Shown: piece by piece, positions 1 to 64,000 of the stretch
How the letters are laid out: each line of letters opens with the position of its first letter
Numbering within the stretch: the stretch's first letter is position 1
Assembly (NCBI GenBank): GCA_964518565.1
Contig: CAZFGX010000001.1
Location: 360,409-424,408 of the forward strand
Direction of reading: 5' to 3'
DNA length: 64,000 nucleotides
From: an uncultured Gammaproteobacteria bacterium
GTDB lineage: Bacteria > Patescibacteriota > Microgenomatia > CAZETR01 > Amesbacteraceae
Position numbers and translations under genes: made by a program
Notes under the pieces: generated by a model
What the model saw: only the letters and a program-made list of their open reading frames with translations
Told to the model about the DNA's origin: nothing
The model's database searches: none

Positions 1-762
1 TCTCCGGGGCCTATGACCAAAACAGTTACAGATGCTCAAACACTTTTGGATATTATTACTGGCCAAGATCCTTACGATGCCACAACATCAGCCAATAAGC
101 CGGTATTACAAAAAGAAAAAAAATTGCGGCTAGGTTTACCAAAAGAGTATTTGCTAAGCAATATGCGTTCGGAAGTGAAAACATGTATATTATCCGCTGC
201 CAAGCAGTTCGAAAGTCTTGGCGCATCAGTCGAAGAAATATCTCTTCTAGATCCGAAATATTCGATAGGTGTGTATACAATTATCCAGCGCAGTGAAGTT
301 AGTTCAAATCTGGGTCGATATGATGGTATTCGCTATGGGGGCACGCGAGATGAATTTGGAACTGAAGCTAAGCGTCGAATTATGCTGGGAACTTACGCAT
401 TATCTTCAGGTTATTATGATCAGTATTACAAAAAAGCCCAAAAAGTGAGAACATTAATTATGAGAGATTTTGCAAAGGCGTTCGAATCTGTAGACCTGAT
501 TATTGGCCCCACATCCCCAGGTCCCGCTTTGGCCAAGGGTGCCAGTAAAGACAATCCTATGTTTGGGGAAATGGAAGATATGCTTGTAGAAGCGAGTAGT
601 ATTGCTGGATTACCAGGCATTAATATTCCAGCAGGTTTTGTAGATGGACTACCAATTGGCTTACAAATTATGGGCCCTCAGTGGAGTGAATCTTTGATTG
701 TTCAAACTGCAAACCTCTACCAACAATCGACTGCCTGGCACCATGAAAGACCAACACTTTAA
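1..762 (+). CDS. gatA: Glu-tRNA(Gln)/Asp-tRNA(Asn) amidotransferase subunit A, C-terminal portion (5' end outside window)
   Basis: ORF runs from window edge; C-terminal GatA-like motifs (DLIIGPTSPGPA, GLPGINIPAGF, GLPIGLQIMGPQWSE); followed by gatB downstream. Confidence 0.8.
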   Translation, partial: SPGPMTKTVTDAQTLLDIITGQDPYDATTSANKPVLQKEKKLRLGLPKEYLLSNMRSEVKTCILSAAKQFESLGASVEEISLLDPKYSIGVYTIIQRSEVSSNLGRYDGIRYGGTRDEFGTEAKRRIMLGTYALSSGYYDQYYKKAQKVRTLIMRDFAKAFESVDLIIGPTSPGPALAKGASKDNPMFGEMEDMLVEASSIAGLPGINIPAGFVDGLPIGLQIMGPQWSESLIVQTANLYQQSTAWHHERPTL

Positions 763-1981
763 ACAAGTATTCAAAAACAAAAACTTCCTCAAGCTCTGGG
801 CGACGCAAATGTTGTCCCAATTTACGATTCAAATTATGAATTTTTATATTTTGACTCGGATTTATGCAATTACCCATTCCACCATTGCTGTTTCCCTTAT
901 GTGGGTAGCAGGATCGTTACCTGCGCTTATGTTTGGACCGTTTTCTGGGGCAATTGTAGATAGTTTCAGTCGCCGAAAAATTATGATTATTACCAATATC
1001 CTTCAAGCAATCGTAGTCGCATTGTTGCTGATAAACAATCATCGTATTTTTTATCTATACACCATCGTATTTTTATATTGGCTATTAGACCAGTTCTATT
1101 TTCCTAGCCAACAAGCCAGTGCTCCAGCGCTTATCGCTAAAGAAAGTTTACCAGCTGCCAATGGTCTATTTCTCTTGACCCAACAAGCATCTGTTCTCAT
1201 AGGATTCGGCCTGGGGGGGATAATGTTGACCTTTTTAGGACCAAAAATCACAATACTTATTGCCGTCGTTAATTTAGTTCTAGCAACATTTGCAGTTTAC
1301 TATCTACCTAAAGATAAACCCCATACGAACTTGATGGAAAAAGATTTTAGCCAGTTTTGGAAAGATTTTGTCGACGGTTATCATTTTATTCGCTCACAAA
1401 AAAATATTTTAGCCCCACTAATCGTCTTGATTATTGTTCAAGTATATATCTCAGTAATCTCTACTTTATTGCCTTCGTATACCTCAGAAGTCTTACATTT
1501 AAATCTAAATCAATCCAGTAGTCATCTGATAGTCCCTGGAGCCGTAGGTGCAGTTATTACTACCTATTTACTCCCAAATATTCTCAAACGTGTTCGTAAA
1601 AATCGTCTCGTTCTTTCTGGATTAAGTCTTGCCGGATTATGTCTGTTTGGTATGTCTGCCATCGATCTTATCCCTTGGGCCAAATCTTTGGCGGCAATCA
1701 CTTGTGCAATTGGTCTAGGAGTAGCTATTGCTATGATACTGGTGCCTACGCAATCTGTAGTTCAGGAAAAGACTCCAGCTTCGCTTCAAGGTCGAGTATA
1801 TGGCCATTTAGGATTTTTATTAATTTTAGCCACGACTGTGCCACTTATTCTTTCTGCTACTATCGCTGATTTGCTAGGAGTTGGTGTATTGATGGGAATT
1901 TTGGGTCTGCTATTATTAGCCGGCGTTACTGTTATTTATGTCAAAAAACTCCATGTCATGGCAAACGGTGCTCGGGTTTGA
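743..1981 (+). CDS. MFS-type transporter (about 12 TM helices)
   Basis: 413-aa hydrophobic ORF with MFS-like loop motif (GAIVDSFSRRKIM); start chosen at MKDQHF just before gatA stop. Confidence 0.65.
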   Translation: MKDQHFKQVFKNKNFLKLWATQMLSQFTIQIMNFYILTRIYAITHSTIAVSLMWVAGSLPALMFGPFSGAIVDSFSRRKIMIITNILQAIVVALLLINNHRIFYLYTIVFLYWLLDQFYFPSQQASAPALIAKESLPAANGLFLLTQQASVLIGFGLGGIMLTFLGPKITILIAVVNLVLATFAVYYLPKDKPHTNLMEKDFSQFWKDFVDGYHFIRSQKNILAPLIVLIIVQVYISVISTLLPSYTSEVLHLNLNQSSSHLIVPGAVGAVITTYLLPNILKRVRKNRLVLSGLSLAGLCLFGMSAIDLIPWAKSLAAITCAIGLGVAIAMILVPTQSVVQEKTPASLQGRVYGHLGFLLILATTVPLILSATIADLLGVGVLMGILGLLLLAGVTVIYVKKLHVMANGARV

Positions 1982-3221
1982 AGTCCACGTCGAATTAGCT
2001 ACCGAGTCAAAAATGTTTTGCGGCTGTCCAGCCGATCATTTTTCTGCCCCGCCAAATTCTCAAACTTGCCCTGTTTGTCTCGGTCTACCCGGCGCCTTGC
2101 CTGTTCCAAATGCCAAGGCTATTCAGTGGTGTATTCAGCTAGGATTAGCTTTGGATTGCAAGATAAATTTAACCTCAAAGTTCGATCGGAAAAATTATTT
2201 TTATCCAGATCTGCCCAAGGCCTATCAAATTAGTCAATACGACCAACCGTTTTGTTTTGGTGGTTATTTAGATCTGCCTAGTTCAGGTAAGCGTATTCGT
2301 ATTACTCGAGTTCATATGGAAGAAGATACCGGTAAACTGCAGCACTCAGGCGATAAAACTCTTATAGATTTCAATCGCTCCAGTGTACCCTTGGTCGAAA
2401 TTGTAACCGAACCAGACTTTAACAATCCTGAAGATGGTATAGAGTTTCTGAAAGAAGTCCAACAAATTATCCGTAGTCTAAAAATCTCTACTGCAGACAT
2501 GGAAAAAGGATCTATGCGTCTAGAAGCCAATATTTCCGTTCGCCCCTCAGGTCAAATCGAACTACCAAATTACAAAGTCGAAGTAAAAAATGTCAATTCA
2601 TTTCGTTTTATCAAAAAAGCCATTGAATACGAAGTAGATCGCCAGACAAAACTTTTAGAAGCAGGCGAAACACCAGATCAAGAAACCCGTGGTTTCAATG
2701 AATCAAAAGGTGAGACGGTCAGCCAACGCCGCAAAGAAAACGCCCATGACTACCGCTATTTCCCTGAGCCCGACATCCCGCCAATTGTATTTAATAAAGA
2801 ACAGATTGAGACTTGGAAGTCTGAACTCCCCGAACTCCCCGCCACGATTCGTCAAAAGCTTGTTTCGTTAGGAGTATCAGTCAATGTTGCAACGACATTA
2901 GTATCCTTACCTATGAGATTGGCTAAATTTTATGAACTCACTCAATTATCAAAAGAATATAAAGCAATCGCGGATCTTGTTGCTAACGCTCCCGAAGATA
3001 AAGTTGAATCAATTCAATACACCAAAAAAACTTTCATTACCGATGAGTCGATTATTCGTCCACTTGTAGACCAAATAATCAGTGCCAATCCCAAGGCTGT
3101 GGCAGATATTAAATCAGGCAAAACCCAAGTGATGTTTTTTTTAATTGGTCAAATCAAGAAACAACAGCCAGATATCGACATCGAAATAACTCAAAAAATT
3201 ATTCAAGAATTAATTGACTAA
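1938..3221 (+). CDS. gatB: Asp-tRNA(Asn)/Glu-tRNA(Gln) amidotransferase subunit B
   Basis: N-terminus (M)SWQTVLGFEVHVEL, CGCPADHF...CPVCLGLPGALP zinc-site motif, C-terminal GatB/YqeY-like tail; true start may be ATG at 1953. Confidence 0.9.
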   Translation: MSKNSMSWQTVLGFEVHVELATESKMFCGCPADHFSAPPNSQTCPVCLGLPGALPVPNAKAIQWCIQLGLALDCKINLTSKFDRKNYFYPDLPKAYQISQYDQPFCFGGYLDLPSSGKRIRITRVHMEEDTGKLQHSGDKTLIDFNRSSVPLVEIVTEPDFNNPEDGIEFLKEVQQIIRSLKISTADMEKGSMRLEANISVRPSGQIELPNYKVEVKNVNSFRFIKKAIEYEVDRQTKLLEAGETPDQETRGFNESKGETVSQRRKENAHDYRYFPEPDIPPIVFNKEQIETWKSELPELPATIRQKLVSLGVSVNVATTLVSLPMRLAKFYELTQLSKEYKAIADLVANAPEDKVESIQYTKKTFITDESIIRPLVDQIISANPKAVADIKSGKTQVMFFLIGQIKKQQPDIDIEITQKIIQELID

Positions 3222-3224
3222 TTC

Positions 3225-3611
3225 ATGCCGAAATTTCACTTCAATAAATTAGTTCGCGACAAAATTCCTGAACAAATGGTGGCTGCAGGGGATACGCCTC
3301 ACGGAAAAACACTTGATCCAGAACAAACAATTACCGAACTAGTCAGAAAATTGGCCGAAGAAACCTCTGAACTCCAAACTGCCTCCTCCCAAGAAGTCAC
3401 AAATGAACTGGCAGATATCCAAGAAATTGTCGATGCTATTCGGGATAATCTGGGTATTACCCCGGATCAGCTCAAAGATGCCCAAGACCATAAAAGACAA
3501 CTAAGAGGAGGCTATCAATTACGTAAATATATCAGTTGGGTTCAGGTCAACAAGGATTCTGTGTGGCTAAAATACCTTCGGCAATCGCCCAAAAAATACC
3601 CCGAAGAATAA
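3225..3611 (+). CDS. MazG-like/phosphoribosyl-ATP pyrophosphohydrolase-like nucleotide pyrophosphohydrolase
   Basis: 128 aa, hallmark N-terminal KLVRDKIPE motif and acidic helix (EETSELQ...ELADIQEIVD). Confidence 0.55.
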   Translation: MPKFHFNKLVRDKIPEQMVAAGDTPHGKTLDPEQTITELVRKLAEETSELQTASSQEVTNELADIQEIVDAIRDNLGITPDQLKDAQDHKRQLRGGYQLRKYISWVQVNKDSVWLKYLRQSPKKYPEE

Positions 3612-3660
3612 CCGAAATATAAGTCTTGACGAAATCCTATTCTGCTGTCAACATGGACAT

Positions 3661-3849
3661 ATGACTAGCCACACAATTCTTGAAGAGACCATCACAAAAT
3701 CACTCAAACCGATGATGAAAAAAATAAATACACTAAATAAAAAACTCGACATTATCATCGACCACTTCGACCGAAGAGTAATTGATGTTGACAAACGACT
3801 GATAAAAGTAAAAAAACAAGTAGGGTTAGATACAAACCCATATATTTAA
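3661..3849 (+). CDS. small hypothetical protein (62 aa)
   Basis: ORF only; no recognisable domain; lies between MazG-like gene and dnaE. Confidence 0.3.
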   Translation: MTSHTILEETITKSLKPMMKKINTLNKKLDIIIDHFDRRVIDVDKRLIKVKKQVGLDTNPYI

Positions 3850-3884
3850 TTTTAGAAACAGCCGTTAATCGACTGAAAACAACT

Positions 3885-6800
3885 ATGGCCAGCAATTTTA
3901 TTCATCTTCATTGTCATACCGAATATTCGCTTCTTGACGGGCTTTCTAAGGTCAAAAAATTGGTCAAACGTGTTAAAGAACTGGAAATGCCAGCTCTGGC
4001 CATGACTGATCACGGGGTTATGTATGGAGCCATTGAGTTTTATAAAGAATGTCAAAAAGAAGGCGTCAAGCCATTGATCGGTTGTGAAATATATACGGTT
4101 AATTTCGACCACACGAAACGTGAAGGAAAAGGAGAAAACAACCATTTAATCCTCATTGCTAAAGATCATGAAGGCTATAAAAATTTAATGAAAATTTCCT
4201 CAATCGCTCATACAGAAGGCTTTTATTACAAACCCCGAATTAGCAAAGATATCTTACGCCAATATGCCAAAGGGCTATTGTGTACCTCTGCTTGTCCCAA
4301 GGGCGAAATTGCCGAATTAATCGAAGCCGGCAATATAGACGAAACTAAAAAAGCAATCTCTTGGTATCAGGATACATTCGGAGCCGAAAATTATTATTTA
4401 GAAATTCAACGCCATCAATATAAAAATCATTTTGAAGCCGTCAAATCTAATCCAAAAATTCTGGACCGTCTGCAAAAGCTCCAATCTGGTGAAGATGTCT
4501 GGGTCAAGACTCTTATTAATCTTAGTCGCGAGTTAGGTGTTCCTCTCGTAGCCACCAATGACGCGCACTATATCAAACAATCTGACGCCAAAGCCCAAGA
4601 TGCCTTAGTCTGTATCTCTACTGGAAAAAATGTGTCGGATCTTGAACGTATACGCTATATCGACGCCCCTGCATTTTTCGTGACCTCAGAACAAGAAATG
4701 CAGTCCCTCTTTCCAGATGTACCAGATGCCCTGACTAACACACTTAAAGCTGCCGATTCTATTGATTTGCAAATAGAGCTTGGTAAGTGGTATTTCCCCC
4801 AAATCGAACTTCCTGAGGGTAAAGATGCTGGTACTCAGCTTAGATATCTCTGTGACCAGCGTTTGCCAGAACGCTATACAAATATCACTCCTGAACTCGA
4901 GCAACGTATGGAATTTGAATTGGAGGTTATTTGTACAAAAGGCTATGCCTCATACTTTTTGATGCTTTCAGACTTGGTGAACTGGTGTACTGATAACGGA
5001 ATAATCACCAATACCCGAGGTTCAGCTGCCGGCTCAATGGTCTCATTTGTTATGGGTATTACCACCGTCGATCCGATCAAATACCAATTACCTTTTGAAC
5101 GTTTTCTCAATCCTTTCCGACCTTCGCCGCCTGACATAGATCTTGATATTGCTGATGACCGGCGTGAAGAGCTCATTGCCTATGTGACTCAAAAATTTGG
5201 CAAAGACAAAGTGGCTCAAATTTGTACCTTTGGTCGAATGTTGGCCAGAGCTGCTGTTCGTGATGTGGCGCGAGTACTCGGACACCCGTATGCTGTTGGC
5301 GATAGAATCGCCAAGGTCATCCCTCAAGGTGCTCAGGGTTTTCCCATGACATTTGAACGAGCGCTCAACGAAGCTCCAGAATTTCGCACCATGTATGACA
5401 CAGACCCAGTAGTAAAAGAGATTATTGATTTAGCTCGCGATATTGAAGGTAATGCTCGTCATTCATCTGTTCATGCAGCTGGTACCGTGGTTTCGCCCAG
5501 TGATATGCGCGATTTTACCCCTCTTCAGCTCGAACCTAGTGGTGAAAAAATTATCACCCAATACGAAATGCATGCCTGCGAAGACGTGGGGTTGGTGAAA
5601 TTCGATATTCTTGGTATCCGCAATTTATCTATTCTAGGGGCTGCTCGGGATATCGTTCAAAAATCCCGCGATATCAAAATCGATCTCCGTCAAATCCCAG
5701 TAGACGACAAAAAAACCTTTACCATGCTGGCGCGAGGCGATACTATGGGAACATTTCAGCTGGGTGGCTCCGGTATGACCAAGTGGCTCAAAGAGCTCAA
5801 GCCTAACCGGGTCGAAGATATCATGGTCATGATCGCTCTATTTCGTCCAGGTCCTATGGACAATATTTCAGAATTTATTTCGCGCAAACAAGGCAAAAAG
5901 GAAGTCGTCTACATGCACCCCAAAATGCAAAAGTTTTTGGACAAGTCCTACGGCGTGTTGGTATATCAGGACGATCTGCTCTATACCGCATTGGAGTTGG
6001 CAGGCTATGACTGGGGAGAAGTAGATAAGTTTCGCAAAGCAGTGGGCAAAAAAATCCCTGAAGAAATGGCCAAACAACATGTCAAATTCGTTGAAGGTTG
6101 TATAAAAAACTCTGGTCTTACAAATGAAGAAGCCGAAAAAATTTGGGATCTGTTCGTACCGTTCCAGGGATATGGCTTCAACAAAGCGCATGCTGCGAGT
6201 TACGGAATTATCTCTTACCGTACTGCGTACATGAAAGCCAATTACCCAGTCGAATACATGACAGCACTTCTTACTGCCGAAGCCGGCAATACAGATACAA
6301 TTGTCGAAGCTATTGAGGAATGCCGTCGTCTAGGTATCACAGTCCTTGCCCCGGATATCAATGCTTCTGAGACTGGTTTTACTATTGAACCAGACGAAAA
6401 GTCTCTAGATGGACGCGCAATACGTTTTGGCTTATCAGCTATCAAAAATGTTGGTTCTGTTGCGATCGATCTTATTTTACGCGCCCGCCAAGACAAACGA
6501 TTTGCCACTCTGACAGATTTTATCTTGCGAGTAGACAGTCAAAAAGTAAATCGTAAAGTCTTAGAAAGTCTGACTAAGGCCGGCGCCTTAGACGAATTTG
6601 GCAATCGAGCAGCTATTTTGGCAGGGCTAGATAAAATTCGCGAAAAAGGCATCTCAATATCCAAGGCCAAAGAGTCTGGTCAGTTTAGTTTGTTTGGTGA
6701 CGAAGATACTCAGCATGACACAGTCGACGCCTTACCAAATGTCCCTGAATTTGAAAAAGAACAACGCTTGAATTTAGAAAAAGAGTTATTAGGGTTTTAT

Positions 6801-7472
6801 CTGACCGAACATCCTCATGCTGAGAAACTAAATCAGATGCAAGATGTCACCTCCCACAAAATTACCGAGCTGTACGACGAAAGTTTCATGCGTCAGTATG
6901 TTACCGTTGGTGGTATTGTTGAACAGGTCCGTCAAGTTGTTACCAAGGCGAGTAACTTGCCTATGTGTTTCGCCAAATTGACAGATCTCAATCGTACAGT
7001 CGAGGTGGTCGTTTTCCCCAAAGTCTACGCCGTTACCTCTGCAGTTTGGAAACAAGATAATGTTGTAGTGGTCGCAGGCAAAATTGAGGTTCGTCAGGCT
7101 GCAGCTACCGATGATGACCAAGTCCAAGCCGAGCAAGAAGCCACTATTATTGCCGATACTGCTGCTATGTTTATAGGACCTGAGACTGAATTGCCCAAAA
7201 TACCCACCAATCGAAGATCTGGCTTTGTTTCTACTCCTGCGCCAGTAGTCGAGCGAGTGGTAATTGAAAGACCAATCGTCATAGAAATCCCCAAGGGTAC
7301 GCCACAAAACACACTAGTCGAGCTCAACACGCTGTTGCAAAATTCCAAAGGCAACCGTAAAGCCTCTTTATCATTTATCAATGGTGCCAATACTCGCAAT
7401 ATAGATCTCCCATACCCTCTCGCTTGGGACGAAAGTTTGGCCCAAAAAATTAAGACATTGCTAGGCATGTAG
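3885..7472 (+). CDS. dnaE: DNA polymerase III alpha subunit
   Basis: 1195 aa; N-terminal PHP domain (HLHCHTEYSLLDG), polymerase core, C-terminal OB fold. Confidence 0.95.
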   Translation: MASNFIHLHCHTEYSLLDGLSKVKKLVKRVKELEMPALAMTDHGVMYGAIEFYKECQKEGVKPLIGCEIYTVNFDHTKREGKGENNHLILIAKDHEGYKNLMKISSIAHTEGFYYKPRISKDILRQYAKGLLCTSACPKGEIAELIEAGNIDETKKAISWYQDTFGAENYYLEIQRHQYKNHFEAVKSNPKILDRLQKLQSGEDVWVKTLINLSRELGVPLVATNDAHYIKQSDAKAQDALVCISTGKNVSDLERIRYIDAPAFFVTSEQEMQSLFPDVPDALTNTLKAADSIDLQIELGKWYFPQIELPEGKDAGTQLRYLCDQRLPERYTNITPELEQRMEFELEVICTKGYASYFLMLSDLVNWCTDNGIITNTRGSAAGSMVSFVMGITTVDPIKYQLPFERFLNPFRPSPPDIDLDIADDRREELIAYVTQKFGKDKVAQICTFGRMLARAAVRDVARVLGHPYAVGDRIAKVIPQGAQGFPMTFERALNEAPEFRTMYDTDPVVKEIIDLARDIEGNARHSSVHAAGTVVSPSDMRDFTPLQLEPSGEKIITQYEMHACEDVGLVKFDILGIRNLSILGAARDIVQKSRDIKIDLRQIPVDDKKTFTMLARGDTMGTFQLGGSGMTKWLKELKPNRVEDIMVMIALFRPGPMDNISEFISRKQGKKEVVYMHPKMQKFLDKSYGVLVYQDDLLYTALELAGYDWGEVDKFRKAVGKKIPEEMAKQHVKFVEGCIKNSGLTNEEAEKIWDLFVPFQGYGFNKAHAASYGIISYRTAYMKANYPVEYMTALLTAEAGNTDTIVEAIEECRRLGITVLAPDINASETGFTIEPDEKSLDGRAIRFGLSAIKNVGSVAIDLILRARQDKRFATLTDFILRVDSQKVNRKVLESLTKAGALDEFGNRAAILAGLDKIREKGISISKAKESGQFSLFGDEDTQHDTVDALPNVPEFEKEQRLNLEKELLGFYLTEHPHAEKLNQMQDVTSHKITELYDESFMRQYVTVGGIVEQVRQVVTKASNLPMCFAKLTDLNRTVEVVVFPKVYAVTSAVWKQDNVVVVAGKIEVRQAAATDDDQVQAEQEATIIADTAAMFIGPETELPKIPTNRRSGFVSTPAPVVERVVIERPIVIEIPKGTPQNTLVELNTLLQNSKGNRKASLSFINGANTRNIDLPYPLAWDESLAQKIKTLLGM

Positions 7473-7496
7473 TTCTATAGTAAAATACTCCCTATT

Positions 7497-7826
7497 ATGG
7501 CTATTTCTCTATCCATCAAAGATACTCCAGTTCATATTGGCGATCTTGTTCGTGTACACCAACGTATTCTCGAGGCTGAAAATAAAGAACGTATTCAAAT
7601 TTTTGAAGGCTTGGTAATCAAGATTCGTGGTCGTGGAGATAGTAAAACCTTCACCGTCAGAAAAACCGGCGCCAACAATATCGGAGTAGAAAAAATCTTC
7701 CCCGTAAATTCTCCTTGGATTGCCAAAATGGAAGTTAAAAAAACTGGTCACGTCCGCCGAGCCAAGTTGTACTATATTCGCGAAAAATCAGCCCGCCAAA
7801 TCGCCACGATTACCCAACAGGCATGA
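7497..7826 (+). CDS. rplS: 50S ribosomal protein L19
   Basis: 109 aa; L19 signature ([16 protein letters not shown]...TFTVRK...[11 protein letters not shown]). Confidence 0.95.
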
Positions 7827-9451
7827 AATCGCGTCTGCTTGTCTTAAGCAGCATTCTTCTTCTCGCTATCTTCCTTCGTTTTTTCTCTCTTTCGCATACG
7901 CCAAATGGGTTTTATTGGGATGAAATAGATGTCGGCTTCCAAGCCAGATCTTTACTAGAGACTGGCAGAGACTATTTTGGAAATCCCTTGCCCCTCTTTT
8001 TACACTCAATGGCCGATTACCGTGCCCCGGTTTTGCTATATAGTGCAGTCCTCCCCAGTAAACTTTTTGGTTTTACGGTATTTAGTACTCGTCTTGTGCC
8101 CGTTATTTGGGGAATATTGGGTATCGCAGCTGCTTATGTATTGGGACAGAGCTTTCGTAAATCAGGTCTTATTTTTTCTTTCGTCATGGCAGTTAGTGTT
8201 TGGCATCTTCAGTATTCTCGTGTCGCCCAAGAACCTGTTGCCATGATTACTTGTCTCCTCATAGCAGCAGCAGCTTGGCAAAAAAGCCGTCAAAAGCCCA
8301 TTTGGTTTACTATTTCACTAGTATTTTTTGGCCTTAGCTTGTTGGCATATAGCACCGCCAAACTTTTTGTTCCTCTCTGGCTAGTAGTATTGGCTATCTG
8401 GTGCCGGCCAAAAAAAATAAGCCGGTTAGGTATTTTTGCATTCTTTTTAATTGCCATCCCGGTAGGGCTAGATTCGCTATTTGGTCACAGCGGCATGCGC
8501 TTTCACGACTTGGCCGTCTATACCAACCCAGTAGTGCCAACAGAAATCGATCAAAAACGTCTAGAAACTCAGATAGGACTAAAAAATCAGCGTACAGTCG
8601 GTATATCGCCGAGTTTGGCAGATAAATTTGCTTACAACAAGCCGGAAGAATGGGTGAGTACAATTTCCAAAAATTATCTTAGTGCTTTTTCGTCTGACTT
8701 TTTGTTTATTAAAGGAGACGTTCAACTTCGTCATTCACCGTCCAGTAACTCTATTGGCATGCTATTTGCCATAGAATCAATTGCATTAATTATTGGTCTA
8801 TTTGCCACACGCCAGCTTTCAAAGCCTCAAAAGATTTTTTTGCTTTCTTGGATCCTTCTTGCTCCATTACCCGCTAGTCTCACGCGAGACGGTTTTGCTC
8901 ATGCTGGACGTCTAATGATACTCATGCCAGCACTTCTGCTTTTAGTCGGACTGGGGCTAAAATCTCTTGCCAATTATAAATTCTTCCGTACTGTCTTTTG
9001 GCTTATTTATATAGCGACAATTGCCAATACGTATTATTTTTATTTTTCCAGATATCGATTGGAATCTGCTATTCCATTCCAATATGCCCACATTCAAGCG
9101 GCCAACGCTGCTATAGCCAAAACAGTGGAATCTGATCAGGTTATTCTAGATATGGCCGACGATTCTGGCCTGATGGCCTACATCTTTGCCAGTCATGTGA
9201 CACCAGCTCAGTTTCAAGCGAACCTGCCTTTAAAATATGTCGAAATAACCCCTGATATTCGTGGCTACGCATTTGGAAAACTTGTAGTGTTAGAACCAGG
9301 CAAACGCAATTGGACCGATCAAAAATTCAAAACCAAAACCTATATCGTCGCTTCCGCCAAAGAGCCGCTTCTGGACACATATCAACCCAAGCCAGACCAA
9401 ATCAATTATCCCGACGGTACGCCTGCGTTCTATCTCTTTTCTTCTAAGTAG
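7823..9451 (+). CDS. GT39/GT83-family (ArnT/PMT-like) membrane glycosyltransferase
   Basis: 542 aa multi-TM; N-terminal motif [28 protein letters not shown] typical of dolichyl/undecaprenyl-phosphate-sugar dependent glycosyltransferases; ATGA overlap with rplS. Confidence 0.7.
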
Positions 9452-10787
9452 TCACCTCATGCAGCAAGCCATTATTTAATCGCATTTGCCTCTGTACGCA
9501 CGCTCGGACTAAATGCTGGTCGTGTGAGACCAAAAGCAGAGTTCCTTCATATGTTTGTAAAAATCTTTCCAATGCCAAAACCGTTCGTAGATCTAGATGA
9601 TTGGTTGGTTCATCTAAGACCAAAATATCTGGATTGGTGGCCAAAAACTTTGCCAACTGCAAACGCGACTTTTGTCCGCCACTGAGCAATTTAATTGGTT
9701 GGCCAATTTGTGCCGCAGAAAACAAAAATTTTTTCAAATACGCAATTCCGTCATAATGATATATTCCCTTACTTTTTTGTAATTCCTCCAGAGGTGATAA
9801 TTGTTCATCTAATGCTGCCAAATGATCTTGGGCATAATACCCGATTCGTAGTCCTGAACCAATCTGCACAGTTCCAGAATCAGCCGATGTTTTGCCCACA
9901 ATAATATTAAGCAGAGTAGATTTCCCCGAACCGTTTGGAGCCGATATTGCTATCTTTTCACCACAAAACGCATGTAAATGCGTTCCATGTAACACATGAT
10001 TTTTGCTGTAAGACTTTTCCAATTTATCTATATACACCGCTGTTTTTTTGGCATGTTGATCTTGTATCTGAGTCTGCATGTGCACAGTCTTTTGCTCAGG
10101 TGGCTTTTCTACCATATCTCGTACCCAGCGGTCATACCGCTTTTCCGCACTGTGATATCGCCCGACAAATGCATCATTTGCTGCGGCCTGAACACGCAAT
10201 CGTTTGACCAGATCCAAAAGTCGCAATCGTTCTTTTTCTTGCACTTCCCACAAATGTTGCCGGCTGGCCATGGTATCTTCATAAATATCGCGAAATCTTT
10301 TATAGCCAAATGAATACGCCGTGACGATTGCTTCCTCCAAATGCCAAATATTATCCACTGCCTCCTCCAAAAAGGTTCTATCATGGGAAATCACTATCAC
10401 AATGCCCGAAAATTCTTTCACTAATTCCATAAACCACTGTTTGTGATCCAGATCTAGATGATTGTCCGGCTCATCCAAGAGTAAGACGTTTAAATCCGAA
10501 TAAAACAGTTCAGTAATCTTCAAAATTTTTTTCTCTCCACCTGATACATCAAAGCTATCTGACACAATTTCTTGCTCCAAATAGCCGATTTTGGTATCCT
10601 GGCTCCACAAAATTTCACCGCTATCAGCAGTTTCTCCTCCTGACAAAATTTTCAAAAGAGTCGATTTTCCAGATCCGTTGTCGCCAATCAATCCAATTTT
10701 CATCGTCCCCCGTGCCTGCAAATTCACCCCAGTAAACAGAGGTTGTACAAAACCTTTTGAAATAGTTTTTACCTGTAATTGAGCCAT
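9444..10787 (-). CDS. ABC-F family ATPase (two tandem ABC domains, no TM domain)
   Basis: 447 aa; N-terminus MAQLQVKTISKGF resembles EttA/Uup; two Walker A motifs (GLIGDNGSGKST, ISAPNGSGKST) and two LSGG signatures. Confidence 0.85.
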   Translation of the reverse strand: MAQLQVKTISKGFVQPLFTGVNLQARGTMKIGLIGDNGSGKSTLLKILSGGETADSGEILWSQDTKIGYLEQEIVSDSFDVSGGEKKILKITELFYSDLNVLLLDEPDNHLDLDHKQWFMELVKEFSGIVIVISHDRTFLEEAVDNIWHLEEAIVTAYSFGYKRFRDIYEDTMASRQHLWEVQEKERLRLLDLVKRLRVQAAANDAFVGRYHSAEKRYDRWVRDMVEKPPEQKTVHMQTQIQDQHAKKTAVYIDKLEKSYSKNHVLHGTHLHAFCGEKIAISAPNGSGKSTLLNIIVGKTSADSGTVQIGSGLRIGYYAQDHLAALDEQLSPLEELQKSKGIYHYDGIAYLKKFLFSAAQIGQPIKLLSGGQKSRLQLAKFLATNPDILVLDEPTNHLDLRTVLALERFLQTYEGTLLLVSHDQHLVRACVQRQMRLNNGLLHEVTT

Positions 10788-10831
10788 AAAAATAAAAAAA
10801 ATGCTGTGGGACAGAAATATCTATCCCACAG
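10788..10831 (-). terminator. rho-independent terminator (8-bp stem CTGTGGGA/TCCCACAG + U-tract on minus strand)
   Basis: hairpin 10804-10831 followed on minus strand by T-run (plus-strand A-run 10788-10800); sits directly upstream of ABC-F start. Confidence 0.6.
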
Positions 10832-10840
10832 CTAGTCACA

Positions 10841-11254
10841 CTAATGATTTCCTGGCAACGCTGCCCAGGTATCGTCCAAGATCTTTCTTACACCAGCCGG
10901 AATCCAGTATTCCCATGACGGACTTTTTGTCCGCAGAAAATACCCTTGTTCTGACTGAGTTCCGATCTCGAGCTGATCTACTTGGTATCGATTTTTTACC
11001 GACTTGGCCGGATCTCGCGCCTCAAACACATGAAACCAAGAAAAGTGAGCTGGTGGTTTCCCTAAATAATCACCAGATTGCTTGATCACATGATCAATAA
11101 AATTTGATCCTGGCTCAAATGCGATACGTCGACTGCAATCAAACAGATGCACCCCGCTATACACAATGCCTTTGGATACGATCACCAACAGGCGATTTTG
11201 CGGATTGTTCGGCGAACCCAAGAAAAAATATTGAATCTTCACGCATTCCTCCAA
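10841..11254 (-). CDS. hypothetical protein (137 aa)
   Basis: ORF in higher-GC block; first of five co-directional small ORFs downstream of tRNA-Lys. Confidence 0.4.
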   Translation of the reverse strand: MEECVKIQYFFLGSPNNPQNRLLVIVSKGIVYSGVHLFDCSRRIAFEPGSNFIDHVIKQSGDYLGKPPAHFSWFHVFEARDPAKSVKNRYQVDQLEIGTQSEQGYFLRTKSPSWEYWIPAGVRKILDDTWAALPGNH

Positions 11255-11305
11255 AAAGAAAAATGCGCCTGAAGCTTTGCAAAAAGCCCCAGGCGCAACG
11301 TATCT

Positions 11306-11581
11306 TTAGACATTGTGCCGATTGGCGCTGACAATAGTCGAAGCTGCCAAAGCTGTGATCGCGAGCACAATTGCCCCTATTCCACAAAACAGCGCCAAAA
11401 ACAGACGCTCTACGATTGGCACATAACCGGCTTGTCTACATATATCGACAAACAAACTACTTGGCACGCACTGTGCCAATTGATGTTGTCGGTATGCTTC
11501 CAGGCCAATCATGGCCAAAAATGCTCCTAGGAAAAAGACAAAACAAAATGCCCCCAGTGCTTGCCTTGTACCTTTGTCCAT
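11306..11581 (-). CDS. hypothetical small membrane protein (91 aa)
   Basis: ORF with 2-3 hydrophobic helices; GC about 50%. Confidence 0.35.
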   Translation of the reverse strand: MDKGTRQALGAFCFVFFLGAFLAMIGLEAYRQHQLAQCVPSSLFVDICRQAGYVPIVERLFLALFCGIGAIVLAITALAASTIVSANRHNV

Positions 11582-11594
11582 AAAGCTACCCTCC

Positions 11595-11948
11595 TTAACG
11601 AGGAATTCTCTTTTGCTTGGGTCGGTGCCAACTCATGAGTTGGTCAAAATGCCACAAGATTTCCTCGACCACTTTGGCATCACTGACCAATGCCTCAATC
11701 CACATTCGCCGAGTTCGATACAACATCAGCCGAAAACATAGATACCGTCTTGTCGCCGCCTCATGAATCGCGTCTCGCAACGCAATCGCGATTTGATCCG
11801 ATGACATAGACTTTCCTTGATGCTTCGACAGTGTCCGGCAAATTTGCATCCGGACTGGCTTTGGTAGCCAACGTGTCTTCAAACATTTCATGCAAGCTTC
11901 CACATCTTTGGGTATCACGTATCTTGAAGGTCGATTTTCACTGTTCAC
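11595..11948 (-). CDS. hypothetical protein (117 aa, Arg-rich)
   Basis: ORF only; strand choice by operon context. Confidence 0.35.
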   Translation of the reverse strand: MNSENRPSRYVIPKDVEACMKCLKTRWLPKPVRMQICRTLSKHQGKSMSSDQIAIALRDAIHEAATRRYLCFRLMLYRTRRMWIEALVSDAKVVEEILWHFDQLMSWHRPKQKRIPR

Positions 11949-12172
11949 GAAAACTTCTCCTTTTTCAGATTTTGTAACATCTGATTCATGAAAGTTGCTT
12001 GTGGATCACTACTGGGGGTAGTGTCCTCAAACATCGGTAAGGACTTCGTGGTCTCCCATAAACTGCCCATCACACGCACTCGAAAAGCCTCTTGGCCTTC
12101 AGACTCAGAATACTCAGGCAGTCCTAGGTCTTGGGCTATTTCTATCAACCGCTCCAAACAAACATCTGGCAT
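11945..12172 (-). CDS. hypothetical protein (75 aa, acidic)
   Basis: ORF only; 4-nt overlap with downstream ORF. Confidence 0.3.
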   Translation of the reverse strand: MPDVCLERLIEIAQDLGLPEYSESEGQEAFRVRVMGSLWETTKSLPMFEDTTPSSDPQATFMNQMLQNLKKEKFS

Positions 12173-12244
12173 TACGCCTCCAGAAAGTTAAGGTGCTCCG
12201 TAAAAAACGGATGAGTAATTATAGCGTAAATCCAGTTTGTATTA

Positions 12245-12592
12245 TCAGTTCTGTCGCATGTCTGCAGCTGGAAAACGTAACACACCAGTGTACCAGAGCA
12301 GGCTGTTCGCAATATTTGTCTCTTTGTCGCGAAACATTCTCTGGATTTCAGCCACTGATTCGCATACGTACAAATATTCCCGACTATCATCCATTTGACC
12401 ACAAATCAAATTGCGCAGCGGATCATCTATTTCTGGCATCTCACTCGGCAATTCGTTCAAGGCAAATGGCTTCAGATCGCGCACCAATGTCCCTTCAGAA
12501 TTTCGTCTTAGTCCCAAATTAACCATAGAGTATCGCTCCTTTGTAAAACTGCAAGTTCCGAAGAAAGTTTTCGGTAGCAAATTATACCGCAC
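12245..12592 (-). CDS. hypothetical protein (115 aa)
   Basis: ORF starting 15 nt downstream of tRNA-Lys 3' end. Confidence 0.35.
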   Translation of the reverse strand: MRYNLLPKTFFGTCSFTKERYSMVNLGLRRNSEGTLVRDLKPFALNELPSEMPEIDDPLRNLICGQMDDSREYLYVCESVAEIQRMFRDKETNIANSLLWYTGVLRFPAADMRQN

Positions 12593-12606
12593 TACAGGCC
12601 AAATTA

Positions 12607-12678
12607 GTGAGGCGACTGGGACTCGAACCCAGAACCCACAGCTTAAAAGGCTGGTGCTCTACCATTGAGCTATCGCCC
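12607..12678 (-). tRNA. tRNA-Lys (anticodon TTT)
   Basis: reverse complement GGGGCGATAGCTCAATGGTAGAGCACCAGCCTTTTAAGCTGTGGGTTCTGGGTTCGAGTCCCAGTCGCCTCA folds as a cloverleaf; anticodon loop CTTTTAA; T-arm GGTTCGAGTCC; no encoded CCA. Confidence 0.85.
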
Positions 12679-12732
12679 CAGAAGGGGTAATCTGGTCAAT
12701 TATAGCCTCTCTTTCGCTTTCCTGCACCTGAG

Positions 12733-13182
12733 TTGGCATATAAAATAGGGAGTATGGTTTGGCTAGAAGCATTCTTTTTGTTCATTTGGCTGAAGTGTAT
12801 TTGGGTAGGCGTGCACAGTAAACAGATGTTCAAACCTACTCCAGCCTTGTTTCCATTAGGCATATACGTATATGGAGACGGAATAATAGTTGGTGCATGG
12901 TGGAGTTTGTTGACACTTCTCACATTGGCTATTGGTAGTTGGGACTGGTGGGCGCTGGGAGCGTGTTGTTTTTGGTTAATTAGAGCTGGTGGGGAAGTGA
13001 TCTATTGGCTTATCGAGCAGTTTGCCGCTACACACCGAAATAATCCTAGAGACCTGTGGGGTTATCGTTGGGTAAAAGATGAATCTATTTGGTTTATATA
13101 TCAATTAATAAACCAATGTTTTATGATTTTTGCATTGCTGGGTATTTTTTATTTTGTAAAACGTATCTACTTCGGTGACTGA
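12733..13182 (+). CDS. hypothetical Trp-rich membrane protein (149 aa, about 4 TM)
   Basis: ORF between the two tRNA genes; hydrophobic segments. Confidence 0.5.
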   Translation: MAYKIGSMVWLEAFFLFIWLKCIWVGVHSKQMFKPTPALFPLGIYVYGDGIIVGAWWSLLTLLTLAIGSWDWWALGACCFWLIRAGGEVIYWLIEQFAATHRNNPRDLWGYRWVKDESIWFIYQLINQCFMIFALLGIFYFVKRIYFGD

Positions 13183-13217
13183 TATCCAGTCTTTCAGGTA
13201 TAATATATCTGTTATTT

Positions 13218-13290
13218 GGCCTTATCGTCTTAGTCCCGCAAGGCGGGACGGTAAAGTGAGTGCCAAGCACGAACGTCTCGGCTAGGACAC
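13218..13290 (+). pseudogene. partial tRNA-Glu 5' portion (acceptor/D-arm to start of anticodon stem) interrupted by a roughly 47-nt insert
   Basis: GGCCTTATCGTCT ... TCGGCTAGGACAC matches the 5' 30 nt of the downstream tRNA-Glu (GGCCTCATCGTCTAGCGGCTAGGACAC); insert carries a hairpin GTCCCGC-AAG-GCGGGAC; a TATAAT box lies about 20 nt upstream. Confidence 0.4.
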
Positions 13291-13304
13291 ATTTAAAATT
13301 TATT

Positions 13305-13376
13305 GGCCTCATCGTCTAGCGGCTAGGACACCGGGCTTTCATCCCGGTAACCGGGGTTCGATTCCCCGTGAGGTCA
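13305..13376 (+). tRNA. tRNA-Glu (anticodon TTC)
   Basis: GGCCTCATCGTCTAGCGGCTAGGACACCGGGCTTTCATCCCGGTAACCGGGGTTCGATTCCCCGTGAGGTCA folds as a cloverleaf; anticodon loop CTTTCAT. Confidence 0.85.
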
Positions 13377-13481
13377 CAAATTATATCCTATAATATTTAC
13401 TTCTTGGGCAATTTTTGCTATACTTCAGCCTCACTCTCGCGCATTGAAAAATTGTGAACTGAAACTTTTGTAGGAGGCTGT

Positions 13482-13895
13482 ATGGGAAAAAGAGCAGTAA
13501 GAAATGATAGTTTTCTCTATCGATATTGGATCTGGGATTTTCCAGAAATTAAGGCTGAAATCGAATCACTATTCGCCGAAGCGGGCACTGTCAAAATCTT
13601 GGATGACGACGAAAATTCGTTGAAAATCGAGTTGGAATTGCATAAACCACTAGCGATAGTTCGAACTAGTGGTGCAGATGGAATTATGGTAAACACCTCC
13701 ACATATACATGTGTGGGGACTAAGCCGTCGGTACATCTGTACCAGATTCCAAAAAAAGGTGATAAAACAATCATTTTTTTCATAGATCTGGAACTAGAAA
13801 CGTCGATTGAATATAAAACGCTAACACCAGACGACTTGCGCCAGGCTATCAGAAGTGTCGCGAAAGCGATGACCGAAACCTGGCACATCATCTAA
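13482..13895 (+). CDS. hypothetical protein (137 aa)
   Basis: ORF with AGGAGG-like RBS (gtaggaggctgtATG); first gene of a 4-gene cluster. Confidence 0.55.
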   Translation: MGKRAVRNDSFLYRYWIWDFPEIKAEIESLFAEAGTVKILDDDENSLKIELELHKPLAIVRTSGADGIMVNTSTYTCVGTKPSVHLYQIPKKGDKTIIFFIDLELETSIEYKTLTPDDLRQAIRSVAKAMTETWHII

Positions 13896-13934
13896 AAGAC
13901 AAAAATTCGAAGTTGAATAAAAAGAGAGGTATGT

Positions 13935-14411
13935 ATGGACGAAAAATCTTGGCAAGGAATTGCTATAACCGGACGTTGGGTCTTGGGAACAATTGCACTA
14001 TCTGTATTTGCAATCATGATACTTGTCATGATCTTTACGTATCCCTTTGTCACTCTGTTGCAGGGATATGGGATTGAAGATGTAAACAATCCAAAGATAG
14101 TCGTCATTGCATTGATCATGGTGGTCGCCTTTGTCTGCACGCTTATTTTCAATGGCAACATGATCTTTGGAAATCCTGCTCGAGATGCCGCAATATTCTT
14201 TCTCATTTCGACAGGAATCGTCTGGATATCTTTTGCTGCGAGTGGGATAAGTATGCGTCCAGAAATCGCAGATGCGGCTTGGGATGCAATGCTGTGGTAC
14301 TTTGGAATTTCGGTGTTTAACTTTCTGTTTGAGATCGTTTATTCGATCTTTATGCCCGAAAGTATTGTTGCACCTGAAACCAGTGAGCAAGTAGAAAGTG
14401 AAGGAGCGTAA
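13935..14411 (+). CDS. hypothetical membrane protein (158 aa, about 5 TM)
   Basis: ORF, hydrophobic; RBS agagagg upstream. Confidence 0.55.
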   Translation: MDEKSWQGIAITGRWVLGTIALSVFAIMILVMIFTYPFVTLLQGYGIEDVNNPKIVVIALIMVVAFVCTLIFNGNMIFGNPARDAAIFFLISTGIVWISFAASGISMRPEIADAAWDAMLWYFGISVFNFLFEIVYSIFMPESIVAPETSEQVESEGA

Positions 14412-14413
14412 AA

Positions 14414-14953
14414 ATGAAAAATACAGTAACCGCCGAAGAGATTCTTGCAAGTTTGGCACTAGACGCAGAATGGATGAAAACCCCAAGTGATATCCAAAAA
14501 GTGTTGCAACCATTCATCGGTCAATTGCCAAAACTACTGGCCGATTTGCTGCCAAAAACCGTAAATCTCAAACAGGTTTTGGATGCAAAAATCATTTTCA
14601 TCCGCTACTGTCTGGAAAATGGTTTGATTGCGGCCCTAGCGCCTAATGTCAGAAAAAATCTCAAACTTACAGTAACTCTAGATGGCGAAACATCGGCCAA
14701 TCTTACTGATATTATGGGTGACATATTTGACATGTCAGACATGATCTTAGATGCGTTGACTACTGCTTTGGAACAAGTGACCGAGCTGAGTGCAAATCTA
14801 GATTCAACACTCAAAGACTATGGTTTGACCGAACGTGAGGTATTGGTCAAGATGGGACTTAGTGGCACGACTTTAGAAAAGTATGACCGAGAGTCACTGA
14901 CATTTGCCGATCTGCTGCGCACGCAGCCAATCGTGATTGTCAAAGAAAACTAA
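14414..14953 (+). CDS. hypothetical protein (179 aa)
   Basis: ORF, 3-nt spacing from upstream gene; RBS gaaggag. Confidence 0.55.
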   Translation: MKNTVTAEEILASLALDAEWMKTPSDIQKVLQPFIGQLPKLLADLLPKTVNLKQVLDAKIIFIRYCLENGLIAALAPNVRKNLKLTVTLDGETSANLTDIMGDIFDMSDMILDALTTALEQVTELSANLDSTLKDYGLTEREVLVKMGLSGTTLEKYDRESLTFADLLRTQPIVIVKEN

Positions 14954-14969
14954 AGTATAAAGGAGAAAC

Positions 14970-15329
14970 TTGGCTACGAAAACCTTTTTTCGAGTGTTGA
15001 TTGCCGTAGTTGTTTTGCTGGTAGCTTGCAATTCCGAGCCCGCCAAAATAACTCTGGATGTGGGTGCTCAAATTCTTATTCCTGACGGGTATACGCTAAT
15101 TGGCGTTTCTTCATGGGGTGAGTTTAGTGCACATGAAACCTTCTACTGCAAAAACAACAAAACCGGACGAGCGTATGTATGTAACGACAGAACGATTAGT
15201 ACAGAAATAATTGTTCCCGATGGTTATACCTTGGTAGATGTTACAGGATGGGGGAGATTTAATTATCATCCTATCTACTACTGCCAAAAAAACGGTACAA
15301 ACGCGATTGTAGTTTGTAATCCAAAATAA
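14970..15329 (+). CDS. putative lipoprotein with two tandem roughly 45-aa repeats
   Basis: signal/lipobox LLVAC; repeat 1 ILIPDGYTLIGVSSWGEF..YCKNNKTGRAYVCN, repeat 2 IIVPDGYTLVDVTGWGRF..YCQKNGTNAIVVCN. Confidence 0.55.
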   Translation: MATKTFFRVLIAVVVLLVACNSEPAKITLDVGAQILIPDGYTLIGVSSWGEFSAHETFYCKNNKTGRAYVCNDRTISTEIIVPDGYTLVDVTGWGRFNYHPIYYCQKNGTNAIVVCNPK

Positions 15330-15460
15330 ATCAAAGCACCGAATGGGTGAGGAAAAACAAATAAGTGACGTGACCAAAATGCTTGGCCTACATCACAAGT
15401 TTGTCTTTCCTCTAAAAAACCCATGAGGTGCTTTTTTCGTTTCTGGGGTATACTTTTCCC

Positions 15461-15871
15461 ATGAATCCAATCTCTGTCCAAACTACCGTCAATGCACCTA
15501 TCGAAAAAGTTTGGGAATTTTGGAATGGAGTAGAACATTTTGCTGGGTGGGCATTTGCCTCAGACGACTGGGCAGCTGAAGGAGTAGAAAATAATGTCAC
15601 AGTCGGTGGCCAACTCAAAGTTCACAATTTTGCCAAAGATCAGAGTATGAGCTTTTATTTTCAGGGTACATATACAGTCGTGGAGCCACAAAAATTACTA
15701 GAGTTTGATCTCAGTGACACCCGTCATGTCCGAGTAGAATTTGTTCCCATAGAGGGTGGTGTCCAAGTGGTCGAGACATTTGATCCAGAAAATGAAAATT
15801 CAATAGATATGCAGCGCGCCGGCTGGCAAGCCTATCTAGACAACTTCAAAAAATACGTCGAATCGCACTAA
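15461..15871 (+). CDS. SRPBCC (AHSA1/START-like) domain protein
   Basis: motif NAPIEKVWEFW typical of Aha1-like SRPBCC ligand-binding fold; ATG at 15461 preferred over upstream GTG. Confidence 0.6.
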   Translation: MNPISVQTTVNAPIEKVWEFWNGVEHFAGWAFASDDWAAEGVENNVTVGGQLKVHNFAKDQSMSFYFQGTYTVVEPQKLLEFDLSDTRHVRVEFVPIEGGVQVVETFDPENENSIDMQRAGWQAYLDNFKKYVESH

Positions 15872-15894
15872 CTCGTTCGTGCTACCATAAATAT

Positions 15895-16683
15895 ATGGGT
15901 TGGGGCAAAGTAGGTAAAAGAATTTTGGTGCTATGTGTTTTTGTCGGCTTGGGGTTGGCATATGTGTTTGCCTCGGGTTGCAACAATGGCGATATGTTTG
16001 CTCCATTGTGTGGGTTAGGCCAACTCATGTTTTTGGCATTAGGTATTGGCCTGATCGTGGCATTTACCTTGGTCAGTCTGATCATTTTCCGCCCTTGGAA
16101 ATCCTCGGTCTCCGTACTCCCAAACAAGAGTGAGATCTTCAAATTTGTTATCACGCTTTTGTTGGCGATTCCTGTCTGTGGACTTATTTTGGGTGGCATA
16201 TTCTATGGCTATTTAGGAGTCACATTGTTGGCCGACAATCGCACCAAAACCCAAACCATAAACAATTACTCAGTCCAAAATTTCTCTGAATCCCCAGTAG
16301 TCAATCAGGTCACCAAAAAATATACCGCCATCACCGTCAAATTTACTCTGACTGCTGCCAAAGCTGGCAATTATAGTGGAGTGGTTCAGCTAGATGAGTA
16401 TTTTGGCCATTATATGACTACTCGATTCGACGGAGTCTATCTGCCGGCCAACACACCTGTACCATTTATGTTCATTCTTGAACCACAACCTGAATTTTTT
16501 ACCTCACAGGCTAATGGTCCATATTATCTCAATCTAGATATTTGGCCAGTAGATCCGGGCAGTGCGTTTCGCCATGTAAAAATTACTGGCGACAAAAATG
16601 GAACCAATACGTTAGGAGGTCCGACCAAATATATTCCTGGTCTACAAACTCGCAGCTATCTATTTACCGATTTTGCCAATTAA
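15895..16683 (+). CDS. hypothetical membrane protein with extracytoplasmic domain (262 aa)
   Basis: 3 N-terminal TM helices followed by a roughly 150-aa polar domain. Confidence 0.5.
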   Translation: MGWGKVGKRILVLCVFVGLGLAYVFASGCNNGDMFAPLCGLGQLMFLALGIGLIVAFTLVSLIIFRPWKSSVSVLPNKSEIFKFVITLLLAIPVCGLILGGIFYGYLGVTLLADNRTKTQTINNYSVQNFSESPVVNQVTKKYTAITVKFTLTAAKAGNYSGVVQLDEYFGHYMTTRFDGVYLPANTPVPFMFILEPQPEFFTSQANGPYYLNLDIWPVDPGSAFRHVKITGDKNGTNTLGGPTKYIPGLQTRSYLFTDFAN

Positions 16684-17792
16684 ATTCCCAATCCCTGCCA
16701 AAAGTTTTTCAATGCTCCATACGCTGGCTTGTTATAAATACCCCAATAATCTTCATTTGCCTTCTGGTCAAAACAAGTCAAACAAACCCACGACTGACCT
16801 GCGTCAGGTGTGGCCTGATTGGGATCGCCGATTTTTGACCAATCATCGGTAAAAGCAAATAGAAATGCTCCAGCAAAAGTATTTGGTCGTAGCCTGCTCG
16901 CTTGTTCCACAATACTGGTCATCTGTATCAATCGATCTGCCTGAGTGGTCTGGTTTTCACTCATGGTTCGCACATCAAAGCTGTCTGAACCGTATTCATG
17001 TAACAATACTGAGATCCCAGGCCATTGAGTGGTGACACGATCAATTCGAGCCAGTAATCCTGCCAGGGTATCCCATTCATAATCATTTATCGTATACGTA
17101 GTCAGGTGTGGGGCACTAGTTTTGAGATAAGGGAGTGCTACCAAATTTGAGTTGTCAGCATAGAGCACTTGTTTACCTGGAGCAGTTTTAGCTGTCCAGT
17201 CGACCATAGAGCCTATCCAGCTGGCATATGCCTGTCTACTCTCCTGTGTCGGCAATTGTTCAAATACTTCGTTACCTATCAAATAGGCATATACATTTGT
17301 ATTTGTCATCGTATCTTTGACTAAAGCTTGAAATTGGCTGGTTGCTCGCGAAATAGTTGCAGATTGTGTCCAATCTTGAGTAGAGTTAGAAAAATAGCCA
17401 ATCAAAAGCTTCAAATTTCTTTGTTTTGCTACTGGATAGACGGTTTCGCAAAATGTCTTTCCAGAAGTAATATTCCAATTCGAATACCAATCAAATAGAC
17501 CACAGTTATATAGTCCTACTGCCCTGGCTCCTGTATCAGCCAAAGCGTTCATTTGTGCCGAAATACTCGCAGTGTTTGTTTCCAAAGCAGTTTCGTTCAT
17601 GGGGTTGTAGTTTATCCCGCGCAAAAAATCTGTTCGTGTAGGCACCATGGTCGGGGTTGGAATCAAAGTAGGGGTAGGGGAAGGTTTTTTGGACTTTGCT
17701 GACATGGCAAATGAAGGCGCAAATACGACTCCGATTCCTAGCGCTACGACGCTCAAAACAATAAAAAATAATTTTTGCTTTTGCATGAACAA
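16680..17792 (-). CDS. secreted glycoside hydrolase, clan GH-A (GH5-like TIM barrel)
   Basis: signal peptide plus Pro/Thr-rich linker; IGNEVFE (acid/base NE) and LHEYGSD (nucleophile E) motifs spaced as in GH5-type enzymes. Confidence 0.6.
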   Translation of the reverse strand: MFMQKQKLFFIVLSVVALGIGVVFAPSFAMSAKSKKPSPTPTLIPTPTMVPTRTDFLRGINYNPMNETALETNTASISAQMNALADTGARAVGLYNCGLFDWYSNWNITSGKTFCETVYPVAKQRNLKLLIGYFSNSTQDWTQSATISRATSQFQALVKDTMTNTNVYAYLIGNEVFEQLPTQESRQAYASWIGSMVDWTAKTAPGKQVLYADNSNLVALPYLKTSAPHLTTYTINDYEWDTLAGLLARIDRVTTQWPGISVLLHEYGSDSFDVRTMSENQTTQADRLIQMTSIVEQASRLRPNTFAGAFLFAFTDDWSKIGDPNQATPDAGQSWVCLTCFDQKANEDYWGIYNKPAYGALKNFWQGLGI

Positions 17793-17812
17793 GTACTATA
17801 CCATACCCAGAT

Positions 17813-17841
17813 TTGCTAATAGTCCTATAGTATTATATAAT
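17813..17841 (+). promoter_or_regulatory. sigma70-like promoter TTGCTA-17-TATAAT with embedded CCTATAGTATT motif
   Basis: -35 at 17813-17818, -10 at 17836-17841, ATG of GT2 gene at 17851. Confidence 0.5.
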
Positions 17842-17850
17842 ATAGAAGAT

Positions 17851-19776
17851 ATGGACAAAAAGTCAATATTTTCTCCTCGACAATGGCTAGTATTTTCTAT
17901 TCTTGTTTGTGCCTGGTTGGCCTCTGTTTGGCTATTTTGGGGTTGGTGGTTGCGACCCGAGCATCGCGGCGACCCTCTTTTATTCTGGTTAGTTAGCTTC
18001 GCCTTCTTCTACGACGGGACTTTTTTGCCGACGATGTTTTTGTATTATCTTGGTCGAGCCAAAAAACCGGTGACCAAAAAAGTTACTGAAAAATTATCTA
18101 CAGCCAAAGTCGCCATGATCTCGCTCACTGTGCCAGGGTCAGAAGCCTTGGAAATAGTCGAACGTCAGCTTGTGGCTATGAAGGCTGTAAAATTTCCCCA
18201 TGACAGCTGGATACTAGTAGACAAAGTTCATTCTCCTGAAATAGCCAAATTGGCCAAAAAACACGGAGTAAAGTATTTCTGTCGTCATGATGCAGATGCT
18301 TGGGGAGCGGATAAAGTGGCCTATTGGAATCAATCGGTTCCTCCTTTCAAAGCTAAAACCAAAGCCGGAAATGTAAATGCCTGGATCGACGCCCACGGAG
18401 CCAAATATGACTATTTTACCCAGCTAGATATTGATCATTTGCCAATCCCTGAATATTTAGACAAAGTATTGGGCTATTTTGCCAAACCAACCATTGCTTG
18501 GGTGCAGGCACCAAGTGTGTATGGCAATTTGGAGTATTGGACTGCTAAAGGTGCCGCCGAACAAGAACTCGTCCTCCAAGGACCATTGCAAATGGGCTTT
18601 TATGGCAGTACCGATACTCCATTTATTATTGGTAGTCACAGTACCTATCGCATGTCCGCAGTCAAAGAAATTGGTGGATTTCAGCCTACTCGTGCCGAAG
18701 ATCATTTAGACACACTTTATCTGGCCACCAAAGGATACACTGGAGTATTTTTGCCTGAAGTTATTGCTACCGGTGACGGGCCAGAAACGTTTGAAATTTA
18801 TCTGTCCCAACAGTTCGCTTGGGCCTATTCGTTGGTTCAAGTACTAATGAGCCATGCACCAAAAGCTCTCTGGCGTCTAAAGCCATCTGTGGCATTACAA
18901 ATGTTGTTTGCCGAGACTTGGTACCCACTGTGGACACTGGCCATGCTTACCTTGTTTATCTCTCCGTCTATTGCCCTGATCACAGGCCGACATATTTCAG
19001 TCGTCAATTTCTGGGACTTCACACTTCGAAGTGCCGGCATGGGGCTAGTTGGTTTTGCTGCCTGGCTGTGGAGCCGTCGCTGGCATCAGCCCAAAGGTTT
19101 GGGTCTATCATGGCGGGGGATTATGCTGCACAGTGCCCGTTGGGTGGTAGTATTTTCAGCTATTATCCAAGCAGTATTCCGAGTAAAAAAGCCGTACATG
19201 ATTACCCAAAAAGGCGGCAACGAAGGCAAGACTGTGAGTATTGGTGCTCTGATGCCGTATATTATTCTATTGTACTCAGTTCTAGGTGTTTGTTTGTGGT
19301 ATATCAGCCGAGTCGGTATTGGGCCTACCCAGGGGTATTTACTCTTTAGCCTAGAGGGTGCATTTTTTATGAGTATTGTCGCCATATTACCTGTAGTTTT
19401 ATTAATTAAAGAACATGGTTGGATCTCTTTCAAAAACCATAAATTAGCCCTAAGTGTCATTGGTATTGCCTTTATCGTATTTATTGTCGATTCGCTCTTT
19501 GCTTATCCATTAGTCACCAAGGCCATCTGGAACGAATCAGAACAACCAATGCTTATGCCAGTAGCTAATACTATCATTACGCCAACAGTAACCCCTTCAC
19601 CAACTCCAGTTCCATCTATCAGCACATCAAATATTCACATCGTTCAAAACGGTGAATCCCTCTGGTCTATCGCCCAAAAATATTATGGCGACGGGTCAAA
19701 GTGGCCCCACCTCTCTCGATCGTTTAACTCAACTACGATTCACCCCGGCGACCGAATCGAATATAATCTCCCTTAA
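17851..19776 (+). CDS. GT2-family processive glycosyltransferase (cellulose/chitin synthase-like) with C-terminal LysM domain
   Basis: multi-TM; catalytic-core motifs (QLDIDH, RAEDH, SQQFAWAYS); Pro/Thr linker then LysM (IHIVQNGESLWSIAQKYYGDGSKWPHL...IHPGDRIEYNLP). Confidence 0.75.
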   Translation: MDKKSIFSPRQWLVFSILVCAWLASVWLFWGWWLRPEHRGDPLLFWLVSFAFFYDGTFLPTMFLYYLGRAKKPVTKKVTEKLSTAKVAMISLTVPGSEALEIVERQLVAMKAVKFPHDSWILVDKVHSPEIAKLAKKHGVKYFCRHDADAWGADKVAYWNQSVPPFKAKTKAGNVNAWIDAHGAKYDYFTQLDIDHLPIPEYLDKVLGYFAKPTIAWVQAPSVYGNLEYWTAKGAAEQELVLQGPLQMGFYGSTDTPFIIGSHSTYRMSAVKEIGGFQPTRAEDHLDTLYLATKGYTGVFLPEVIATGDGPETFEIYLSQQFAWAYSLVQVLMSHAPKALWRLKPSVALQMLFAETWYPLWTLAMLTLFISPSIALITGRHISVVNFWDFTLRSAGMGLVGFAAWLWSRRWHQPKGLGLSWRGIMLHSARWVVVFSAIIQAVFRVKKPYMITQKGGNEGKTVSIGALMPYIILLYSVLGVCLWYISRVGIGPTQGYLLFSLEGAFFMSIVAILPVVLLIKEHGWISFKNHKLALSVIGIAFIVFIVDSLFAYPLVTKAIWNESEQPMLMPVANTIITPTVTPSPTPVPSISTSNIHIVQNGESLWSIAQKYYGDGSKWPHLSRSFNSTTIHPGDRIEYNLP

Positions 19777-19843
19777 TCCGCAGTTCTCAATCGCTGAGAA
19801 CAGTTGGATCATATTTGGGTTCTTTCAAAAATTGGAGGTTGTC

Positions 19844-20356
19844 ATGCAGATGCAGCTTACTCCCGCTGATATCGATTCTTTGCATATTGGTCAAAAAGTA
19901 ACGTACAAGACTGGAGGTGATCAAAACTGTGTTCATGCTATCGGTGTAGTCGCAGATAAGCCAAAAGGCACCGTAGTCAAAATTCGCTTGCAAAAAATCA
20001 TCTTTCTCGGCAGGCTGGCTCGGGTTCGTAAAGGACAAAAAATTACCGCCTACCGCGATCAGTTGTTTACCTACCTCATTCCTGGCCTCGAAATTGTTAC
20101 GCGTTTTGGTGTGACCAACGACGCATTCAATCCTAGTCTGCCATATCTATTAGAAGTCGAAACTGGCCCCGTTTCCCGTAGGCAGCTAGCTTTTCACTTT
20201 ATGAACGAGTTAGAGACTGACCTTACTGTCGCCAGAGCCAATTCATTGACCGCGATCAACGAGTTTATCGCCCAAGAGGGGTTTCAGTCACATCCTGGTC
20301 TCATCAGCCTCACAATTACCGGCCCTAAAGGCAAAATAGTCAAAAAAACGAAATAA
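19844..20356 (+). CDS. hypothetical protein (170 aa)
   Basis: ATG with GGAGG RBS 5 nt upstream; larger upstream ORF extension overlaps GT2 gene and is rejected. Confidence 0.5.
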   Translation: MQMQLTPADIDSLHIGQKVTYKTGGDQNCVHAIGVVADKPKGTVVKIRLQKIIFLGRLARVRKGQKITAYRDQLFTYLIPGLEIVTRFGVTNDAFNPSLPYLLEVETGPVSRRQLAFHFMNELETDLTVARANSLTAINEFIAQEGFQSHPGLISLTITGPKGKIVKKTK

Positions 20357-20373
20357 AACTAATGTCTTCTCCT

Positions 20374-20411
20374 GGCGCGGCGGCGGATCAGTCCACCCCG
20401 CGCCATTTTTT
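20374..20411 (+). terminator. putative rho-independent terminator
   Basis: GGCGCGG...CCGCGCC stem with long loop, then ATTTTTTAT. Confidence 0.45.
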
Positions 20412-20431
20412 ATATCAAATAACCTATAGTA

Positions 20432-20460
20432 TTGATTTTTAGGCTCAAATCGTGTAAAAT
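20432..20460 (+). promoter_or_regulatory. sigma70-like promoter TTGATT-17-TAAAAT preceded by ACCTATAGTA motif
   Basis: same architecture as promoters at 24955 and 26010. Confidence 0.55.
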
Positions 20461-20547
20461 GCAACTATTAGAAAACGTTTGGCAACACGCCGGATAGACT
20501 TCTAAAAATCTCGTTCTTTGATATTTCTGCAAATAAAAGGAGTTTGT

Positions 20548-21471
20548 ATGAATAGCATTGCCATATTAAAGGCTCGGGTTTCTGTGCTTACAGAACAAAT
20601 AAAACCAGCAGTCCGCGATCACAGGTTCTATCTAATACTACTAGGCACATTCACCCTAGTTTTACTGATTCGACAGTTCACAAACAGTATCCCGTTTAGT
20701 ATGTTCAACTTTTTTTTCATTCGCTGGGAATGGGGAGAGTTTCTAAATATTCCTTGGTTCCTACTTCTAGTAGGACCAATTCGAAACTTGATTGATTGCA
20801 TTCGCACCAGAAACACCAAACGCGAAAATATGCTCATCTTATCGAATTTTGAAAGCAACATTGTAACGTCATTCTTGGCTGGAATTTTCGAAGAAATATC
20901 GTATCGTTGGCTCGGTTTTTACTTCGCGATCTCCACATTCTATCTGAGTGAACTATTTACTGGTACGCGATTGGGGATGTGGATTTATTCACATCTCGTG
21001 GTGTCAATTGGAATAACCCTTGTCTTACTAGGTATTGGGGCGGTATCTTACATAAACGGAATCGAATCTTTTCCAAGTATGGCCGTTGCTGCAGTATGTT
21101 TGGTTCTTTTTGTATTGTGCGCGATCATGGTCGGTCTCGCAGCTTCGAAACAACTCTATACTTCAATCATCATTCCTATCGTCGATTGGGTAACTCAATA
21201 TAAGTTAAGCACTCAATTGCACGAATATGGTTGGATTGTGGGCGCAGCAGTTATTAGTGTAAATGGCAGATTTAGTAGTGGCCATGGATATCAAGGGTTT
21301 TTCGGCTTAGTCAACTCTTGGATCGGTGGAATTCTGTTGTTTTGGTTTATGTTCAATTTTGGCTTACCTGTCGCGATTGGTATACACGTGCTATATGACG
21401 TGGTTATCAATTCTATTGTTGGAGCAGACTCTTTTATTGAAATGAGCACAGCTACATATAAACGTAGCTAA
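20548..21471 (+). CDS. CPBP-family (CAAX protease/Abi-like) intramembrane metalloprotease
   Basis: multi-TM; EExxxR motif (FEEISYRWLGF) and C-terminal HxxxD (HVLYD); AAGGAG RBS 7 nt upstream. Confidence 0.55.
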   Translation: MNSIAILKARVSVLTEQIKPAVRDHRFYLILLGTFTLVLLIRQFTNSIPFSMFNFFFIRWEWGEFLNIPWFLLLVGPIRNLIDCIRTRNTKRENMLILSNFESNIVTSFLAGIFEEISYRWLGFYFAISTFYLSELFTGTRLGMWIYSHLVVSIGITLVLLGIGAVSYINGIESFPSMAVAAVCLVLFVLCAIMVGLAASKQLYTSIIIPIVDWVTQYKLSTQLHEYGWIVGAAVISVNGRFSSGHGYQGFFGLVNSWIGGILLFWFMFNFGLPVAIGIHVLYDVVINSIVGADSFIEMSTATYKRS

Positions 21472-21490
21472 GGTTGCAGAAATAGTCACC

Positions 21491-21517
21491 GCCCGCTTAC
21501 CAAAGCGGGCTTTTTTT
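21491..21517 (+). terminator. rho-independent terminator (GCCCGCTT/AAGCGGGC stem + T7)
   Basis: perfect 8-bp stem, 4-nt loop, TTTTTTT; between convergent CPBP and response-regulator genes. Confidence 0.7.
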
Positions 21518-21893
21518 ATCCCTGTTGCGAAAGAAATGAATTCAATTCCGACAAAATATTTTGTGGCTTTACCTGGGCTTTTATCAAATACCCTTGAGCA
21601 CCTAGATCAAATGTCTGGCCAATAATATCTTCTTGGCCCAGATTAGTTAGCATAAACACTGGGGTAGCTTTAGAAGGGGAGCCGTCTTTACGAATATCTT
21701 TCAAAATAGAAATCCCGTCTTTTCCTGGCAACATGATATCCAGTAGTACTAGGTCATATGCTTTAGCATTCACTTTTTCCAATCCATCATTTCCGTTCAA
21801 AGCAATATCCACTTCATATCCACCATCCGTCAATATTTTTTTATAAATATCAACGATATAGGCATCATCTTCAATCAGTAAAATCTTTTTCAT
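21516..21893 (-). CDS. single-domain response regulator (CheY-like receiver only)
   Basis: 125 aa; LLIEDD...DLVLLDIMLPGKDG...K receiver motifs; no output domain. Confidence 0.85.
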   Translation of the reverse strand: MKKILLIEDDAYIVDIYKKILTDGGYEVDIALNGNDGLEKVNAKAYDLVLLDIMLPGKDGISILKDIRKDGSPSKATPVFMLTNLGQEDIIGQTFDLGAQGYLIKAQVKPQNILSELNSFLSQQG

Positions 21894-24220
21894 ACAGAAT
21901 AGATATTAGGATTCAATATAACGCCATGCGGCTTTGATTGCAAATGGCTCCTATCTGCCACTTTTGCCTTTTCTAGCTCCATTGCACTTGGCATGGGTAG
22001 GTCAAAGAAAAAAGTCGACCCTTGACCAACAATACTTTTTACCCCTATTTTTCCCTTGTGCATATCAATTATGGATTTAGAAATAAATAGACCTAGTCCC
22101 GTACCCTTGGATCCCATTTCCAGCGTCCCATGTACTCGATAAAACTTGGTAAACAAGTGAGAAATAGCCTCTTGAGGTATGCCGTGTCCCGTATCACTAA
22201 TTTCTACTCGTAAATATGGCAATTCCTCAAAAATTTGCGTACCCAATTTTATAGTGACCGTGCCTTCAGGTGATGTATAGCGAATCGCATTGGTTAACAA
22301 ATTGGTTACCACTTCCCGAATTCGCATAGGGTCCACAATCAGTTCAGAATGCGCCATATCAAACCCTTCTGTCTGGACATGCAAATGTTTCATTTCAAAC
22401 TGGTCTGCTAGCATTTCTAAGACGTCTCGCAAAATTTGCTTCATATCCACAACTGTGGTTTCCATAGACATTTTGCCATTTTCGATTCGTGATGTATTCA
22501 ATAAATTGTCAATCAGCCCAGACAAATTTTCTGCACTCGATCCTAGCCGTTTTATTATTTCGGAATCCTCACTACTCCATTGTTTTTGTTTCAATATTTC
22601 TGTATACCCACGAATAGCCGTCAACGGAGTACGCAGCTCATGAGCTGCCATAGATACAAAGTCTAGTTTCATTTCTTCGAGTTGGCGTTCTTTGGAGACA
22701 TCATGAATTGTCAAAATACAGCCAATCCCGACGCTTCGTCCCTCACGAATTTGTCCGGATACTACATTTACAAATTTTTCTCCAGTCAACCGAGCAGTTT
22801 TAAGTAAGAGGTTTTTTTGACTCCACAATATGCCCGTTGCCTCCTCCAGATCTACTGGGCTATAAATCGCCGTTGGCACCTCAATATCCTGGTTAAATAG
22901 CTGCATTACACCATCAATAGGCTTGCCCAATACTTCAGCTTGGCTAAATCCTGTAATATCGCTAGCAATAGCATTAAACAGCACGATATTTCGTTTGATA
23001 TCGATCGCAATCACTGCATCCGAAATACCTGAAATCACAGTAGCCAATTTATTTCGTTCAGCTGAAATAATTTCTCGATCGTTTTTTATGCGCGACGCCA
23101 TAGTATTAAAAGAGTGAGCTAGAGTTTCTAGTTCGTCACGAGAGTTTATATTTACTCGGTAGTCAAAATTGCCCATACCCAGTGCATTGGCTGCATTTAC
23201 CAATAAGGCGATTGGATCAGTAAATTTTCGAGTAATAAAGTAGCTCAGCGGTCCACCGAGACATACTCCACCAATCAGTAGCAATACAGCAAAGGTGGAT
23301 ATACGTACCACATCTGCCATAGCCACATCGTATGGCTGTTGAATAATAATTGCCCAGAGCGTTTTTGGAATACTGACGAATGTTCCATATACATCTTGCT
23401 TGTCTTCATTGATATATCGAACAATATTTGCGGTTTCGTGAGTCGAATCCTCTTTTTGCACTGAATTTATATACTGCTGGACAGGTAAAAAGTGACTAAA
23501 GTCAGCCCCATTTACCAGAAAATCTTTATTGCGATGTGCCACCACTTGACCATTACGATCTACGATATATACAAACCCAGATTGATCCGATCCTAGTGTA
23601 GTTAGTTCGCCAAACAAGTTGCTCAGATTTACGGTTACTTCTAAAACACCCAAAATATCTCCCGGACTGCGAATCACTCCTACACCTGCGGTTGTTAAAT
23701 CTGTCAGTCGCTGTCGGTATTCTGGAATAGTGATTGGAATAGCAATAACCACTGTCGGTTTGTCATCTACAAACGACACATCGGAAATAGACTCCTTGCC
23801 ATAGCGAAATGTCGTCGTCAAAAAAGACTGGCTTTTACTTTTATCTTGTAGCAGCTGGGTGGGTATTTCACCTTGTTGAGTAATCGCCAGTTCCTCATGA
23901 CCTGTCATATCTATCACTGAAATTTTTTCTATATCCTGATCTTGAGCCAAGAGTGTAAATAGTTCAGTTCGTTGAAGTGGCTTATTTTGGGACAAAAAAG
24001 CGGCTGATTGCGAATGGATAATCAGTGCTTGAATCTTGGCAGTAATATAGTCTTCTACTTTTTCTGATGCTCGAAATCCGATCTGTTGTTGCGCGTCTTG
24101 AAGTCTGGAGTGGAGGATTGGCTCGACTGTTTTGATCCAAAGTATGTCGATCGCTAGCAAAATAAACCCCATCAGACTGGCTGTGGTTAAGAGTACTTTT
24201 GCTCGCAGGGACAGATGCAT
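21890..24220 (-). CDS. sensor histidine kinase (2 TM, extracytoplasmic sensor, HAMP, PAS, HisKA, HATPase_c)
   Basis: H-box MAAHELRTPLTAIRGY; G-boxes DTGHGIP and GTGLGL; PAS-like segment; overlaps RR gene by 4 nt. Confidence 0.9.
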   Translation of the reverse strand: MHLSLRAKVLLTTASLMGFILLAIDILWIKTVEPILHSRLQDAQQQIGFRASEKVEDYITAKIQALIIHSQSAAFLSQNKPLQRTELFTLLAQDQDIEKISVIDMTGHEELAITQQGEIPTQLLQDKSKSQSFLTTTFRYGKESISDVSFVDDKPTVVIAIPITIPEYRQRLTDLTTAGVGVIRSPGDILGVLEVTVNLSNLFGELTTLGSDQSGFVYIVDRNGQVVAHRNKDFLVNGADFSHFLPVQQYINSVQKEDSTHETANIVRYINEDKQDVYGTFVSIPKTLWAIIIQQPYDVAMADVVRISTFAVLLLIGGVCLGGPLSYFITRKFTDPIALLVNAANALGMGNFDYRVNINSRDELETLAHSFNTMASRIKNDREIISAERNKLATVISGISDAVIAIDIKRNIVLFNAIASDITGFSQAEVLGKPIDGVMQLFNQDIEVPTAIYSPVDLEEATGILWSQKNLLLKTARLTGEKFVNVVSGQIREGRSVGIGCILTIHDVSKERQLEEMKLDFVSMAAHELRTPLTAIRGYTEILKQKQWSSEDSEIIKRLGSSAENLSGLIDNLLNTSRIENGKMSMETTVVDMKQILRDVLEMLADQFEMKHLHVQTEGFDMAHSELIVDPMRIREVVTNLLTNAIRYTSPEGTVTIKLGTQIFEELPYLRVEISDTGHGIPQEAISHLFTKFYRVHGTLEMGSKGTGLGLFISKSIIDMHKGKIGVKSIVGQGSTFFFDLPMPSAMELEKAKVADRSHLQSKPHGVILNPNIYSV

Positions 24221-24281
24221 AGATTCCTAGTTGACGAACTGTTTAATAAATGGTTACCATTAAGTATAGAGACTGTCTCGT

Positions 24282-24935
24282 ATGCCAAGCAATAACGGAA
24301 ATAACGAAACAATTCCCCAAGCCCCAAAAACTTCTCATGTTGCAGTATATATTCTGGTTTTCTTGTTAGTTTTCTTTGTCGGTGTATCAGGATATCTGCT
24401 CTACAATACCTATACTTCACCCAAATCTGACACCAAGTCGATGACTAAGGCAGCCAGTACCCCTCAATTGTCTATACCCAAAGATGCAGTAAAAATTTCC
24501 GGCTGTATTTCCCATGAGGGTGAGCATTGGGTTCAACCCCAAAATCTTCCCAATGGACCATTTTACGTTGCCTACAACAACAAAGTATTGGCTTTTGAGT
24601 ACATGCTTTCAGCAGACCAAATTCCAGGCAACGACATTGCCCACATGACTCCAGAGCAGTCGATGAAATACCTCCAAGACAACAAAATGTCTCTCTCAGA
24701 TTTTGTCCACCAACTAGACAAGACCTATGAATTACCCGCTAGCAGTCTCAAAGACTTTAGTATCCACTGGACACCTCCCCATGCCGGCTTTGTCGTTCCA
24801 CATTACGATATCCATTTTTACTTGGTGGACAAGTCAGAACGTGACCAAGTCTGTCCAGCAGCCACCTTTGACCAAATTCTCCCAGCCGACATGGTCCAAG
24901 ATCTGAAGCAACGTGGTATCGCTGTCCCGCAATAA
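24282..24935 (+). CDS. membrane-anchored hypothetical protein (217 aa)
   Basis: single N-terminal TM then polar domain; divergent from HK gene. Confidence 0.5.
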   Translation: MPSNNGNNETIPQAPKTSHVAVYILVFLLVFFVGVSGYLLYNTYTSPKSDTKSMTKAASTPQLSIPKDAVKISGCISHEGEHWVQPQNLPNGPFYVAYNNKVLAFEYMLSADQIPGNDIAHMTPEQSMKYLQDNKMSLSDFVHQLDKTYELPASSLKDFSIHWTPPHAGFVVPHYDIHFYLVDKSERDQVCPAATFDQILPADMVQDLKQRGIAVPQ

Positions 24936-24954
24936 CCTTCTGTATCCTATAGTA

Positions 24955-24983
24955 TTGACTTTTTAGCTTCAAAATGGTATTAT
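24955..24983 (+). promoter_or_regulatory. sigma70-like promoter TTGACT-17-TATTAT preceded by ATCCTATAGTA motif
   Basis: consensus -35, 17-nt spacer containing TAGCTTCAA, -10 TATTAT; roughly 100-nt leader to ATG 25086. Confidence 0.6.
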
Positions 24984-25060
24984 AAAGGCTATATAAGCCT
25001 ATCAAACAGCCTCAATCTCGTGGCTACTTTGGAGGATTATTTATCTAGTTTAGTACCTTA

Positions 25061-25073
25061 AAATTGCGGATTT
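25061..25073 (+). repeat. leader motif AAATTGCGGATTT (inverted partner of the post-stop AATCCGCAATT motifs)
   Basis: immediately 5' of RBS AGGAGA of gene 25086; reverse complement of motif at 27289. Confidence 0.5.
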
Positions 25074-25085
25074 AGGAGAAAAAGT

Positions 25086-25358
25086 ATGTTATCCATACTA
25101 GTGACGTTTGTTGTAGGTCTTGCGTTAGCTTGGTTTGGTGAAGGTCGAATCATCGACATTCGTACAAATGAAGCCTACGCCGAAATATCTGATCAACCTC
25201 ACAGCGATTTCCAAAAAAACGAATCAGAACGTTTTGTTACAGTTTTTGCCCTAATTATGGGGCTGGGAATCATTCTGATTGTCATAAGTATTGTTGGCCT
25301 TGTTCTGTTTCTTTTCGCCCAAACTTGGGTGATAGATATAAACATTCATTTTCGATAA
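25086..25358 (+). CDS. small membrane protein (90 aa, 2 TM)
   Basis: ORF with AGGAGA RBS. Confidence 0.5.
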   Translation: MLSILVTFVVGLALAWFGEGRIIDIRTNEAYAEISDQPHSDFQKNESERFVTVFALIMGLGIILIVISIVGLVLFLFAQTWVIDINIHFR

Positions 25359-25376
25359 ATAAGGAGAAAAACAGAT

Positions 25377-25622
25377 ATGCAACCTATCCAAAGTTTTATG
25401 CCACTCGTAGGTGTCGTTCTTCTGGTCATTGGCTTTTTTGTTTTTGGTGCGTGCCGTATGTATATACGGGTCGCAAGCCGGTCAATCGTCCAGTTCGCCG
25501 AAAGTCAGGAGGGCACAAAGCCCGGGGCTATGGGACGAGCACTCACCGCGCTACTCCAAGGCGTAAGTATTGCGGCAATCGGTGCCGGAATCATCGCGTT
25601 GGGTCTCGCAGCGATTCAATAA
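25377..25622 (+). CDS. small membrane protein (81 aa, 2 TM)
   Basis: ORF with RBS aggagaaaa. Confidence 0.5.
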   Translation: MQPIQSFMPLVGVVLLVIGFFVFGACRMYIRVASRSIVQFAESQEGTKPGAMGRALTALLQGVSIAAIGAGIIALGLAAIQ

Positions 25623-25657
25623 CTCAATCATTTTTTCAAATTCATAAGGACAAATGA

Positions 25658-25924
25658 ATGATAAACCAAACAATTAGTTTTGTGCTGCACTATCCCTTTC
25701 ATCTCATTGTTGGTGGAGTGATTGCAGCCGTAGTCTTCGGTGTCATTTCTCTGGTCGTTGCAGCTATCGGCAAAGAAAAGTCTAGTTTCACTGTCGGTGG
25801 CGCATATGTGTTCTATGGCTTGATGTATTTGAGTGGAGGAGTGGTGGCAATCACTATCTTCATAAACATATCGTTTGCAGTCATCGTATTTCTATCGAGC
25901 GTCATTTACGCATTGCAAACATAA
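25658..25924 (+). CDS. small membrane protein (88 aa, 2-3 TM)
   Basis: ORF with RBS aaggac. Confidence 0.5.
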   Translation: MINQTISFVLHYPFHLIVGGVIAAVVFGVISLVVAAIGKEKSSFTVGGAYVFYGLMYLSGGVVAITIFINISFAVIVFLSSVIYALQT

Positions 25925-25956
25925 CAATCCCGTTTTTAATCCGCAGTTTTCGCTTT

Positions 25957-25991
25957 GGCGCTTGGGGTTTTACCCTAGGCGCCATTTTTTT
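25957..25991 (+). terminator. rho-independent terminator
   Basis: GGCGCTTGGGG...CCCTAGGCGCC stem then ATTTTTTT; preceded by TAATCCGCAGTTTT motif (25938-25951). Confidence 0.6.
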
Positions 25992-26009
25992 GCTATATAA
26001 CCTATAGTT

Positions 26010-26038
26010 TTGATTTTTTAGCCTCAATAGCGTATAAT
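26010..26038 (+). promoter_or_regulatory. sigma70-like promoter TTGATT-17-TATAAT preceded by ACCTATAGTT motif
   Basis: near-duplicate of promoter at 24955 including spacer TAGCCTCAA. Confidence 0.6.
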
Positions 26039-26104
26039 TGAATCCATATAAACCTATCAAACAGCCTCAAACACTGAAGCTAGGCGATAGAGTTTAGAAC
26101 CTTA

Positions 26105-26119
26105 AAAATTTGCGGATTT
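26105..26119 (+). repeat. leader motif AAAATTTGCGGATTT
   Basis: second copy of the leader motif, 20 nt upstream of ATG 26139. Confidence 0.5.
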
Positions 26120-26138
26120 TTAAATTCAAATAGGAGAA

Positions 26139-26903
26139 ATGTATATGATACTCGCAAGTCTTTTGTTCCTTATTTTAGCCACGTTGAATATAGCGATCTA
26201 TCGACAGTACAAAAATGTATTGCCCCAAGCCAGCAAGATTGGACTACTGATCTTGTCGGTAATGTACGCCATCCTTTCTGGTGCTTACATTTTTACGATC
26301 TTTGACACAAATTTTTCAGTCAGCGTTCTAAAACTGTATGGCGTGATACTTATGTCTGTATCCTACATGGAAATAGTTGTTATAAAAGGACTGGAGTCAG
26401 ACTTCCCAGAGAGTAATCCCAAGATTGGTCAAATACCAATTCTTTATCTCTGTTTAGTCTTGCTTGCAGCAGGTTTTGGGTTGTTTGTTATTGGAAGTTT
26501 TGAAACAGAGGACTCTGCCTTTCAAGTAAATATCCTCATGTCGACGCATGTGTTGGCCTTTCTTATCTTATCTAGTTTTTGTCTTTATATCGAAAGAAAA
26601 TATCGACATCTAGTTCACGATAGAGTGGACTGGAGTCTCGTCTCACTGGCCATTTTGTGCAGTCTACTTTCAAGCATATCTTTATGTACAATGTCTCTGT
26701 CAGTGGTTGATATTCTTTGGATTCATATTGGTGGATATTTGATTGCCTTGTTTGCCGCAATTGTGGCAATCATGCAGTTTGTTCTCCTCCAGGTCGAATA
26801 TCCTTCAATCAAATCAGTTGCACAATATATGGTCTTAGGGTGTTCAATCTCTCTTATCATTCTCGGCGCGATTCTCACGAGGGTTGTAATGCCTCAGGGG
26901 TAA
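26139..26903 (+). CDS. polytopic membrane protein (254 aa, about 8 TM)
   Basis: hydrophobic ORF with RBS TAGGAGAAA. Confidence 0.55.
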   Translation: MYMILASLLFLILATLNIAIYRQYKNVLPQASKIGLLILSVMYAILSGAYIFTIFDTNFSVSVLKLYGVILMSVSYMEIVVIKGLESDFPESNPKIGQIPILYLCLVLLAAGFGLFVIGSFETEDSAFQVNILMSTHVLAFLILSSFCLYIERKYRHLVHDRVDWSLVSLAILCSLLSSISLCTMSLSVVDILWIHIGGYLIALFAAIVAIMQFVLLQVEYPSIKSVAQYMVLGCSISLIILGAILTRVVMPQG

Positions 26904-26906
26904 GAA

Positions 26907-27284
26907 ATGATGCTATCGCACGGGTTTGTAATAACAATCTGGAGTTTGGTTTTTATGAATGGAGCCATAAGTCTGGTTAGGCAAAATACAAATAAAGTCC
27001 TACCGTGGGTCTTTTTGGTAGTGACGTTAGTATTGTTATTCTTAGGCACGGCGATTATTGGTGGAAGAATCTTGCCAAACCCGCTCAGGTCTGGGACCGA
27101 ATTAGGATTGGTCAGCGAAGCGTTGTGCGTAATTCTTTGGATAGGTTTGGTGATTTACAAAATCACCAAAAGCCAAAATCTTTTCCTCCGATATATTTGG
27201 CTTGGCATGTTCAGCACCACTTACGTATCTCTAGGGATTGGCGCTTGGCTAATCATGGCTGGTCTAAGTAGTTACTATAAATAG
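26907..27284 (+). CDS. membrane protein (125 aa, 4 TM)
   Basis: ORF 3 nt after previous gene. Confidence 0.5.
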   Translation: MMLSHGFVITIWSLVFMNGAISLVRQNTNKVLPWVFLVVTLVLLFLGTAIIGGRILPNPLRSGTELGLVSEALCVILWIGLVIYKITKSQNLFLRYIWLGMFSTTYVSLGIGAWLIMAGLSSYYK

Positions 27285-27306
27285 AAAAATCCGCAATTTC
27301 TTTTCC

Positions 27307-27345
27307 CGGCGTCTGACAGACAAAATCTGTTAGGCGCCTTTTTTT
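27307..27345 (+). terminator. rho-independent terminator (about 12-bp stem + T7)
   Basis: GGCGTCTGACAG/CTGTTAGGCGCC stem followed by TTTTTTT; preceded by AAAAATCCGCAATTTC motif at 27285-27300. Confidence 0.65.
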
Positions 27346-27469
27346 ATTTTCGCTTGGAAAAATGGTAAAATCTAGCCTCAAACAACCATATACTACAGCT
27401 GTGTATGACTTGTTCTAGTAGTACATTCAAATTGCAGATAAAAATTCGAACAAAAAAAGGAGAATCTGT

Positions 27470-27826
27470 ATGATTCAAGTAATTGAACCAACTCAGGAAA
27501 TACTGAGTAAGTTTATCGGTGGTCAACATGAAGTCCATGACAAAAGAAATACATATGTATACCGTGGTGAAACACAAAACATCACATTGAATGAAGGTAC
27601 GATAAGCATTACTTATGTCTGGCAGGCAAAGCTTGTTGATGGAATCTGGTATGAAGTTAAGCCAGAAACGTATGCAACTGATATCACCATTAGCCTTTTT
27701 GCTGCGCGTCGAGATGGAGTTTTATGTTATCAAACCACTATTATCGGTGAAATCGGCACACTTTTCCCACAAAGTTGGCACGAACCATTGCGCCGGCCAG
27801 TCGTGAGTTTAAAGGAGGAAACATAA
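27470..27826 (+). CDS. hypothetical protein (118 aa)
   Basis: ORF with RBS AAAGGAGAA. Confidence 0.5.
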   Translation: MIQVIEPTQEILSKFIGGQHEVHDKRNTYVYRGETQNITLNEGTISITYVWQAKLVDGIWYEVKPETYATDITISLFAARRDGVLCYQTTIIGEIGTLFPQSWHEPLRRPVVSLKEET

Positions 27827-28135
27827 ATGAGTTCAGTTCTCAACGAACTTCAGCCCTATATCGGTAAAGTCTTGGAAATTGAAGATAATCGTAAGTTGTA
27901 TTTAGGCCAAATCCAACAAATCGAAATCATTGCCCACGGTTTCCTCAAAATCACTTTCTCACAACTTATCACTAAAGAAGGCGCTTTTGGTTGGATTGGG
28001 ACTACGGCAAATGCGTATGCCATTTTTGTTGACCGCATCAAGTGGTTTAGAAATGCTGACAAAAAAATTACCGGTTTCCAGTATGACCAACAAACCTGTA
28101 GGTTCCTAGAACCATCTGCAATGCAAATTGTTTAG
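27827..28135 (+). CDS. hypothetical protein (102 aa)
   Basis: start ATG abuts stop of upstream gene; RBS AAGGAGGAA. Confidence 0.5.
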   Translation: MSSVLNELQPYIGKVLEIEDNRKLYLGQIQQIEIIAHGFLKITFSQLITKEGAFGWIGTTANAYAIFVDRIKWFRNADKKITGFQYDQQTCRFLEPSAMQIV

Positions 28136-28141
28136 TTTTCA

Positions 28142-28169
28142 TAGCGCCCTTTAATCGGGGCGCTTTTTT
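28142..28169 (+). terminator. rho-independent terminator (AGCGCCC/GGGCGCT stem + T7)
   Basis: perfect 7-bp GC-rich stem, 7-nt loop, TTTTTTT. Confidence 0.75.
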
Positions 28170-28192
28170 TATAAAACTGCTAAGATAAATAT

Positions 28193-28795
28193 ATGGCAGT
28201 CGTTACGCCAGTCAAAAATACTTCTAGTGTCTTCGTCCGAGTCATTATTTTTATACTCATATTGGCCGTTATTATTGGCCTAGGTGTCTATCTGTTTCGT
28301 TTATTACGACCTAACAAATCAAACTTCAGCTTCCCCCAAAATACATTTTCTTCCCGAGTCGAGCCTCGCACATATATCGACAAAGATGGTAAAAAAATCA
28401 CCTACTATGTCCTCAACACTCAAAACCAGACCCGTGAAGATTATTATAGTTGTAAATTTGTAGTTGTAGCCAAGGGAACCCTGACTCAATACCAGGGATT
28501 TTTATCAGACTATCAACTCAAAAATTGTAATGCTGCAGGTCGAGAAGTTCGACCCAATTATGAATGTCGCCTAGATAATGGCATTAAAAAATATTTCAAA
28601 TACGAACCTGCTATCACTCTGCGAAAATTTCCTGCCAATTCTAGCCATGAAATCGCCGTGAGTCGATTTTATATTTCCCAGACACTTCTATCCGAAAGCT
28701 TTCTGACTCAAAACCAATTATCCGATATTTTCGAGTATCAAATTTCCTGTAACACGGAGGCTGGCAAAACTGGACTTCACATTCAGACACTGTAA
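28193..28795 (+). CDS. membrane-anchored hypothetical protein (200 aa) with Cys-containing extracytoplasmic domain
   Basis: N-terminal TM anchor; polar C-terminal domain. Confidence 0.5.
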   Translation: MAVVTPVKNTSSVFVRVIIFILILAVIIGLGVYLFRLLRPNKSNFSFPQNTFSSRVEPRTYIDKDGKKITYYVLNTQNQTREDYYSCKFVVVAKGTLTQYQGFLSDYQLKNCNAAGREVRPNYECRLDNGIKKYFKYEPAITLRKFPANSSHEIAVSRFYISQTLLSESFLTQNQLSDIFEYQISCNTEAGKTGLHIQTL

Positions 28796-28826
28796 AAAAG
28801 TCCCCCAATACAGTACAATATCCTCT

Positions 28827-30218
28827 GTGCAAAACAAAAAAACCAAAATCGTCACTACAATTGGTCCATCTTCAGATTCAGCTGAAAAAATGGAAGAACT
28901 CATGCGCGCTGGCGCCAATGTCTTCCGATTCAACATGAAACATGCCACGGTCGAATGGCATGAAGAGCGAATTAAGCTAGCTGACAGCATCGCCAAAAAA
29001 ATTGGTCACACACTAGGAATTTTGATTGATCTTCAAGGTCCGGAAATTCGTCTGGAAACAAAAGACAAAGCTGAAATCAGTGTAGCCAAAGACGAAGTAG
29101 TCGAATTTCATTCCACTTTCAAAGATGACTCAGTCGTGTTTTGCCTCCCGCATGCTTCAATCTTTGATATTCTCAATGCCGGAGATGAATTGCTCATCGA
29201 TGACGGATTCATGGAATTTGATATCCAAAAAGTGACACCAGATCTGATCGTTGCTAAATCTCGAGATGATTATCGCGTCAAAAATCGTAAAGGTGTAAAT
29301 TTCCCAGGTAAAGACATAGATTTGCCCTCCCTTATTGATCCAGATCTAAAAAAGTTAGATATGGCTACCAAAAATAAAGTCGACTTTGTGGCTCTTTCCT
29401 TTGCTCGTCGAAAAAAAGATATCGATATTCTTCGTGCTGAAATGGACAAACGTGGCGTGACCGCAGCTGTGATTGCCAAAATTGAGAGTCAGCAATCTAT
29501 TGATAATTTTGACGAAGTTCTCACCGCCTCAGACGGTATCATGATTGGTCGGGGAGATTTGGGCGTCGAAATACCCATTGAACAATTGGCCTACTGGCAA
29601 AAACAAATCGTTCACAAATGTCGTCTAGCTGGTAAACCGGTCATTGTTGCCACCCAAATGCTCCAAAGTATGACTGAAAATCCTCGTCCGACTCGTGCCG
29701 AAGCCACTGACGTAGCCAATGCCGTCTGGGATGGTACAGATGCCGTCATGCTCTCTGGAGAAACCGCCTTTGGTAAATATCCCATTAAATCCGTTGAAGC
29801 CATGGCCAAAATTGCCGAGTACAACGAAACCAAAGCAGTCATACCTCAACTAGATTTTTCTTCAGACACTTCTACAAAAGCCGTAGTCTCTGCTGCTGCT
29901 ATGTTTAAGCCTAGTGTGTATCTTATCTTTACAGAATCTGGCTACACTGCACGTTTATTATCTAGTTATCGGCCAGATGCCAGAATCATTGCAGTCACTA
30001 AAAATCACAAAGTCGTCGAAGAGTTGAGTTTGTCATATGGTGTTCAGGGAGTAGTAGATAGCCAGCCAAATACTGATTTTCACCTAGACAAACAATTGCT
30101 AGCACATCTCAAGGCACAAAAACTGATCAACTCCGGCGAACAAATGTTGGTCATCCATGGTCAACATGGTCAAATCGCGGGAAGCACCAACAGTCTACTA
30201 CTGACAGTAGTAGAATAA
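28827..30218 (+). CDS. pyk: pyruvate kinase
   Basis: N-terminus (M)QNKKTKIVTTIGP, MKHATVEWHEE, GDLGVEIP; GTG start inferred. Confidence 0.9.
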   Translation: MQNKKTKIVTTIGPSSDSAEKMEELMRAGANVFRFNMKHATVEWHEERIKLADSIAKKIGHTLGILIDLQGPEIRLETKDKAEISVAKDEVVEFHSTFKDDSVVFCLPHASIFDILNAGDELLIDDGFMEFDIQKVTPDLIVAKSRDDYRVKNRKGVNFPGKDIDLPSLIDPDLKKLDMATKNKVDFVALSFARRKKDIDILRAEMDKRGVTAAVIAKIESQQSIDNFDEVLTASDGIMIGRGDLGVEIPIEQLAYWQKQIVHKCRLAGKPVIVATQMLQSMTENPRPTRAEATDVANAVWDGTDAVMLSGETAFGKYPIKSVEAMAKIAEYNETKAVIPQLDFSSDTSTKAVVSAAAMFKPSVYLIFTESGYTARLLSSYRPDARIIAVTKNHKVVEELSLSYGVQGVVDSQPNTDFHLDKQLLAHLKAQKLINSGEQMLVIHGQHGQIAGSTNSLLLTVVE

Positions 30219-30225
30219 ATCTACA

Positions 30226-30984
30226 ATGCACATCTCTATACGGCCCGAGACCTTATTCCATATTGGCAATATTGGTATAACAAATTCACTTCTGACATCC
30301 TGGATTACGGTACTAATCCTAATTATCGTTGGTATAGCTGTAGGAATGTCATTCAAACGATTGCCGTCAAAACTTCAGCAAATCTTCGAGTTAGCATATG
30401 AAACCTTTGACACGATGGCAGTAAATATTATTGGCGAACAGGGCCGTAAATATGTCCCGTTTGTCGTCACATTTTTTCTTCTTATCGTCGTGTCGAACTG
30501 GTTAGGAGTTCTTCCTGGAGTTGGCTCATTGGGATTTTGGCATACCGTACACAATGAAACTGAATTTACTCCACTATTTCGAGGTGCAAATGCAGATTTA
30601 AATACTACACTTGCCCTTGCCCTCGTCAGTGTCGTAGCAACACAAGCAATCAGTATTAAAGCCAATGGCCTACGGGCTCATATATTACACTTTAAAAACC
30701 CACTCGAAATCGTAACCGAATTTTCTAAAATTCTGTCTTTTGCTTTCCGTTTATTTGGCAATGTTTTTGCTGGTGAAGTCTTGCTGGTTGCAGCTGCGTC
30801 TATGATCACCTTAGCTATTGGAAAACCTGCTCTGTGGCATGCATTCCCAGGAGGCCTAATTCAGGCTCCGTTTTTATTACTCGAAGTTTTTGTCGGCTTT
30901 ATTCAAGGCTTTATTTTCTCAGTATTAACCCTCAGTTTTATTGGATTATTCGTCTCCCATACCCCCTCTTCCAAACACGCCTAG
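30226..30984 (+). CDS. atpB: F0F1 ATP synthase subunit a
   Basis: 252 aa polytopic; conserved Arg-containing helix region; first gene of atp operon. Confidence 0.85.
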   Translation: MHISIRPETLFHIGNIGITNSLLTSWITVLILIIVGIAVGMSFKRLPSKLQQIFELAYETFDTMAVNIIGEQGRKYVPFVVTFFLLIVVSNWLGVLPGVGSLGFWHTVHNETEFTPLFRGANADLNTTLALALVSVVATQAISIKANGLRAHILHFKNPLEIVTEFSKILSFAFRLFGNVFAGEVLLVAAASMITLAIGKPALWHAFPGGLIQAPFLLLEVFVGFIQGFIFSVLTLSFIGLFVSHTPSSKHA

Positions 30985-31019
30985 TCTCTATACAAATTCA
31001 GCGAAATTCGTTAGAATAA

Positions 31020-31241
<222 letters not shown>

Positions 31242-31244
31242 ACC

Positions 31245-31733
31245 ATGGAAACCTTAGGGGTAGACCCAGCGCTGGTTATCGCGCAAATCATTAGCTTCAT
31301 TATCCTCTTCGTCGTGTTGAGAAAATTTTTATACCCTCAAATTGAATCAGCACTCAAGTCTCGCCGTCAAGCTATCAAAGACGCTTATCAGGGCAAAGAA
31401 GAAATCGAAGCTCGTCTCAAACAATTTGAAGCTGAAAAAGCTACTGAACACGAAAAATTAAAAAACGATATCCAAAAATTACTTTCCGAAGCCAAGTCAG
31501 AAGCCAGTCAGCTAAAACAAGCAGGCAAAGAAGCCGCCAAGGTCCAAGCATCAAATGAAATTTCATTGGCCAAAAAACAGATCGACCAGCAAAAAGAATT
31601 GGCCAAAAAAGAAATAGAAAAACATGGAACAGATATCGCCAAATCCATTGTCGATGAAATCTTGTCGCAAAAAAAAGCTGATATCAAATGGCAAAAATCC
31701 CAAATCCAGTCCGCTTTAGAATCTTTGAAATAA
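31245..31733 (+). CDS. atpF: F0F1 ATP synthase subunit b
   Basis: N-terminal TM then long charged coiled coil (KQAEKE-rich). Confidence 0.8.
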   Translation: METLGVDPALVIAQIISFIILFVVLRKFLYPQIESALKSRRQAIKDAYQGKEEIEARLKQFEAEKATEHEKLKNDIQKLLSEAKSEASQLKQAGKEAAKVQASNEISLAKKQIDQQKELAKKEIEKHGTDIAKSIVDEILSQKKADIKWQKSQIQSALESLK

Positions 31734-31735
31734 TC

Positions 31736-32062
31736 ATGACCAGCCACACTCCTTCTACAGACCAAATTGTCTCGGGGATCATTAAATATTTATCTGATAT
31801 AGATCAGATCGCTCGCTTACCTGAAATTATTTCCGCCCTCCAAAAACACATTCCGACCATAACGAAAGTTCGCGTAGAGTCAGCAATTGCTCTTTCAGAA
31901 GATGAAAAAGAAACGCTTATGGCATGGATAAAAACACATCTTGAGCAATCGCATGCCGATTTTATGGTCAATCCAGATTTGGTCGGTGGTCTAAAGATCT
32001 GGCTGGGTGACCAAGTATTAGATTTATCTGTTCAAGCCAAGTTGGGAGGATTGTATGTTTGA
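31736..32062 (+). CDS. atpH: F0F1 ATP synthase subunit delta (short form)
   Basis: position between atpF and atpA; C-terminal delta-like motif LVGGLKIWLGDQVLDLSV. Confidence 0.65.
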   Translation: MTSHTPSTDQIVSGIIKYLSDIDQIARLPEIISALQKHIPTITKVRVESAIALSEDEKETLMAWIKTHLEQSHADFMVNPDLVGGLKIWLGDQVLDLSVQAKLGGLYV

Positions 32063-33584
32063 TGCCGCAGATATTGCTGCTTCAATCAAAAAAGAAATTG
32101 CTCACACTCCGAACATTGCTCTAAGTAGTGTTGGTCATGTTCTAACAGTTGGTGATGGAGTGGTTGCGGTTTCAGGTCTGTCTCAAGCTATGGTAGGAGA
32201 GCGCGTAAATTTTGCCAATGGGCTTGATGGAGTAGTATTCAATCTCAAGCCAGACCATGTCGATATTATTTCGCTTGGCAATTCAGATCATCTACGGCCA
32301 GGGGACGAAGTCAAAACTACTGGTGAAATTTTGTCTGTCTCAGCTTCAGATGAACTACTAGGACGAACTGTGGATGGACTACTTGTACCTATCGATGGGC
32401 TCGTTACTAAAATAAAAAAAGTTCACAAAGTTCCTGTAGAAAAAATTGCACCTGGAGTAATCCGGCGTCAGGATGTGCGCACGCCATTGCAGACTGGGGT
32501 AAAAGTCATCGATGCCTTGGTGCCTATTGGTCGTGGACAACGTGAATTAATTATTGGTGATCGCGGAACAGGCAAAACCGCCTTAGCACTGGATGCCATC
32601 ATCAACCAATCTCGATTAAACAAAAATTTAGGCCCCGACCAAAAGCGAGTCATCTCTATTTATGTAGCTATCGGTCAAAAACAAGCCAAAATTGCTCAAG
32701 TCGTAGGCGAGCTCCAACAAGCCAATGCACTCACAGAAACAGTCATCGTTGCTGCAAGTGCATCAGATAGTGCGAGTATGCAATACTTGGCACCGTTTGC
32801 CGCGACTTCCTTGGCCGAATATTTTATGGATCAGGGTGAAGACGTACTTATTGTGTACGACGATCTGACCAAACATGCTTGGGCGTATCGCCAGTTATCC
32901 TTATTGCTACGCCGTCCTTCGGGTCGCGAAGCATACCCAGGGGATATTTTCTATGTTCATAGTCGATTACTAGAACGAGCTGCTCGAATGCATGATGACT
33001 TAGGTGGTGGCTCAATTACTGCCCTACCTGTCATCGAAACCCAAGCCGCTGATATTTCTGCTTATATTCCTACCAATGTTATCTCCATTACGGATGGTCA
33101 AATATTTTTAGACCCAGATGTGTTCAATGCGGGTATTAGACCGGCAATTTCAGTCGGACTCTCAGTCTCACGTGTGGGTGGGGATGCGCAGATCAAAGCC
33201 ATGAAACAAGTGGCTGGAAAAATGAAGCTCGACTTGGCTCAATATCGCGAATTGGCTGCATTTGCCCAATTTGGCTCAGATGTCGATGATGATACAAAAA
33301 AACGTTTAGATCGAGGTAGAGCGCTTACACAATTACTCACACAGCCACAGTTCCAGCCACTAGCGGTTGAGCACCAAGTTGCTCAAATCTGGTTAGGTAT
33401 GAAAGGCTATCTCGACGACATACATATCGACCAAATTTCTACTGCTGTCGAAAGCTTTGTCACTCTTTTATCTGAACATGATGCCAAAGTTCTAGAGCAA
33501 ATCAAAGTAGAAAAAGTTGTGTCGCCTGAATCAGAAAAACTATTAGAAACAGTTGCTCAAAAATTATTAACTCGATTTACCTAA
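32055..33584 (+). CDS. atpA: F0F1 ATP synthase subunit alpha
   Basis: Walker A GDRGTGKT; alpha-type signature and DDLTKHA region. Confidence 0.95.
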   Translation: MFDAADIAASIKKEIAHTPNIALSSVGHVLTVGDGVVAVSGLSQAMVGERVNFANGLDGVVFNLKPDHVDIISLGNSDHLRPGDEVKTTGEILSVSASDELLGRTVDGLLVPIDGLVTKIKKVHKVPVEKIAPGVIRRQDVRTPLQTGVKVIDALVPIGRGQRELIIGDRGTGKTALALDAIINQSRLNKNLGPDQKRVISIYVAIGQKQAKIAQVVGELQQANALTETVIVAASASDSASMQYLAPFAATSLAEYFMDQGEDVLIVYDDLTKHAWAYRQLSLLLRRPSGREAYPGDIFYVHSRLLERAARMHDDLGGGSITALPVIETQAADISAYIPTNVISITDGQIFLDPDVFNAGIRPAISVGLSVSRVGGDAQIKAMKQVAGKMKLDLAQYRELAAFAQFGSDVDDDTKKRLDRGRALTQLLTQPQFQPLAVEHQVAQIWLGMKGYLDDIHIDQISTAVESFVTLLSEHDAKVLEQIKVEKVVSPESEKLLETVAQKLLTRFT

Positions 33585-33585
33585 C

Positions 33586-36219
<2,634 letters not shown>

Positions 36220-36223
<4 letters not shown>

Positions 36224-36429
36224 ACCAAGAATGTCTGAAAACATATTTAGAAGCCAATCCGCAGTTGACTCAAAATTTGAGTTGGAAAACTGATATGAAA
36301 ATTATGTATAGCTGGTGGTCAGCAGTGTGCGGCCAATGTCACTCAGCAATTGCCTTGGAAAAGTCCCGTGATCCCAAACAGCCAGAAATCAAAATCTCGC
36401 CATTAAACAATTTTTGCCCCAAAAAATAG
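36220..36429 (+). CDS. small hypothetical Cys-containing protein (69 aa)
   Basis: ATGA overlap with atpC stop; contains AATCCGCAGTT motif inside; possibly non-coding. Confidence 0.25.
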
Positions 36430-36430
36430 C

Positions 36431-37147
36431 CTATTTCACACACCACAAGCTGCCGATAGGTTGCCACTCTGATAATTGTATTTCTTCAGAAAAAAATGTT
36501 GATGCCGACCCACCATCTAGATTTACCGCCGCTACGATGTCAAATTTATGTGTTTGCTCAAACTCTGTAATCAAGCCAGGTAGCTCTGCCAAAAGCGGAC
36601 CATCTAAAGAAGATGCATCAGTATAAAAACTTAAAAACAACAAATCTCCACTAGAAGTAGCGGCAGCCACCATTCGTCGAGCTTGTTTGTCTCGAACCAG
36701 CTGCAACTCGACCGGTTCGCCCTTATAAAACAGTATCGGTCCAGTTTGTACACCAGACCAAACTTCTGTTTTAGGCAATATATTATCAATCTCTGCCCGT
36801 CCTTGTAGATCTCGAGATAAAAACCCATTAAATAAACTATTTTTTTGAGATGTGTTTATTTGTTTTCCATCTTCGACAAACCACCCAATTGGCGTGTGTG
36901 ATTCGGAATAAAACCCACCATTTATTCCGGCGATGCAGCCATGAGTCTGCTGCAGTGTACTAGAGTCAGCTTTTTGGGAAAAATTGGCGATCAGAGACAA
37001 GGATTGATCTGGATATACATGAAAAAAGCTGGTCTGATATTTTGACGCAGTTTGAGCCAATACTGCTGGCGTTGGTGTGGGAACTACTACGGCCTGCGGT
37101 AGTAATATTCCTCCCAACCAGCCAATAATCATTGTCATAAGTCGCAT
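36431..37147 (-). CDS. secreted phosphodiester glycosidase-family (NAGPA/DUF2233-like) protein
   Basis: signal peptide; motif AAVNLDGGSASTFF characteristic of the phosphodiester glycosidase family. Confidence 0.55.
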   Translation of the reverse strand: MRLMTMIIGWLGGILLPQAVVVPTPTPAVLAQTASKYQTSFFHVYPDQSLSLIANFSQKADSSTLQQTHGCIAGINGGFYSESHTPIGWFVEDGKQINTSQKNSLFNGFLSRDLQGRAEIDNILPKTEVWSGVQTGPILFYKGEPVELQLVRDKQARRMVAAATSSGDLLFLSFYTDASSLDGPLLAELPGLITEFEQTHKFDIVAAVNLDGGSASTFFSEEIQLSEWQPIGSLWCVK

Positions 37148-37167
37148 ATAAATGCTATTGTACCGTA

Positions 37168-37671
37168 GTGAGAATACTCGGTATCGATCCAGGCACTGCC
37201 ACTACTGGCTTTGGCGTACTCGACGCAGATTCGACAGATGCCTTTACATTAATCGACTATGGACTAGTCGAAACCCCCAAGACCTGGGAGCATGGCAAAC
37301 GGCTGGAATTTATTTACGACAACATCACAGACATCCTTACCAAACACAAGCCTGAAATCGTTTCTATTGAACGATTATTCTTTGCCACCAATGCCCTTAC
37401 TGCTATTGCAGTTGGTCAAGCAATTGGAGTTATAAAGCTAGCTATTCATCACCATGGCGTACCTGTATTTGATTACACTCCGATGCAGGTCAAGCTCTAT
37501 GTTGGAGGAGATGGTCGTGCTGATAAAAAAGTGATGAAAGCTGCAGTCAAAACCATGTTTAATATCGAAGAAAAAAAAGGTGAAAAAACTCATTTTGATA
37601 ACACAGCAGACGCGATTGCGATTGCTGTTTGCCATGTTCGTAAGTTAGCCAAAGACGCGAAAAAAGTATAA
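37168..37671 (+). CDS. ruvC: crossover junction endodeoxyribonuclease RuvC
   Basis: N-terminus MRILGIDPGTATTGFGVLD and C-terminal acidic residues (ADAIAIA). Confidence 0.9.
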   Translation: MRILGIDPGTATTGFGVLDADSTDAFTLIDYGLVETPKTWEHGKRLEFIYDNITDILTKHKPEIVSIERLFFATNALTAIAVGQAIGVIKLAIHHHGVPVFDYTPMQVKLYVGGDGRADKKVMKAAVKTMFNIEEKKGEKTHFDNTADAIAIAVCHVRKLAKDAKKV

Positions 37672-37678
37672 TAAATCA

Positions 37679-39160
37679 GTGAAAAAAATTTTGCTTGGTT
37701 TTATCGGCCTAGTTGTGTGCTCCCTTTTAAGTGGTGGCAATAGTGTGCATGCAATTTATCCGCCATTATCTGTTCCAAATAATCGGGTTGGTGTACACAT
37801 ATTAGATCCGAATGAAATTTTTTCCGCTGCCAAACTCGTCAATAGTAGCGGCGGAGATTGGGGATATGTCACATTACCCATTCGCAGTGACGATCGAGAT
37901 ATTGCCAAATGGACTGAATTTTTTCAAAACTGCCGTAAATTACATATCATCCCAATTATTCGGCTCACCACCTATGTCGATCGCACAAATTGGGAATCTC
38001 CGACAGTCTACGACCTGGTAGATTTCGCAAATTTTTTGGATCAAATGCCTTGGCCCACAAACAATCGTTATATCATCGTTTTTAATGAGCCAAATCATGC
38101 CAATGAATGGGGTGGCCAGATTAACCCCGCTGAATACGCCAAACTATTAGTAAACGCTAAAAGCATTTTTTCGGCCCGTTCACCCGATTTTTTCATTCTC
38201 AGTGCTGGACTGGATATGTCCGTTCCGACTAGCAAGACGTCATTAGAAGCATTTCAATTTTATCGGCGTATGACCCAAGCTGTGCCAAGATGGATTGATT
38301 CAGTGGATGGCTTATCTGTGCATTCGTATCCCAATCCTGGATTTTCTGCTCCAGTCAATTCTCGCTCGCGATTTGGACTAAAAAGTTATGACTACGAACG
38401 GACGTATTTACTATCATTAAACTTAACTCGGGTTCAGTCGTTACCATTTTTCGTCACCGAAACAGGTCGGAAAAACCAATATCCGTTTTACACTCCGGCA
38501 TTTACTTCAGTCTGGACTGAGCCAAATATTGTTGCTATCACGCCATTTTTACTCTTTGCTGCTTCGCCAGATTTTGCATCATTTTCCTTGCTGGATCAAA
38601 ATCATCAGCCCAAAGATGTCTACAAAGAAATAGAATCTTTACCTAAGATAGTCGGCAGTCCATTACTGAACCCAAATCAGTCCGTCCTTAGTCCCCGGCA
38701 AAATACCACGGCTTCAGTCCAGGTGGATCCCCAAAAAACCCCATTGATCAATAAAGTGATCAATTTATTTAAAAGAACATTTGCTAAAGAACACTTAGCC
38801 ACGTTAAAAGTACGCGATGTTCAAATTACGATTGAAATCGCAGATACTGAATCCGCCCTGGCTCATGGTCTTTCAGACCGGCCAAGTCTACCAAGTGATC
38901 GTGGTATGTTATTTATTTTTCCAACGGTAGAACCACATAGTTTTTGGATGAAAGATATGCATTTTCCTTTGGATATGATCTGGATCAATAACAACCAAAT
39001 CGTCGCAATTACCGATCGTATCCCACCTCCTGCCGAAACTGGTGGGGTTCCACAGATTGTCTCGCCTGGTGTCCCCACAGACAAAGTCTTGGAGGTAAAT
39101 GCTGGGTTTGCAAAACAGCACAATATCCAAATCGGTGATACCATCGTGCTGCAACAATAA
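37679..39160 (+). CDS. secreted fusion protein: GH-A clan glycoside hydrolase-like TIM-barrel domain + C-terminal DUF192 domain
   Basis: signal peptide; FNEPN and VTETG catalytic-type motifs; C-terminal DUF192 segment (MLFIFP...FWMKDMHFPLDMIWINNN...KVLEVNAG). Confidence 0.6.
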   Translation: MKKILLGFIGLVVCSLLSGGNSVHAIYPPLSVPNNRVGVHILDPNEIFSAAKLVNSSGGDWGYVTLPIRSDDRDIAKWTEFFQNCRKLHIIPIIRLTTYVDRTNWESPTVYDLVDFANFLDQMPWPTNNRYIIVFNEPNHANEWGGQINPAEYAKLLVNAKSIFSARSPDFFILSAGLDMSVPTSKTSLEAFQFYRRMTQAVPRWIDSVDGLSVHSYPNPGFSAPVNSRSRFGLKSYDYERTYLLSLNLTRVQSLPFFVTETGRKNQYPFYTPAFTSVWTEPNIVAITPFLLFAASPDFASFSLLDQNHQPKDVYKEIESLPKIVGSPLLNPNQSVLSPRQNTTASVQVDPQKTPLINKVINLFKRTFAKEHLATLKVRDVQITIEIADTESALAHGLSDRPSLPSDRGMLFIFPTVEPHSFWMKDMHFPLDMIWINNNQIVAITDRIPPPAETGGVPQIVSPGVPTDKVLEVNAGFAKQHNIQIGDTIVLQQ

Positions 39161-39162
39161 AT

Positions 39163-39774
39163 ATGCTCATAATCCACGGTGATAACCAAGTCCAATCTCG
39201 CCAATTTTTTCTGGCTCAAAAACAATCCGCAAAAGCCAAAGGTATAGAACTGGTCGAACGAAATGGTGACCAAATATCTGTGAGTGAAATGGGACAAATA
39301 TTGGGTACCATGACTCTTCTCGGTCAGACTCCGATGCTCGTGCTAGAAAATGTATACAGTCGCCGCCAAAGCGCCGAAAAAAAACAACTTTTAGAGTATG
39401 TAGTCGATCGCCAAACGGAACAAATACTCATTTGGGAAAACAAAGAGCTCACCGTATCGCAACTAAAAGGCATTCAAGCCAGCAATATAAAAGTTTTTCC
39501 TTTGCCCAAATATTTATTTGATTTTTTAGACACACTCACTATTGAATCGTTTCACAAATCTATAGAAACTATGCCAGTCGAACAGGTATTTGCCAGTTTA
39601 GTCACTCGTCTTCACAAGGTCATCACTGGCGAAGGTCGAATCAAAAAGACTTTTTCTGAGAATGATTTATTGAGTAAATATGAACAACTTTTGTATATCG
39701 ATTATGCTCAAAAAACCTCTTCCAGTCCGTTTGATCTCACTTCTGCGCTTGAACTGTGGCTTGTAAAACGGTAA
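39163..39774 (+). CDS. possible DNA polymerase III delta (HolA)-like protein, short form
   Basis: N-terminal pattern MLIIHGDN...LLGQTPMLVLENV resembles HolA N-domain; only 203 aa, so tentative. Confidence 0.3.
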   Translation: MLIIHGDNQVQSRQFFLAQKQSAKAKGIELVERNGDQISVSEMGQILGTMTLLGQTPMLVLENVYSRRQSAEKKQLLEYVVDRQTEQILIWENKELTVSQLKGIQASNIKVFPLPKYLFDFLDTLTIESFHKSIETMPVEQVFASLVTRLHKVITGEGRIKKTFSENDLLSKYEQLLYIDYAQKTSSSPFDLTSALELWLVKR

Positions 39775-39783
39775 TCTAAATTC

Positions 39784-40803
39784 GTGTCAACTGATTCACT
39801 CAATGTTTTGTCTTCCGTAAATGCCTTTCCGCAGCAATGCAGTCAAGTATTGACAGATCTAGCGGAATTTTCCGTCCCCTCAGAGTATTTGCATCTTCAA
39901 AACATTGTTATTTCAGGTATGGGTGGCTCTGCCTTGGGTGGTCGAATTTTAGCCAGTTTGGAACGTCAGGTTCTAAAAGTTCCACTGTTTATTTCTACCC
40001 AATATCATCTGCCAAATTTCGTTGACCAAAATACATTAGTCATCGCATCGTCTTACTCAGGCAACACCGAAGAAACGCTTTCCTCATTAGACGAAGCATT
40101 TGCCAGAAATGCCAAAGTAATTATTCTAGCCTCTGGTGGCAAACTCGCTGAAATAGCCGAACAAAAGCGTGTTCCAAAATATATATTTACACCCAGTCAC
40201 AATCCAAGTGGCCAACCACGCATGGCACTTGGCTACAATATTATTGGCCTGCTACGAATTTTGTCTGTCTGTGATTTGATGCATGACCAGGGGAGTCTTG
40301 CAGATTTAGCTAGTTTTTTGACTTCAAAACAAAAAGATCCCCAAATCGAATCACTTGCAACCACCTTGTTAAACAAAATACCAGTCTTAGTCAGCAGCGA
40401 ACATCTCCAGGGTGCAGCCATTGCGTTTCGTAATCAAATAAATGAAAACGCCAAATGTTTTGCCACATATTTCGATCTTCCAGAACTGAACCATCATCTC
40501 ATGGAAGGTCTGACGCACCCAACCTCCAATTCACAAAATTTATGCTTTGTTTTGGTTGAATCTGACAAATATCATCCTCGTATCAAAAAACGTTACCAAT
40601 TAACCAAACAATTACTAGCCAAACAAAATATTCCTACTGTCTCGTTCTCAGTTTCAGCTATCTCGACACTATATGAAACCCTCCAGCTCGTCCAAGCTGG
40701 TGCTGCAGTCGCATACGCACTGTCTCAAAAAGAACAAACAGATCCTGGCCCCATACCCTGGGTAGACTGGTTTAAAGACGAAATGGCCAAAAGTACAAAT
40801 TAA
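39784..40803 (+). CDS. pgi: SIS-domain bifunctional phosphoglucose/phosphomannose isomerase-type glucose-6-phosphate isomerase
   Basis: SIS motif ISGMGGSALGG, second SIS half; sits in glycolytic gene run. Confidence 0.65.
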   Translation: MSTDSLNVLSSVNAFPQQCSQVLTDLAEFSVPSEYLHLQNIVISGMGGSALGGRILASLERQVLKVPLFISTQYHLPNFVDQNTLVIASSYSGNTEETLSSLDEAFARNAKVIILASGGKLAEIAEQKRVPKYIFTPSHNPSGQPRMALGYNIIGLLRILSVCDLMHDQGSLADLASFLTSKQKDPQIESLATTLLNKIPVLVSSEHLQGAAIAFRNQINENAKCFATYFDLPELNHHLMEGLTHPTSNSQNLCFVLVESDKYHPRIKKRYQLTKQLLAKQNIPTVSFSVSAISTLYETLQLVQAGAAVAYALSQKEQTDPGPIPWVDWFKDEMAKSTN

Positions 40804-40806
40804 TAT

Positions 40807-43098
40807 ATGAAATACATTAAATGGTTTTCCGAACTTCATAAAAACGATGTAGATATCGCTGGCGGCAAAGGCGCCAATTTGGGCGAGCTAACATCTGCCA
40901 ATATTCCGGTACCTCCAGGATTTGTCGTTCTATCTACTGCGTATTTCTATTTTCTCGACCACAACAATCTTCGGCCCAAAATCAAAGAAGTGCTCTCTGG
41001 CTGTGATGTAAACAATCCTGATCAGCTCAAAAAAGCTGCCGACAGTGTTCAAAAGCTATTAGCTTCTGGTGAAATGCCTAGTGATCTGTCTCAAGAAATT
41101 ATCACCAGTTATCACGAACTGGCCAAACAGCATCGTGGACATATGGAAAATTTAGCTGTTGCGGTACGTTCTTCAGCCACAGCCGAAGATTTACCAGACG
41201 CTTCGTTCGCTGGCCAACAAGAATCATATTTAAATATTAGCGGCGACGCGAATGTGGTTCTCAAAATTCGTGAATGCTGGGAGTCATTATTTGGTCAGCG
41301 GAGTATTTTTTACCGAGTACAAAAAAACTACGACCATTTCAAAGTCGGTATCGCTGTACCCATCCAAGCTATGATCCAGTCCGAAGTTTCTGGAGTTATG
41401 TTCACAGTCGACCCGATTAGCAAAGACAAAGACAAATTAGTCATCGAAGCCGTCTGGGGATTGGGAGATTATATTGTCCAGGGTGTGGTTACCCCGGATC
41501 ATTTTGAAATCTCCAAGTCTCAATCCAAAATTCTTGGCAAACAACTTAGTACTCAAGAGGTCAAAGAAATCCGCAATAGTCAGGGAGTAAAACAAGAAGC
41601 AGTGCCAAAAAACGAACAATCTATCCAAAAGATTTCCGATGCCCACGTTTTAGAATTAGCTGAACTCGGTAAAAAAATCCACCAGCATTATTTTTTCCCT
41701 CAGGATATCGAGTGGGCCTATGCCAATAACACCCTCTATATCACTCAAGCCCGACCCATCACCACCCTGGGCGACGAATCAGCTAAAGCCACTACCCCTA
41801 AAAACCCCACCATTTCCCTACAAAAACTGCTTACTGGTTCCCCAGCTTCCCCAGGGCTAATCTCAGGTCCTGTCCGACTTGTACCTGATATTAAGCAGCT
41901 GGATAAGGTGAAAAATGGGGATATTTTGGTGACTGAAATGACCACGCCAGACTTTGTTCCTGCTATGAAACGAGCTGCAGGCATTATTACCGATCGAGGA
42001 GGACTCACATCTCATGCTGCCATCGTCTCACGCGAGCTGGGTGTTCCGTGTATCGTAGGTACTACCACTGCGACCAAAGCACTCAAAGATGGCATGATTG
42101 TCACCCTCAATGGTTCTACAGGCGATGTATATGCCGGTACGTTGACCAAAACTCAAATGAGCGTGTTGGCTCCCAAAGCTGAGACAGAGTATGAAGATCA
42201 TACTACCGCTACCAAATTATATGTAAATCTAGCCGAGCCCGATCTGGCTGAAAAAATCAGTCAAAAACATGTCGATGGTGTTGGATTATTGCGTGCCGAA
42301 TTTATGATTGCTGGTATCGGGGTTCATCCAAAAAAAATGATAGCCGATGGTAAGTCGGATCAATATATCGACAAATTGGCCGAACAGCTTGGCCAGTTTT
42401 GTAAAGCCTTTTTCCCTCGACCTGTCATCTACCGAGCCACAGATTTCAAAACCAATGAGTACCGCAGTTTAAAAGGTGGAGAGTTATATGAACCTCAAGA
42501 ATCAAATCCTATGTTAGGGTTTCGTGGAGCGTATCGGTATATTAAAACTCCAGAAGTCTTTGCTTTAGAGCTCGAAGCTATCAAAAAAGTTCGTAACAAG
42601 TTGGGTCTCACCAATCTCTGGCTAATGATCCCTTTTGTTTCTACTGTCAATGAAATGACAGAGGTCAAAAAATTAGTCGCTGGTGCCGGCTTGTATCGTT
42701 CCGCTACCTTCAAACTATTTATGATGGTCGAAATTCCTGCTAATGTCATATTGTTGGATCAATTTATCGACGTTGGTATTGATGGAGTGTCTATCGGTAG
42801 TAACGACCTAACCATGTTGACACTTGGTATCGACCGCGACAATTCTGAAGTAGCGCCAAATTTCGATGAACGTAACCCTGCTGTCATGTGGGCACTAGAA
42901 AAAACCGTCCGCACATGTGCTCAACGCGGCATTATGTGTGGAATTTGTGGCCAAGCTCCTTCAGAATACCCCGAACTTGTAGAAAAGCTGGTAGAGTGGG
43001 GAATCACCAGTATTTCTATCAATCCCGATGCCATTGCTCGAACCCGTGATACCATCTTTCATGCGGAACAAAAATTTATTTCCAAAAACAAAAAATGA
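40807..43098 (+). CDS. ppsA: phosphoenolpyruvate synthase / PEP-utilizing enzyme (pyruvate, water dikinase)
   Basis: N-terminal ATP-grasp motif GGKGANLGEL, phosphohistidine domain GGLTSHAAIVSRELGVPCIVG, C-terminal PEP-utilizing TIM barrel. Confidence 0.85.
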   Translation: MKYIKWFSELHKNDVDIAGGKGANLGELTSANIPVPPGFVVLSTAYFYFLDHNNLRPKIKEVLSGCDVNNPDQLKKAADSVQKLLASGEMPSDLSQEIITSYHELAKQHRGHMENLAVAVRSSATAEDLPDASFAGQQESYLNISGDANVVLKIRECWESLFGQRSIFYRVQKNYDHFKVGIAVPIQAMIQSEVSGVMFTVDPISKDKDKLVIEAVWGLGDYIVQGVVTPDHFEISKSQSKILGKQLSTQEVKEIRNSQGVKQEAVPKNEQSIQKISDAHVLELAELGKKIHQHYFFPQDIEWAYANNTLYITQARPITTLGDESAKATTPKNPTISLQKLLTGSPASPGLISGPVRLVPDIKQLDKVKNGDILVTEMTTPDFVPAMKRAAGIITDRGGLTSHAAIVSRELGVPCIVGTTTATKALKDGMIVTLNGSTGDVYAGTLTKTQMSVLAPKAETEYEDHTTATKLYVNLAEPDLAEKISQKHVDGVGLLRAEFMIAGIGVHPKKMIADGKSDQYIDKLAEQLGQFCKAFFPRPVIYRATDFKTNEYRSLKGGELYEPQESNPMLGFRGAYRYIKTPEVFALELEAIKKVRNKLGLTNLWLMIPFVSTVNEMTEVKKLVAGAGLYRSATFKLFMMVEIPANVILLDQFIDVGIDGVSIGSNDLTMLTLGIDRDNSEVAPNFDERNPAVMWALEKTVRTCAQRGIMCGICGQAPSEYPELVEKLVEWGITSISINPDAIARTRDTIFHAEQKFISKNKK

Positions 43099-44351
43099 AA
43101 ATCTCTCAAGTATATGCCCGAGAAATTATTGACTCTCGTGCCAATCCTACAGTTGAAGCCGCAGTTTTTTTAGATAATGGTGAATATGGTGTTGCTTCGG
43201 CTCCTTCAGGTACATCTGGCAGCTATGAATCCGAAGAACTCCGTGATGGTGATCTTAATCGTTATTTAGGTATGGGTGTACTCAAGGCAGTTGGTCATGT
43301 AAATAACGAAATCAATCATGCCTTAGTAAATCAATCGTTCGACAGTCCGTTTCAATTAGATAACGCCTTGATCACTCTAGACGGCACACCAAACAAAACA
43401 AATCTGGGAGCCAATGCCATTTTAGCTGTTTCAATGGCTGCTACTAAAGCCATGGCTTCTGCTGCCAAGCTACCTTTGTATAAATATATTGCAACACTAG
43501 CTAGTAATACTTCACCACTGTTTATTCCTTCACCAGTTTTCAACATGATCAATGGCGGTCTGCACGGCGCTGGTAATTTGGATTTTCAAGAATTTTTACT
43601 CATTCCTCGTCGAGTGGACACTTTTGCCAATCAACTACAAACAGGAATTATCATTTATCAAACCATCAAAAAATTACTCGCTCGTCGCGGTGCTATTCAT
43701 AGCGTGGGAGACGAAGGCGGATTTGCTCCAAATTTGTTCACAAATCTGGATGCTTTAGAAATCCTCAATGAAGCAATTGTTGAGACTCGCAAGCAACCTG
43801 TCACAGATGTAGAACTAGGTCTCGATGTAGCAGCAGACACATTTTATAAAGATGGTAGGTACACGATCAAAGACCGTTCCTCGCCTATGGAAACCGCCGA
43901 GTTTATCGAATATTTACGTGATTTAAACAACGAATATCATTTGCGACTTCTGGAAGACGCATTACACGAAGACGATTGGCGTGGTTGGACCAGTCTAACT
44001 GCCGAGCTGGGAAATCAGCTAACAGTCGTCGGTGATGACTTACTGGCTACAAACAAAGAGCGCGTCGCAAAAGCGATCAATGAAAAAGCCTGTTCAGCAG
44101 CGATTATCAAGCCAAATCAAATCGGAACCATTACAGAAACACTCGAAGTGGTCAAACAAGCCCGCAATGCCGGTTGGAAAATTGTCGTCTCTCATCGCTC
44201 AGGTGAAACGATGGATACTTTTATTGCCGATTTTGCCGTAGGTGTCAGTGCAGACTATGCCAAAATGGGCGCCCCAGCCCGAGGAGAACGTGTAGCCAAA
44301 TACAATCGCTTCTTGAGTATCGAATCAGAGCTGATGCAAAATAAAAGCTAA
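43095..44351 (+). CDS. eno: enolase
   Basis: N-terminus MKISQVYAREIIDSRANPTVEA; IKPNQIGT and SHRSGETMD motifs. Confidence 0.95.
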   Translation: MKISQVYAREIIDSRANPTVEAAVFLDNGEYGVASAPSGTSGSYESEELRDGDLNRYLGMGVLKAVGHVNNEINHALVNQSFDSPFQLDNALITLDGTPNKTNLGANAILAVSMAATKAMASAAKLPLYKYIATLASNTSPLFIPSPVFNMINGGLHGAGNLDFQEFLLIPRRVDTFANQLQTGIIIYQTIKKLLARRGAIHSVGDEGGFAPNLFTNLDALEILNEAIVETRKQPVTDVELGLDVAADTFYKDGRYTIKDRSSPMETAEFIEYLRDLNNEYHLRLLEDALHEDDWRGWTSLTAELGNQLTVVGDDLLATNKERVAKAINEKACSAAIIKPNQIGTITETLEVVKQARNAGWKIVVSHRSGETMDTFIADFAVGVSADYAKMGAPARGERVAKYNRFLSIESELMQNKS

Positions 44352-44359
44352 CACCCCAA

Positions 44360-44380
44360 CCCCTCTTAATTTAAGAGGGG
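44360..44380 (+). repeat. perfect palindrome CCCCTCTTAA-T-TTAAGAGGGG (hairpin; likely eno terminator and left boundary of DUF559 insert)
   Basis: 10-bp inverted arms directly after eno stop, 4 nt before DUF559 ATG. Confidence 0.7.
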
Positions 44381-44384
44381 CAAT

Positions 44385-44768
44385 ATGAAAAAAGTATTTC
44401 ATTTCAACAATAAAAATTTATTAGAGCGTAGACGACAATTAAGAAACAACCCATCTCCCCCTGAAATAATGCTTTGGGGGAAAATAAAAAATCGCCAACT
44501 TGGCTACAAATTTATCAGACAATACAGTGTCGACGGGTATGTGATAGACTTTTTCTGTCCTAAATTACATATAGCAATAGAAGTTGACGGAAAATATCAC
44601 CAACTCGAGTCTCGAAAAAAGTATGATATATATAGAGACAAGTGGCTGCTTGCTTTCAATATAAAGACTATTCGCATACCTGCAGTTGAAATTATGAACA
44701 ATGTTGAAAAAGTTATTACTAGTTTGATCCCCCTCTTGAATCAAGAGGGGGGTGGGGGGGTGTTATGA
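44385..44768 (+). CDS. DUF559 endonuclease-domain protein (Vsr/restriction-endonuclease-like fold)
   Basis: 127 aa; motifs EIMLW, GYKFIRQYSVDGYVIDFFCP, IAIEVDGKYH typical of DUF559. Confidence 0.7.
   Translation: MKKVFHFNNKNLLERRRQLRNNPSPPEIMLWGKIKNRQLGYKFIRQYSVDGYVIDFFCPKLHIAIEVDGKYHQLESRKKYDIYRDKWLLAFNIKTIRIPAVEIMNNVEKVITSLIPLLNQEGGGGVL
44729..44760 (+). repeat. palindrome CCCCCTCTTGA-A-TCAAGAGGGGG followed by G6TG7 homopolymer tract
   Basis: near-copy of the 44360 palindrome at the 3' end of the DUF559 gene, overlapping gpmI RBS/start. Confidence 0.7.
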
Positions 44769-46408
44769 CTCATCTAAAACCCGTAGTTCTGGCTATCTTA
44801 GACGGTTGGGGAATCGCCCCTTCGGGTGAGGGCAATGCTATTAGTCTGGCCAAGACGCCAAACATGTCCAAATTTTGGAGTGCATTTGTCCACACCCAAC
44901 TTATCGCTCATGGGGAATCTGTCGGACTCCCTAAGCGCGAACCGGGTAACACAGAAACAGGTCACTTAAATATTGGCGCAGGCAGTATTATTTACCAGGA
45001 TTTGCCTAGAATAAATATGTCTATTGCCGATGGCAGTTTCTTTCAAAACCAACAGCTCCAAGCTGCTGCCGCTCATGCCAAAAAATTTAATAGCGATGTA
45101 CATTTGTTGGGTTTGGTTGGTGGTGGTGGAGTTCATTCAGATTTGTCACATTTTTATGCGTTAATTCGCTTTTTACATGAACAAAATATCAACAATGTCT
45201 ATATTCATGTCTTCACAGATGGTCGAGATTCCCCACCCTCATCAGCAATCACCTATATCAACCAGCTCGAATCAGTTTTAAACCAGGAAAAAACTGGAAA
45301 AATTGCTTCTGTCATGGGCAGGTATTACGCTATGGATCGTGATTTTCGCTGGGATAGGACAGCCAAAGCCTACGAATGTCTGACGCATGGCACTGGCAAA
45401 TCAGCCGAATCTGTCCAGCAAGCTGTCTCAAATGCTTACTCCCAAAATTTAACCGATGAATTTATAGAACCAACAATTATCACTAAAGAAAAAAACATCC
45501 CCTTGGCACTGATCAAATCGAACGATGTGGCAATATTTGTTAATTTTCGTATCGACCGTCCTCGTCAGCTCACAAAAGCCTTTGTTCTAGACGACTTTGA
45601 AAATACTGCCAACACCGTCGGTTGGGACCCTTTTGCCACCAAATACCAAAAAAAACATGTCGCTGAAAATGAATCATCAAGTCGCCCCAAGCCTTTTACC
45701 CGAGGTTCAAAAATAGACAATCTCTTTTTTATTACAATGACTGAATATGAAAAAAATCTACCAGTCCAAATTGCCTTTCCACCTCAAGCAGTAGACAACC
45801 CCGTCGCACGAGTAATATCCGAACATGGACTACGCCAAATACACATGTCGGAATCCGAAAAAGAACGTTTTGTTACCTATTACTTCAATGGTCTGCGTGA
45901 CGCACCGTTTACAAGTGAAGAACATCTCATTGTCCCATCCCCAAAGGTACCTACATATGACAAAAAGCCAGAAATGTCTGCACGTGAACTCACGACTCAA
46001 GTAATAGACAAAATTACTTCCCAGGCGTACGACTTTATTGTGGTCAACTTTGCCAATCCGGATATGGTTGGCCACACAGGCAATATTCCAGCAGCAATTA
46101 AAGCTTGTGAAACAGTCGATGAGTGTATCGGTAAAATTGCAGATACTGTTTTAGCTATTGGTGGCGCTCTATTTGTCACGGCCGACCATGGCAATGTCGA
46201 AGAAATGATCAATCTGACAACAGGTCTGTCAGACACAGAGCACAATGCCAATCCAGTGCCAGCAATTATTGTTTCCAAAGAGACTCAGACCGCGTCACAA
46301 GTGCCTCAAGGTATTCTGGCCGATGTTGCCCCCACACTGCTTCATCTACTCCAGATTCCTATCCCCATCACTATGACTGGTCGCAATCTGCTTGGGAATA
46401 TACACTAA
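44765..46408 (+). CDS. gpmI: 2,3-bisphosphoglycerate-independent phosphoglycerate mutase
   Basis: N-terminus VVLAILDGWG; metalloenzyme motifs (TADHGN, SHVGH-like) and size. Confidence 0.9.
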   Translation: MTHLKPVVLAILDGWGIAPSGEGNAISLAKTPNMSKFWSAFVHTQLIAHGESVGLPKREPGNTETGHLNIGAGSIIYQDLPRINMSIADGSFFQNQQLQAAAAHAKKFNSDVHLLGLVGGGGVHSDLSHFYALIRFLHEQNINNVYIHVFTDGRDSPPSSAITYINQLESVLNQEKTGKIASVMGRYYAMDRDFRWDRTAKAYECLTHGTGKSAESVQQAVSNAYSQNLTDEFIEPTIITKEKNIPLALIKSNDVAIFVNFRIDRPRQLTKAFVLDDFENTANTVGWDPFATKYQKKHVAENESSSRPKPFTRGSKIDNLFFITMTEYEKNLPVQIAFPPQAVDNPVARVISEHGLRQIHMSESEKERFVTYYFNGLRDAPFTSEEHLIVPSPKVPTYDKKPEMSARELTTQVIDKITSQAYDFIVVNFANPDMVGHTGNIPAAIKACETVDECIGKIADTVLAIGGALFVTADHGNVEEMINLTTGLSDTEHNANPVPAIIVSKETQTASQVPQGILADVAPTLLHLLQIPIPITMTGRNLLGNIH

Positions 46409-47029
46409 AATTGTCACCTCGCCCTTCAGCTGTGCAATGTCACTCGGGTCATCGTTGTACAAAATAAATCGTTCGTGAAACTTCGTCAGCTCATTTGCAA
46501 CGACAATGTCTGCATCAGGATATGTAGTACGCAGTGTTTCAAGAGTTTTCACCAATCGTACTGGAGATTCAAAAAAAATGTTCGTGGCTTCAGGTAGCAA
46601 TGAATATTTTTTGTCCCAAAAACCCCAAAACAAAAATCTATTACTTGGTAATCCTGCCGCCGATAGAGCAGTGGTGACAGCAGACACCCCAGGAATAGGT
46701 ACTACCTTCACCCCTAGCTCCAAAGCCCGTCTGACGATTTTAAACCCGGGATCTGATATGAGTGGTGTACCTGCATCGGAGACAAGTGCCACATCCTCTG
46801 CGATCAATACGGCCATAAGTTTGTCGACCTGATCTCTTTCATTCCAGTCTCGGATAGATAAATACTGTTTTGAGATCGGTGCATCTTTTGCTAAGAGTTT
46901 GAGTAGTTGTCCAGTCCGTCGCGTATCCTCGCAGGCAATCACGCGTGTAGCCAACAAAATGTCTCTGGCTCGCAAGGTAATATCTTGCAAGTTGCCGATA
47001 GGTGTTGCTACCACGTATAATGTCCCCAT
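46346..47029 (-). CDS. rsmI: 16S rRNA (cytidine1402-2'-O)-methyltransferase
   Basis: N-terminus GTLYVVATPIGNLQDITLRA...IACEDTRRTGQLL; convergent 63-nt overlap with gpmI 3' end. Confidence 0.85.
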   Translation of the reverse strand: MGTLYVVATPIGNLQDITLRARDILLATRVIACEDTRRTGQLLKLLAKDAPISKQYLSIRDWNERDQVDKLMAVLIAEDVALVSDAGTPLISDPGFKIVRRALELGVKVVPIPGVSAVTTALSAAGLPSNRFLFWGFWDKKYSLLPEATNIFFESPVRLVKTLETLRTTYPDADIVVANELTKFHERFILYNDDPSDIAQLKGEVTILVYIPKQIATSHSDGDRNLE

Positions 47030-47666
47030 GAGCCAGATTATAGACCTAGTTCATCATCTTCTAAAACCGGAAAACTTTTTAGTCTCACTCGGTCCTTGGG
47101 CGGTCATTGCGGTCACAGCCATCGTATTTGCCGAATCTGGACTCTTTTTTGGCTTCTTCTTGCCTGGGGATAGTCTGTTATTCACTGCCGGACTTTTAGC
47201 ATCTCAAGGCTATGTAAATATATTTTTACTATTAGTCTGTAGTTTTGCCGCTGCAGTCTTGGGCGACAATGTTGGCTATATGTTTGGCCACAAAGTCGGG
47301 CCCAGAATTTTTGCCCGCGAAGACTCAAAGTTATTCAAAAAACATCATTTAGAAGCCGCCAAAAAGTTTTATGAAAAACACGGCTCCAAAACTATAGTTT
47401 TAGCTAGATTTGTCCCATTTGTTCGCACATTTGCCCCAATCGTTGCTGGTGCTGCCCAAATGCCATACCGGACATTTATGACCTACAATCTATTAGGAGG
47501 ACTGCTTTGGGCCGTTGGTCTTACCCTCATGGGGTATTTCTTGGGCAATATTCCCTTTATTCGTCAACACAATGAAACCATTATTATAATTATCATTTTA
47601 GTTTCCGTGGTTCCTGTAATCACCCACGCAATCCAAGCGAAACTCGATTCCAAAAAAACTCACTAG
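47028..47666 (+). CDS. DedA/SNARE-associated family membrane protein
   Basis: motif ESGLFFGFFLPGDSLLFTAG; start set at MSQIID abutting the rsmI start. Confidence 0.75.
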   Translation: MSQIIDLVHHLLKPENFLVSLGPWAVIAVTAIVFAESGLFFGFFLPGDSLLFTAGLLASQGYVNIFLLLVCSFAAAVLGDNVGYMFGHKVGPRIFAREDSKLFKKHHLEAAKKFYEKHGSKTIVLARFVPFVRTFAPIVAGAAQMPYRTFMTYNLLGGLLWAVGLTLMGYFLGNIPFIRQHNETIIIIIILVSVVPVITHAIQAKLDSKKTH

Positions 47667-48298
47667 TTACTAGCACTAAATTTTCGTATCACTCCCACAC
47701 ATCGGCCCTGGATTTTTACTTTGGTCACAAAAATAGGGGACATCGTAGAATTTGCTGGTTCCAGTCTTACTCGTGTTGCTTCTTTGTAATAGCGTTTTAA
47801 TGTGGCAAAACCATTGTCCAAAAGTGCTACGACTACATCACCATTTTTAGCATCTTCCACTTGTTCTATTACTACATAATCTTTGTCATATATTCCTGCT
47901 TCAATCATTGATTCTCCTTTTACTTGCAAGACAAAACAACGTTTTTTGCTATTGATCATACTAGGTGGTACAGCAAAAGTAGCACTTGGATCAGTAAATG
48001 GTTCTATTGGTTGTCCAGCAGCAATAAAACCCATAACAGGCAGGTCAATTGCTGCTACTGATTGCGTCCGATCAGCAGCTTGTTTGTCTAATATTTCTAT
48101 ACCTCGTACCGAGCCGTCAAATCGTTTGATTACCCCTTTACGTTCCATGGCTTCCAAATGTTCGTGAACTGTTGCCAGTGAAGACACTCCCAATGCTTTA
48201 GCAATTTCTTGTAGAGTTGGGGAGTAACCATTGGTTTGGATATATTGAGCTACAAAATCCAAAATCTGTCTTTGGCGATTATAGAGTGTGACTGGCAT
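47663..48298 (-). CDS. lexA: LexA repressor
   Basis: N-terminal wHTH (LQEIAKALGVSSLATVHEHLEAMERKGVI) and S24 peptidase domain (VKGESM...K). Confidence 0.85.
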   Translation of the reverse strand: MPVTLYNRQRQILDFVAQYIQTNGYSPTLQEIAKALGVSSLATVHEHLEAMERKGVIKRFDGSVRGIEILDKQAADRTQSVAAIDLPVMGFIAAGQPIEPFTDPSATFAVPPSMINSKKRCFVLQVKGESMIEAGIYDKDYVVIEQVEDAKNGDVVVALLDNGFATLKRYYKEATRVRLEPANSTMSPIFVTKVKIQGRCVGVIRKFSASN

Positions 48299-48329
48299 AC
48301 CCTTAATCTACCCGAAGAAAAACCAAATG

Positions 48330-48584
48330 TCAACTACCCAGATGCTCAAATTCTCGTTTAGTTACATAACTAGTATCCAACACTTCTACTACTCGATCAA
48401 TAATTGACTCGGACATATCTTTTAAATCTTCTTTTGTAGCAAATTGCTCTAGATCTTTTTTAGTGGCAAACCGTTCCAAGTCCTCCTTTGTAGCAAAAGT
48501 GTCAAATCGTTTTTCTAGACTCAGTCGAAAATCTGCCAATGCTTCTAGTAATTGTTCTTGAGTCAACGGAGCCTGTGGAACCAT
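48330..48584 (-). CDS. hypothetical protein (84 aa) with three tandem 9-aa repeats (FATKEDLER/FATKKDLEQ/FATKEDLKD)
   Basis: ORF immediately upstream of lexA on same strand; 27-nt DNA repeats each containing TTTGNNNCAAA; coding status uncertain. Confidence 0.4.
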   Translation of the reverse strand: MVPQAPLTQEQLLEALADFRLSLEKRFDTFATKEDLERFATKKDLEQFATKEDLKDMSESIIDRVVEVLDTSYVTKREFEHLGS

Positions 48585-48617
48585 AAAACTATATTACCAG
48601 ATCTGTATAATGAAGTC

Positions 48618-50651
48618 GTGTTTAAGCTTCATAGTAATTACAAACCCACAGGAGATCAGCCTACAGCTATAAAACAGCTTTCTGCTGGCTTAGACAAAGG
48701 TCTCGATCATCAAGTACTTTTGGGTGTTACTGGTTCAGGTAAGACCTTCACTATGGCCAATGTAATTCAGCATTATCAGATGCCTACGTTGGTCATATCT
48801 CACAACAAGACTTTGGCTGCCCAGCTGTATCAAGAATTCAAGGAATTTTTCCCAGAAAATGCCGTGTCCTATTTTGTCTCTTATTATGATTATTATCAGC
48901 CAGAAGCGTATATTCCCCAAAGTGATACCTATATCGAGAAAGAAACTGATATCAACGATGAGATCGACAAGCTGCGATTAGCCGCCACAACAAATCTTCT
49001 TACCCGCAAAGACACTATTGTCGTCGCTTCTGTTTCCTGTATTTACAATCTTGGTTCACCAGTCGAGTATGGCAAATCTATTTTAGATTTAGTCGAAGGT
49101 CTCCAAGTGACACGGGATCAAATTTTCATGCGTTTAAATGATATTCAATATGTTCGTTCAGATTACGATTTTCATCGTGGAACCTATCGTATTCGCGGCG
49201 ATGTGGTGGATATTTATCCAGCATACGAAGATGTATGTATTCGTGTACACCACAATCTGGGCAAAATCATGCGAATCGAAAAACTAAATCCTTTGACTGG
49301 TGACCAGATTCCTTGGCCACCAGAACAAATGTCGCACCGAGTGACTATTTATCCAGCCAAACATTATATTGCTGGCAAAGACAACCAGGCCGAAAAATTG
49401 ACCGAAATCATGGCCGACATGGAAGCACAAGTCAAACATTTTGAAAGTATTGGCAAGCCACTCGAAGCCCACCGAATCAAACAACGAGTCACCTATGATA
49501 TCGAAATGTTACGCGAACTCGGGTATGTCAACGGTATAGAAAATTATTCTCGCTACTTTGATGGCCGTAATCCCGGTGATCCTCCGTATGCACTGCTTGA
49601 ATACTTCCCTAAAGATTATTTGCTAATCATCGACGAATCACACATGAGTCTGCCGCAAATTCGTGGCATGTACAATGGCGATCGAGCCAGAAAATCCGTG
49701 CTTATTGATTATGGTTTCCGCCTCCCAGCAGCGCTCGACAATCGGCCATTACGTTTCGACGAATTCCAACGCCGCCAAGGCAAAACCGTCTATGTCTCAG
49801 CTACTCCAGACGAGTATGAAGTCTCGCTCGCCGAAGGCAATATTGCCGAACAATTAATTCGTCCTACTGGTCTAGTTGATCCGAAAATTGAAATTCGCCC
49901 CACTGATGGCCAAATTGCCGATTTAGTCAAAGAAATAAAACTCCGCACCGCCAAAAAACAACGCGTGCTAGTCACTACGTTGACAAAACGCATGGCCGAA
50001 GATCTGACCAGCTATCTACTCGAGCAAGATATTAAGGTTCAATATTTACATGCCGACGTAGAGACGCTAGAGCGTCTAGATATCTTGGCCGATTTGCGCA
50101 CTGGGTCGTACGATGTGGTCGTCGGTATCAATTTGTTGCGCGAAGGCTTAGATCTGCCAGAGGTTTCTCTGGTGGCTATTTTAGATGCCGACAAAGAAGG
50201 TTTCTTGCGTTCTCGTACTTCACTTATTCAGACCATGGGTCGGGCTGCTCGTCACGTAGAAGGTGTCGTGATTATGTACGCCGACAAAACCACAGATTCT
50301 ATGAAAGCGGCCATTGGCGAAGTCGAACGTCGCCGAGAAATTCAAATCAAATACAACACCGATCACAATATTACACCTCAATCGATTATGAAAGCTGTTC
50401 GTGAACGTATTGTGGAAAAGACTTCGGACGAACCCATCAAGCTCGACCCCAAACAAATCCTCAAATCCAAACGCCTTATTGATGCCGCCGATGTAGACAT
50501 GTCCAAGGTCAACCAACTCGCGCCTTCTGATATGACCAAACTGCTCAAAATGATGTCTCGTCAAATGCATGAAGCCGCCAAACAGTTAGATTTTGAAACC
50601 GCCGCCAAAATCCGCGACCGAATTCAAGAGATAGAAAAAATTGCTCAATAA
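48618..50651 (+). CDS. uvrB: excinuclease ABC subunit B
   Basis: (M)FKLHSNYKPTGDQPTAI, Walker A GVTGSGKT, helicase motifs, C-terminal UVR-domain motif (AAKQLDFETAAKIRDRIQEIE); no in-frame ATG near the conserved N-terminus, so GTG at 48618 is proposed (ORF opens at 48552). Confidence 0.85.
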   Translation: MFKLHSNYKPTGDQPTAIKQLSAGLDKGLDHQVLLGVTGSGKTFTMANVIQHYQMPTLVISHNKTLAAQLYQEFKEFFPENAVSYFVSYYDYYQPEAYIPQSDTYIEKETDINDEIDKLRLAATTNLLTRKDTIVVASVSCIYNLGSPVEYGKSILDLVEGLQVTRDQIFMRLNDIQYVRSDYDFHRGTYRIRGDVVDIYPAYEDVCIRVHHNLGKIMRIEKLNPLTGDQIPWPPEQMSHRVTIYPAKHYIAGKDNQAEKLTEIMADMEAQVKHFESIGKPLEAHRIKQRVTYDIEMLRELGYVNGIENYSRYFDGRNPGDPPYALLEYFPKDYLLIIDESHMSLPQIRGMYNGDRARKSVLIDYGFRLPAALDNRPLRFDEFQRRQGKTVYVSATPDEYEVSLAEGNIAEQLIRPTGLVDPKIEIRPTDGQIADLVKEIKLRTAKKQRVLVTTLTKRMAEDLTSYLLEQDIKVQYLHADVETLERLDILADLRTGSYDVVVGINLLREGLDLPEVSLVAILDADKEGFLRSRTSLIQTMGRAARHVEGVVIMYADKTTDSMKAAIGEVERRREIQIKYNTDHNITPQSIMKAVRERIVEKTSDEPIKLDPKQILKSKRLIDAADVDMSKVNQLAPSDMTKLLKMMSRQMHEAAKQLDFETAAKIRDRIQEIEKIAQ

Positions 50652-50668
50652 TTTGTTAGACTAGATAC

Positions 50669-51169
50669 ATGCCTGAGTCAACTACGGGTTTAGATTATTT
50701 GACGAAAGAAAAACGTCGCAAATTTCCACTTCGAAAAGATCATGTAGATAAAAAACGCTCAGGCGAAAATAAAAAACATTTTTTGAAACGTGAAGAAAAA
50801 GCTGAAACAGCATATCAGCGTCATAAATTACCCCGTTTCGATGAAGAAATAGGTGAACCAGAATTAATCGAATCCCCATCACCTTTCCCTTCAGCTGAAA
50901 CAGAGCCTGAAATGCTCAAAGCAGAGCTAATGTACGAATTAAGTAATGAAGTCTGGAATTTAGTAAATGAAACTGATAAATCCGAAGAGAACAAGTCTCG
51001 TTACACAATAGAACAAATATTTTCGACTGCCGAGGTAATAGCTGTGTACGCAAAAAAGTATCCTGACCTAGACCTATCTCGTCCAATGCGACGGTTAATG
51101 GAAAATACGCAAGTGATGTTTAGTGAGTCTTTTAGTCCGATTGTTGAAGATGAGGATGTGATGCAATAA
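50669..51169 (+). CDS. hypothetical protein (166 aa; basic N-terminus, acidic C-terminus)
   Basis: ORF between uvrB and giant ORF; no domain recognised. Confidence 0.5.
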   Translation: MPESTTGLDYLTKEKRRKFPLRKDHVDKKRSGENKKHFLKREEKAETAYQRHKLPRFDEEIGEPELIESPSPFPSAETEPEMLKAELMYELSNEVWNLVNETDKSEENKSRYTIEQIFSTAEVIAVYAKKYPDLDLSRPMRRLMENTQVMFSESFSPIVEDEDVMQ

Positions 51170-51202
51170 GCAGATTGGAGTCATGCTAATGGCGTACGAA
51201 TA

Positions 51203-54200
51203 ATGTATCAGATTTGTAAAACAGCCAACGTCTTTCCTACTCGATTAGTCGACCGTTCGCCAACGCTTGGAATTCCAGAGAGTGACCTACTCAATAGTCG
51301 AGACGCGCTGCTAAATTTAGTAGCAGAAGCGGGTAAGTTTAGTAACGAAAAACAAGCAGACGATTGGATAGAATCTACAGCTTCGCGTATTTCTGAATTC
51401 ACCATGAGTCGTGCTCAGATCCAAGCAGAGGCTATTAAATCCAGCCTGAGTCCAGTAGTTATTAAAGATACAGTCCGTAGCATGCTTACTTCAGAACATA
51501 ATGTGGATTTCGATCAGTATTCATTGCAAACAATCGCTGCATTAGCCGAAGCTACAAATATGCCTGGTCCTTTTATGGAAAATGACCAAATTCGTGAACA
51601 TGTTATAAAACAAATTAGCTATACATATACACGCGTAGACGATGGTGTCTATTGGCAGGCCAGACGAAGTGAATGGATTAGTGCATACAAAAAATTATTT
51701 GGCGAAGATCTCGAAGCTGCTGTCAGTACAGAAGATTTGGCAAGAGTCGCAAGTCAATATTTCGATTGGTTGCGTGACGGCAATCAACTAACAAAAGATC
51801 AGATTCATATCTTAACTCGCGATAAAGACAAATTTTACCCCGGAGGTGATGTAATGAATCGTTTTATTACTCAAGAAGTATATAAATATTTAAATCAGGT
51901 AGACAAAGACACGCAAAACTTTGGCAGAATTGAACTATCATATAGAAATTTTATAAACCATCTTCGAACATTTTCCCAAGACTATTTAGACAATGACCCG
52001 ATATTGGCGAGTCCTGAGAATCCACAACTACTTGGAAATATAGAATATTTTTTATCCAGCAAAGATTTTTTACACCAACAAGATAGATTGGTTGATTTCT
52101 TACATGCTGTTGATGAGTCACTGGGCTGTCCCGTCTCACAAGAAATAAATTTAGGAATAGCATTTTTACACAGCAATATTGAATCTTTAGTAGACAATAT
52201 GCCGGAAAGTTATAAATCATACAAATCCTTAGCTGAAAAAATATCCTGCAATTTTTCATTTACACCCGAGCAAGCCAGTCAGCTAATAGCCAAATTGATC
52301 AATAAATACCAATTTTCCAACTACACCACTCCGAGAGCCCTCTCTGAAGATATAAAAAAAATGTATCAGTTGTTGGGTCAGGCGCCAGATCGAGAACGGG
52401 ATGTCATGCTTCTGACAAGAAAAGCCTACGATTCTGCCTGGGGTTCAGAAACCAAACTTGAAGAAATGCGCGATGAGTTTAGCCTGAATTATGATCCAGA
52501 TAGGCTGCAAGCAATTCAAAAAAACTGGACCAACAGATTTTTAGAGCGACCAACAGACAATGGTATGTCATTGATTGCAGCTGCAAAATATGCCGCGTTT
52601 CGACCGACAGGTGAACAAGGTGTAAGTCAAAAAGCGGTCGAATCTAGATGCTGGAGTCTACTTCGATCCAAAAACGGTATCCACCAAATTGAACTACTTC
52701 GTGAAGCAACAGGTATAACTCCCACATTCGATGATCAAAATCGTCTCAATCAAGCATATGCTGGCGCGCTTTTTGATAAAGATTTTAGTTTGTACAAATC
52801 AATTCAATCGCTGACCGGCATTCAGCCAGATTTTTCCGACCGGCAAGTAAACTCTGCTGTAAAAGGCTATATCAAATATTGCATATCAAGTAGAGGACAT
52901 GGTTTTAAGGAAACAGTTACTGAACTTAGTGAACAACTTGGAGTACCCCTAAATTATAACGAAGACGAACTTAAAGAAATTTTACGTTCGTCTTTAGGTG
53001 TGCCTCAAGAATCCAGTCCAGTCGTGAAAGAATTCTTGACTCGAATAACTGGCAAAACTGAACTGCCATTTGAAATGGTAAATGGGTCAGTTCAGTCCCT
53101 ATACCACAGGATTATTAATCGTGCTGGAAATATGGATATCATGGTTTCAAACCTACAAGAATTTACCGGTATCAAACCAGAATGGAATCAAAAAGAAGTT
53201 TTAGATTCAATGGCAGCGTTTATAAGCACTCCTTTCGTTTGCGTCAAAATAGCCGAGACAACCGGCATTAAACTTTCCATGGCTGATGAAAGTTTTATTC
53301 ATCATGTCAAAGATCAGTATATAAAATTTTTAATCCGCAAAAATACTTCTGCTGCCGAAGCATTGATTGTGGCTTTTGGTAAAGAAATAACAGTTTCTCC
53401 AGCTGATGCTGTTCAAATATTAAAAGATAATTATATATCTGCAAAAACAGATCTGACAGGCATGCTGGATCTGGTCGAACAAGCCAAAGAGGGTGGGGTA
53501 TTTTCCCTAGATGCTCAAAGGATTGACCAACTGGTTCAAGAGTGGGCCAATGTCGTATCTACGTCAGACACCACTAGTCGAGTAGGAGAACTACGTCTGG
53601 CCTGTGAAAAATTTGGCTTCTCTTATTCAAAATTATCCTCTCCAGCGCAACAAAAATTTGCCGCGTGGTTTTTGGATCCTCAGGTGGCCAACGAAGCTAG
53701 ATATTTTGCCACATCGCCAAAAACAGAAATTCAAGAGCCATTTAAACGTGAATTGGAACAAGTTCTAAAAAAGACCCTTATATCAAATTCACCAGAGCAT
53801 ATGTGCACACTGCTCGATAACGTCAAAGACAACTATCCGTCTTTGGCTGAACAAGTTCGTTCGCGAATATATATCCAATGTAGAGACAATTTGAGCCGTA
53901 TTATCGTTTTATCTGGTTTAGATGATTGGGTTCCTTTGTTGGAGACAATGGCCCCATCACCTCAAGAACGACAAAGTTTTTACGCCCAAATCATGGAAAA
54001 TCGTGTACCTAATCCAAATGAAATGGAACAATTTATTAAATATTCGTTACTCGCTGGCAAGCAAGTAGATTTAGAACAATACACCACACCATTAATCAAT
54101 AGTTTTATGTTAAACCCTCTCTCTGCTACCAGCTTCTTTTCGGTACTCGACGGTTTGTCTGAAAAAAACCCAGCCATAAAATTTTCATATTCCCAATTAA

Positions 54201-57200
54201 AAAAACATCCCTGGATCGACTCCTTTAACAAGCTTGTCCTACTCCAACGTCGTACTACTAACACAGAGCATGATCCCTGGGTGAAAGAGCTTCCTGGTTT
54301 GCTAAGCACCATCAAGTCAAATCATCAATTAGATTTTGATAGTTCAGCACAGGCTCGAGCCTTCAATCGATATTTTGAAAATTTTGGCATGTTAAACTTA
54401 CCCACTATTTTTGGCATGTATTTCGAATTAGGGACGACAGATATCAAAAACATAGATCCAAATATGCAAAAAACTCTAGCGGAAATTGGCATTGCCACTA
54501 CATTTTCAGGTGGAAAACCACGCGAAATGCAAGATATATTTGTAGATTTTGAAGCCTTTTGTCACCAGTTTCGCATTTCGCTCACCCACGATAGGCTGCC
54601 TCCTGGCATCCAGACAGCGGTAGGTCGTGAATATTACGAATATTTACGTGGCGCCTCTAGCCATTCAAGCAGTACTTATTCTACCGAACAGGTCTTGCGC
54701 CAAGTAGAAAATATGTACACCAGCCAACCAGAAAAGTACAAAGTCCCCGAATATTTACAACCTGCCACATTCACCGTCGAGTCAAAAAAAAGAAACAATT
54801 CTTCAGCCATAACCAAAGAAAAAGCCGTCGCCACCAAAAAAATTCTTGAAAGCAGTCAGTCGACCGAAGTGTTTAGAGCTCCCTATGCGGCCATGTCAGA
54901 AGCGTTTTCTACTCCTCGTACATTGTCAGAAATGCGTGATCAAGTCGTAAACACCCTTGAAGCAAAACAAACAAAAATGCTCCAAACACTAGGCTGGTCT
55001 GTAGAAAATCTAGATGTTTTATTGGCCAATTCCGAATCATCAGATAGAAAAACAGCCGGTCTAGTCGAAAATCTCAAAGGCGTCAGAACTGCTATGACAG
55101 ATATTAGACAGACCGCCAACATAGCTGTTGAACCGGGTACAGAAGCTGAAACCGGATATGTGGAACAGGTCGCTTTTTTGACAGCGTTGGCAAAAAATAT
55201 TTCTCAAGTCAAAATCGAATCACTGCGCACCGCCTCTTTGCAATTTTTTGCCTCGTTGCAGTCTCCTGAGATGAAAACTCAAATGTTGGGTATTAAAAAT
55301 TTGATCGATATAGCTGATCCAACAGGTGCGTACTACTATGCAGATGCACTAAAAAACAACGTGTTAGAACATTTCTTATTTAACACTGGCACACCTGAAG
55401 AAATACGTGCCCATTCGGGCCACCAACCATTTGATCCTGAAACTCATCATGCTATTGCCAAAGCTTTAGGGGTAAATGTTATGCAACAAGACAAACGATC
55501 AACCATCCCTATCGACGCACTACTTGACCGGCTAAAGCAGTTAGATGAAGAAACCGAAGAAGCCAGTAAAATAAAAGAAAATATATCAATGATTCCTGTG
55601 GGGGGTATTGGCCTTGTTATGGCTCCGTATTCCGGTGATATGTGCGCTTCGAAACTTGATATGGATATTGCTCGAACAACTAAATACCCTGGGCTAAATG
55701 CATATATGTATGTCACAAATGAAGGCAAGTCAAATGAAAAAATTGTCGGTAGTATGTTTGTCATGTCCACGAAAAGTGAAGATGGAGCACCGACACTTTT
55801 ATTCCGGGCAAATAATCCCCGCCAAAATTACATCAAAGATATGAATGCGGAGCAGTTTGTAAAAGCCTCCGTCGGCCATATTGTAGACGATGCTCGACGT
55901 CTCTGGGCCACTCAAGAGCCCAGAACAAAAGTCAGAGTTGTCACCCCAATTGATGGAGCTAGTCAAAGTGCCACAAATCGGCCAGATATTTTTGCCGCTA
56001 CCTTGAGTCTGTTGGGTCAACCAAAACCCATTCCGCTCGAATATTCAGAGACGACATATTTTAACCAGTATGCAAGTTACGACTCCACCCTAACTCAGCC
56101 AGGTTATAATCGTGCCAGCCGACTAGTATTTGAAATAGACAACGATGGCACAGAAACCTGGCATGCCAAACAAGATTACATGGGCATAAATAAGCAATCC
56201 GAGCATTTTCCTGCCCCTGCCTTATCTATCAAACAATTGGATTCCAACTCTGGTCGAGAAATAGAAGGTATCGCTTCAGCGGAGCTCAACTTCCGCCGTT
56301 TGCGTAGTGATAGAGACTATTCAGTATTGTCTCAAAATTCTCGTATCACCGGTTCGGAAAATTTTTCAAAATATGTCTATTTCATTGATACGGTTGGAGA
56401 AGAAGATATCCAGACATTGCAAGTCGAAGCCCCACATTGGCGATCCGTCACCTCCAAAGAACCAGAAGTAAAATTTGAATACAACTTCACGACACCAGAT
56501 GGAAATGTAATTAGCGAACCATATTTTGTAGCAAATACAAAAGGCTGTGGGTACACCAAACCCACTGCCAAAGGTCAAAATTTCGCCAACTATTCCAGTT
56601 GGACATTAGATCCAAAAAATTCCGAATCCAAAGTCTATGGATGTATTTCCGAATGGGAAGGGGAAGATACTAGTTTTTATGTCGAAAAATCAAACGAACT
56701 GACTGCAGCCGGCTTACGCTGTGAAATGAATTGGGCTACGACAAAAGTTGAAGCTTTGCCGTTTCGGGGTAAGATGCGTTCCGTAGCATGGTTAAAACAA
56801 CATGGAGTATTGCCTAATGATCCAGATTATTTCCCAGTCATAAATGTCCGTCTTCTAAAAACTAATACCCGAATAGAAGAAGCTCTTGAGGCTTCTGGGC
56901 GTCGAAAAGAAATTTTTAACGAAGCGTTTGAAACCTTTAACAAAGAACAAGCCTACAAAGGCCAGTCAGTATTTCCAGTCGAATCGCAAATTACCAAAGA
57001 TGCTTATTTTAAATTTTTCTTTGAATCGATGGCCAAAAATATGGCCGTCTTATTAAACGGGGATTATATCTATGCCGGAGATTCATCGTCACTTCACTCT
57101 TCAAATGTCAGCATGGCTGCTGAAGTAATGGATATCGATACGGTACACATAAATTCAGAAAACGCCCAAGACAATCCGGAACAATTAGTTCAAACGTTTG

Positions 57201-57493
57201 GCGTCGCATTGGGACATTTAAAAGATATGGGCAATGTTGCCACTGGATTACGTGATCTACTCAATGCTGCCGACGCAGCCAAGATCAAGTATCAAGGCGC
57301 CGAAGATTTGGTCGATATGTTTATGGCAAAGTTGGATCAAGAGTTGTCAGAAGAAAAACTTAACGTATTCGATCACAAAAAAGAGGACGTGACAAAATGG
57401 ATGGAGTGGCTACTTAGAAAGGTCGTCATCAATGGTGATGGACTTCCGTCTCTAAAGCGGGTAGATATATCAGAGTGGGGCAGAACCCGATGA
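51203..57493 (+). CDS. giant hypothetical protein (2096 aa), no signal peptide or TM segments, internal roughly 40-aa repeats
   Basis: single uninterrupted ORF of 6.3 kb; composition similar to neighbouring genes; repeated xxTGIxP modules at aa 496-710. Confidence 0.7.
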   Translation: MYQICKTANVFPTRLVDRSPTLGIPESDLLNSRDALLNLVAEAGKFSNEKQADDWIESTASRISEFTMSRAQIQAEAIKSSLSPVVIKDTVRSMLTSEHNVDFDQYSLQTIAALAEATNMPGPFMENDQIREHVIKQISYTYTRVDDGVYWQARRSEWISAYKKLFGEDLEAAVSTEDLARVASQYFDWLRDGNQLTKDQIHILTRDKDKFYPGGDVMNRFITQEVYKYLNQVDKDTQNFGRIELSYRNFINHLRTFSQDYLDNDPILASPENPQLLGNIEYFLSSKDFLHQQDRLVDFLHAVDESLGCPVSQEINLGIAFLHSNIESLVDNMPESYKSYKSLAEKISCNFSFTPEQASQLIAKLINKYQFSNYTTPRALSEDIKKMYQLLGQAPDRERDVMLLTRKAYDSAWGSETKLEEMRDEFSLNYDPDRLQAIQKNWTNRFLERPTDNGMSLIAAAKYAAFRPTGEQGVSQKAVESRCWSLLRSKNGIHQIELLREATGITPTFDDQNRLNQAYAGALFDKDFSLYKSIQSLTGIQPDFSDRQVNSAVKGYIKYCISSRGHGFKETVTELSEQLGVPLNYNEDELKEILRSSLGVPQESSPVVKEFLTRITGKTELPFEMVNGSVQSLYHRIINRAGNMDIMVSNLQEFTGIKPEWNQKEVLDSMAAFISTPFVCVKIAETTGIKLSMADESFIHHVKDQYIKFLIRKNTSAAEALIVAFGKEITVSPADAVQILKDNYISAKTDLTGMLDLVEQAKEGGVFSLDAQRIDQLVQEWANVVSTSDTTSRVGELRLACEKFGFSYSKLSSPAQQKFAAWFLDPQVANEARYFATSPKTEIQEPFKRELEQVLKKTLISNSPEHMCTLLDNVKDNYPSLAEQVRSRIYIQCRDNLSRIIVLSGLDDWVPLLETMAPSPQERQSFYAQIMENRVPNPNEMEQFIKYSLLAGKQVDLEQYTTPLINSFMLNPLSATSFFSVLDGLSEKNPAIKFSYSQLKKHPWIDSFNKLVLLQRRTTNTEHDPWVKELPGLLSTIKSNHQLDFDSSAQARAFNRYFENFGMLNLPTIFGMYFELGTTDIKNIDPNMQKTLAEIGIATTFSGGKPREMQDIFVDFEAFCHQFRISLTHDRLPPGIQTAVGREYYEYLRGASSHSSSTYSTEQVLRQVENMYTSQPEKYKVPEYLQPATFTVESKKRNNSSAITKEKAVATKKILESSQSTEVFRAPYAAMSEAFSTPRTLSEMRDQVVNTLEAKQTKMLQTLGWSVENLDVLLANSESSDRKTAGLVENLKGVRTAMTDIRQTANIAVEPGTEAETGYVEQVAFLTALAKNISQVKIESLRTASLQFFASLQSPEMKTQMLGIKNLIDIADPTGAYYYADALKNNVLEHFLFNTGTPEEIRAHSGHQPFDPETHHAIAKALGVNVMQQDKRSTIPIDALLDRLKQLDEETEEASKIKENISMIPVGGIGLVMAPYSGDMCASKLDMDIARTTKYPGLNAYMYVTNEGKSNEKIVGSMFVMSTKSEDGAPTLLFRANNPRQNYIKDMNAEQFVKASVGHIVDDARRLWATQEPRTKVRVVTPIDGASQSATNRPDIFAATLSLLGQPKPIPLEYSETTYFNQYASYDSTLTQPGYNRASRLVFEIDNDGTETWHAKQDYMGINKQSEHFPAPALSIKQLDSNSGREIEGIASAELNFRRLRSDRDYSVLSQNSRITGSENFSKYVYFIDTVGEEDIQTLQVEAPHWRSVTSKEPEVKFEYNFTTPDGNVISEPYFVANTKGCGYTKPTAKGQNFANYSSWTLDPKNSESKVYGCISEWEGEDTSFYVEKSNELTAAGLRCEMNWATTKVEALPFRGKMRSVAWLKQHGVLPNDPDYFPVINVRLLKTNTRIEEALEASGRRKEIFNEAFETFNKEQAYKGQSVFPVESQITKDAYFKFFFESMAKNMAVLLNGDYIYAGDSSSLHSSNVSMAAEVMDIDTVHINSENAQDNPEQLVQTFGVALGHLKDMGNVATGLRDLLNAADAAKIKYQGAEDLVDMFMAKLDQELSEEKLNVFDHKKEDVTKWMEWLLRKVVINGDGLPSLKRVDISEWGRTR

Positions 57494-57506
57494 TATAATC
57501 TCTCCC

Positions 57507-57830
57507 ATGTCCAAAGAATGTCCAGTCATTTCCCAGCTGCGTGAATCATTAGAGATGGATTTGCAGGTTGCCATACCCCATGTTGTAAATACACGAGAGC
57601 CGTATGTGAGTATTACGCCTCTATTGCCACTAGAGTGCCAATCTTGCAGATTCAAAGCCACAGCTGAGACCCAATTTACTGTTGGACTTCGAGGTGGAGA
57701 TATAGGTGGAGCATTCAGACAATCTGCTGGGCAATCCTGTGACCAAATCCAAAAAAATCCTGCTAACTCAAAAGATATAACTCCCACCTTGGCAAATATC
57801 GTCCGGACGATCATGACTTCGGCTAAATAA
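57507..57830 (+). CDS. small hypothetical Cys-containing protein (107 aa)
   Basis: ORF starting 14 nt after giant ORF stop; competing antisense ORF would run through a terminator hairpin. Confidence 0.35.
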   Translation: MSKECPVISQLRESLEMDLQVAIPHVVNTREPYVSITPLLPLECQSCRFKATAETQFTVGLRGGDIGGAFRQSAGQSCDQIQKNPANSKDITPTLANIVRTIMTSAK

Positions 57831-57840
57831 TAAAAATTGC

Positions 57841-57878
57841 AAAAAAAAGGCCGGACAATGCTTTCGCACTCTCCGGCC
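57841..57878 (-). terminator. rho-independent terminator (GGCCGGA/TCCGGCC stem + U8 on minus strand)
   Basis: plus-strand A8 57841-57848 then hairpin 57849-57878; downstream of minus-strand TRAM gene. Confidence 0.6.
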
Positions 57879-57910
57879 ACAGAACAATTAATTACACATT
57901 GTCGAATAAG

Positions 57911-58801
57911 CTACAGACCCAAAAGAGTCTTTCCACCTACGCTGACCCACTCGTTGCGCTGTTTGGCTACCTTTGCCTCAAATGCCGAAGGGGCACCTGA
58001 CTGCAACAAGCGTGATTGTTTGGGAGGAGGAGTTCGGAGCAATTCCAGTCGGCGCATTTCAGCGATTTGCGCCTCGGTGTGCTCCATTGAGCCAAACAAG
58101 CGGCTCATCTTTTTGGAGTAAACCACTAGTTTTCGATTCCGACCTTTCAGAGCGCGACGTGCACGCTTCCGATCGACTACTTCTGCGAGTCGAGCCAAAA
58201 TCTGCTCATCCGTCATCCGGCTGATCACCTTTGGCTGCGGGAGAACAACTGGCGTGATTCTGACCGGCATGTATGCCGGGTTCACGTTCAACTGTTTTGC
58301 CTCTTTCTCGATCTTTTTGTCGATCTTTGGCGGCTGATTAAAAAATCTTGCCCTCAGCACAATGCCGTGGTGGTCGTCAGGACATTCTCCGGCAAATACA
58401 AACTTATCGATTTTGCCGGGCTTGGCACTTGAGGGTACATAGACCCTCCGTCCATCCACCTCTACAAAACGTAGATCGCCATCAGCACAAACCAGCCACA
58501 TGTAGGTCTGTCCCACAACCAAGCTTGAGACTTTTGTATCATCAAGTCTTGCAACGAGACAATTTTTCCCCACATGAACGATTTTGACCTTGTGGGTACC
58601 AAGAGGTACCCCATGACCAAAAACTATCACTTTTCCGAGCCTGCCAACGGGATCAACTCCTCGCTGATTTGGCTCAAACGTAATCGTGTGCACATCTCCG
58701 ACCTTTGTTGGAGGGTTTTGGAGTTGTGCACGTGGGGTCTGCTGAACATTTTGAGAGTTGAAATTTGAACGAGTTGCAACTGGCATAACTAACGTAGTCA
58801 T
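57911..58801 (-). CDS. TRAM-domain protein with basic C-terminal region
   Basis: segment KVGDVHTITFEPNQRGVDPVGRLGKVIVFGHGVPLGTHKVKIVHVGKNCLVARL matches TRAM beta-barrel pattern; start at MTTLV with GGAAGG RBS; GC about 50%. Confidence 0.5.
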   Translation of the reverse strand: MTTLVMPVATRSNFNSQNVQQTPRAQLQNPPTKVGDVHTITFEPNQRGVDPVGRLGKVIVFGHGVPLGTHKVKIVHVGKNCLVARLDDTKVSSLVVGQTYMWLVCADGDLRFVEVDGRRVYVPSSAKPGKIDKFVFAGECPDDHHGIVLRARFFNQPPKIDKKIEKEAKQLNVNPAYMPVRITPVVLPQPKVISRMTDEQILARLAEVVDRKRARRALKGRNRKLVVYSKKMSRLFGSMEHTEAQIAEMRRLELLRTPPPKQSRLLQSGAPSAFEAKVAKQRNEWVSVGGKTLLGL

Positions 58802-59051
58802 ATTTACCTTCCATTTGTTCAACCTAATTTCTGCCGATATCCATAGTCGCAACTATGTCATCTCAGTCACAGAATCCCCATTCGGTCAGGTGGGAACCAA
58901 AAAAGCCCAAAATTTAGGCACTTTTGCTTCCCACCTGGAATATGTAATTATTGTCTGTTAAAGAGCTAAATATAGCCTCAAATTAGCCATGTTTCGCATT
59001 GAATCTAGGCCAACAGATCTATATCCTATAGTATAGCACATTTTTGCCTGC

Positions 59052-59080
59052 TTGGCAACTTGTCAGCCTGGGTGTATATA
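59052..59080 (+). promoter_or_regulatory. sigma70-like promoter TTGGCA-17-TATATA
   Basis: ATG at 59089 only about 8 nt downstream, suggesting a leaderless/short-leader mRNA; ATCCTATAGTAT motif 20 nt upstream. Confidence 0.45.
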
Positions 59081-59088
59081 TAGGACAA

Positions 59089-59406
59089 ATGGTAGAGTGC
59101 CCTGTGGCCAAATACCTGAAACCAGACATGAAATACGCTCTAGAGATAGGCGTAGGGACAGCCTACCAAACCGGCCGAAACGTCCACTATACTTCCGATC
59201 CCATTCGTACTGAATGCACAGCCTGTCCTTTCTCAGATACTGTAGTGATCTCTGTAGAATGTACTACTGGTGTAGAAATCGCTGCCTCAGTCAGATCCGA
59301 AAAATCAACTGATATTTGTGAAACAGGTAACCAAGCACTGGGTATGGTAATCCAAAAATTTATTCACGATGAATTTGTAGCTCCACAAAACGCTCATAAC
59401 AACTAA
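59089..59406 (+). CDS. small Cys-rich hypothetical protein (105 aa)
   Basis: in-frame ATG downstream of promoter; ORF track extends to a TTG at 59044. Confidence 0.4.
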   Translation: MVECPVAKYLKPDMKYALEIGVGTAYQTGRNVHYTSDPIRTECTACPFSDTVVISVECTTGVEIAASVRSEKSTDICETGNQALGMVIQKFIHDEFVAPQNAHNN

Positions 59407-59412
59407 ATTCCA

Positions 59413-59450
59413 CAAAAAAAGCGCCTGTGGATCTTTAGGATCCGCAAGCG
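59413..59450 (-). terminator. rho-independent terminator (about 12-bp stem, U7 on minus strand)
   Basis: GCGCCTGTGGATC...GATCCGCAAGCGC hairpin with plus-strand A7 upstream; between convergent genes. Confidence 0.6.
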
Positions 59451-59459
59451 CAAACGAAA

Positions 59460-59756
59460 CTATTGAAAAGCCTTGTGCTGTACAAAGCCTTCACCAGGAT
59501 GCCAGCCAGCTGTCAAACAGCTTTGAAAGGCATGCACCCTTTTTTCAAAATTAGGGATAGAAGGGAATTGTAGGCAGTCAGGATGAAAGACAACCTGATC
59601 TGCTGCGGGTAAAATAGCTACTACTTGAGGGTCTGCATGTTCATCGCGAAAAAAGTTTTCATGCACCCAAAAACCCTTGACCCAAAAGTACCAAATATTA
59701 CCTACTCGAATAGCGGAACCTTCCTCGGGTAAAACAGTTGCAAAACGCATAGTCAT
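59460..59756 (-). CDS. hypothetical protein (98 aa)
   Basis: ORF followed by terminator. Confidence 0.45.
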   Translation of the reverse strand: MTMRFATVLPEEGSAIRVGNIWYFWVKGFWVHENFFRDEHADPQVVAILPAADQVVFHPDCLQFPSIPNFEKRVHAFQSCLTAGWHPGEGFVQHKAFQ

Positions 59757-59761
59757 CCTCC

Positions 59762-60202
59762 TTAACCTTGAAATGTATCAAAAATTGGCACACTGTGTTT
59801 AATGTCCAATAATTCTTTAGGCCTGAATTTAGCAACTATCGCACGAAGTCGAGTTGACATAATTTCCACAAAAACAGGGATATTGTTTGTCATCCACAGT
59901 AAGTTCACCGTCTGTGTAAACAAATATGTTCCATACCCCTTACCACGAAACTCAGGCTTAATATAAATTGCCGAAATTGAAGTGAGTGGCAACTCTGACA
60001 CCAAGGTTTGCTCAACCTTTCCTAGTAAGCACACGCCAATCAACACATTATCTAGATATAGACCAGTACCTGAATCAAGACTTTGAATCAAAATATCCTG
60101 ACTAAATAGCAGTCTTTTCACATGACTATCGGGGAGTTTTGCAATCCACATCAAGAGTTGTTCTTTAGATACTGGATACACGATATATGTGCTCATATCC
60201 AT
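59762..60202 (-). CDS. GNAT-family N-acetyltransferase
   Basis: motif A IYIKPEFRGKGYGTYLF. Confidence 0.7.
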   Translation of the reverse strand: MDMSTYIVYPVSKEQLLMWIAKLPDSHVKRLLFSQDILIQSLDSGTGLYLDNVLIGVCLLGKVEQTLVSELPLTSISAIYIKPEFRGKGYGTYLFTQTVNLLWMTNNIPVFVEIMSTRLRAIVAKFRPKELLDIKHSVPIFDTFQG

Positions 60203-60216
60203 CCTCCTTATCTTGT

Positions 60217-60684
60217 CTAAAAATCATTCAACAAATCGAAATTGATTGATGCTGGCTCAACGTGAACCAGATCGGTTGTAAAGAGAGCCAGAATTCTGGA
60301 AAGACTGCGAGAACCAGCGGTCACATGAATAGGCGTCAATTTCATAGAATCACAAATCTCTAGTGTCAGTTGTAATAAAAATGTTCCATAGCCTTTGCCA
60401 CGAAATTCTGGAATTACATAGATTGCCGAAATACGGGGTATTTCGCGTGCAATAATTGCCGTCACGCCTACGAGTCGATCATCTACATATAACCCCGTTG
60501 CGCCATCCATAATGCCCAATGTTTCAGGGGAAAATAGTTTCAGTGTCAAAGGTGTGCGACGCAGACCCTTTACCCAGCCGTGAAATTCCGAAGTGCTCAA
60601 ATAGGTTACTCGAGCAGACATAAAGCCTCCTAAATCCAAATTTGAAAGGTACTCTCGCACAATTAGCCTCATGCAAGAGCCCAT
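60217..60684 (-). CDS. GNAT-family N-acetyltransferase (paralog of 59762..60202)
   Basis: motif A IYVIPEFRGKGYGTFLL; shared LVGV...I block with neighbour. Confidence 0.7.
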   Translation of the reverse strand: MGSCMRLIVREYLSNLDLGGFMSARVTYLSTSEFHGWVKGLRRTPLTLKLFSPETLGIMDGATGLYVDDRLVGVTAIIAREIPRISAIYVIPEFRGKGYGTFLLQLTLEICDSMKLTPIHVTAGSRSLSRILALFTTDLVHVEPASINFDLLNDF

Positions 60685-60710
60685 AGTATACTCTCTTCTA
60701 ATCCAAAACT

Positions 60711-61424
60711 CTACTCTTCATCTGGGTCAAAACTCCGAATCGTAGTCTCAAAAGGACTTTCTTGAGCCATATTGGCATTATCTTTACTCAAAAGCATTTT
60801 TACCCTTTGGCCAAAATCTTCAAATTTTGCTTTTATCTGATTTGTTTTTTCACTCACAGCTTTCTTTCCAAAAAATAAAGCCAGCTTAGGTATAGCTTCC
60901 CAGCGATTTACCACCATAGTTTTTTCGACCACCTGATCTCTAAAAGGAACAGTCATATGAAATGGTAAGACTTTCCACCCAGGCATTTTTTCCACAGTAT
61001 CAACCAAATCTTTGGTAATAAACAAACTTACTGGAATAGGCGAGTCAACCAATTCTTTCATGAGTCGATATCCTCCTCTGAGAGTTTTTGGGGCAAAGTG
61101 GGTCGGGACAAATACGCCATCCACCGAACTGCCTAGTAAATATCCATCCTTATCTGCTCCGTATGCCAATGATTCATTATAATTTCCGTGATTAAAAAAA
61201 TGATTCTCAAAACTGTTTTGATTCAACGGCTCTCGGCCTCTTCGTTCAATCGCCGCTGCATAGTATTCATAAATCTCTTCCATTAATAAATATTGTTCAC
61301 GATTTGTTAGACCATGTAAAAGTTCTGTTGTCGTAGTCAAACGATTTTTACTCAATTGCTTTTCTGCTGCCAGATCATGTTCTGAAAAACTATTACCTTC
61401 AGCCATACTTTTTAAGTATAGCAA
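60711..61424 (-). CDS. hypothetical protein (237 aa), possibly GNAT-fold
   Basis: RGGYRLMKEL resembles the GNAT motif A R/QxxGxG/A element; otherwise unrecognised. Confidence 0.45.
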   Translation of the reverse strand: MLYLKSMAEGNSFSEHDLAAEKQLSKNRLTTTTELLHGLTNREQYLLMEEIYEYYAAAIERRGREPLNQNSFENHFFNHGNYNESLAYGADKDGYLLGSSVDGVFVPTHFAPKTLRGGYRLMKELVDSPIPVSLFITKDLVDTVEKMPGWKVLPFHMTVPFRDQVVEKTMVVNRWEAIPKLALFFGKKAVSEKTNQIKAKFEDFGQRVKMLLSKDNANMAQESPFETTIRSFDPDEE

Positions 61425-61429
61425 AGCAC

Positions 61430-61456
61430 AAAAAAAGCGCCGGGGTCACCGGCGCT
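61430..61456 (-). terminator. rho-independent terminator (GCGCCGG/CCGGCGC stem + U7 on minus strand)
   Basis: perfect 7-bp GC stem, 5-nt loop, plus-strand A7 at 61430-61436. Confidence 0.65.
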
Positions 61457-61515
61457 AAAAGATAAATCAATTTAGTCAAAAACATTTCGCATTGAAATTA
61501 TTTCAACTAAATAGA

Positions 61516-61950
61516 TCATTGCCCAAACAATGGGCGGACATACTGGACAAAAATCCACCCCGACAGATACGCAATGCTCACGATTGCTTGAAAAATCGTC
61601 AACAGTTTTAGCCACATTGGTGGCACGACATTATCTGTCAACATTTTTTCCGCATACTCCAGATACCACAACAGATTGGCGACATGTGTCGAAGCAAATA
61701 TTGCCACATACACTTTCAGCCAGACCGGAGCAGGGACAAAAACAATCACCCCAGCGCGAATAATCGCTGAAGCCAGAGACTTAAACAGATGCCCCACCTC
61801 TTTTGGACCACCTGTAGCGATAATCTTGCCCTTGTAGCCATGTTTGGCTACCCAGTCTTCAAAATATCGTCCCTTGTGACCAATTTGTTCAGCCAAATAC
61901 ACGGCCTGATTCAAAATCACCAAAACAGCCAATACCAGTAACATATCCAT
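61516..61950 (-). CDS. hypothetical membrane protein (144 aa)
   Basis: 3-4 hydrophobic helices. Confidence 0.5.
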   Translation of the reverse strand: MDMLLVLAVLVILNQAVYLAEQIGHKGRYFEDWVAKHGYKGKIIATGGPKEVGHLFKSLASAIIRAGVIVFVPAPVWLKVYVAIFASTHVANLLWYLEYAEKMLTDNVVPPMWLKLLTIFQAIVSIAYLSGWIFVQYVRPLFGQ

Positions 61951-61968
61951 GCCTCCTAAATAGAAGAT

Positions 61969-62247
61969 CTAATATCGTACGACTCGTCGCCGCAAACCTG
62001 GCCGTACCGGCGAGATTAGTGTATCAGTCAACATCGGATCTATCTCCACCTGCTTCACCTCAAAACCTTCCAAGGTGACTGTGGCATGTACAGTGTACGC
62101 AGATCGATTAAGATTTGAATATCCTGTGACATGATAGGTGGTTTGACTTGGCGAAAGTTTTCGCAAGAACAAAATATATTCTGGTATACCATGACCCAAA
62201 TCAATCATTTTTTGAATCACAGCTCGCATTGAATGAGAAATTTTCAT
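61969..62247 (-). CDS. hypothetical protein (about 92 aa)
   Basis: ORF; start moved to internal Met (MKISH) to give a 4-nt overlap with the upstream gene. Confidence 0.35.
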   Translation of the reverse strand: MKISHSMRAVIQKMIDLGHGIPEYILFLRKLSPSQTTYHVTGYSNLNRSAYTVHATVTLEGFEVKQVEIDPMLTDTLISPVRPGLRRRVVRY

Positions 62248-62621
62248 ACCGTCTCCCGTAAAAAATCCTGGATATCTGGCCAATGATGTGGCGGCTCATC
62301 ACCAACCACACCTAGCTGCTTCAACTCATCTGCCACATCGCTCATTGTGCCGTCTGCGTGATTCACGGCATTGTGCCGACAATATCGCCATAGGGCAACA
62401 GCACGCGAATCAGTGGGTGGAATTTCGCCATTGCGAATTTGATTTAACACCGCCTGATCCACATCCGACCATCCAGCGTAATCCAACGCAATCCAATCTC
62501 TATCGTGTCTTCGTATCTCATATTCCCTCCATTCGAATGAAAACATCACGAGATTCAGCAAGTACGGAATTGAACCGTCAGTATCTAACACTAGATACCT
62601 GCCACCAGGCCAGCTGCACAA
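62244..62621 (-). CDS. hypothetical protein (125 aa)
   Basis: ORF, GC about 53%; antisense ORF of equal length is low-complexity and rejected. Confidence 0.4.
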   Translation of the reverse strand: MCSWPGGRYLVLDTDGSIPYLLNLVMFSFEWREYEIRRHDRDWIALDYAGWSDVDQAVLNQIRNGEIPPTDSRAVALWRYCRHNAVNHADGTMSDVADELKQLGVVGDEPPHHWPDIQDFLRETV

Positions 62622-62788
62622 ACAACATACGTCTACGTATTATTTATCTGCAACTTATCGATTGATACTCTCAGATCACATTTGCACGCTTCCTTCTGAA
62701 ATTTTTTCAGCTAGTACGCTATGAATGTGTTCTTCAGCGAGTATAAACCGCATCGTATTTTACTCTAGGACAAATAATACATATTCGA

Positions 62789-63133
62789 TTAGGCGTTCAC
62801 AGTCCAGATTCCAAATGCAAATGTTGCATTCGCAATCTGTTCGTCATTGTACTGTGCGGTGCCTTCCAATCTAGGAAGACCTCGGACAGACAAGACGATT
62901 ATCGAGTCTCCGACCCGCAAAGACACTTTCGGTGCCCCAACGGTCGAAATCTCAATACTGTGTTTAGCTTGCAAAGCAGCCAAAGTATTTGCATGGCTTG
63001 CGTTACAACAGGAAACAGCAGTTTTACTCAATTGCCGCACCTCTTCGACCGAAAGTGGTCGCCGAGATATAGCCGCATTTAAGTCAAACATGCTATCACC
63101 AATCGCCAAACCGATATATGTTGTTCCAGACAT
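62789..63133 (-). CDS. hypothetical protein (114 aa)
   Basis: strong RBS AGGAGGGA; promoter TTGAAA-17-TATTTT with ATCCTATAGTAT motif on minus strand at 63224-63235. Confidence 0.45.
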   Translation of the reverse strand: MSGTTYIGLAIGDSMFDLNAAISRRPLSVEEVRQLSKTAVSCCNASHANTLAALQAKHSIEISTVGAPKVSLRVGDSIIVLSVRGLPRLEGTAQYNDEQIANATFAFGIWTVNA

Positions 63134-63353
63134 CCGTCCCTCCTAACTAAAAAAAGATTGTAAACGTTCGAGTGAGGCCAAAATCCTCCCTCTCAAAATA
63201 CCATATTTCACCAACTATTTCAATACTATAGGATAAAAATACAACCAAAAAAGCGCATGAAGCCGACTGCGATTTTATTCTCTCTTTTGGCCTGTCCTCC
63301 AAAAAAGTAAAATCACAGACAGCGTCATGCGCTCTTAAATAATTATCAATTTC

Positions 63354-63391
63354 AAAAAAAGTGGAGAGATGGGGCGTACCCATCTCTCCAC
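63354..63391 (-). terminator. rho-independent terminator (perfect 12-bp stem GTGGAGAGATGG/CCATCTCTCCAC + U7 on minus strand)
   Basis: hairpin 63361-63391 with plus-strand A7 63354-63360. Confidence 0.7.
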
Positions 63392-63491
63392 AAACTAACA
63401 AAACAGATTTTTCATAGAAATTTCACGCAAAAAGTGAACTCTATAAAAAGTCTGTCATTTACGCATCGAGCATTCAAAAGCAGAATTTTGA

Positions 63492-63908
63492 TTACTGGCG
63501 TTGTGATTTGCGTTGAGCCACCATTGGCTCAGACACCCACTCGACCCAAGCCTTGAGTAGACCTGAGCGTAATGCAGTCAACAAATCTAGACTACCACCG
63601 CCCACATATCCGACTGCTATCGAGCTTGAGTCAGGGTCGGCGCTACTCGGATTGTGGGAAACTGTATAGGTCGTCCCTTCAAAACCGAAGTAACGGGTTT
63701 GATCATCAAACTGGTAATTACGAGTTTGTGAAGCTATTGCACCCCACAACTCTCGAATTTCGGCTTGCTCTCGAGCGAATCGAGTGCGTATTTCTTCAAA
63801 TCTAGACTGGTTCATTTCGACTCTTTGAGTCGGAATGAACCTGACCATACCAAAAGCAGGATACGCAAAGTCTCCATAAATGCCTTCGATCGTCGAAGAA
63901 GTAATCAC
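63492..63908 (-). CDS. hypothetical protein (138 aa)
   Basis: GTG start overlapping (ATGTGA) the stop of an upstream partial ORF. Confidence 0.45.
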   Translation of the reverse strand: MITSSTIEGIYGDFAYPAFGMVRFIPTQRVEMNQSRFEEIRTRFAREQAEIRELWGAIASQTRNYQFDDQTRYFGFEGTTYTVSHNPSSADPDSSSIAVGYVGGGSLDLLTALRSGLLKAWVEWVSEPMVAQRKSQRQ

Positions 63909-64000
63909 ATTTCCGCGCTCTCTAGTATGTAACGAGTCCTCCCGTTCTCGTCTATCTTGTTGTGCTTGTTCCAGAGATTTGGCGTCAAACCCATAACCTC
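63905..64000 (-). CDS. 3' end of a hypothetical gene continuing beyond the window
   Basis: open frame to window edge, stop TGA at 63905-63907. Confidence 0.25.
   Translation of the reverse strand, partial: EVMGLTPNLWNKHNKIDENGRTRYILESAEM

Follow-up and report, generated by a model that had tools for sequence, protein, structure and literature searches.

The window analyzed here, a stretch of 64,000 nucleotides, comes from the ~1-Mb chromosome of an uncultured CPR bacterium of the Microgenomates group of Patescibacteria, whose closest relatives by UvrA are MAGs of Microgenomates, Levybacteria, and Woesebacteria (57 to 73% identity). From position 57911 to the window end, ten open reading frames (ORFs) lie on the minus strand with one plus-strand ORF (b120) among them, in agreement with the co-directional block described in the initial annotation. 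The features of this block and of the plus-strand genes that precede it are as follows (positions are those of the window).

50669 to 51169, plus strand: w166, in the left arm of the insert (50669 to 57493), starting 17 bp after the uvrB stop
51203 to 57493, plus strand: giant ORF of 2096 aa, also in the left arm
57507 to 57830, plus strand: g107, a four-Cys protein of 107 aa encoded immediately after the giant gene
57849 to 57878, minus strand: intrinsic terminator of b296 (dG, -24.2 kcal/mol; z, -5.3; U8 tail)
57911 to 58801, minus strand: b296, a basic protein of 296 aa (pI 10.3) in which two beta-rich segments precede a basic helical tail
58885 to 58940, minus strand: long, nearly perfect hairpin in the b296 5' leader (leader fold z, -3.35)
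59030 to 59058, minus strand: putative sigma-70-like promoter of b296, TTGCCA-N17-TATACT with extended TG (10 of 12 consensus matches, from a consensus scan only)
59044 to 59406, plus strand: b120, a four-Cys protein with its likely start at ATG 59089
59420 to 59451, minus strand: intrinsic terminator after b96 (dG, -20.1 kcal/mol; z, -5.0; U7 tail)
59460 to 59750, minus strand: b96, 96 aa, no family, last gene of the GNAT operon
59762 to 60196, minus strand: b144, a short acetyltransferase of the GNAT superfamily (Pfam Acetyltransf_1, 1.9e-6, exceeding the curated cut-off)
60217 to 60621, minus strand: b134, a short GNAT acetyltransferase (Pfam Acetyltransf_1, 1.1e-6; Acetyltransf_10, 1.4e-6)
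60711 to 61406, minus strand: b231, a cryptic third GNAT-fold protein of a small family found in Patescibacteria
61436 to 61456, minus strand: intrinsic terminator after b142TM (dG, -15.6 kcal/mol; z, -4.4)
61516 to 61944, minus strand: b142TM, a hydrophobic membrane protein
61969 to 62247, minus strand: b92
62244 to 62546, minus strand: b100
62789 to 63133, minus strand: b114
63361 to 63391, minus strand: intrinsic terminator after b329 (13-bp stem; dG, -25.3 kcal/mol; z, -7.7)
63492 to 64000, minus strand, continuing to about 64481 beyond the window: b329 (329 aa), C-terminal part
to about 64943, minus strand: b140, a 140-aa gene preceding b329

The four GC-rich terminators were scored by folding energy (dG) and by z against shuffled sequences, and all of them are, as had been claimed, strong hairpins with a U7-8 tail (z, -4.4 to -7.7); a consensus scan also recovered two of the four. 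They divide the minus-strand arm into four independently terminated transcription units, namely, b140-b329, b114-b100-b92-b142TM (61516 to 63133), b231-b134-b144-b96, and b296 alone. The first unit has a divergent promoter region in common with uvrA (about 65271). The ORF at 63492 to 63908, singled out in the initial annotation, corresponds to just the C-terminal 138 aa of b329, which crosses the window end.

The lack of recognizable housekeeping functions was confirmed: the Pfam matches of the block are two GNATs only, NCBIfam, PADLOC, and PHROGs gave nothing meaningful, and no fold or family could be assigned to 9 of the 12 proteins of the block. Family matches were not found for b114, b100, b92, b142TM, or b120. 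The latter and g107 are weak paralogs (BLASTP E value, 1e-4) with the common motifs ECPV and EC..C.F. Two homologs of b329 were found among 5.8e9 clusters (44 to 50% identity), on tiny contigs without conserved neighbors, and the gene is absent from viral contigs. The left arm, including the giant protein, had no match in Pfam (E ≤ 0.01 for the giant ORF), PHROG, PDB, phage, or plasmid searches.

Acyl transfer is the only biochemistry that can be assigned to these genes. The Acetyltransf_1 scores of b134 and b144 (28.6 and 29.3 bits) exceed the cut-off of 20.7 bits, and the two proteins, which are paralogs (36% identity), both contain the acetyl-CoA-binding motif A (PEFRGKGYGT). b231 also has a GNAT fold, which neither Pfam nor NCBIfam detected. 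Its motif-A region reads PKTLRGGY, compared with the canonical Q/RxxGxG/A of the RimI-like GNAT branch, and it has N- and C-terminal helices that are additional to those of the superfamily; the invariants of its own family are L..GY after beta4 and T102/H103/D133. Nine b231 homologs were found among 5.8e9 clusters, in differing neighborhoods, one of them adjoining restriction-modification genes (L083). The b231 core recurs inside a phage DarB-like polyvalent protein on one IMG/VR contig (L088; 33% identity over 84 residues), and it had no match in GenBank phages. Since three GNAT-fold proteins are encoded in tandem in one operon, the locus most likely supplies acyl-CoA-dependent modification, the transferase activity being predicted from sequence.

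Small GNATs (134 to 144 aa) in a variable island, adjoined by a fast-diverging small partner gene (b96), might also form a GNAT-type toxin-antitoxin system like TacT, AtaT, or KacT, in which the antitoxin would be b96 or a different small ORF and the other genes would be unrelated ORFans. This is improbable, as Pfam detected no RHH/DUF1778 antitoxin in any block protein, the GNAT-fold genes form a tandem of three rather than a pair, PADLOC found nothing, and the best NCBIfam matches, which are weak, are to RimI and PaiA and not to toxin families.

The b296 gene had been described as encoding a TRAM domain with a basic extension. The basic C-terminal tail is real; the TRAM domain was not recovered. 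Neither the whole protein nor its two excised beta segments matched the TRAM families PF01938 and PF18693 even at E ≤ 10, using a library that detects Escherichia coli RlmD (7e-16), MiaB (5e-21), and RimO (1e-21), and a PDB profile search was likewise empty. Alignment by hhalign to the TRAM domains of these three proteins gave a probability of <1%, in what is a weak test owing to very thin profiles. Residues 34 to 86 (G..V....E...G.G..R..G..VF....PG..V.V.I) resemble TRAM proteins (PF01938; RlmD, MiaB, and archaeal stand-alone TRAM) by eye and without statistical support; unlike those proteins, b296 has two such beta segments, a basic tail of ~140 aa, and a family of two members. A single-sequence AF2 model places five strands at the same residues, with strands that are not trustworthy at its pLDDT of 37.7. 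The one homolog of b296 among 1.84e9 representatives (P0024) is 37% identical (E value, 1e-14), and the leader hairpin had no match in Rfam.

The genomic setting of these genes is exceptional among relatives. In all 43 related Patescibacteria loci with both genes, which span several CPR classes, the DNA-repair genes uvrB and uvrA are immediate neighbors on one strand, uvrB being the upstream gene; they are separated by 196 bp (median) and never by more than 3.4 kb. The gap in this genome is 14.6 kb (window position 50652 to about 65270, past the window end to uvrA) and is occupied by the giant gene and the minus-strand block, with uvrB, uvrA, PIG-L, and uvrC as neighbors. Because the uvrB-uvrA adjacency is universal in the 43 loci, an insertion is the parsimonious reading, i.e., one at a core-gene junction uninterrupted in relatives, as is characteristic of flexible islands. 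Relatives lack the left arm (w166 and the giant ORF) in their uvrB-uvrA gap, and a search of the 10 kb on either side of uvrA in 80 relatives recovered none of the 15 island proteins; the scope of this search, together with the distance of the closest genome (73% identity in UvrA), would let fast-evolving homologs elsewhere in the relatives escape detection. A lineage-specific flexible island of ~14.6 kb is inserted into the uvrB-uvrA junction, and the block makes up its right-hand arm. The accessory island that was originally said to abut a giant-protein locus was thus real and drawn too small, as the giant-gene arm and the stretch to uvrA belong to it. An integrated prophage or other mobile element was considered and rejected: PHROGs gave no structural or integrase matches, no integrase or other mobility gene, att-like repeat, or direct repeat of ≥12 nt was found at the island borders, and no tRNA occurs within 37 kb.

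A closely related strain (roughly 93 to 96% identical) is represented by three short low-coverage contigs from sample SRR8893623 (L089, L091, and L092), of which ~3.6 kb is comparable; the contigs are ~85 to 97% (mostly 90 to 97%) identical in nucleotide sequence over alignable segments. The g107 and b142TM proteins are 95% and 94% identical in this strain, respectively. A 607-bp deletion takes out codons 1 to 197 of b231 (L091), and a 407-bp insert encodes an extra 91-aa membrane protein (L092). On the latter contig, b96 has ~50% amino acid identity over its first 30 residues, with no nucleotide alignment past 59775; the neighboring GNAT is 91% identical in amino acid sequence. The flanks of b296 are 92.9 to 94.7% identical in nucleotide sequence (L089), including the leader hairpin (94.7%) and an identical terminator, and the coding sequence (CDS) between them has no nucleotide similarity and encodes a protein with 30 to 37% identity. 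An NCBI assembly, possibly of another strain than SRR8893623, contains a LexA variant (99.5% amino acid identity) and a giant-gene fragment (91%). Island gene content and alleles therefore turn over between near-identical strains through deletion, insertion, and whole-CDS replacement between conserved flanks, a second characteristic of flexible islands, and these within-species changes indicate that the island genes are dispensable. Judged from the two alleles, b296 behaves as a hypervariable allelic cassette; its promoter, leader, and terminator all remain within the conserved flanks, which suggests that homologous recombination takes place there. A diversity-generating retroelement target was rejected for b296, as its divergence covers the entire CDS and no segment of it is repeated in the 50- to 64-kb region.

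Elevated GC content (50 to 53%) had been reported for two parts of the block and viewed as a signature of acquisition. This holds for the 57.9- to 58.8-kb region only (49.8%, with a peak of 53.7% in 300 bp, the window maximum). The 62.2- to 63.1-kb region has 45.0% GC, a value reached by 11% of the 900-bp windows outside the block, and the block overall has 43.3%, compared with 42.05% for the rest, with 5.5% of equal-sized windows at least as GC-rich. Synonymous codon usage is atypical only in b296 (z, -7.0), which has a GC content of 49.9% in both alleles; the other block genes have z values of about -3.3 to +0.5, against -4.3 to +2.7 among the controls, and the giant gene is host-like (z, +0.7). 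As the composition of the island is largely native, it is either a long-term resident or derived from donors of similar composition, and the b296 cassette alone looks like a recent import.

The host-like GC content and codon usage of most genes, the distance of the nearest sampled genome, and the absence of mobility genes would also fit an ancestral lineage-specific core whose seeming absence in relatives reflects fast evolution or another genome location. We give little credence to this explanation in view of the uvrB-uvrA adjacency across several CPR classes and the within-species deletion, insertion, and replacement. The size of the gap, the absence of the island proteins near uvrA in relatives, and the strain differences show that the block is accessory, as first proposed, and not a conserved block with core functions.

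A more specific proposal, that the block is RNA-targeting or defense-related, fared less well. An anti-phage defense or RNA-targeting system in which a TRAM-like protein binds RNA and the GNATs serve as effectors would be in keeping with a setting similar to a variable island with allele swapping, with the basic and beta-rich nature of b296, and with the b231 homolog beside restriction-modification genes. It is nevertheless unlikely: PADLOC-DB v2 returned for ten block proteins only a noise match of Cas1fv to b231 (E value, 0.0048; 14 bits), b296 has no TRAM signal by Pfam or hhalign, the homologs of b231, b329, and b296 are all in unrelated neighborhoods and the genes do not co-occur elsewhere, and the genes are divided among four transcription units. 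With no PADLOC match, no phage-gene signal from PHROGs, and no border integrase, tRNA, or att-like repeat, the proposal remains a guess, and the block genes identify no TRAM-domain, RNA-targeting, or known defense system.

The best explanation overall, which we consider reasonably probable, is a flexible uvrB-uvrA island with strain-level turnover, acyl-CoA-dependent modification, and a niche or conflict role. Proteins or small molecules would be the targets of this modification, and the island also encodes a basic, beta-rich protein that is rapidly exchanged, as well as small membrane proteins; the role of the island could be to modify or neutralize foreign proteins or toxic metabolites or to manipulate a partner cell. 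A niche or conflict role, rather than housekeeping, is suggested by the turnover among strains, by the swapped cassette with its atypical codon usage, and by the b231 core in a phage DarB-like polyvalent protein.

Polyvalent proteins are known from phages and conjugative elements (Iyer et al. 2017; PMC5512222), and their systems offer a related reading, in which the insert would be an effector island on the chromosome, of the same kind as polyvalent-protein or polymorphic-toxin loci, and would serve an episymbiotic CPR cell against its host or its competitors. The giant gene would be the main locus, and the small ORFs would be solo modules or cassettes open to exchange. The giant ORF adjoins small ORFs, a layout with a precedent in Verrucomicrobium, where a giant gene with nearby small module ORFs has been described (PMC5512222); GNATs are typical polyvalent modules, occurring both fused and solo (PMC5512222); conserved flanks enclose a CDS that is exchanged in its entirety; and the b231 core lies within a DarB-like protein, a link found for one of the twelve block proteins. 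This reading is doubtful, because the giant protein has no Pfam, PHROG, PDB, phage, or plasmid match and is unlike any small ORF in sequence, neither signal peptides nor immunity-like pairs nor genes for secretion or delivery came to light, and the small genes converge on the giant gene instead of following it. An effector arsenal in which a giant protein, possibly SOS-co-transcribed, would act with three GNAT-fold modifiers and with deeply divergent b296 alleles, swapped by recombination in the flanks, to modify host or competitor macromolecules is similarly doubtful. A polyvalent protein system as such (recognized domains MuF, ART, MPTase, InPase, and LPDs, among others) was rejected, given that the 2096-aa ORF has no Pfam or PHROG match; unlike it, the L088 phage ORF does carry recognized polyvalent-type domain matches, and the island differs further in having no phage or conjugation context.

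Compared with other systems, the flexible uvrB-uvrA island resembles integron or allelic cassettes in the precise exchange of a single CDS between conserved flanks and in its small co-directional ORFs. It differs from integron cassettes in having no attC-like sites or integrase, and its hairpins are U-tailed terminators, each of a different sequence. Flexible islands or hypervariable regions have been described in streamlined genomes, e.g., those of Prochlorococcus and SAR11. The present island is like these in its fixed site between core genes, its ORFans, and, at the level of the two strains compared, its strain-variable content and alleles; mobility genes are often absent from them, as they are here. 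It differs from them in that it is located in a CPR/Microgenomates genome, splits uvrB from uvrA, and contains a giant gene of 2096 aa together with three GNAT-fold genes.

In the window genome, uvrB and uvrA are separated by 14.6 kb (positions 50652 to about 65270), which hold w166, a giant ORF of 2,096 aa, and g107, all on the plus strand, plus an arm of twelve genes (genes are named here by the length of their products in amino acids). Housekeeping genes flank the insert on both sides: those on the left encode a PPDK-like protein, enolase, iPGM, a VTT-domain protein, LexA, and UvrB, and those on the right encode UvrA, PIG-L, UvrC, a holin-like protein, and SecG (as seen in L001, a public 67.6-kb contig identical to the window DNA). 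The block proteins are carried on a 1.0-Mb contig. Among 185,579 species genomes, the nearest relatives of UvrA (57 to 73% identity) were found in Microgenomates, Levybacteria, and Woesebacteria MAGs; the organism therefore belongs to the Patescibacteria (CPR), and none of its close relatives has been sequenced. The two genes occur together in 43 related loci, in every one of which uvrB precedes uvrA in the same orientation, with a median gap of 196 bp (<600 bp in 26 loci; maximum, 3.4 kb) and gaps of 372 and 429 bp in the two closest relatives. The 15 island proteins had no tblastn matches across 80 related loci (uvrA regions with 10 kb on either side), and some of the more distant relatives carry gap-filling ORFs unrelated to them. 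This synteny, together with the absence of the genes from relatives, indicates that the terminal block (57841 to 64000), which the initial annotation had proposed as an accessory island, belongs as one arm to a larger lineage-specific insert, of which the giant gene is also part. The island itself was thus recognized correctly but drawn too small.

Other genes also occupy this junction. More distant relatives, namely WWE3- or Saccharibacteria-labeled MAGs, contain a conserved gene for a protein of ~680 to 800 aa in the uvrB-uvrA gap (49 to 72% identity among them), and different small genes are found there in other relatives (gaps compared in L022, L049, L050, L051, L063, and L069); the junction is thus a recurrent insertion spot. 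Downstream of uvrA (L001 positions 3335 to 4706, about window 68428 to 69799) are genes for a Gmad2-like 77-aa protein, 73-aa and 91-aa proteins, and a PIG-L deacetylase. The first three have no match in any of the 80 uvrA loci, and PIG-L has matches in 2 of the 80, at other positions; the uvr cluster therefore varies to either side of uvrA. An integrase, a border tRNA, and an att-like border repeat were sought at the insert, and none was found. The window has just two tRNA genes, Lys-TTT (12607 to 12679, minus strand) and Glu-TTC (13305 to 13377, plus strand); both are far from the island, which is thus not tRNA associated. The possibility that the block is a remnant of a prophage or mobile element is countered by the absence of any hallmark gene.

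The gene set combines the ORFs listed for the window with the genes called on L001. The right arm comprises twelve genes and reaches past the window end, as follows.

Genes of the right arm (window positions)
57911-58801, minus strand: b296, annotated initially as a TRAM-domain gene
59044-59406, plus strand: b120, the sole plus-strand gene among the minus-strand genes of the block
59460-59750, minus strand: b96
59762-60196, minus strand: b144
60217-60621, minus strand: b134
60711-61406, minus strand: b231
61516-61944, minus strand: b142TM
61969-62247, minus strand: b92
62244-62546, minus strand: b100
62789-63133, minus strand: b114
63492 to about 64481, minus strand: b329, with its last 138 codons alone inside the window (L001 gene calls)
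up to about 64943, beyond the window, minus strand: b140 (L001 gene calls)

Ten minus-strand genes from 57911 onward lie within the window, as had been described, and the four strong terminators reported between them were likewise borne out: all four hairpins (ΔG, -15.6 to -25.3 kcal/mol; z, -4.4 to -7.7) are followed by U7-8 tails and are genuine intrinsic-terminator-like structures. The block is therefore split into four transcription units. Neither the block nor the b296 leader matched any Rfam family.

The elevated GC content ascribed to the block proved to be a property of one gene. GC content is uniform across the window (about 42%), and that of the whole block is 43.3%, a value reached by 5.5% of equal-sized windows, versus 42.05% for the rest of the window. 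The 62.2- to 63.1-kb segment, for which 50 to 53% had been claimed, is unremarkable at 45.0%. In contrast, b296 (49.9%) is the window maximum at both the 300- and 900-bp scales, with a peak of 53.7% in 300 bp. In a synonymous-codon test with the amino acid sequence held fixed, b296 scored a z of -7.0, compared with -3.3 for b100, -2.4 to +0.5 for the remaining block genes, +0.7 for the giant gene, and -4.3 to +2.7 for 21 control genes, of which uvrB was the most atypical (-4.3). Horizontal acquisition had been proposed for the block as a whole; only b296 appears to be a recent import.

The sole homolog of b296 (P0024) and two cluster variants were traced to three short, low-coverage contigs (L089, L091, and L092) from one sample, SRR8893623, allowing a comparison of two strains. 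Nucleotide identity to the window is 85 to 97% in alignable segments and mostly 90 to 97%. L089 matches the b296 leader (58936 to 58804; 94.7%) and, starting 12 nt past the b296 stop codon, positions 57900 to 57464 through the end of the giant gene (92.9%), with an identical b296 terminator and a g107 product of 95% amino acid identity. The coding sequence (CDS) that replaces b296 between these segments has no detectable nucleotide similarity to it, and the proteins are 30 to 37% identical. The breakpoints lie about 15 nt ahead of the ATG and about 12 nt past the stop codon; both alleles have a GC content of 49.9%, against 43 to 45% in the flanks. The simplest explanation is homologous recombination in the conserved flanks, importing a deeply divergent allele. 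Two other causes of the swap were rejected: a DGR (no template repeat) and an integron (no attC-like sites and no integrase, the hairpins being U-tailed terminators). L091 matches b92, b142TM, and the terminator (92.6%), skips 607 bp (60818 to 61424), and resumes within b231, covering its final 34 codons and the beginning of b134 (96.7%); as a 3' remnant persists, the difference is a deletion of b231 in the related strain. The order in L092 is b134 (81% amino acid identity), a 407-bp insert not in the window, b144 (91% amino acid identity), and b96 (~50% identity). Within the insert, between the two GNAT genes, lies a gene (~430 to 705) for a membrane protein of 91 aa with roughly three TM segments; the C-terminal half of this protein is similar to b142TM (25% identity; E value, 6e-5), which hints at a recurring pairing of membrane proteins and GNATs.

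Over about 3.6 kb of comparable DNA, the two strains, one known from low-coverage contigs, thus differ by one gene loss, one gain, and two sharp identity breaks, which is the behavior of a flexible, dispensable island. An NCBI assembly, which may or may not represent the SRR8893623 strain, contains a LexA variant (99.5% amino acid identity) and a giant-gene fragment (91% amino acid identity). A scan of JGI metagenomes anchored on g107 for further alleles or strains yielded one irrelevant partial match (L090). The alternative that the block is ancestral core content is at odds with the universal adjacency of uvrB and uvrA in the relatives compared and with gene loss within the species; the accessory status first proposed is upheld by these observations and by the absence of the island proteins from all 80 loci.

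The product of b296 is basic (pI 10.3). A word-indexed search of 5.8e9 clusters returned only itself, and an exhaustive phmmer search of 1.84e9 representatives added one relative, P0024 (37% identity over residues 18 to 223; E value, 1e-14). A single-sequence AF2 model of too little confidence to be usable (pLDDT, 37.7) placed beta-rich segments at about residues 37 to 85 and 92 to 153, followed by helices; the beta segments are kept between the two alleles, and the tail is little conserved. Residues 34 to 86 look TRAM-like by eye, but neither the whole protein nor excised segments matched Pfam TRAM or TRAM_2 at an E value of ≤10, with profiles that readily detect Escherichia coli RlmD, MiaB, and RimO. 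A PDB profile search was empty, and comparison with the E. coli TRAM domains by hhalign, using very thin profiles, gave probabilities of <1%. The TRAM assignment was therefore abandoned; b296 is possibly a small-barrel nucleic acid binder. Its leader (58885 to 58940, minus strand) contains a nearly perfect hairpin of ~22 bp (whole-leader fold z, -3.35) that matches no Rfam family and is 94.7% conserved in the related strain. With no U-run behind it, the hairpin does not qualify as a plain terminator and may instead serve in stabilization, processing, or protein binding. The swapped cassette is bracketed by g107 (57507 to 57830) and b120, both on the plus strand, which are weak paralogs (BLASTP E value, 1e-4) of about 105 aa, each with four Cys residues and sharing "ECPV" and "EC..C.F" motifs; g107 is conserved in the related strain, and the intervening gene is replaced. 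The motif CTATAGGATATA near the b296 and b140/uvrA promoters was rejected as a specific operator (7 matches versus 3.8 expected, overlapping -10 boxes).

Of the block proteins, Pfam recognized two alone, b134 and b144, both as GNAT acetyltransferases; these paralogs (36% identity) share "PEFRGKGYGT." A third GNAT-fold protein, b231, escaped Pfam, NCBIfam, PADLOC, and PHROGs as well as PDB sequence profiles. One operon thus encodes b231, b134, and b144, followed by b96. A reading of these genes as a GNAT-RHH toxin-antitoxin is opposed by the absence of the antitoxin and by the presence of three GNAT-fold genes in tandem in place of a pair. We found nine relatives of b231 (38 to 47% identity; one from Patescibacteria by source, the others on metagenomic contigs) and two of b329 (44 to 50%). 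The neighborhoods of the b231, b329, and b296 homologs are unlike this block and share no conserved neighbors, indicating that the block is not a conserved multigene system. The initial suggestion of a dedicated defense or RNA-targeting system is not supported: PADLOC gave no matches, the genes are not found together elsewhere, and their transcription is split among four units. Neither PADLOC nor PHROGs gave a positive result for any of the unknown proteins.

The conserved core of b231 ("VF.PTHFAP..LRGGY") matches residues 1451 to 1532 of a 2,778-aa ORF (positions 3651 to 11987) on the viral contig L088 (IMG/VR UViG_3300020577_001081), with 33% identity and an E value of 6.6e-10. That ORF contains a polyvalent-protein InPase domain, a weak LPD39 match, an HExxH motif, and a match to phrog_10089 ("DarB-like antirestriction"; 1e-82), which identify it as a phage polyvalent protein sensu Iyer et al. 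2017 (PMC5512222); the matching residues form a GNAT-like module that carries no annotation and is a homolog of b231. RimI-like GNATs occur as fused and solo modules, and in one lineage small module ORFs adjoin a giant gene (Iyer et al. 2017, PMC5512222). The shared core is a lead to a possible role in conflict or host interaction rather than proof of one. A tblastn search of GenBank phages and PLSDB plasmids with b231, b296, and the giant protein gave no match, and scans of IMG/VR gave none for b296 or the b329 family.

The giant protein has no recognizable domain, and the idea that the small ORFs are cassettes resembling parts of it was dismissed, as there is no similarity between them. The uvrB stop codon is 17 bp from the w166 start (50651 to 50669; w166 ends at 51169), and 34 bp separate w166 from the giant gene (51203 to 57493). 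This leaves no space for a terminator between uvrB and w166, so the giant gene is probably cotranscribed with uvrB, beside lexA, and could be DNA damage regulated; a search for canonical LexA-box patterns found none. The true start of uvrB is probably downstream of the listed TTG at 48552 (matches to relatives in tblastn start at residues 20 to 24), and an 84-aa minus-strand ORF (48330 to 48584) lies upstream of lexA.

CPR bacteria combine tiny genomes with a dependence on other cells, yet to our knowledge little is established about which of their many ORFans mediate these interactions. The locus provides a concrete, sharply bounded flexible island in a CPR genome, at a junction recognizable in any relative, with testable entries: the previously unannotated GNAT-fold family of b231, tandem short GNATs, and a CDS swapped between strains of ~93 to 95% identity. 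If the conflict or effector reading is true, acyl-transfer enzymes would belong to the CPR interaction toolkit; if it is false, the locus is another strain-variable ORFan island. Compared with known systems, the insert is a flexible genomic island of a familiar type, here in an understudied phylum, distinguished by a cryptic GNAT family common to a phage polyvalent protein and by a cleanly swapped single-gene cassette.
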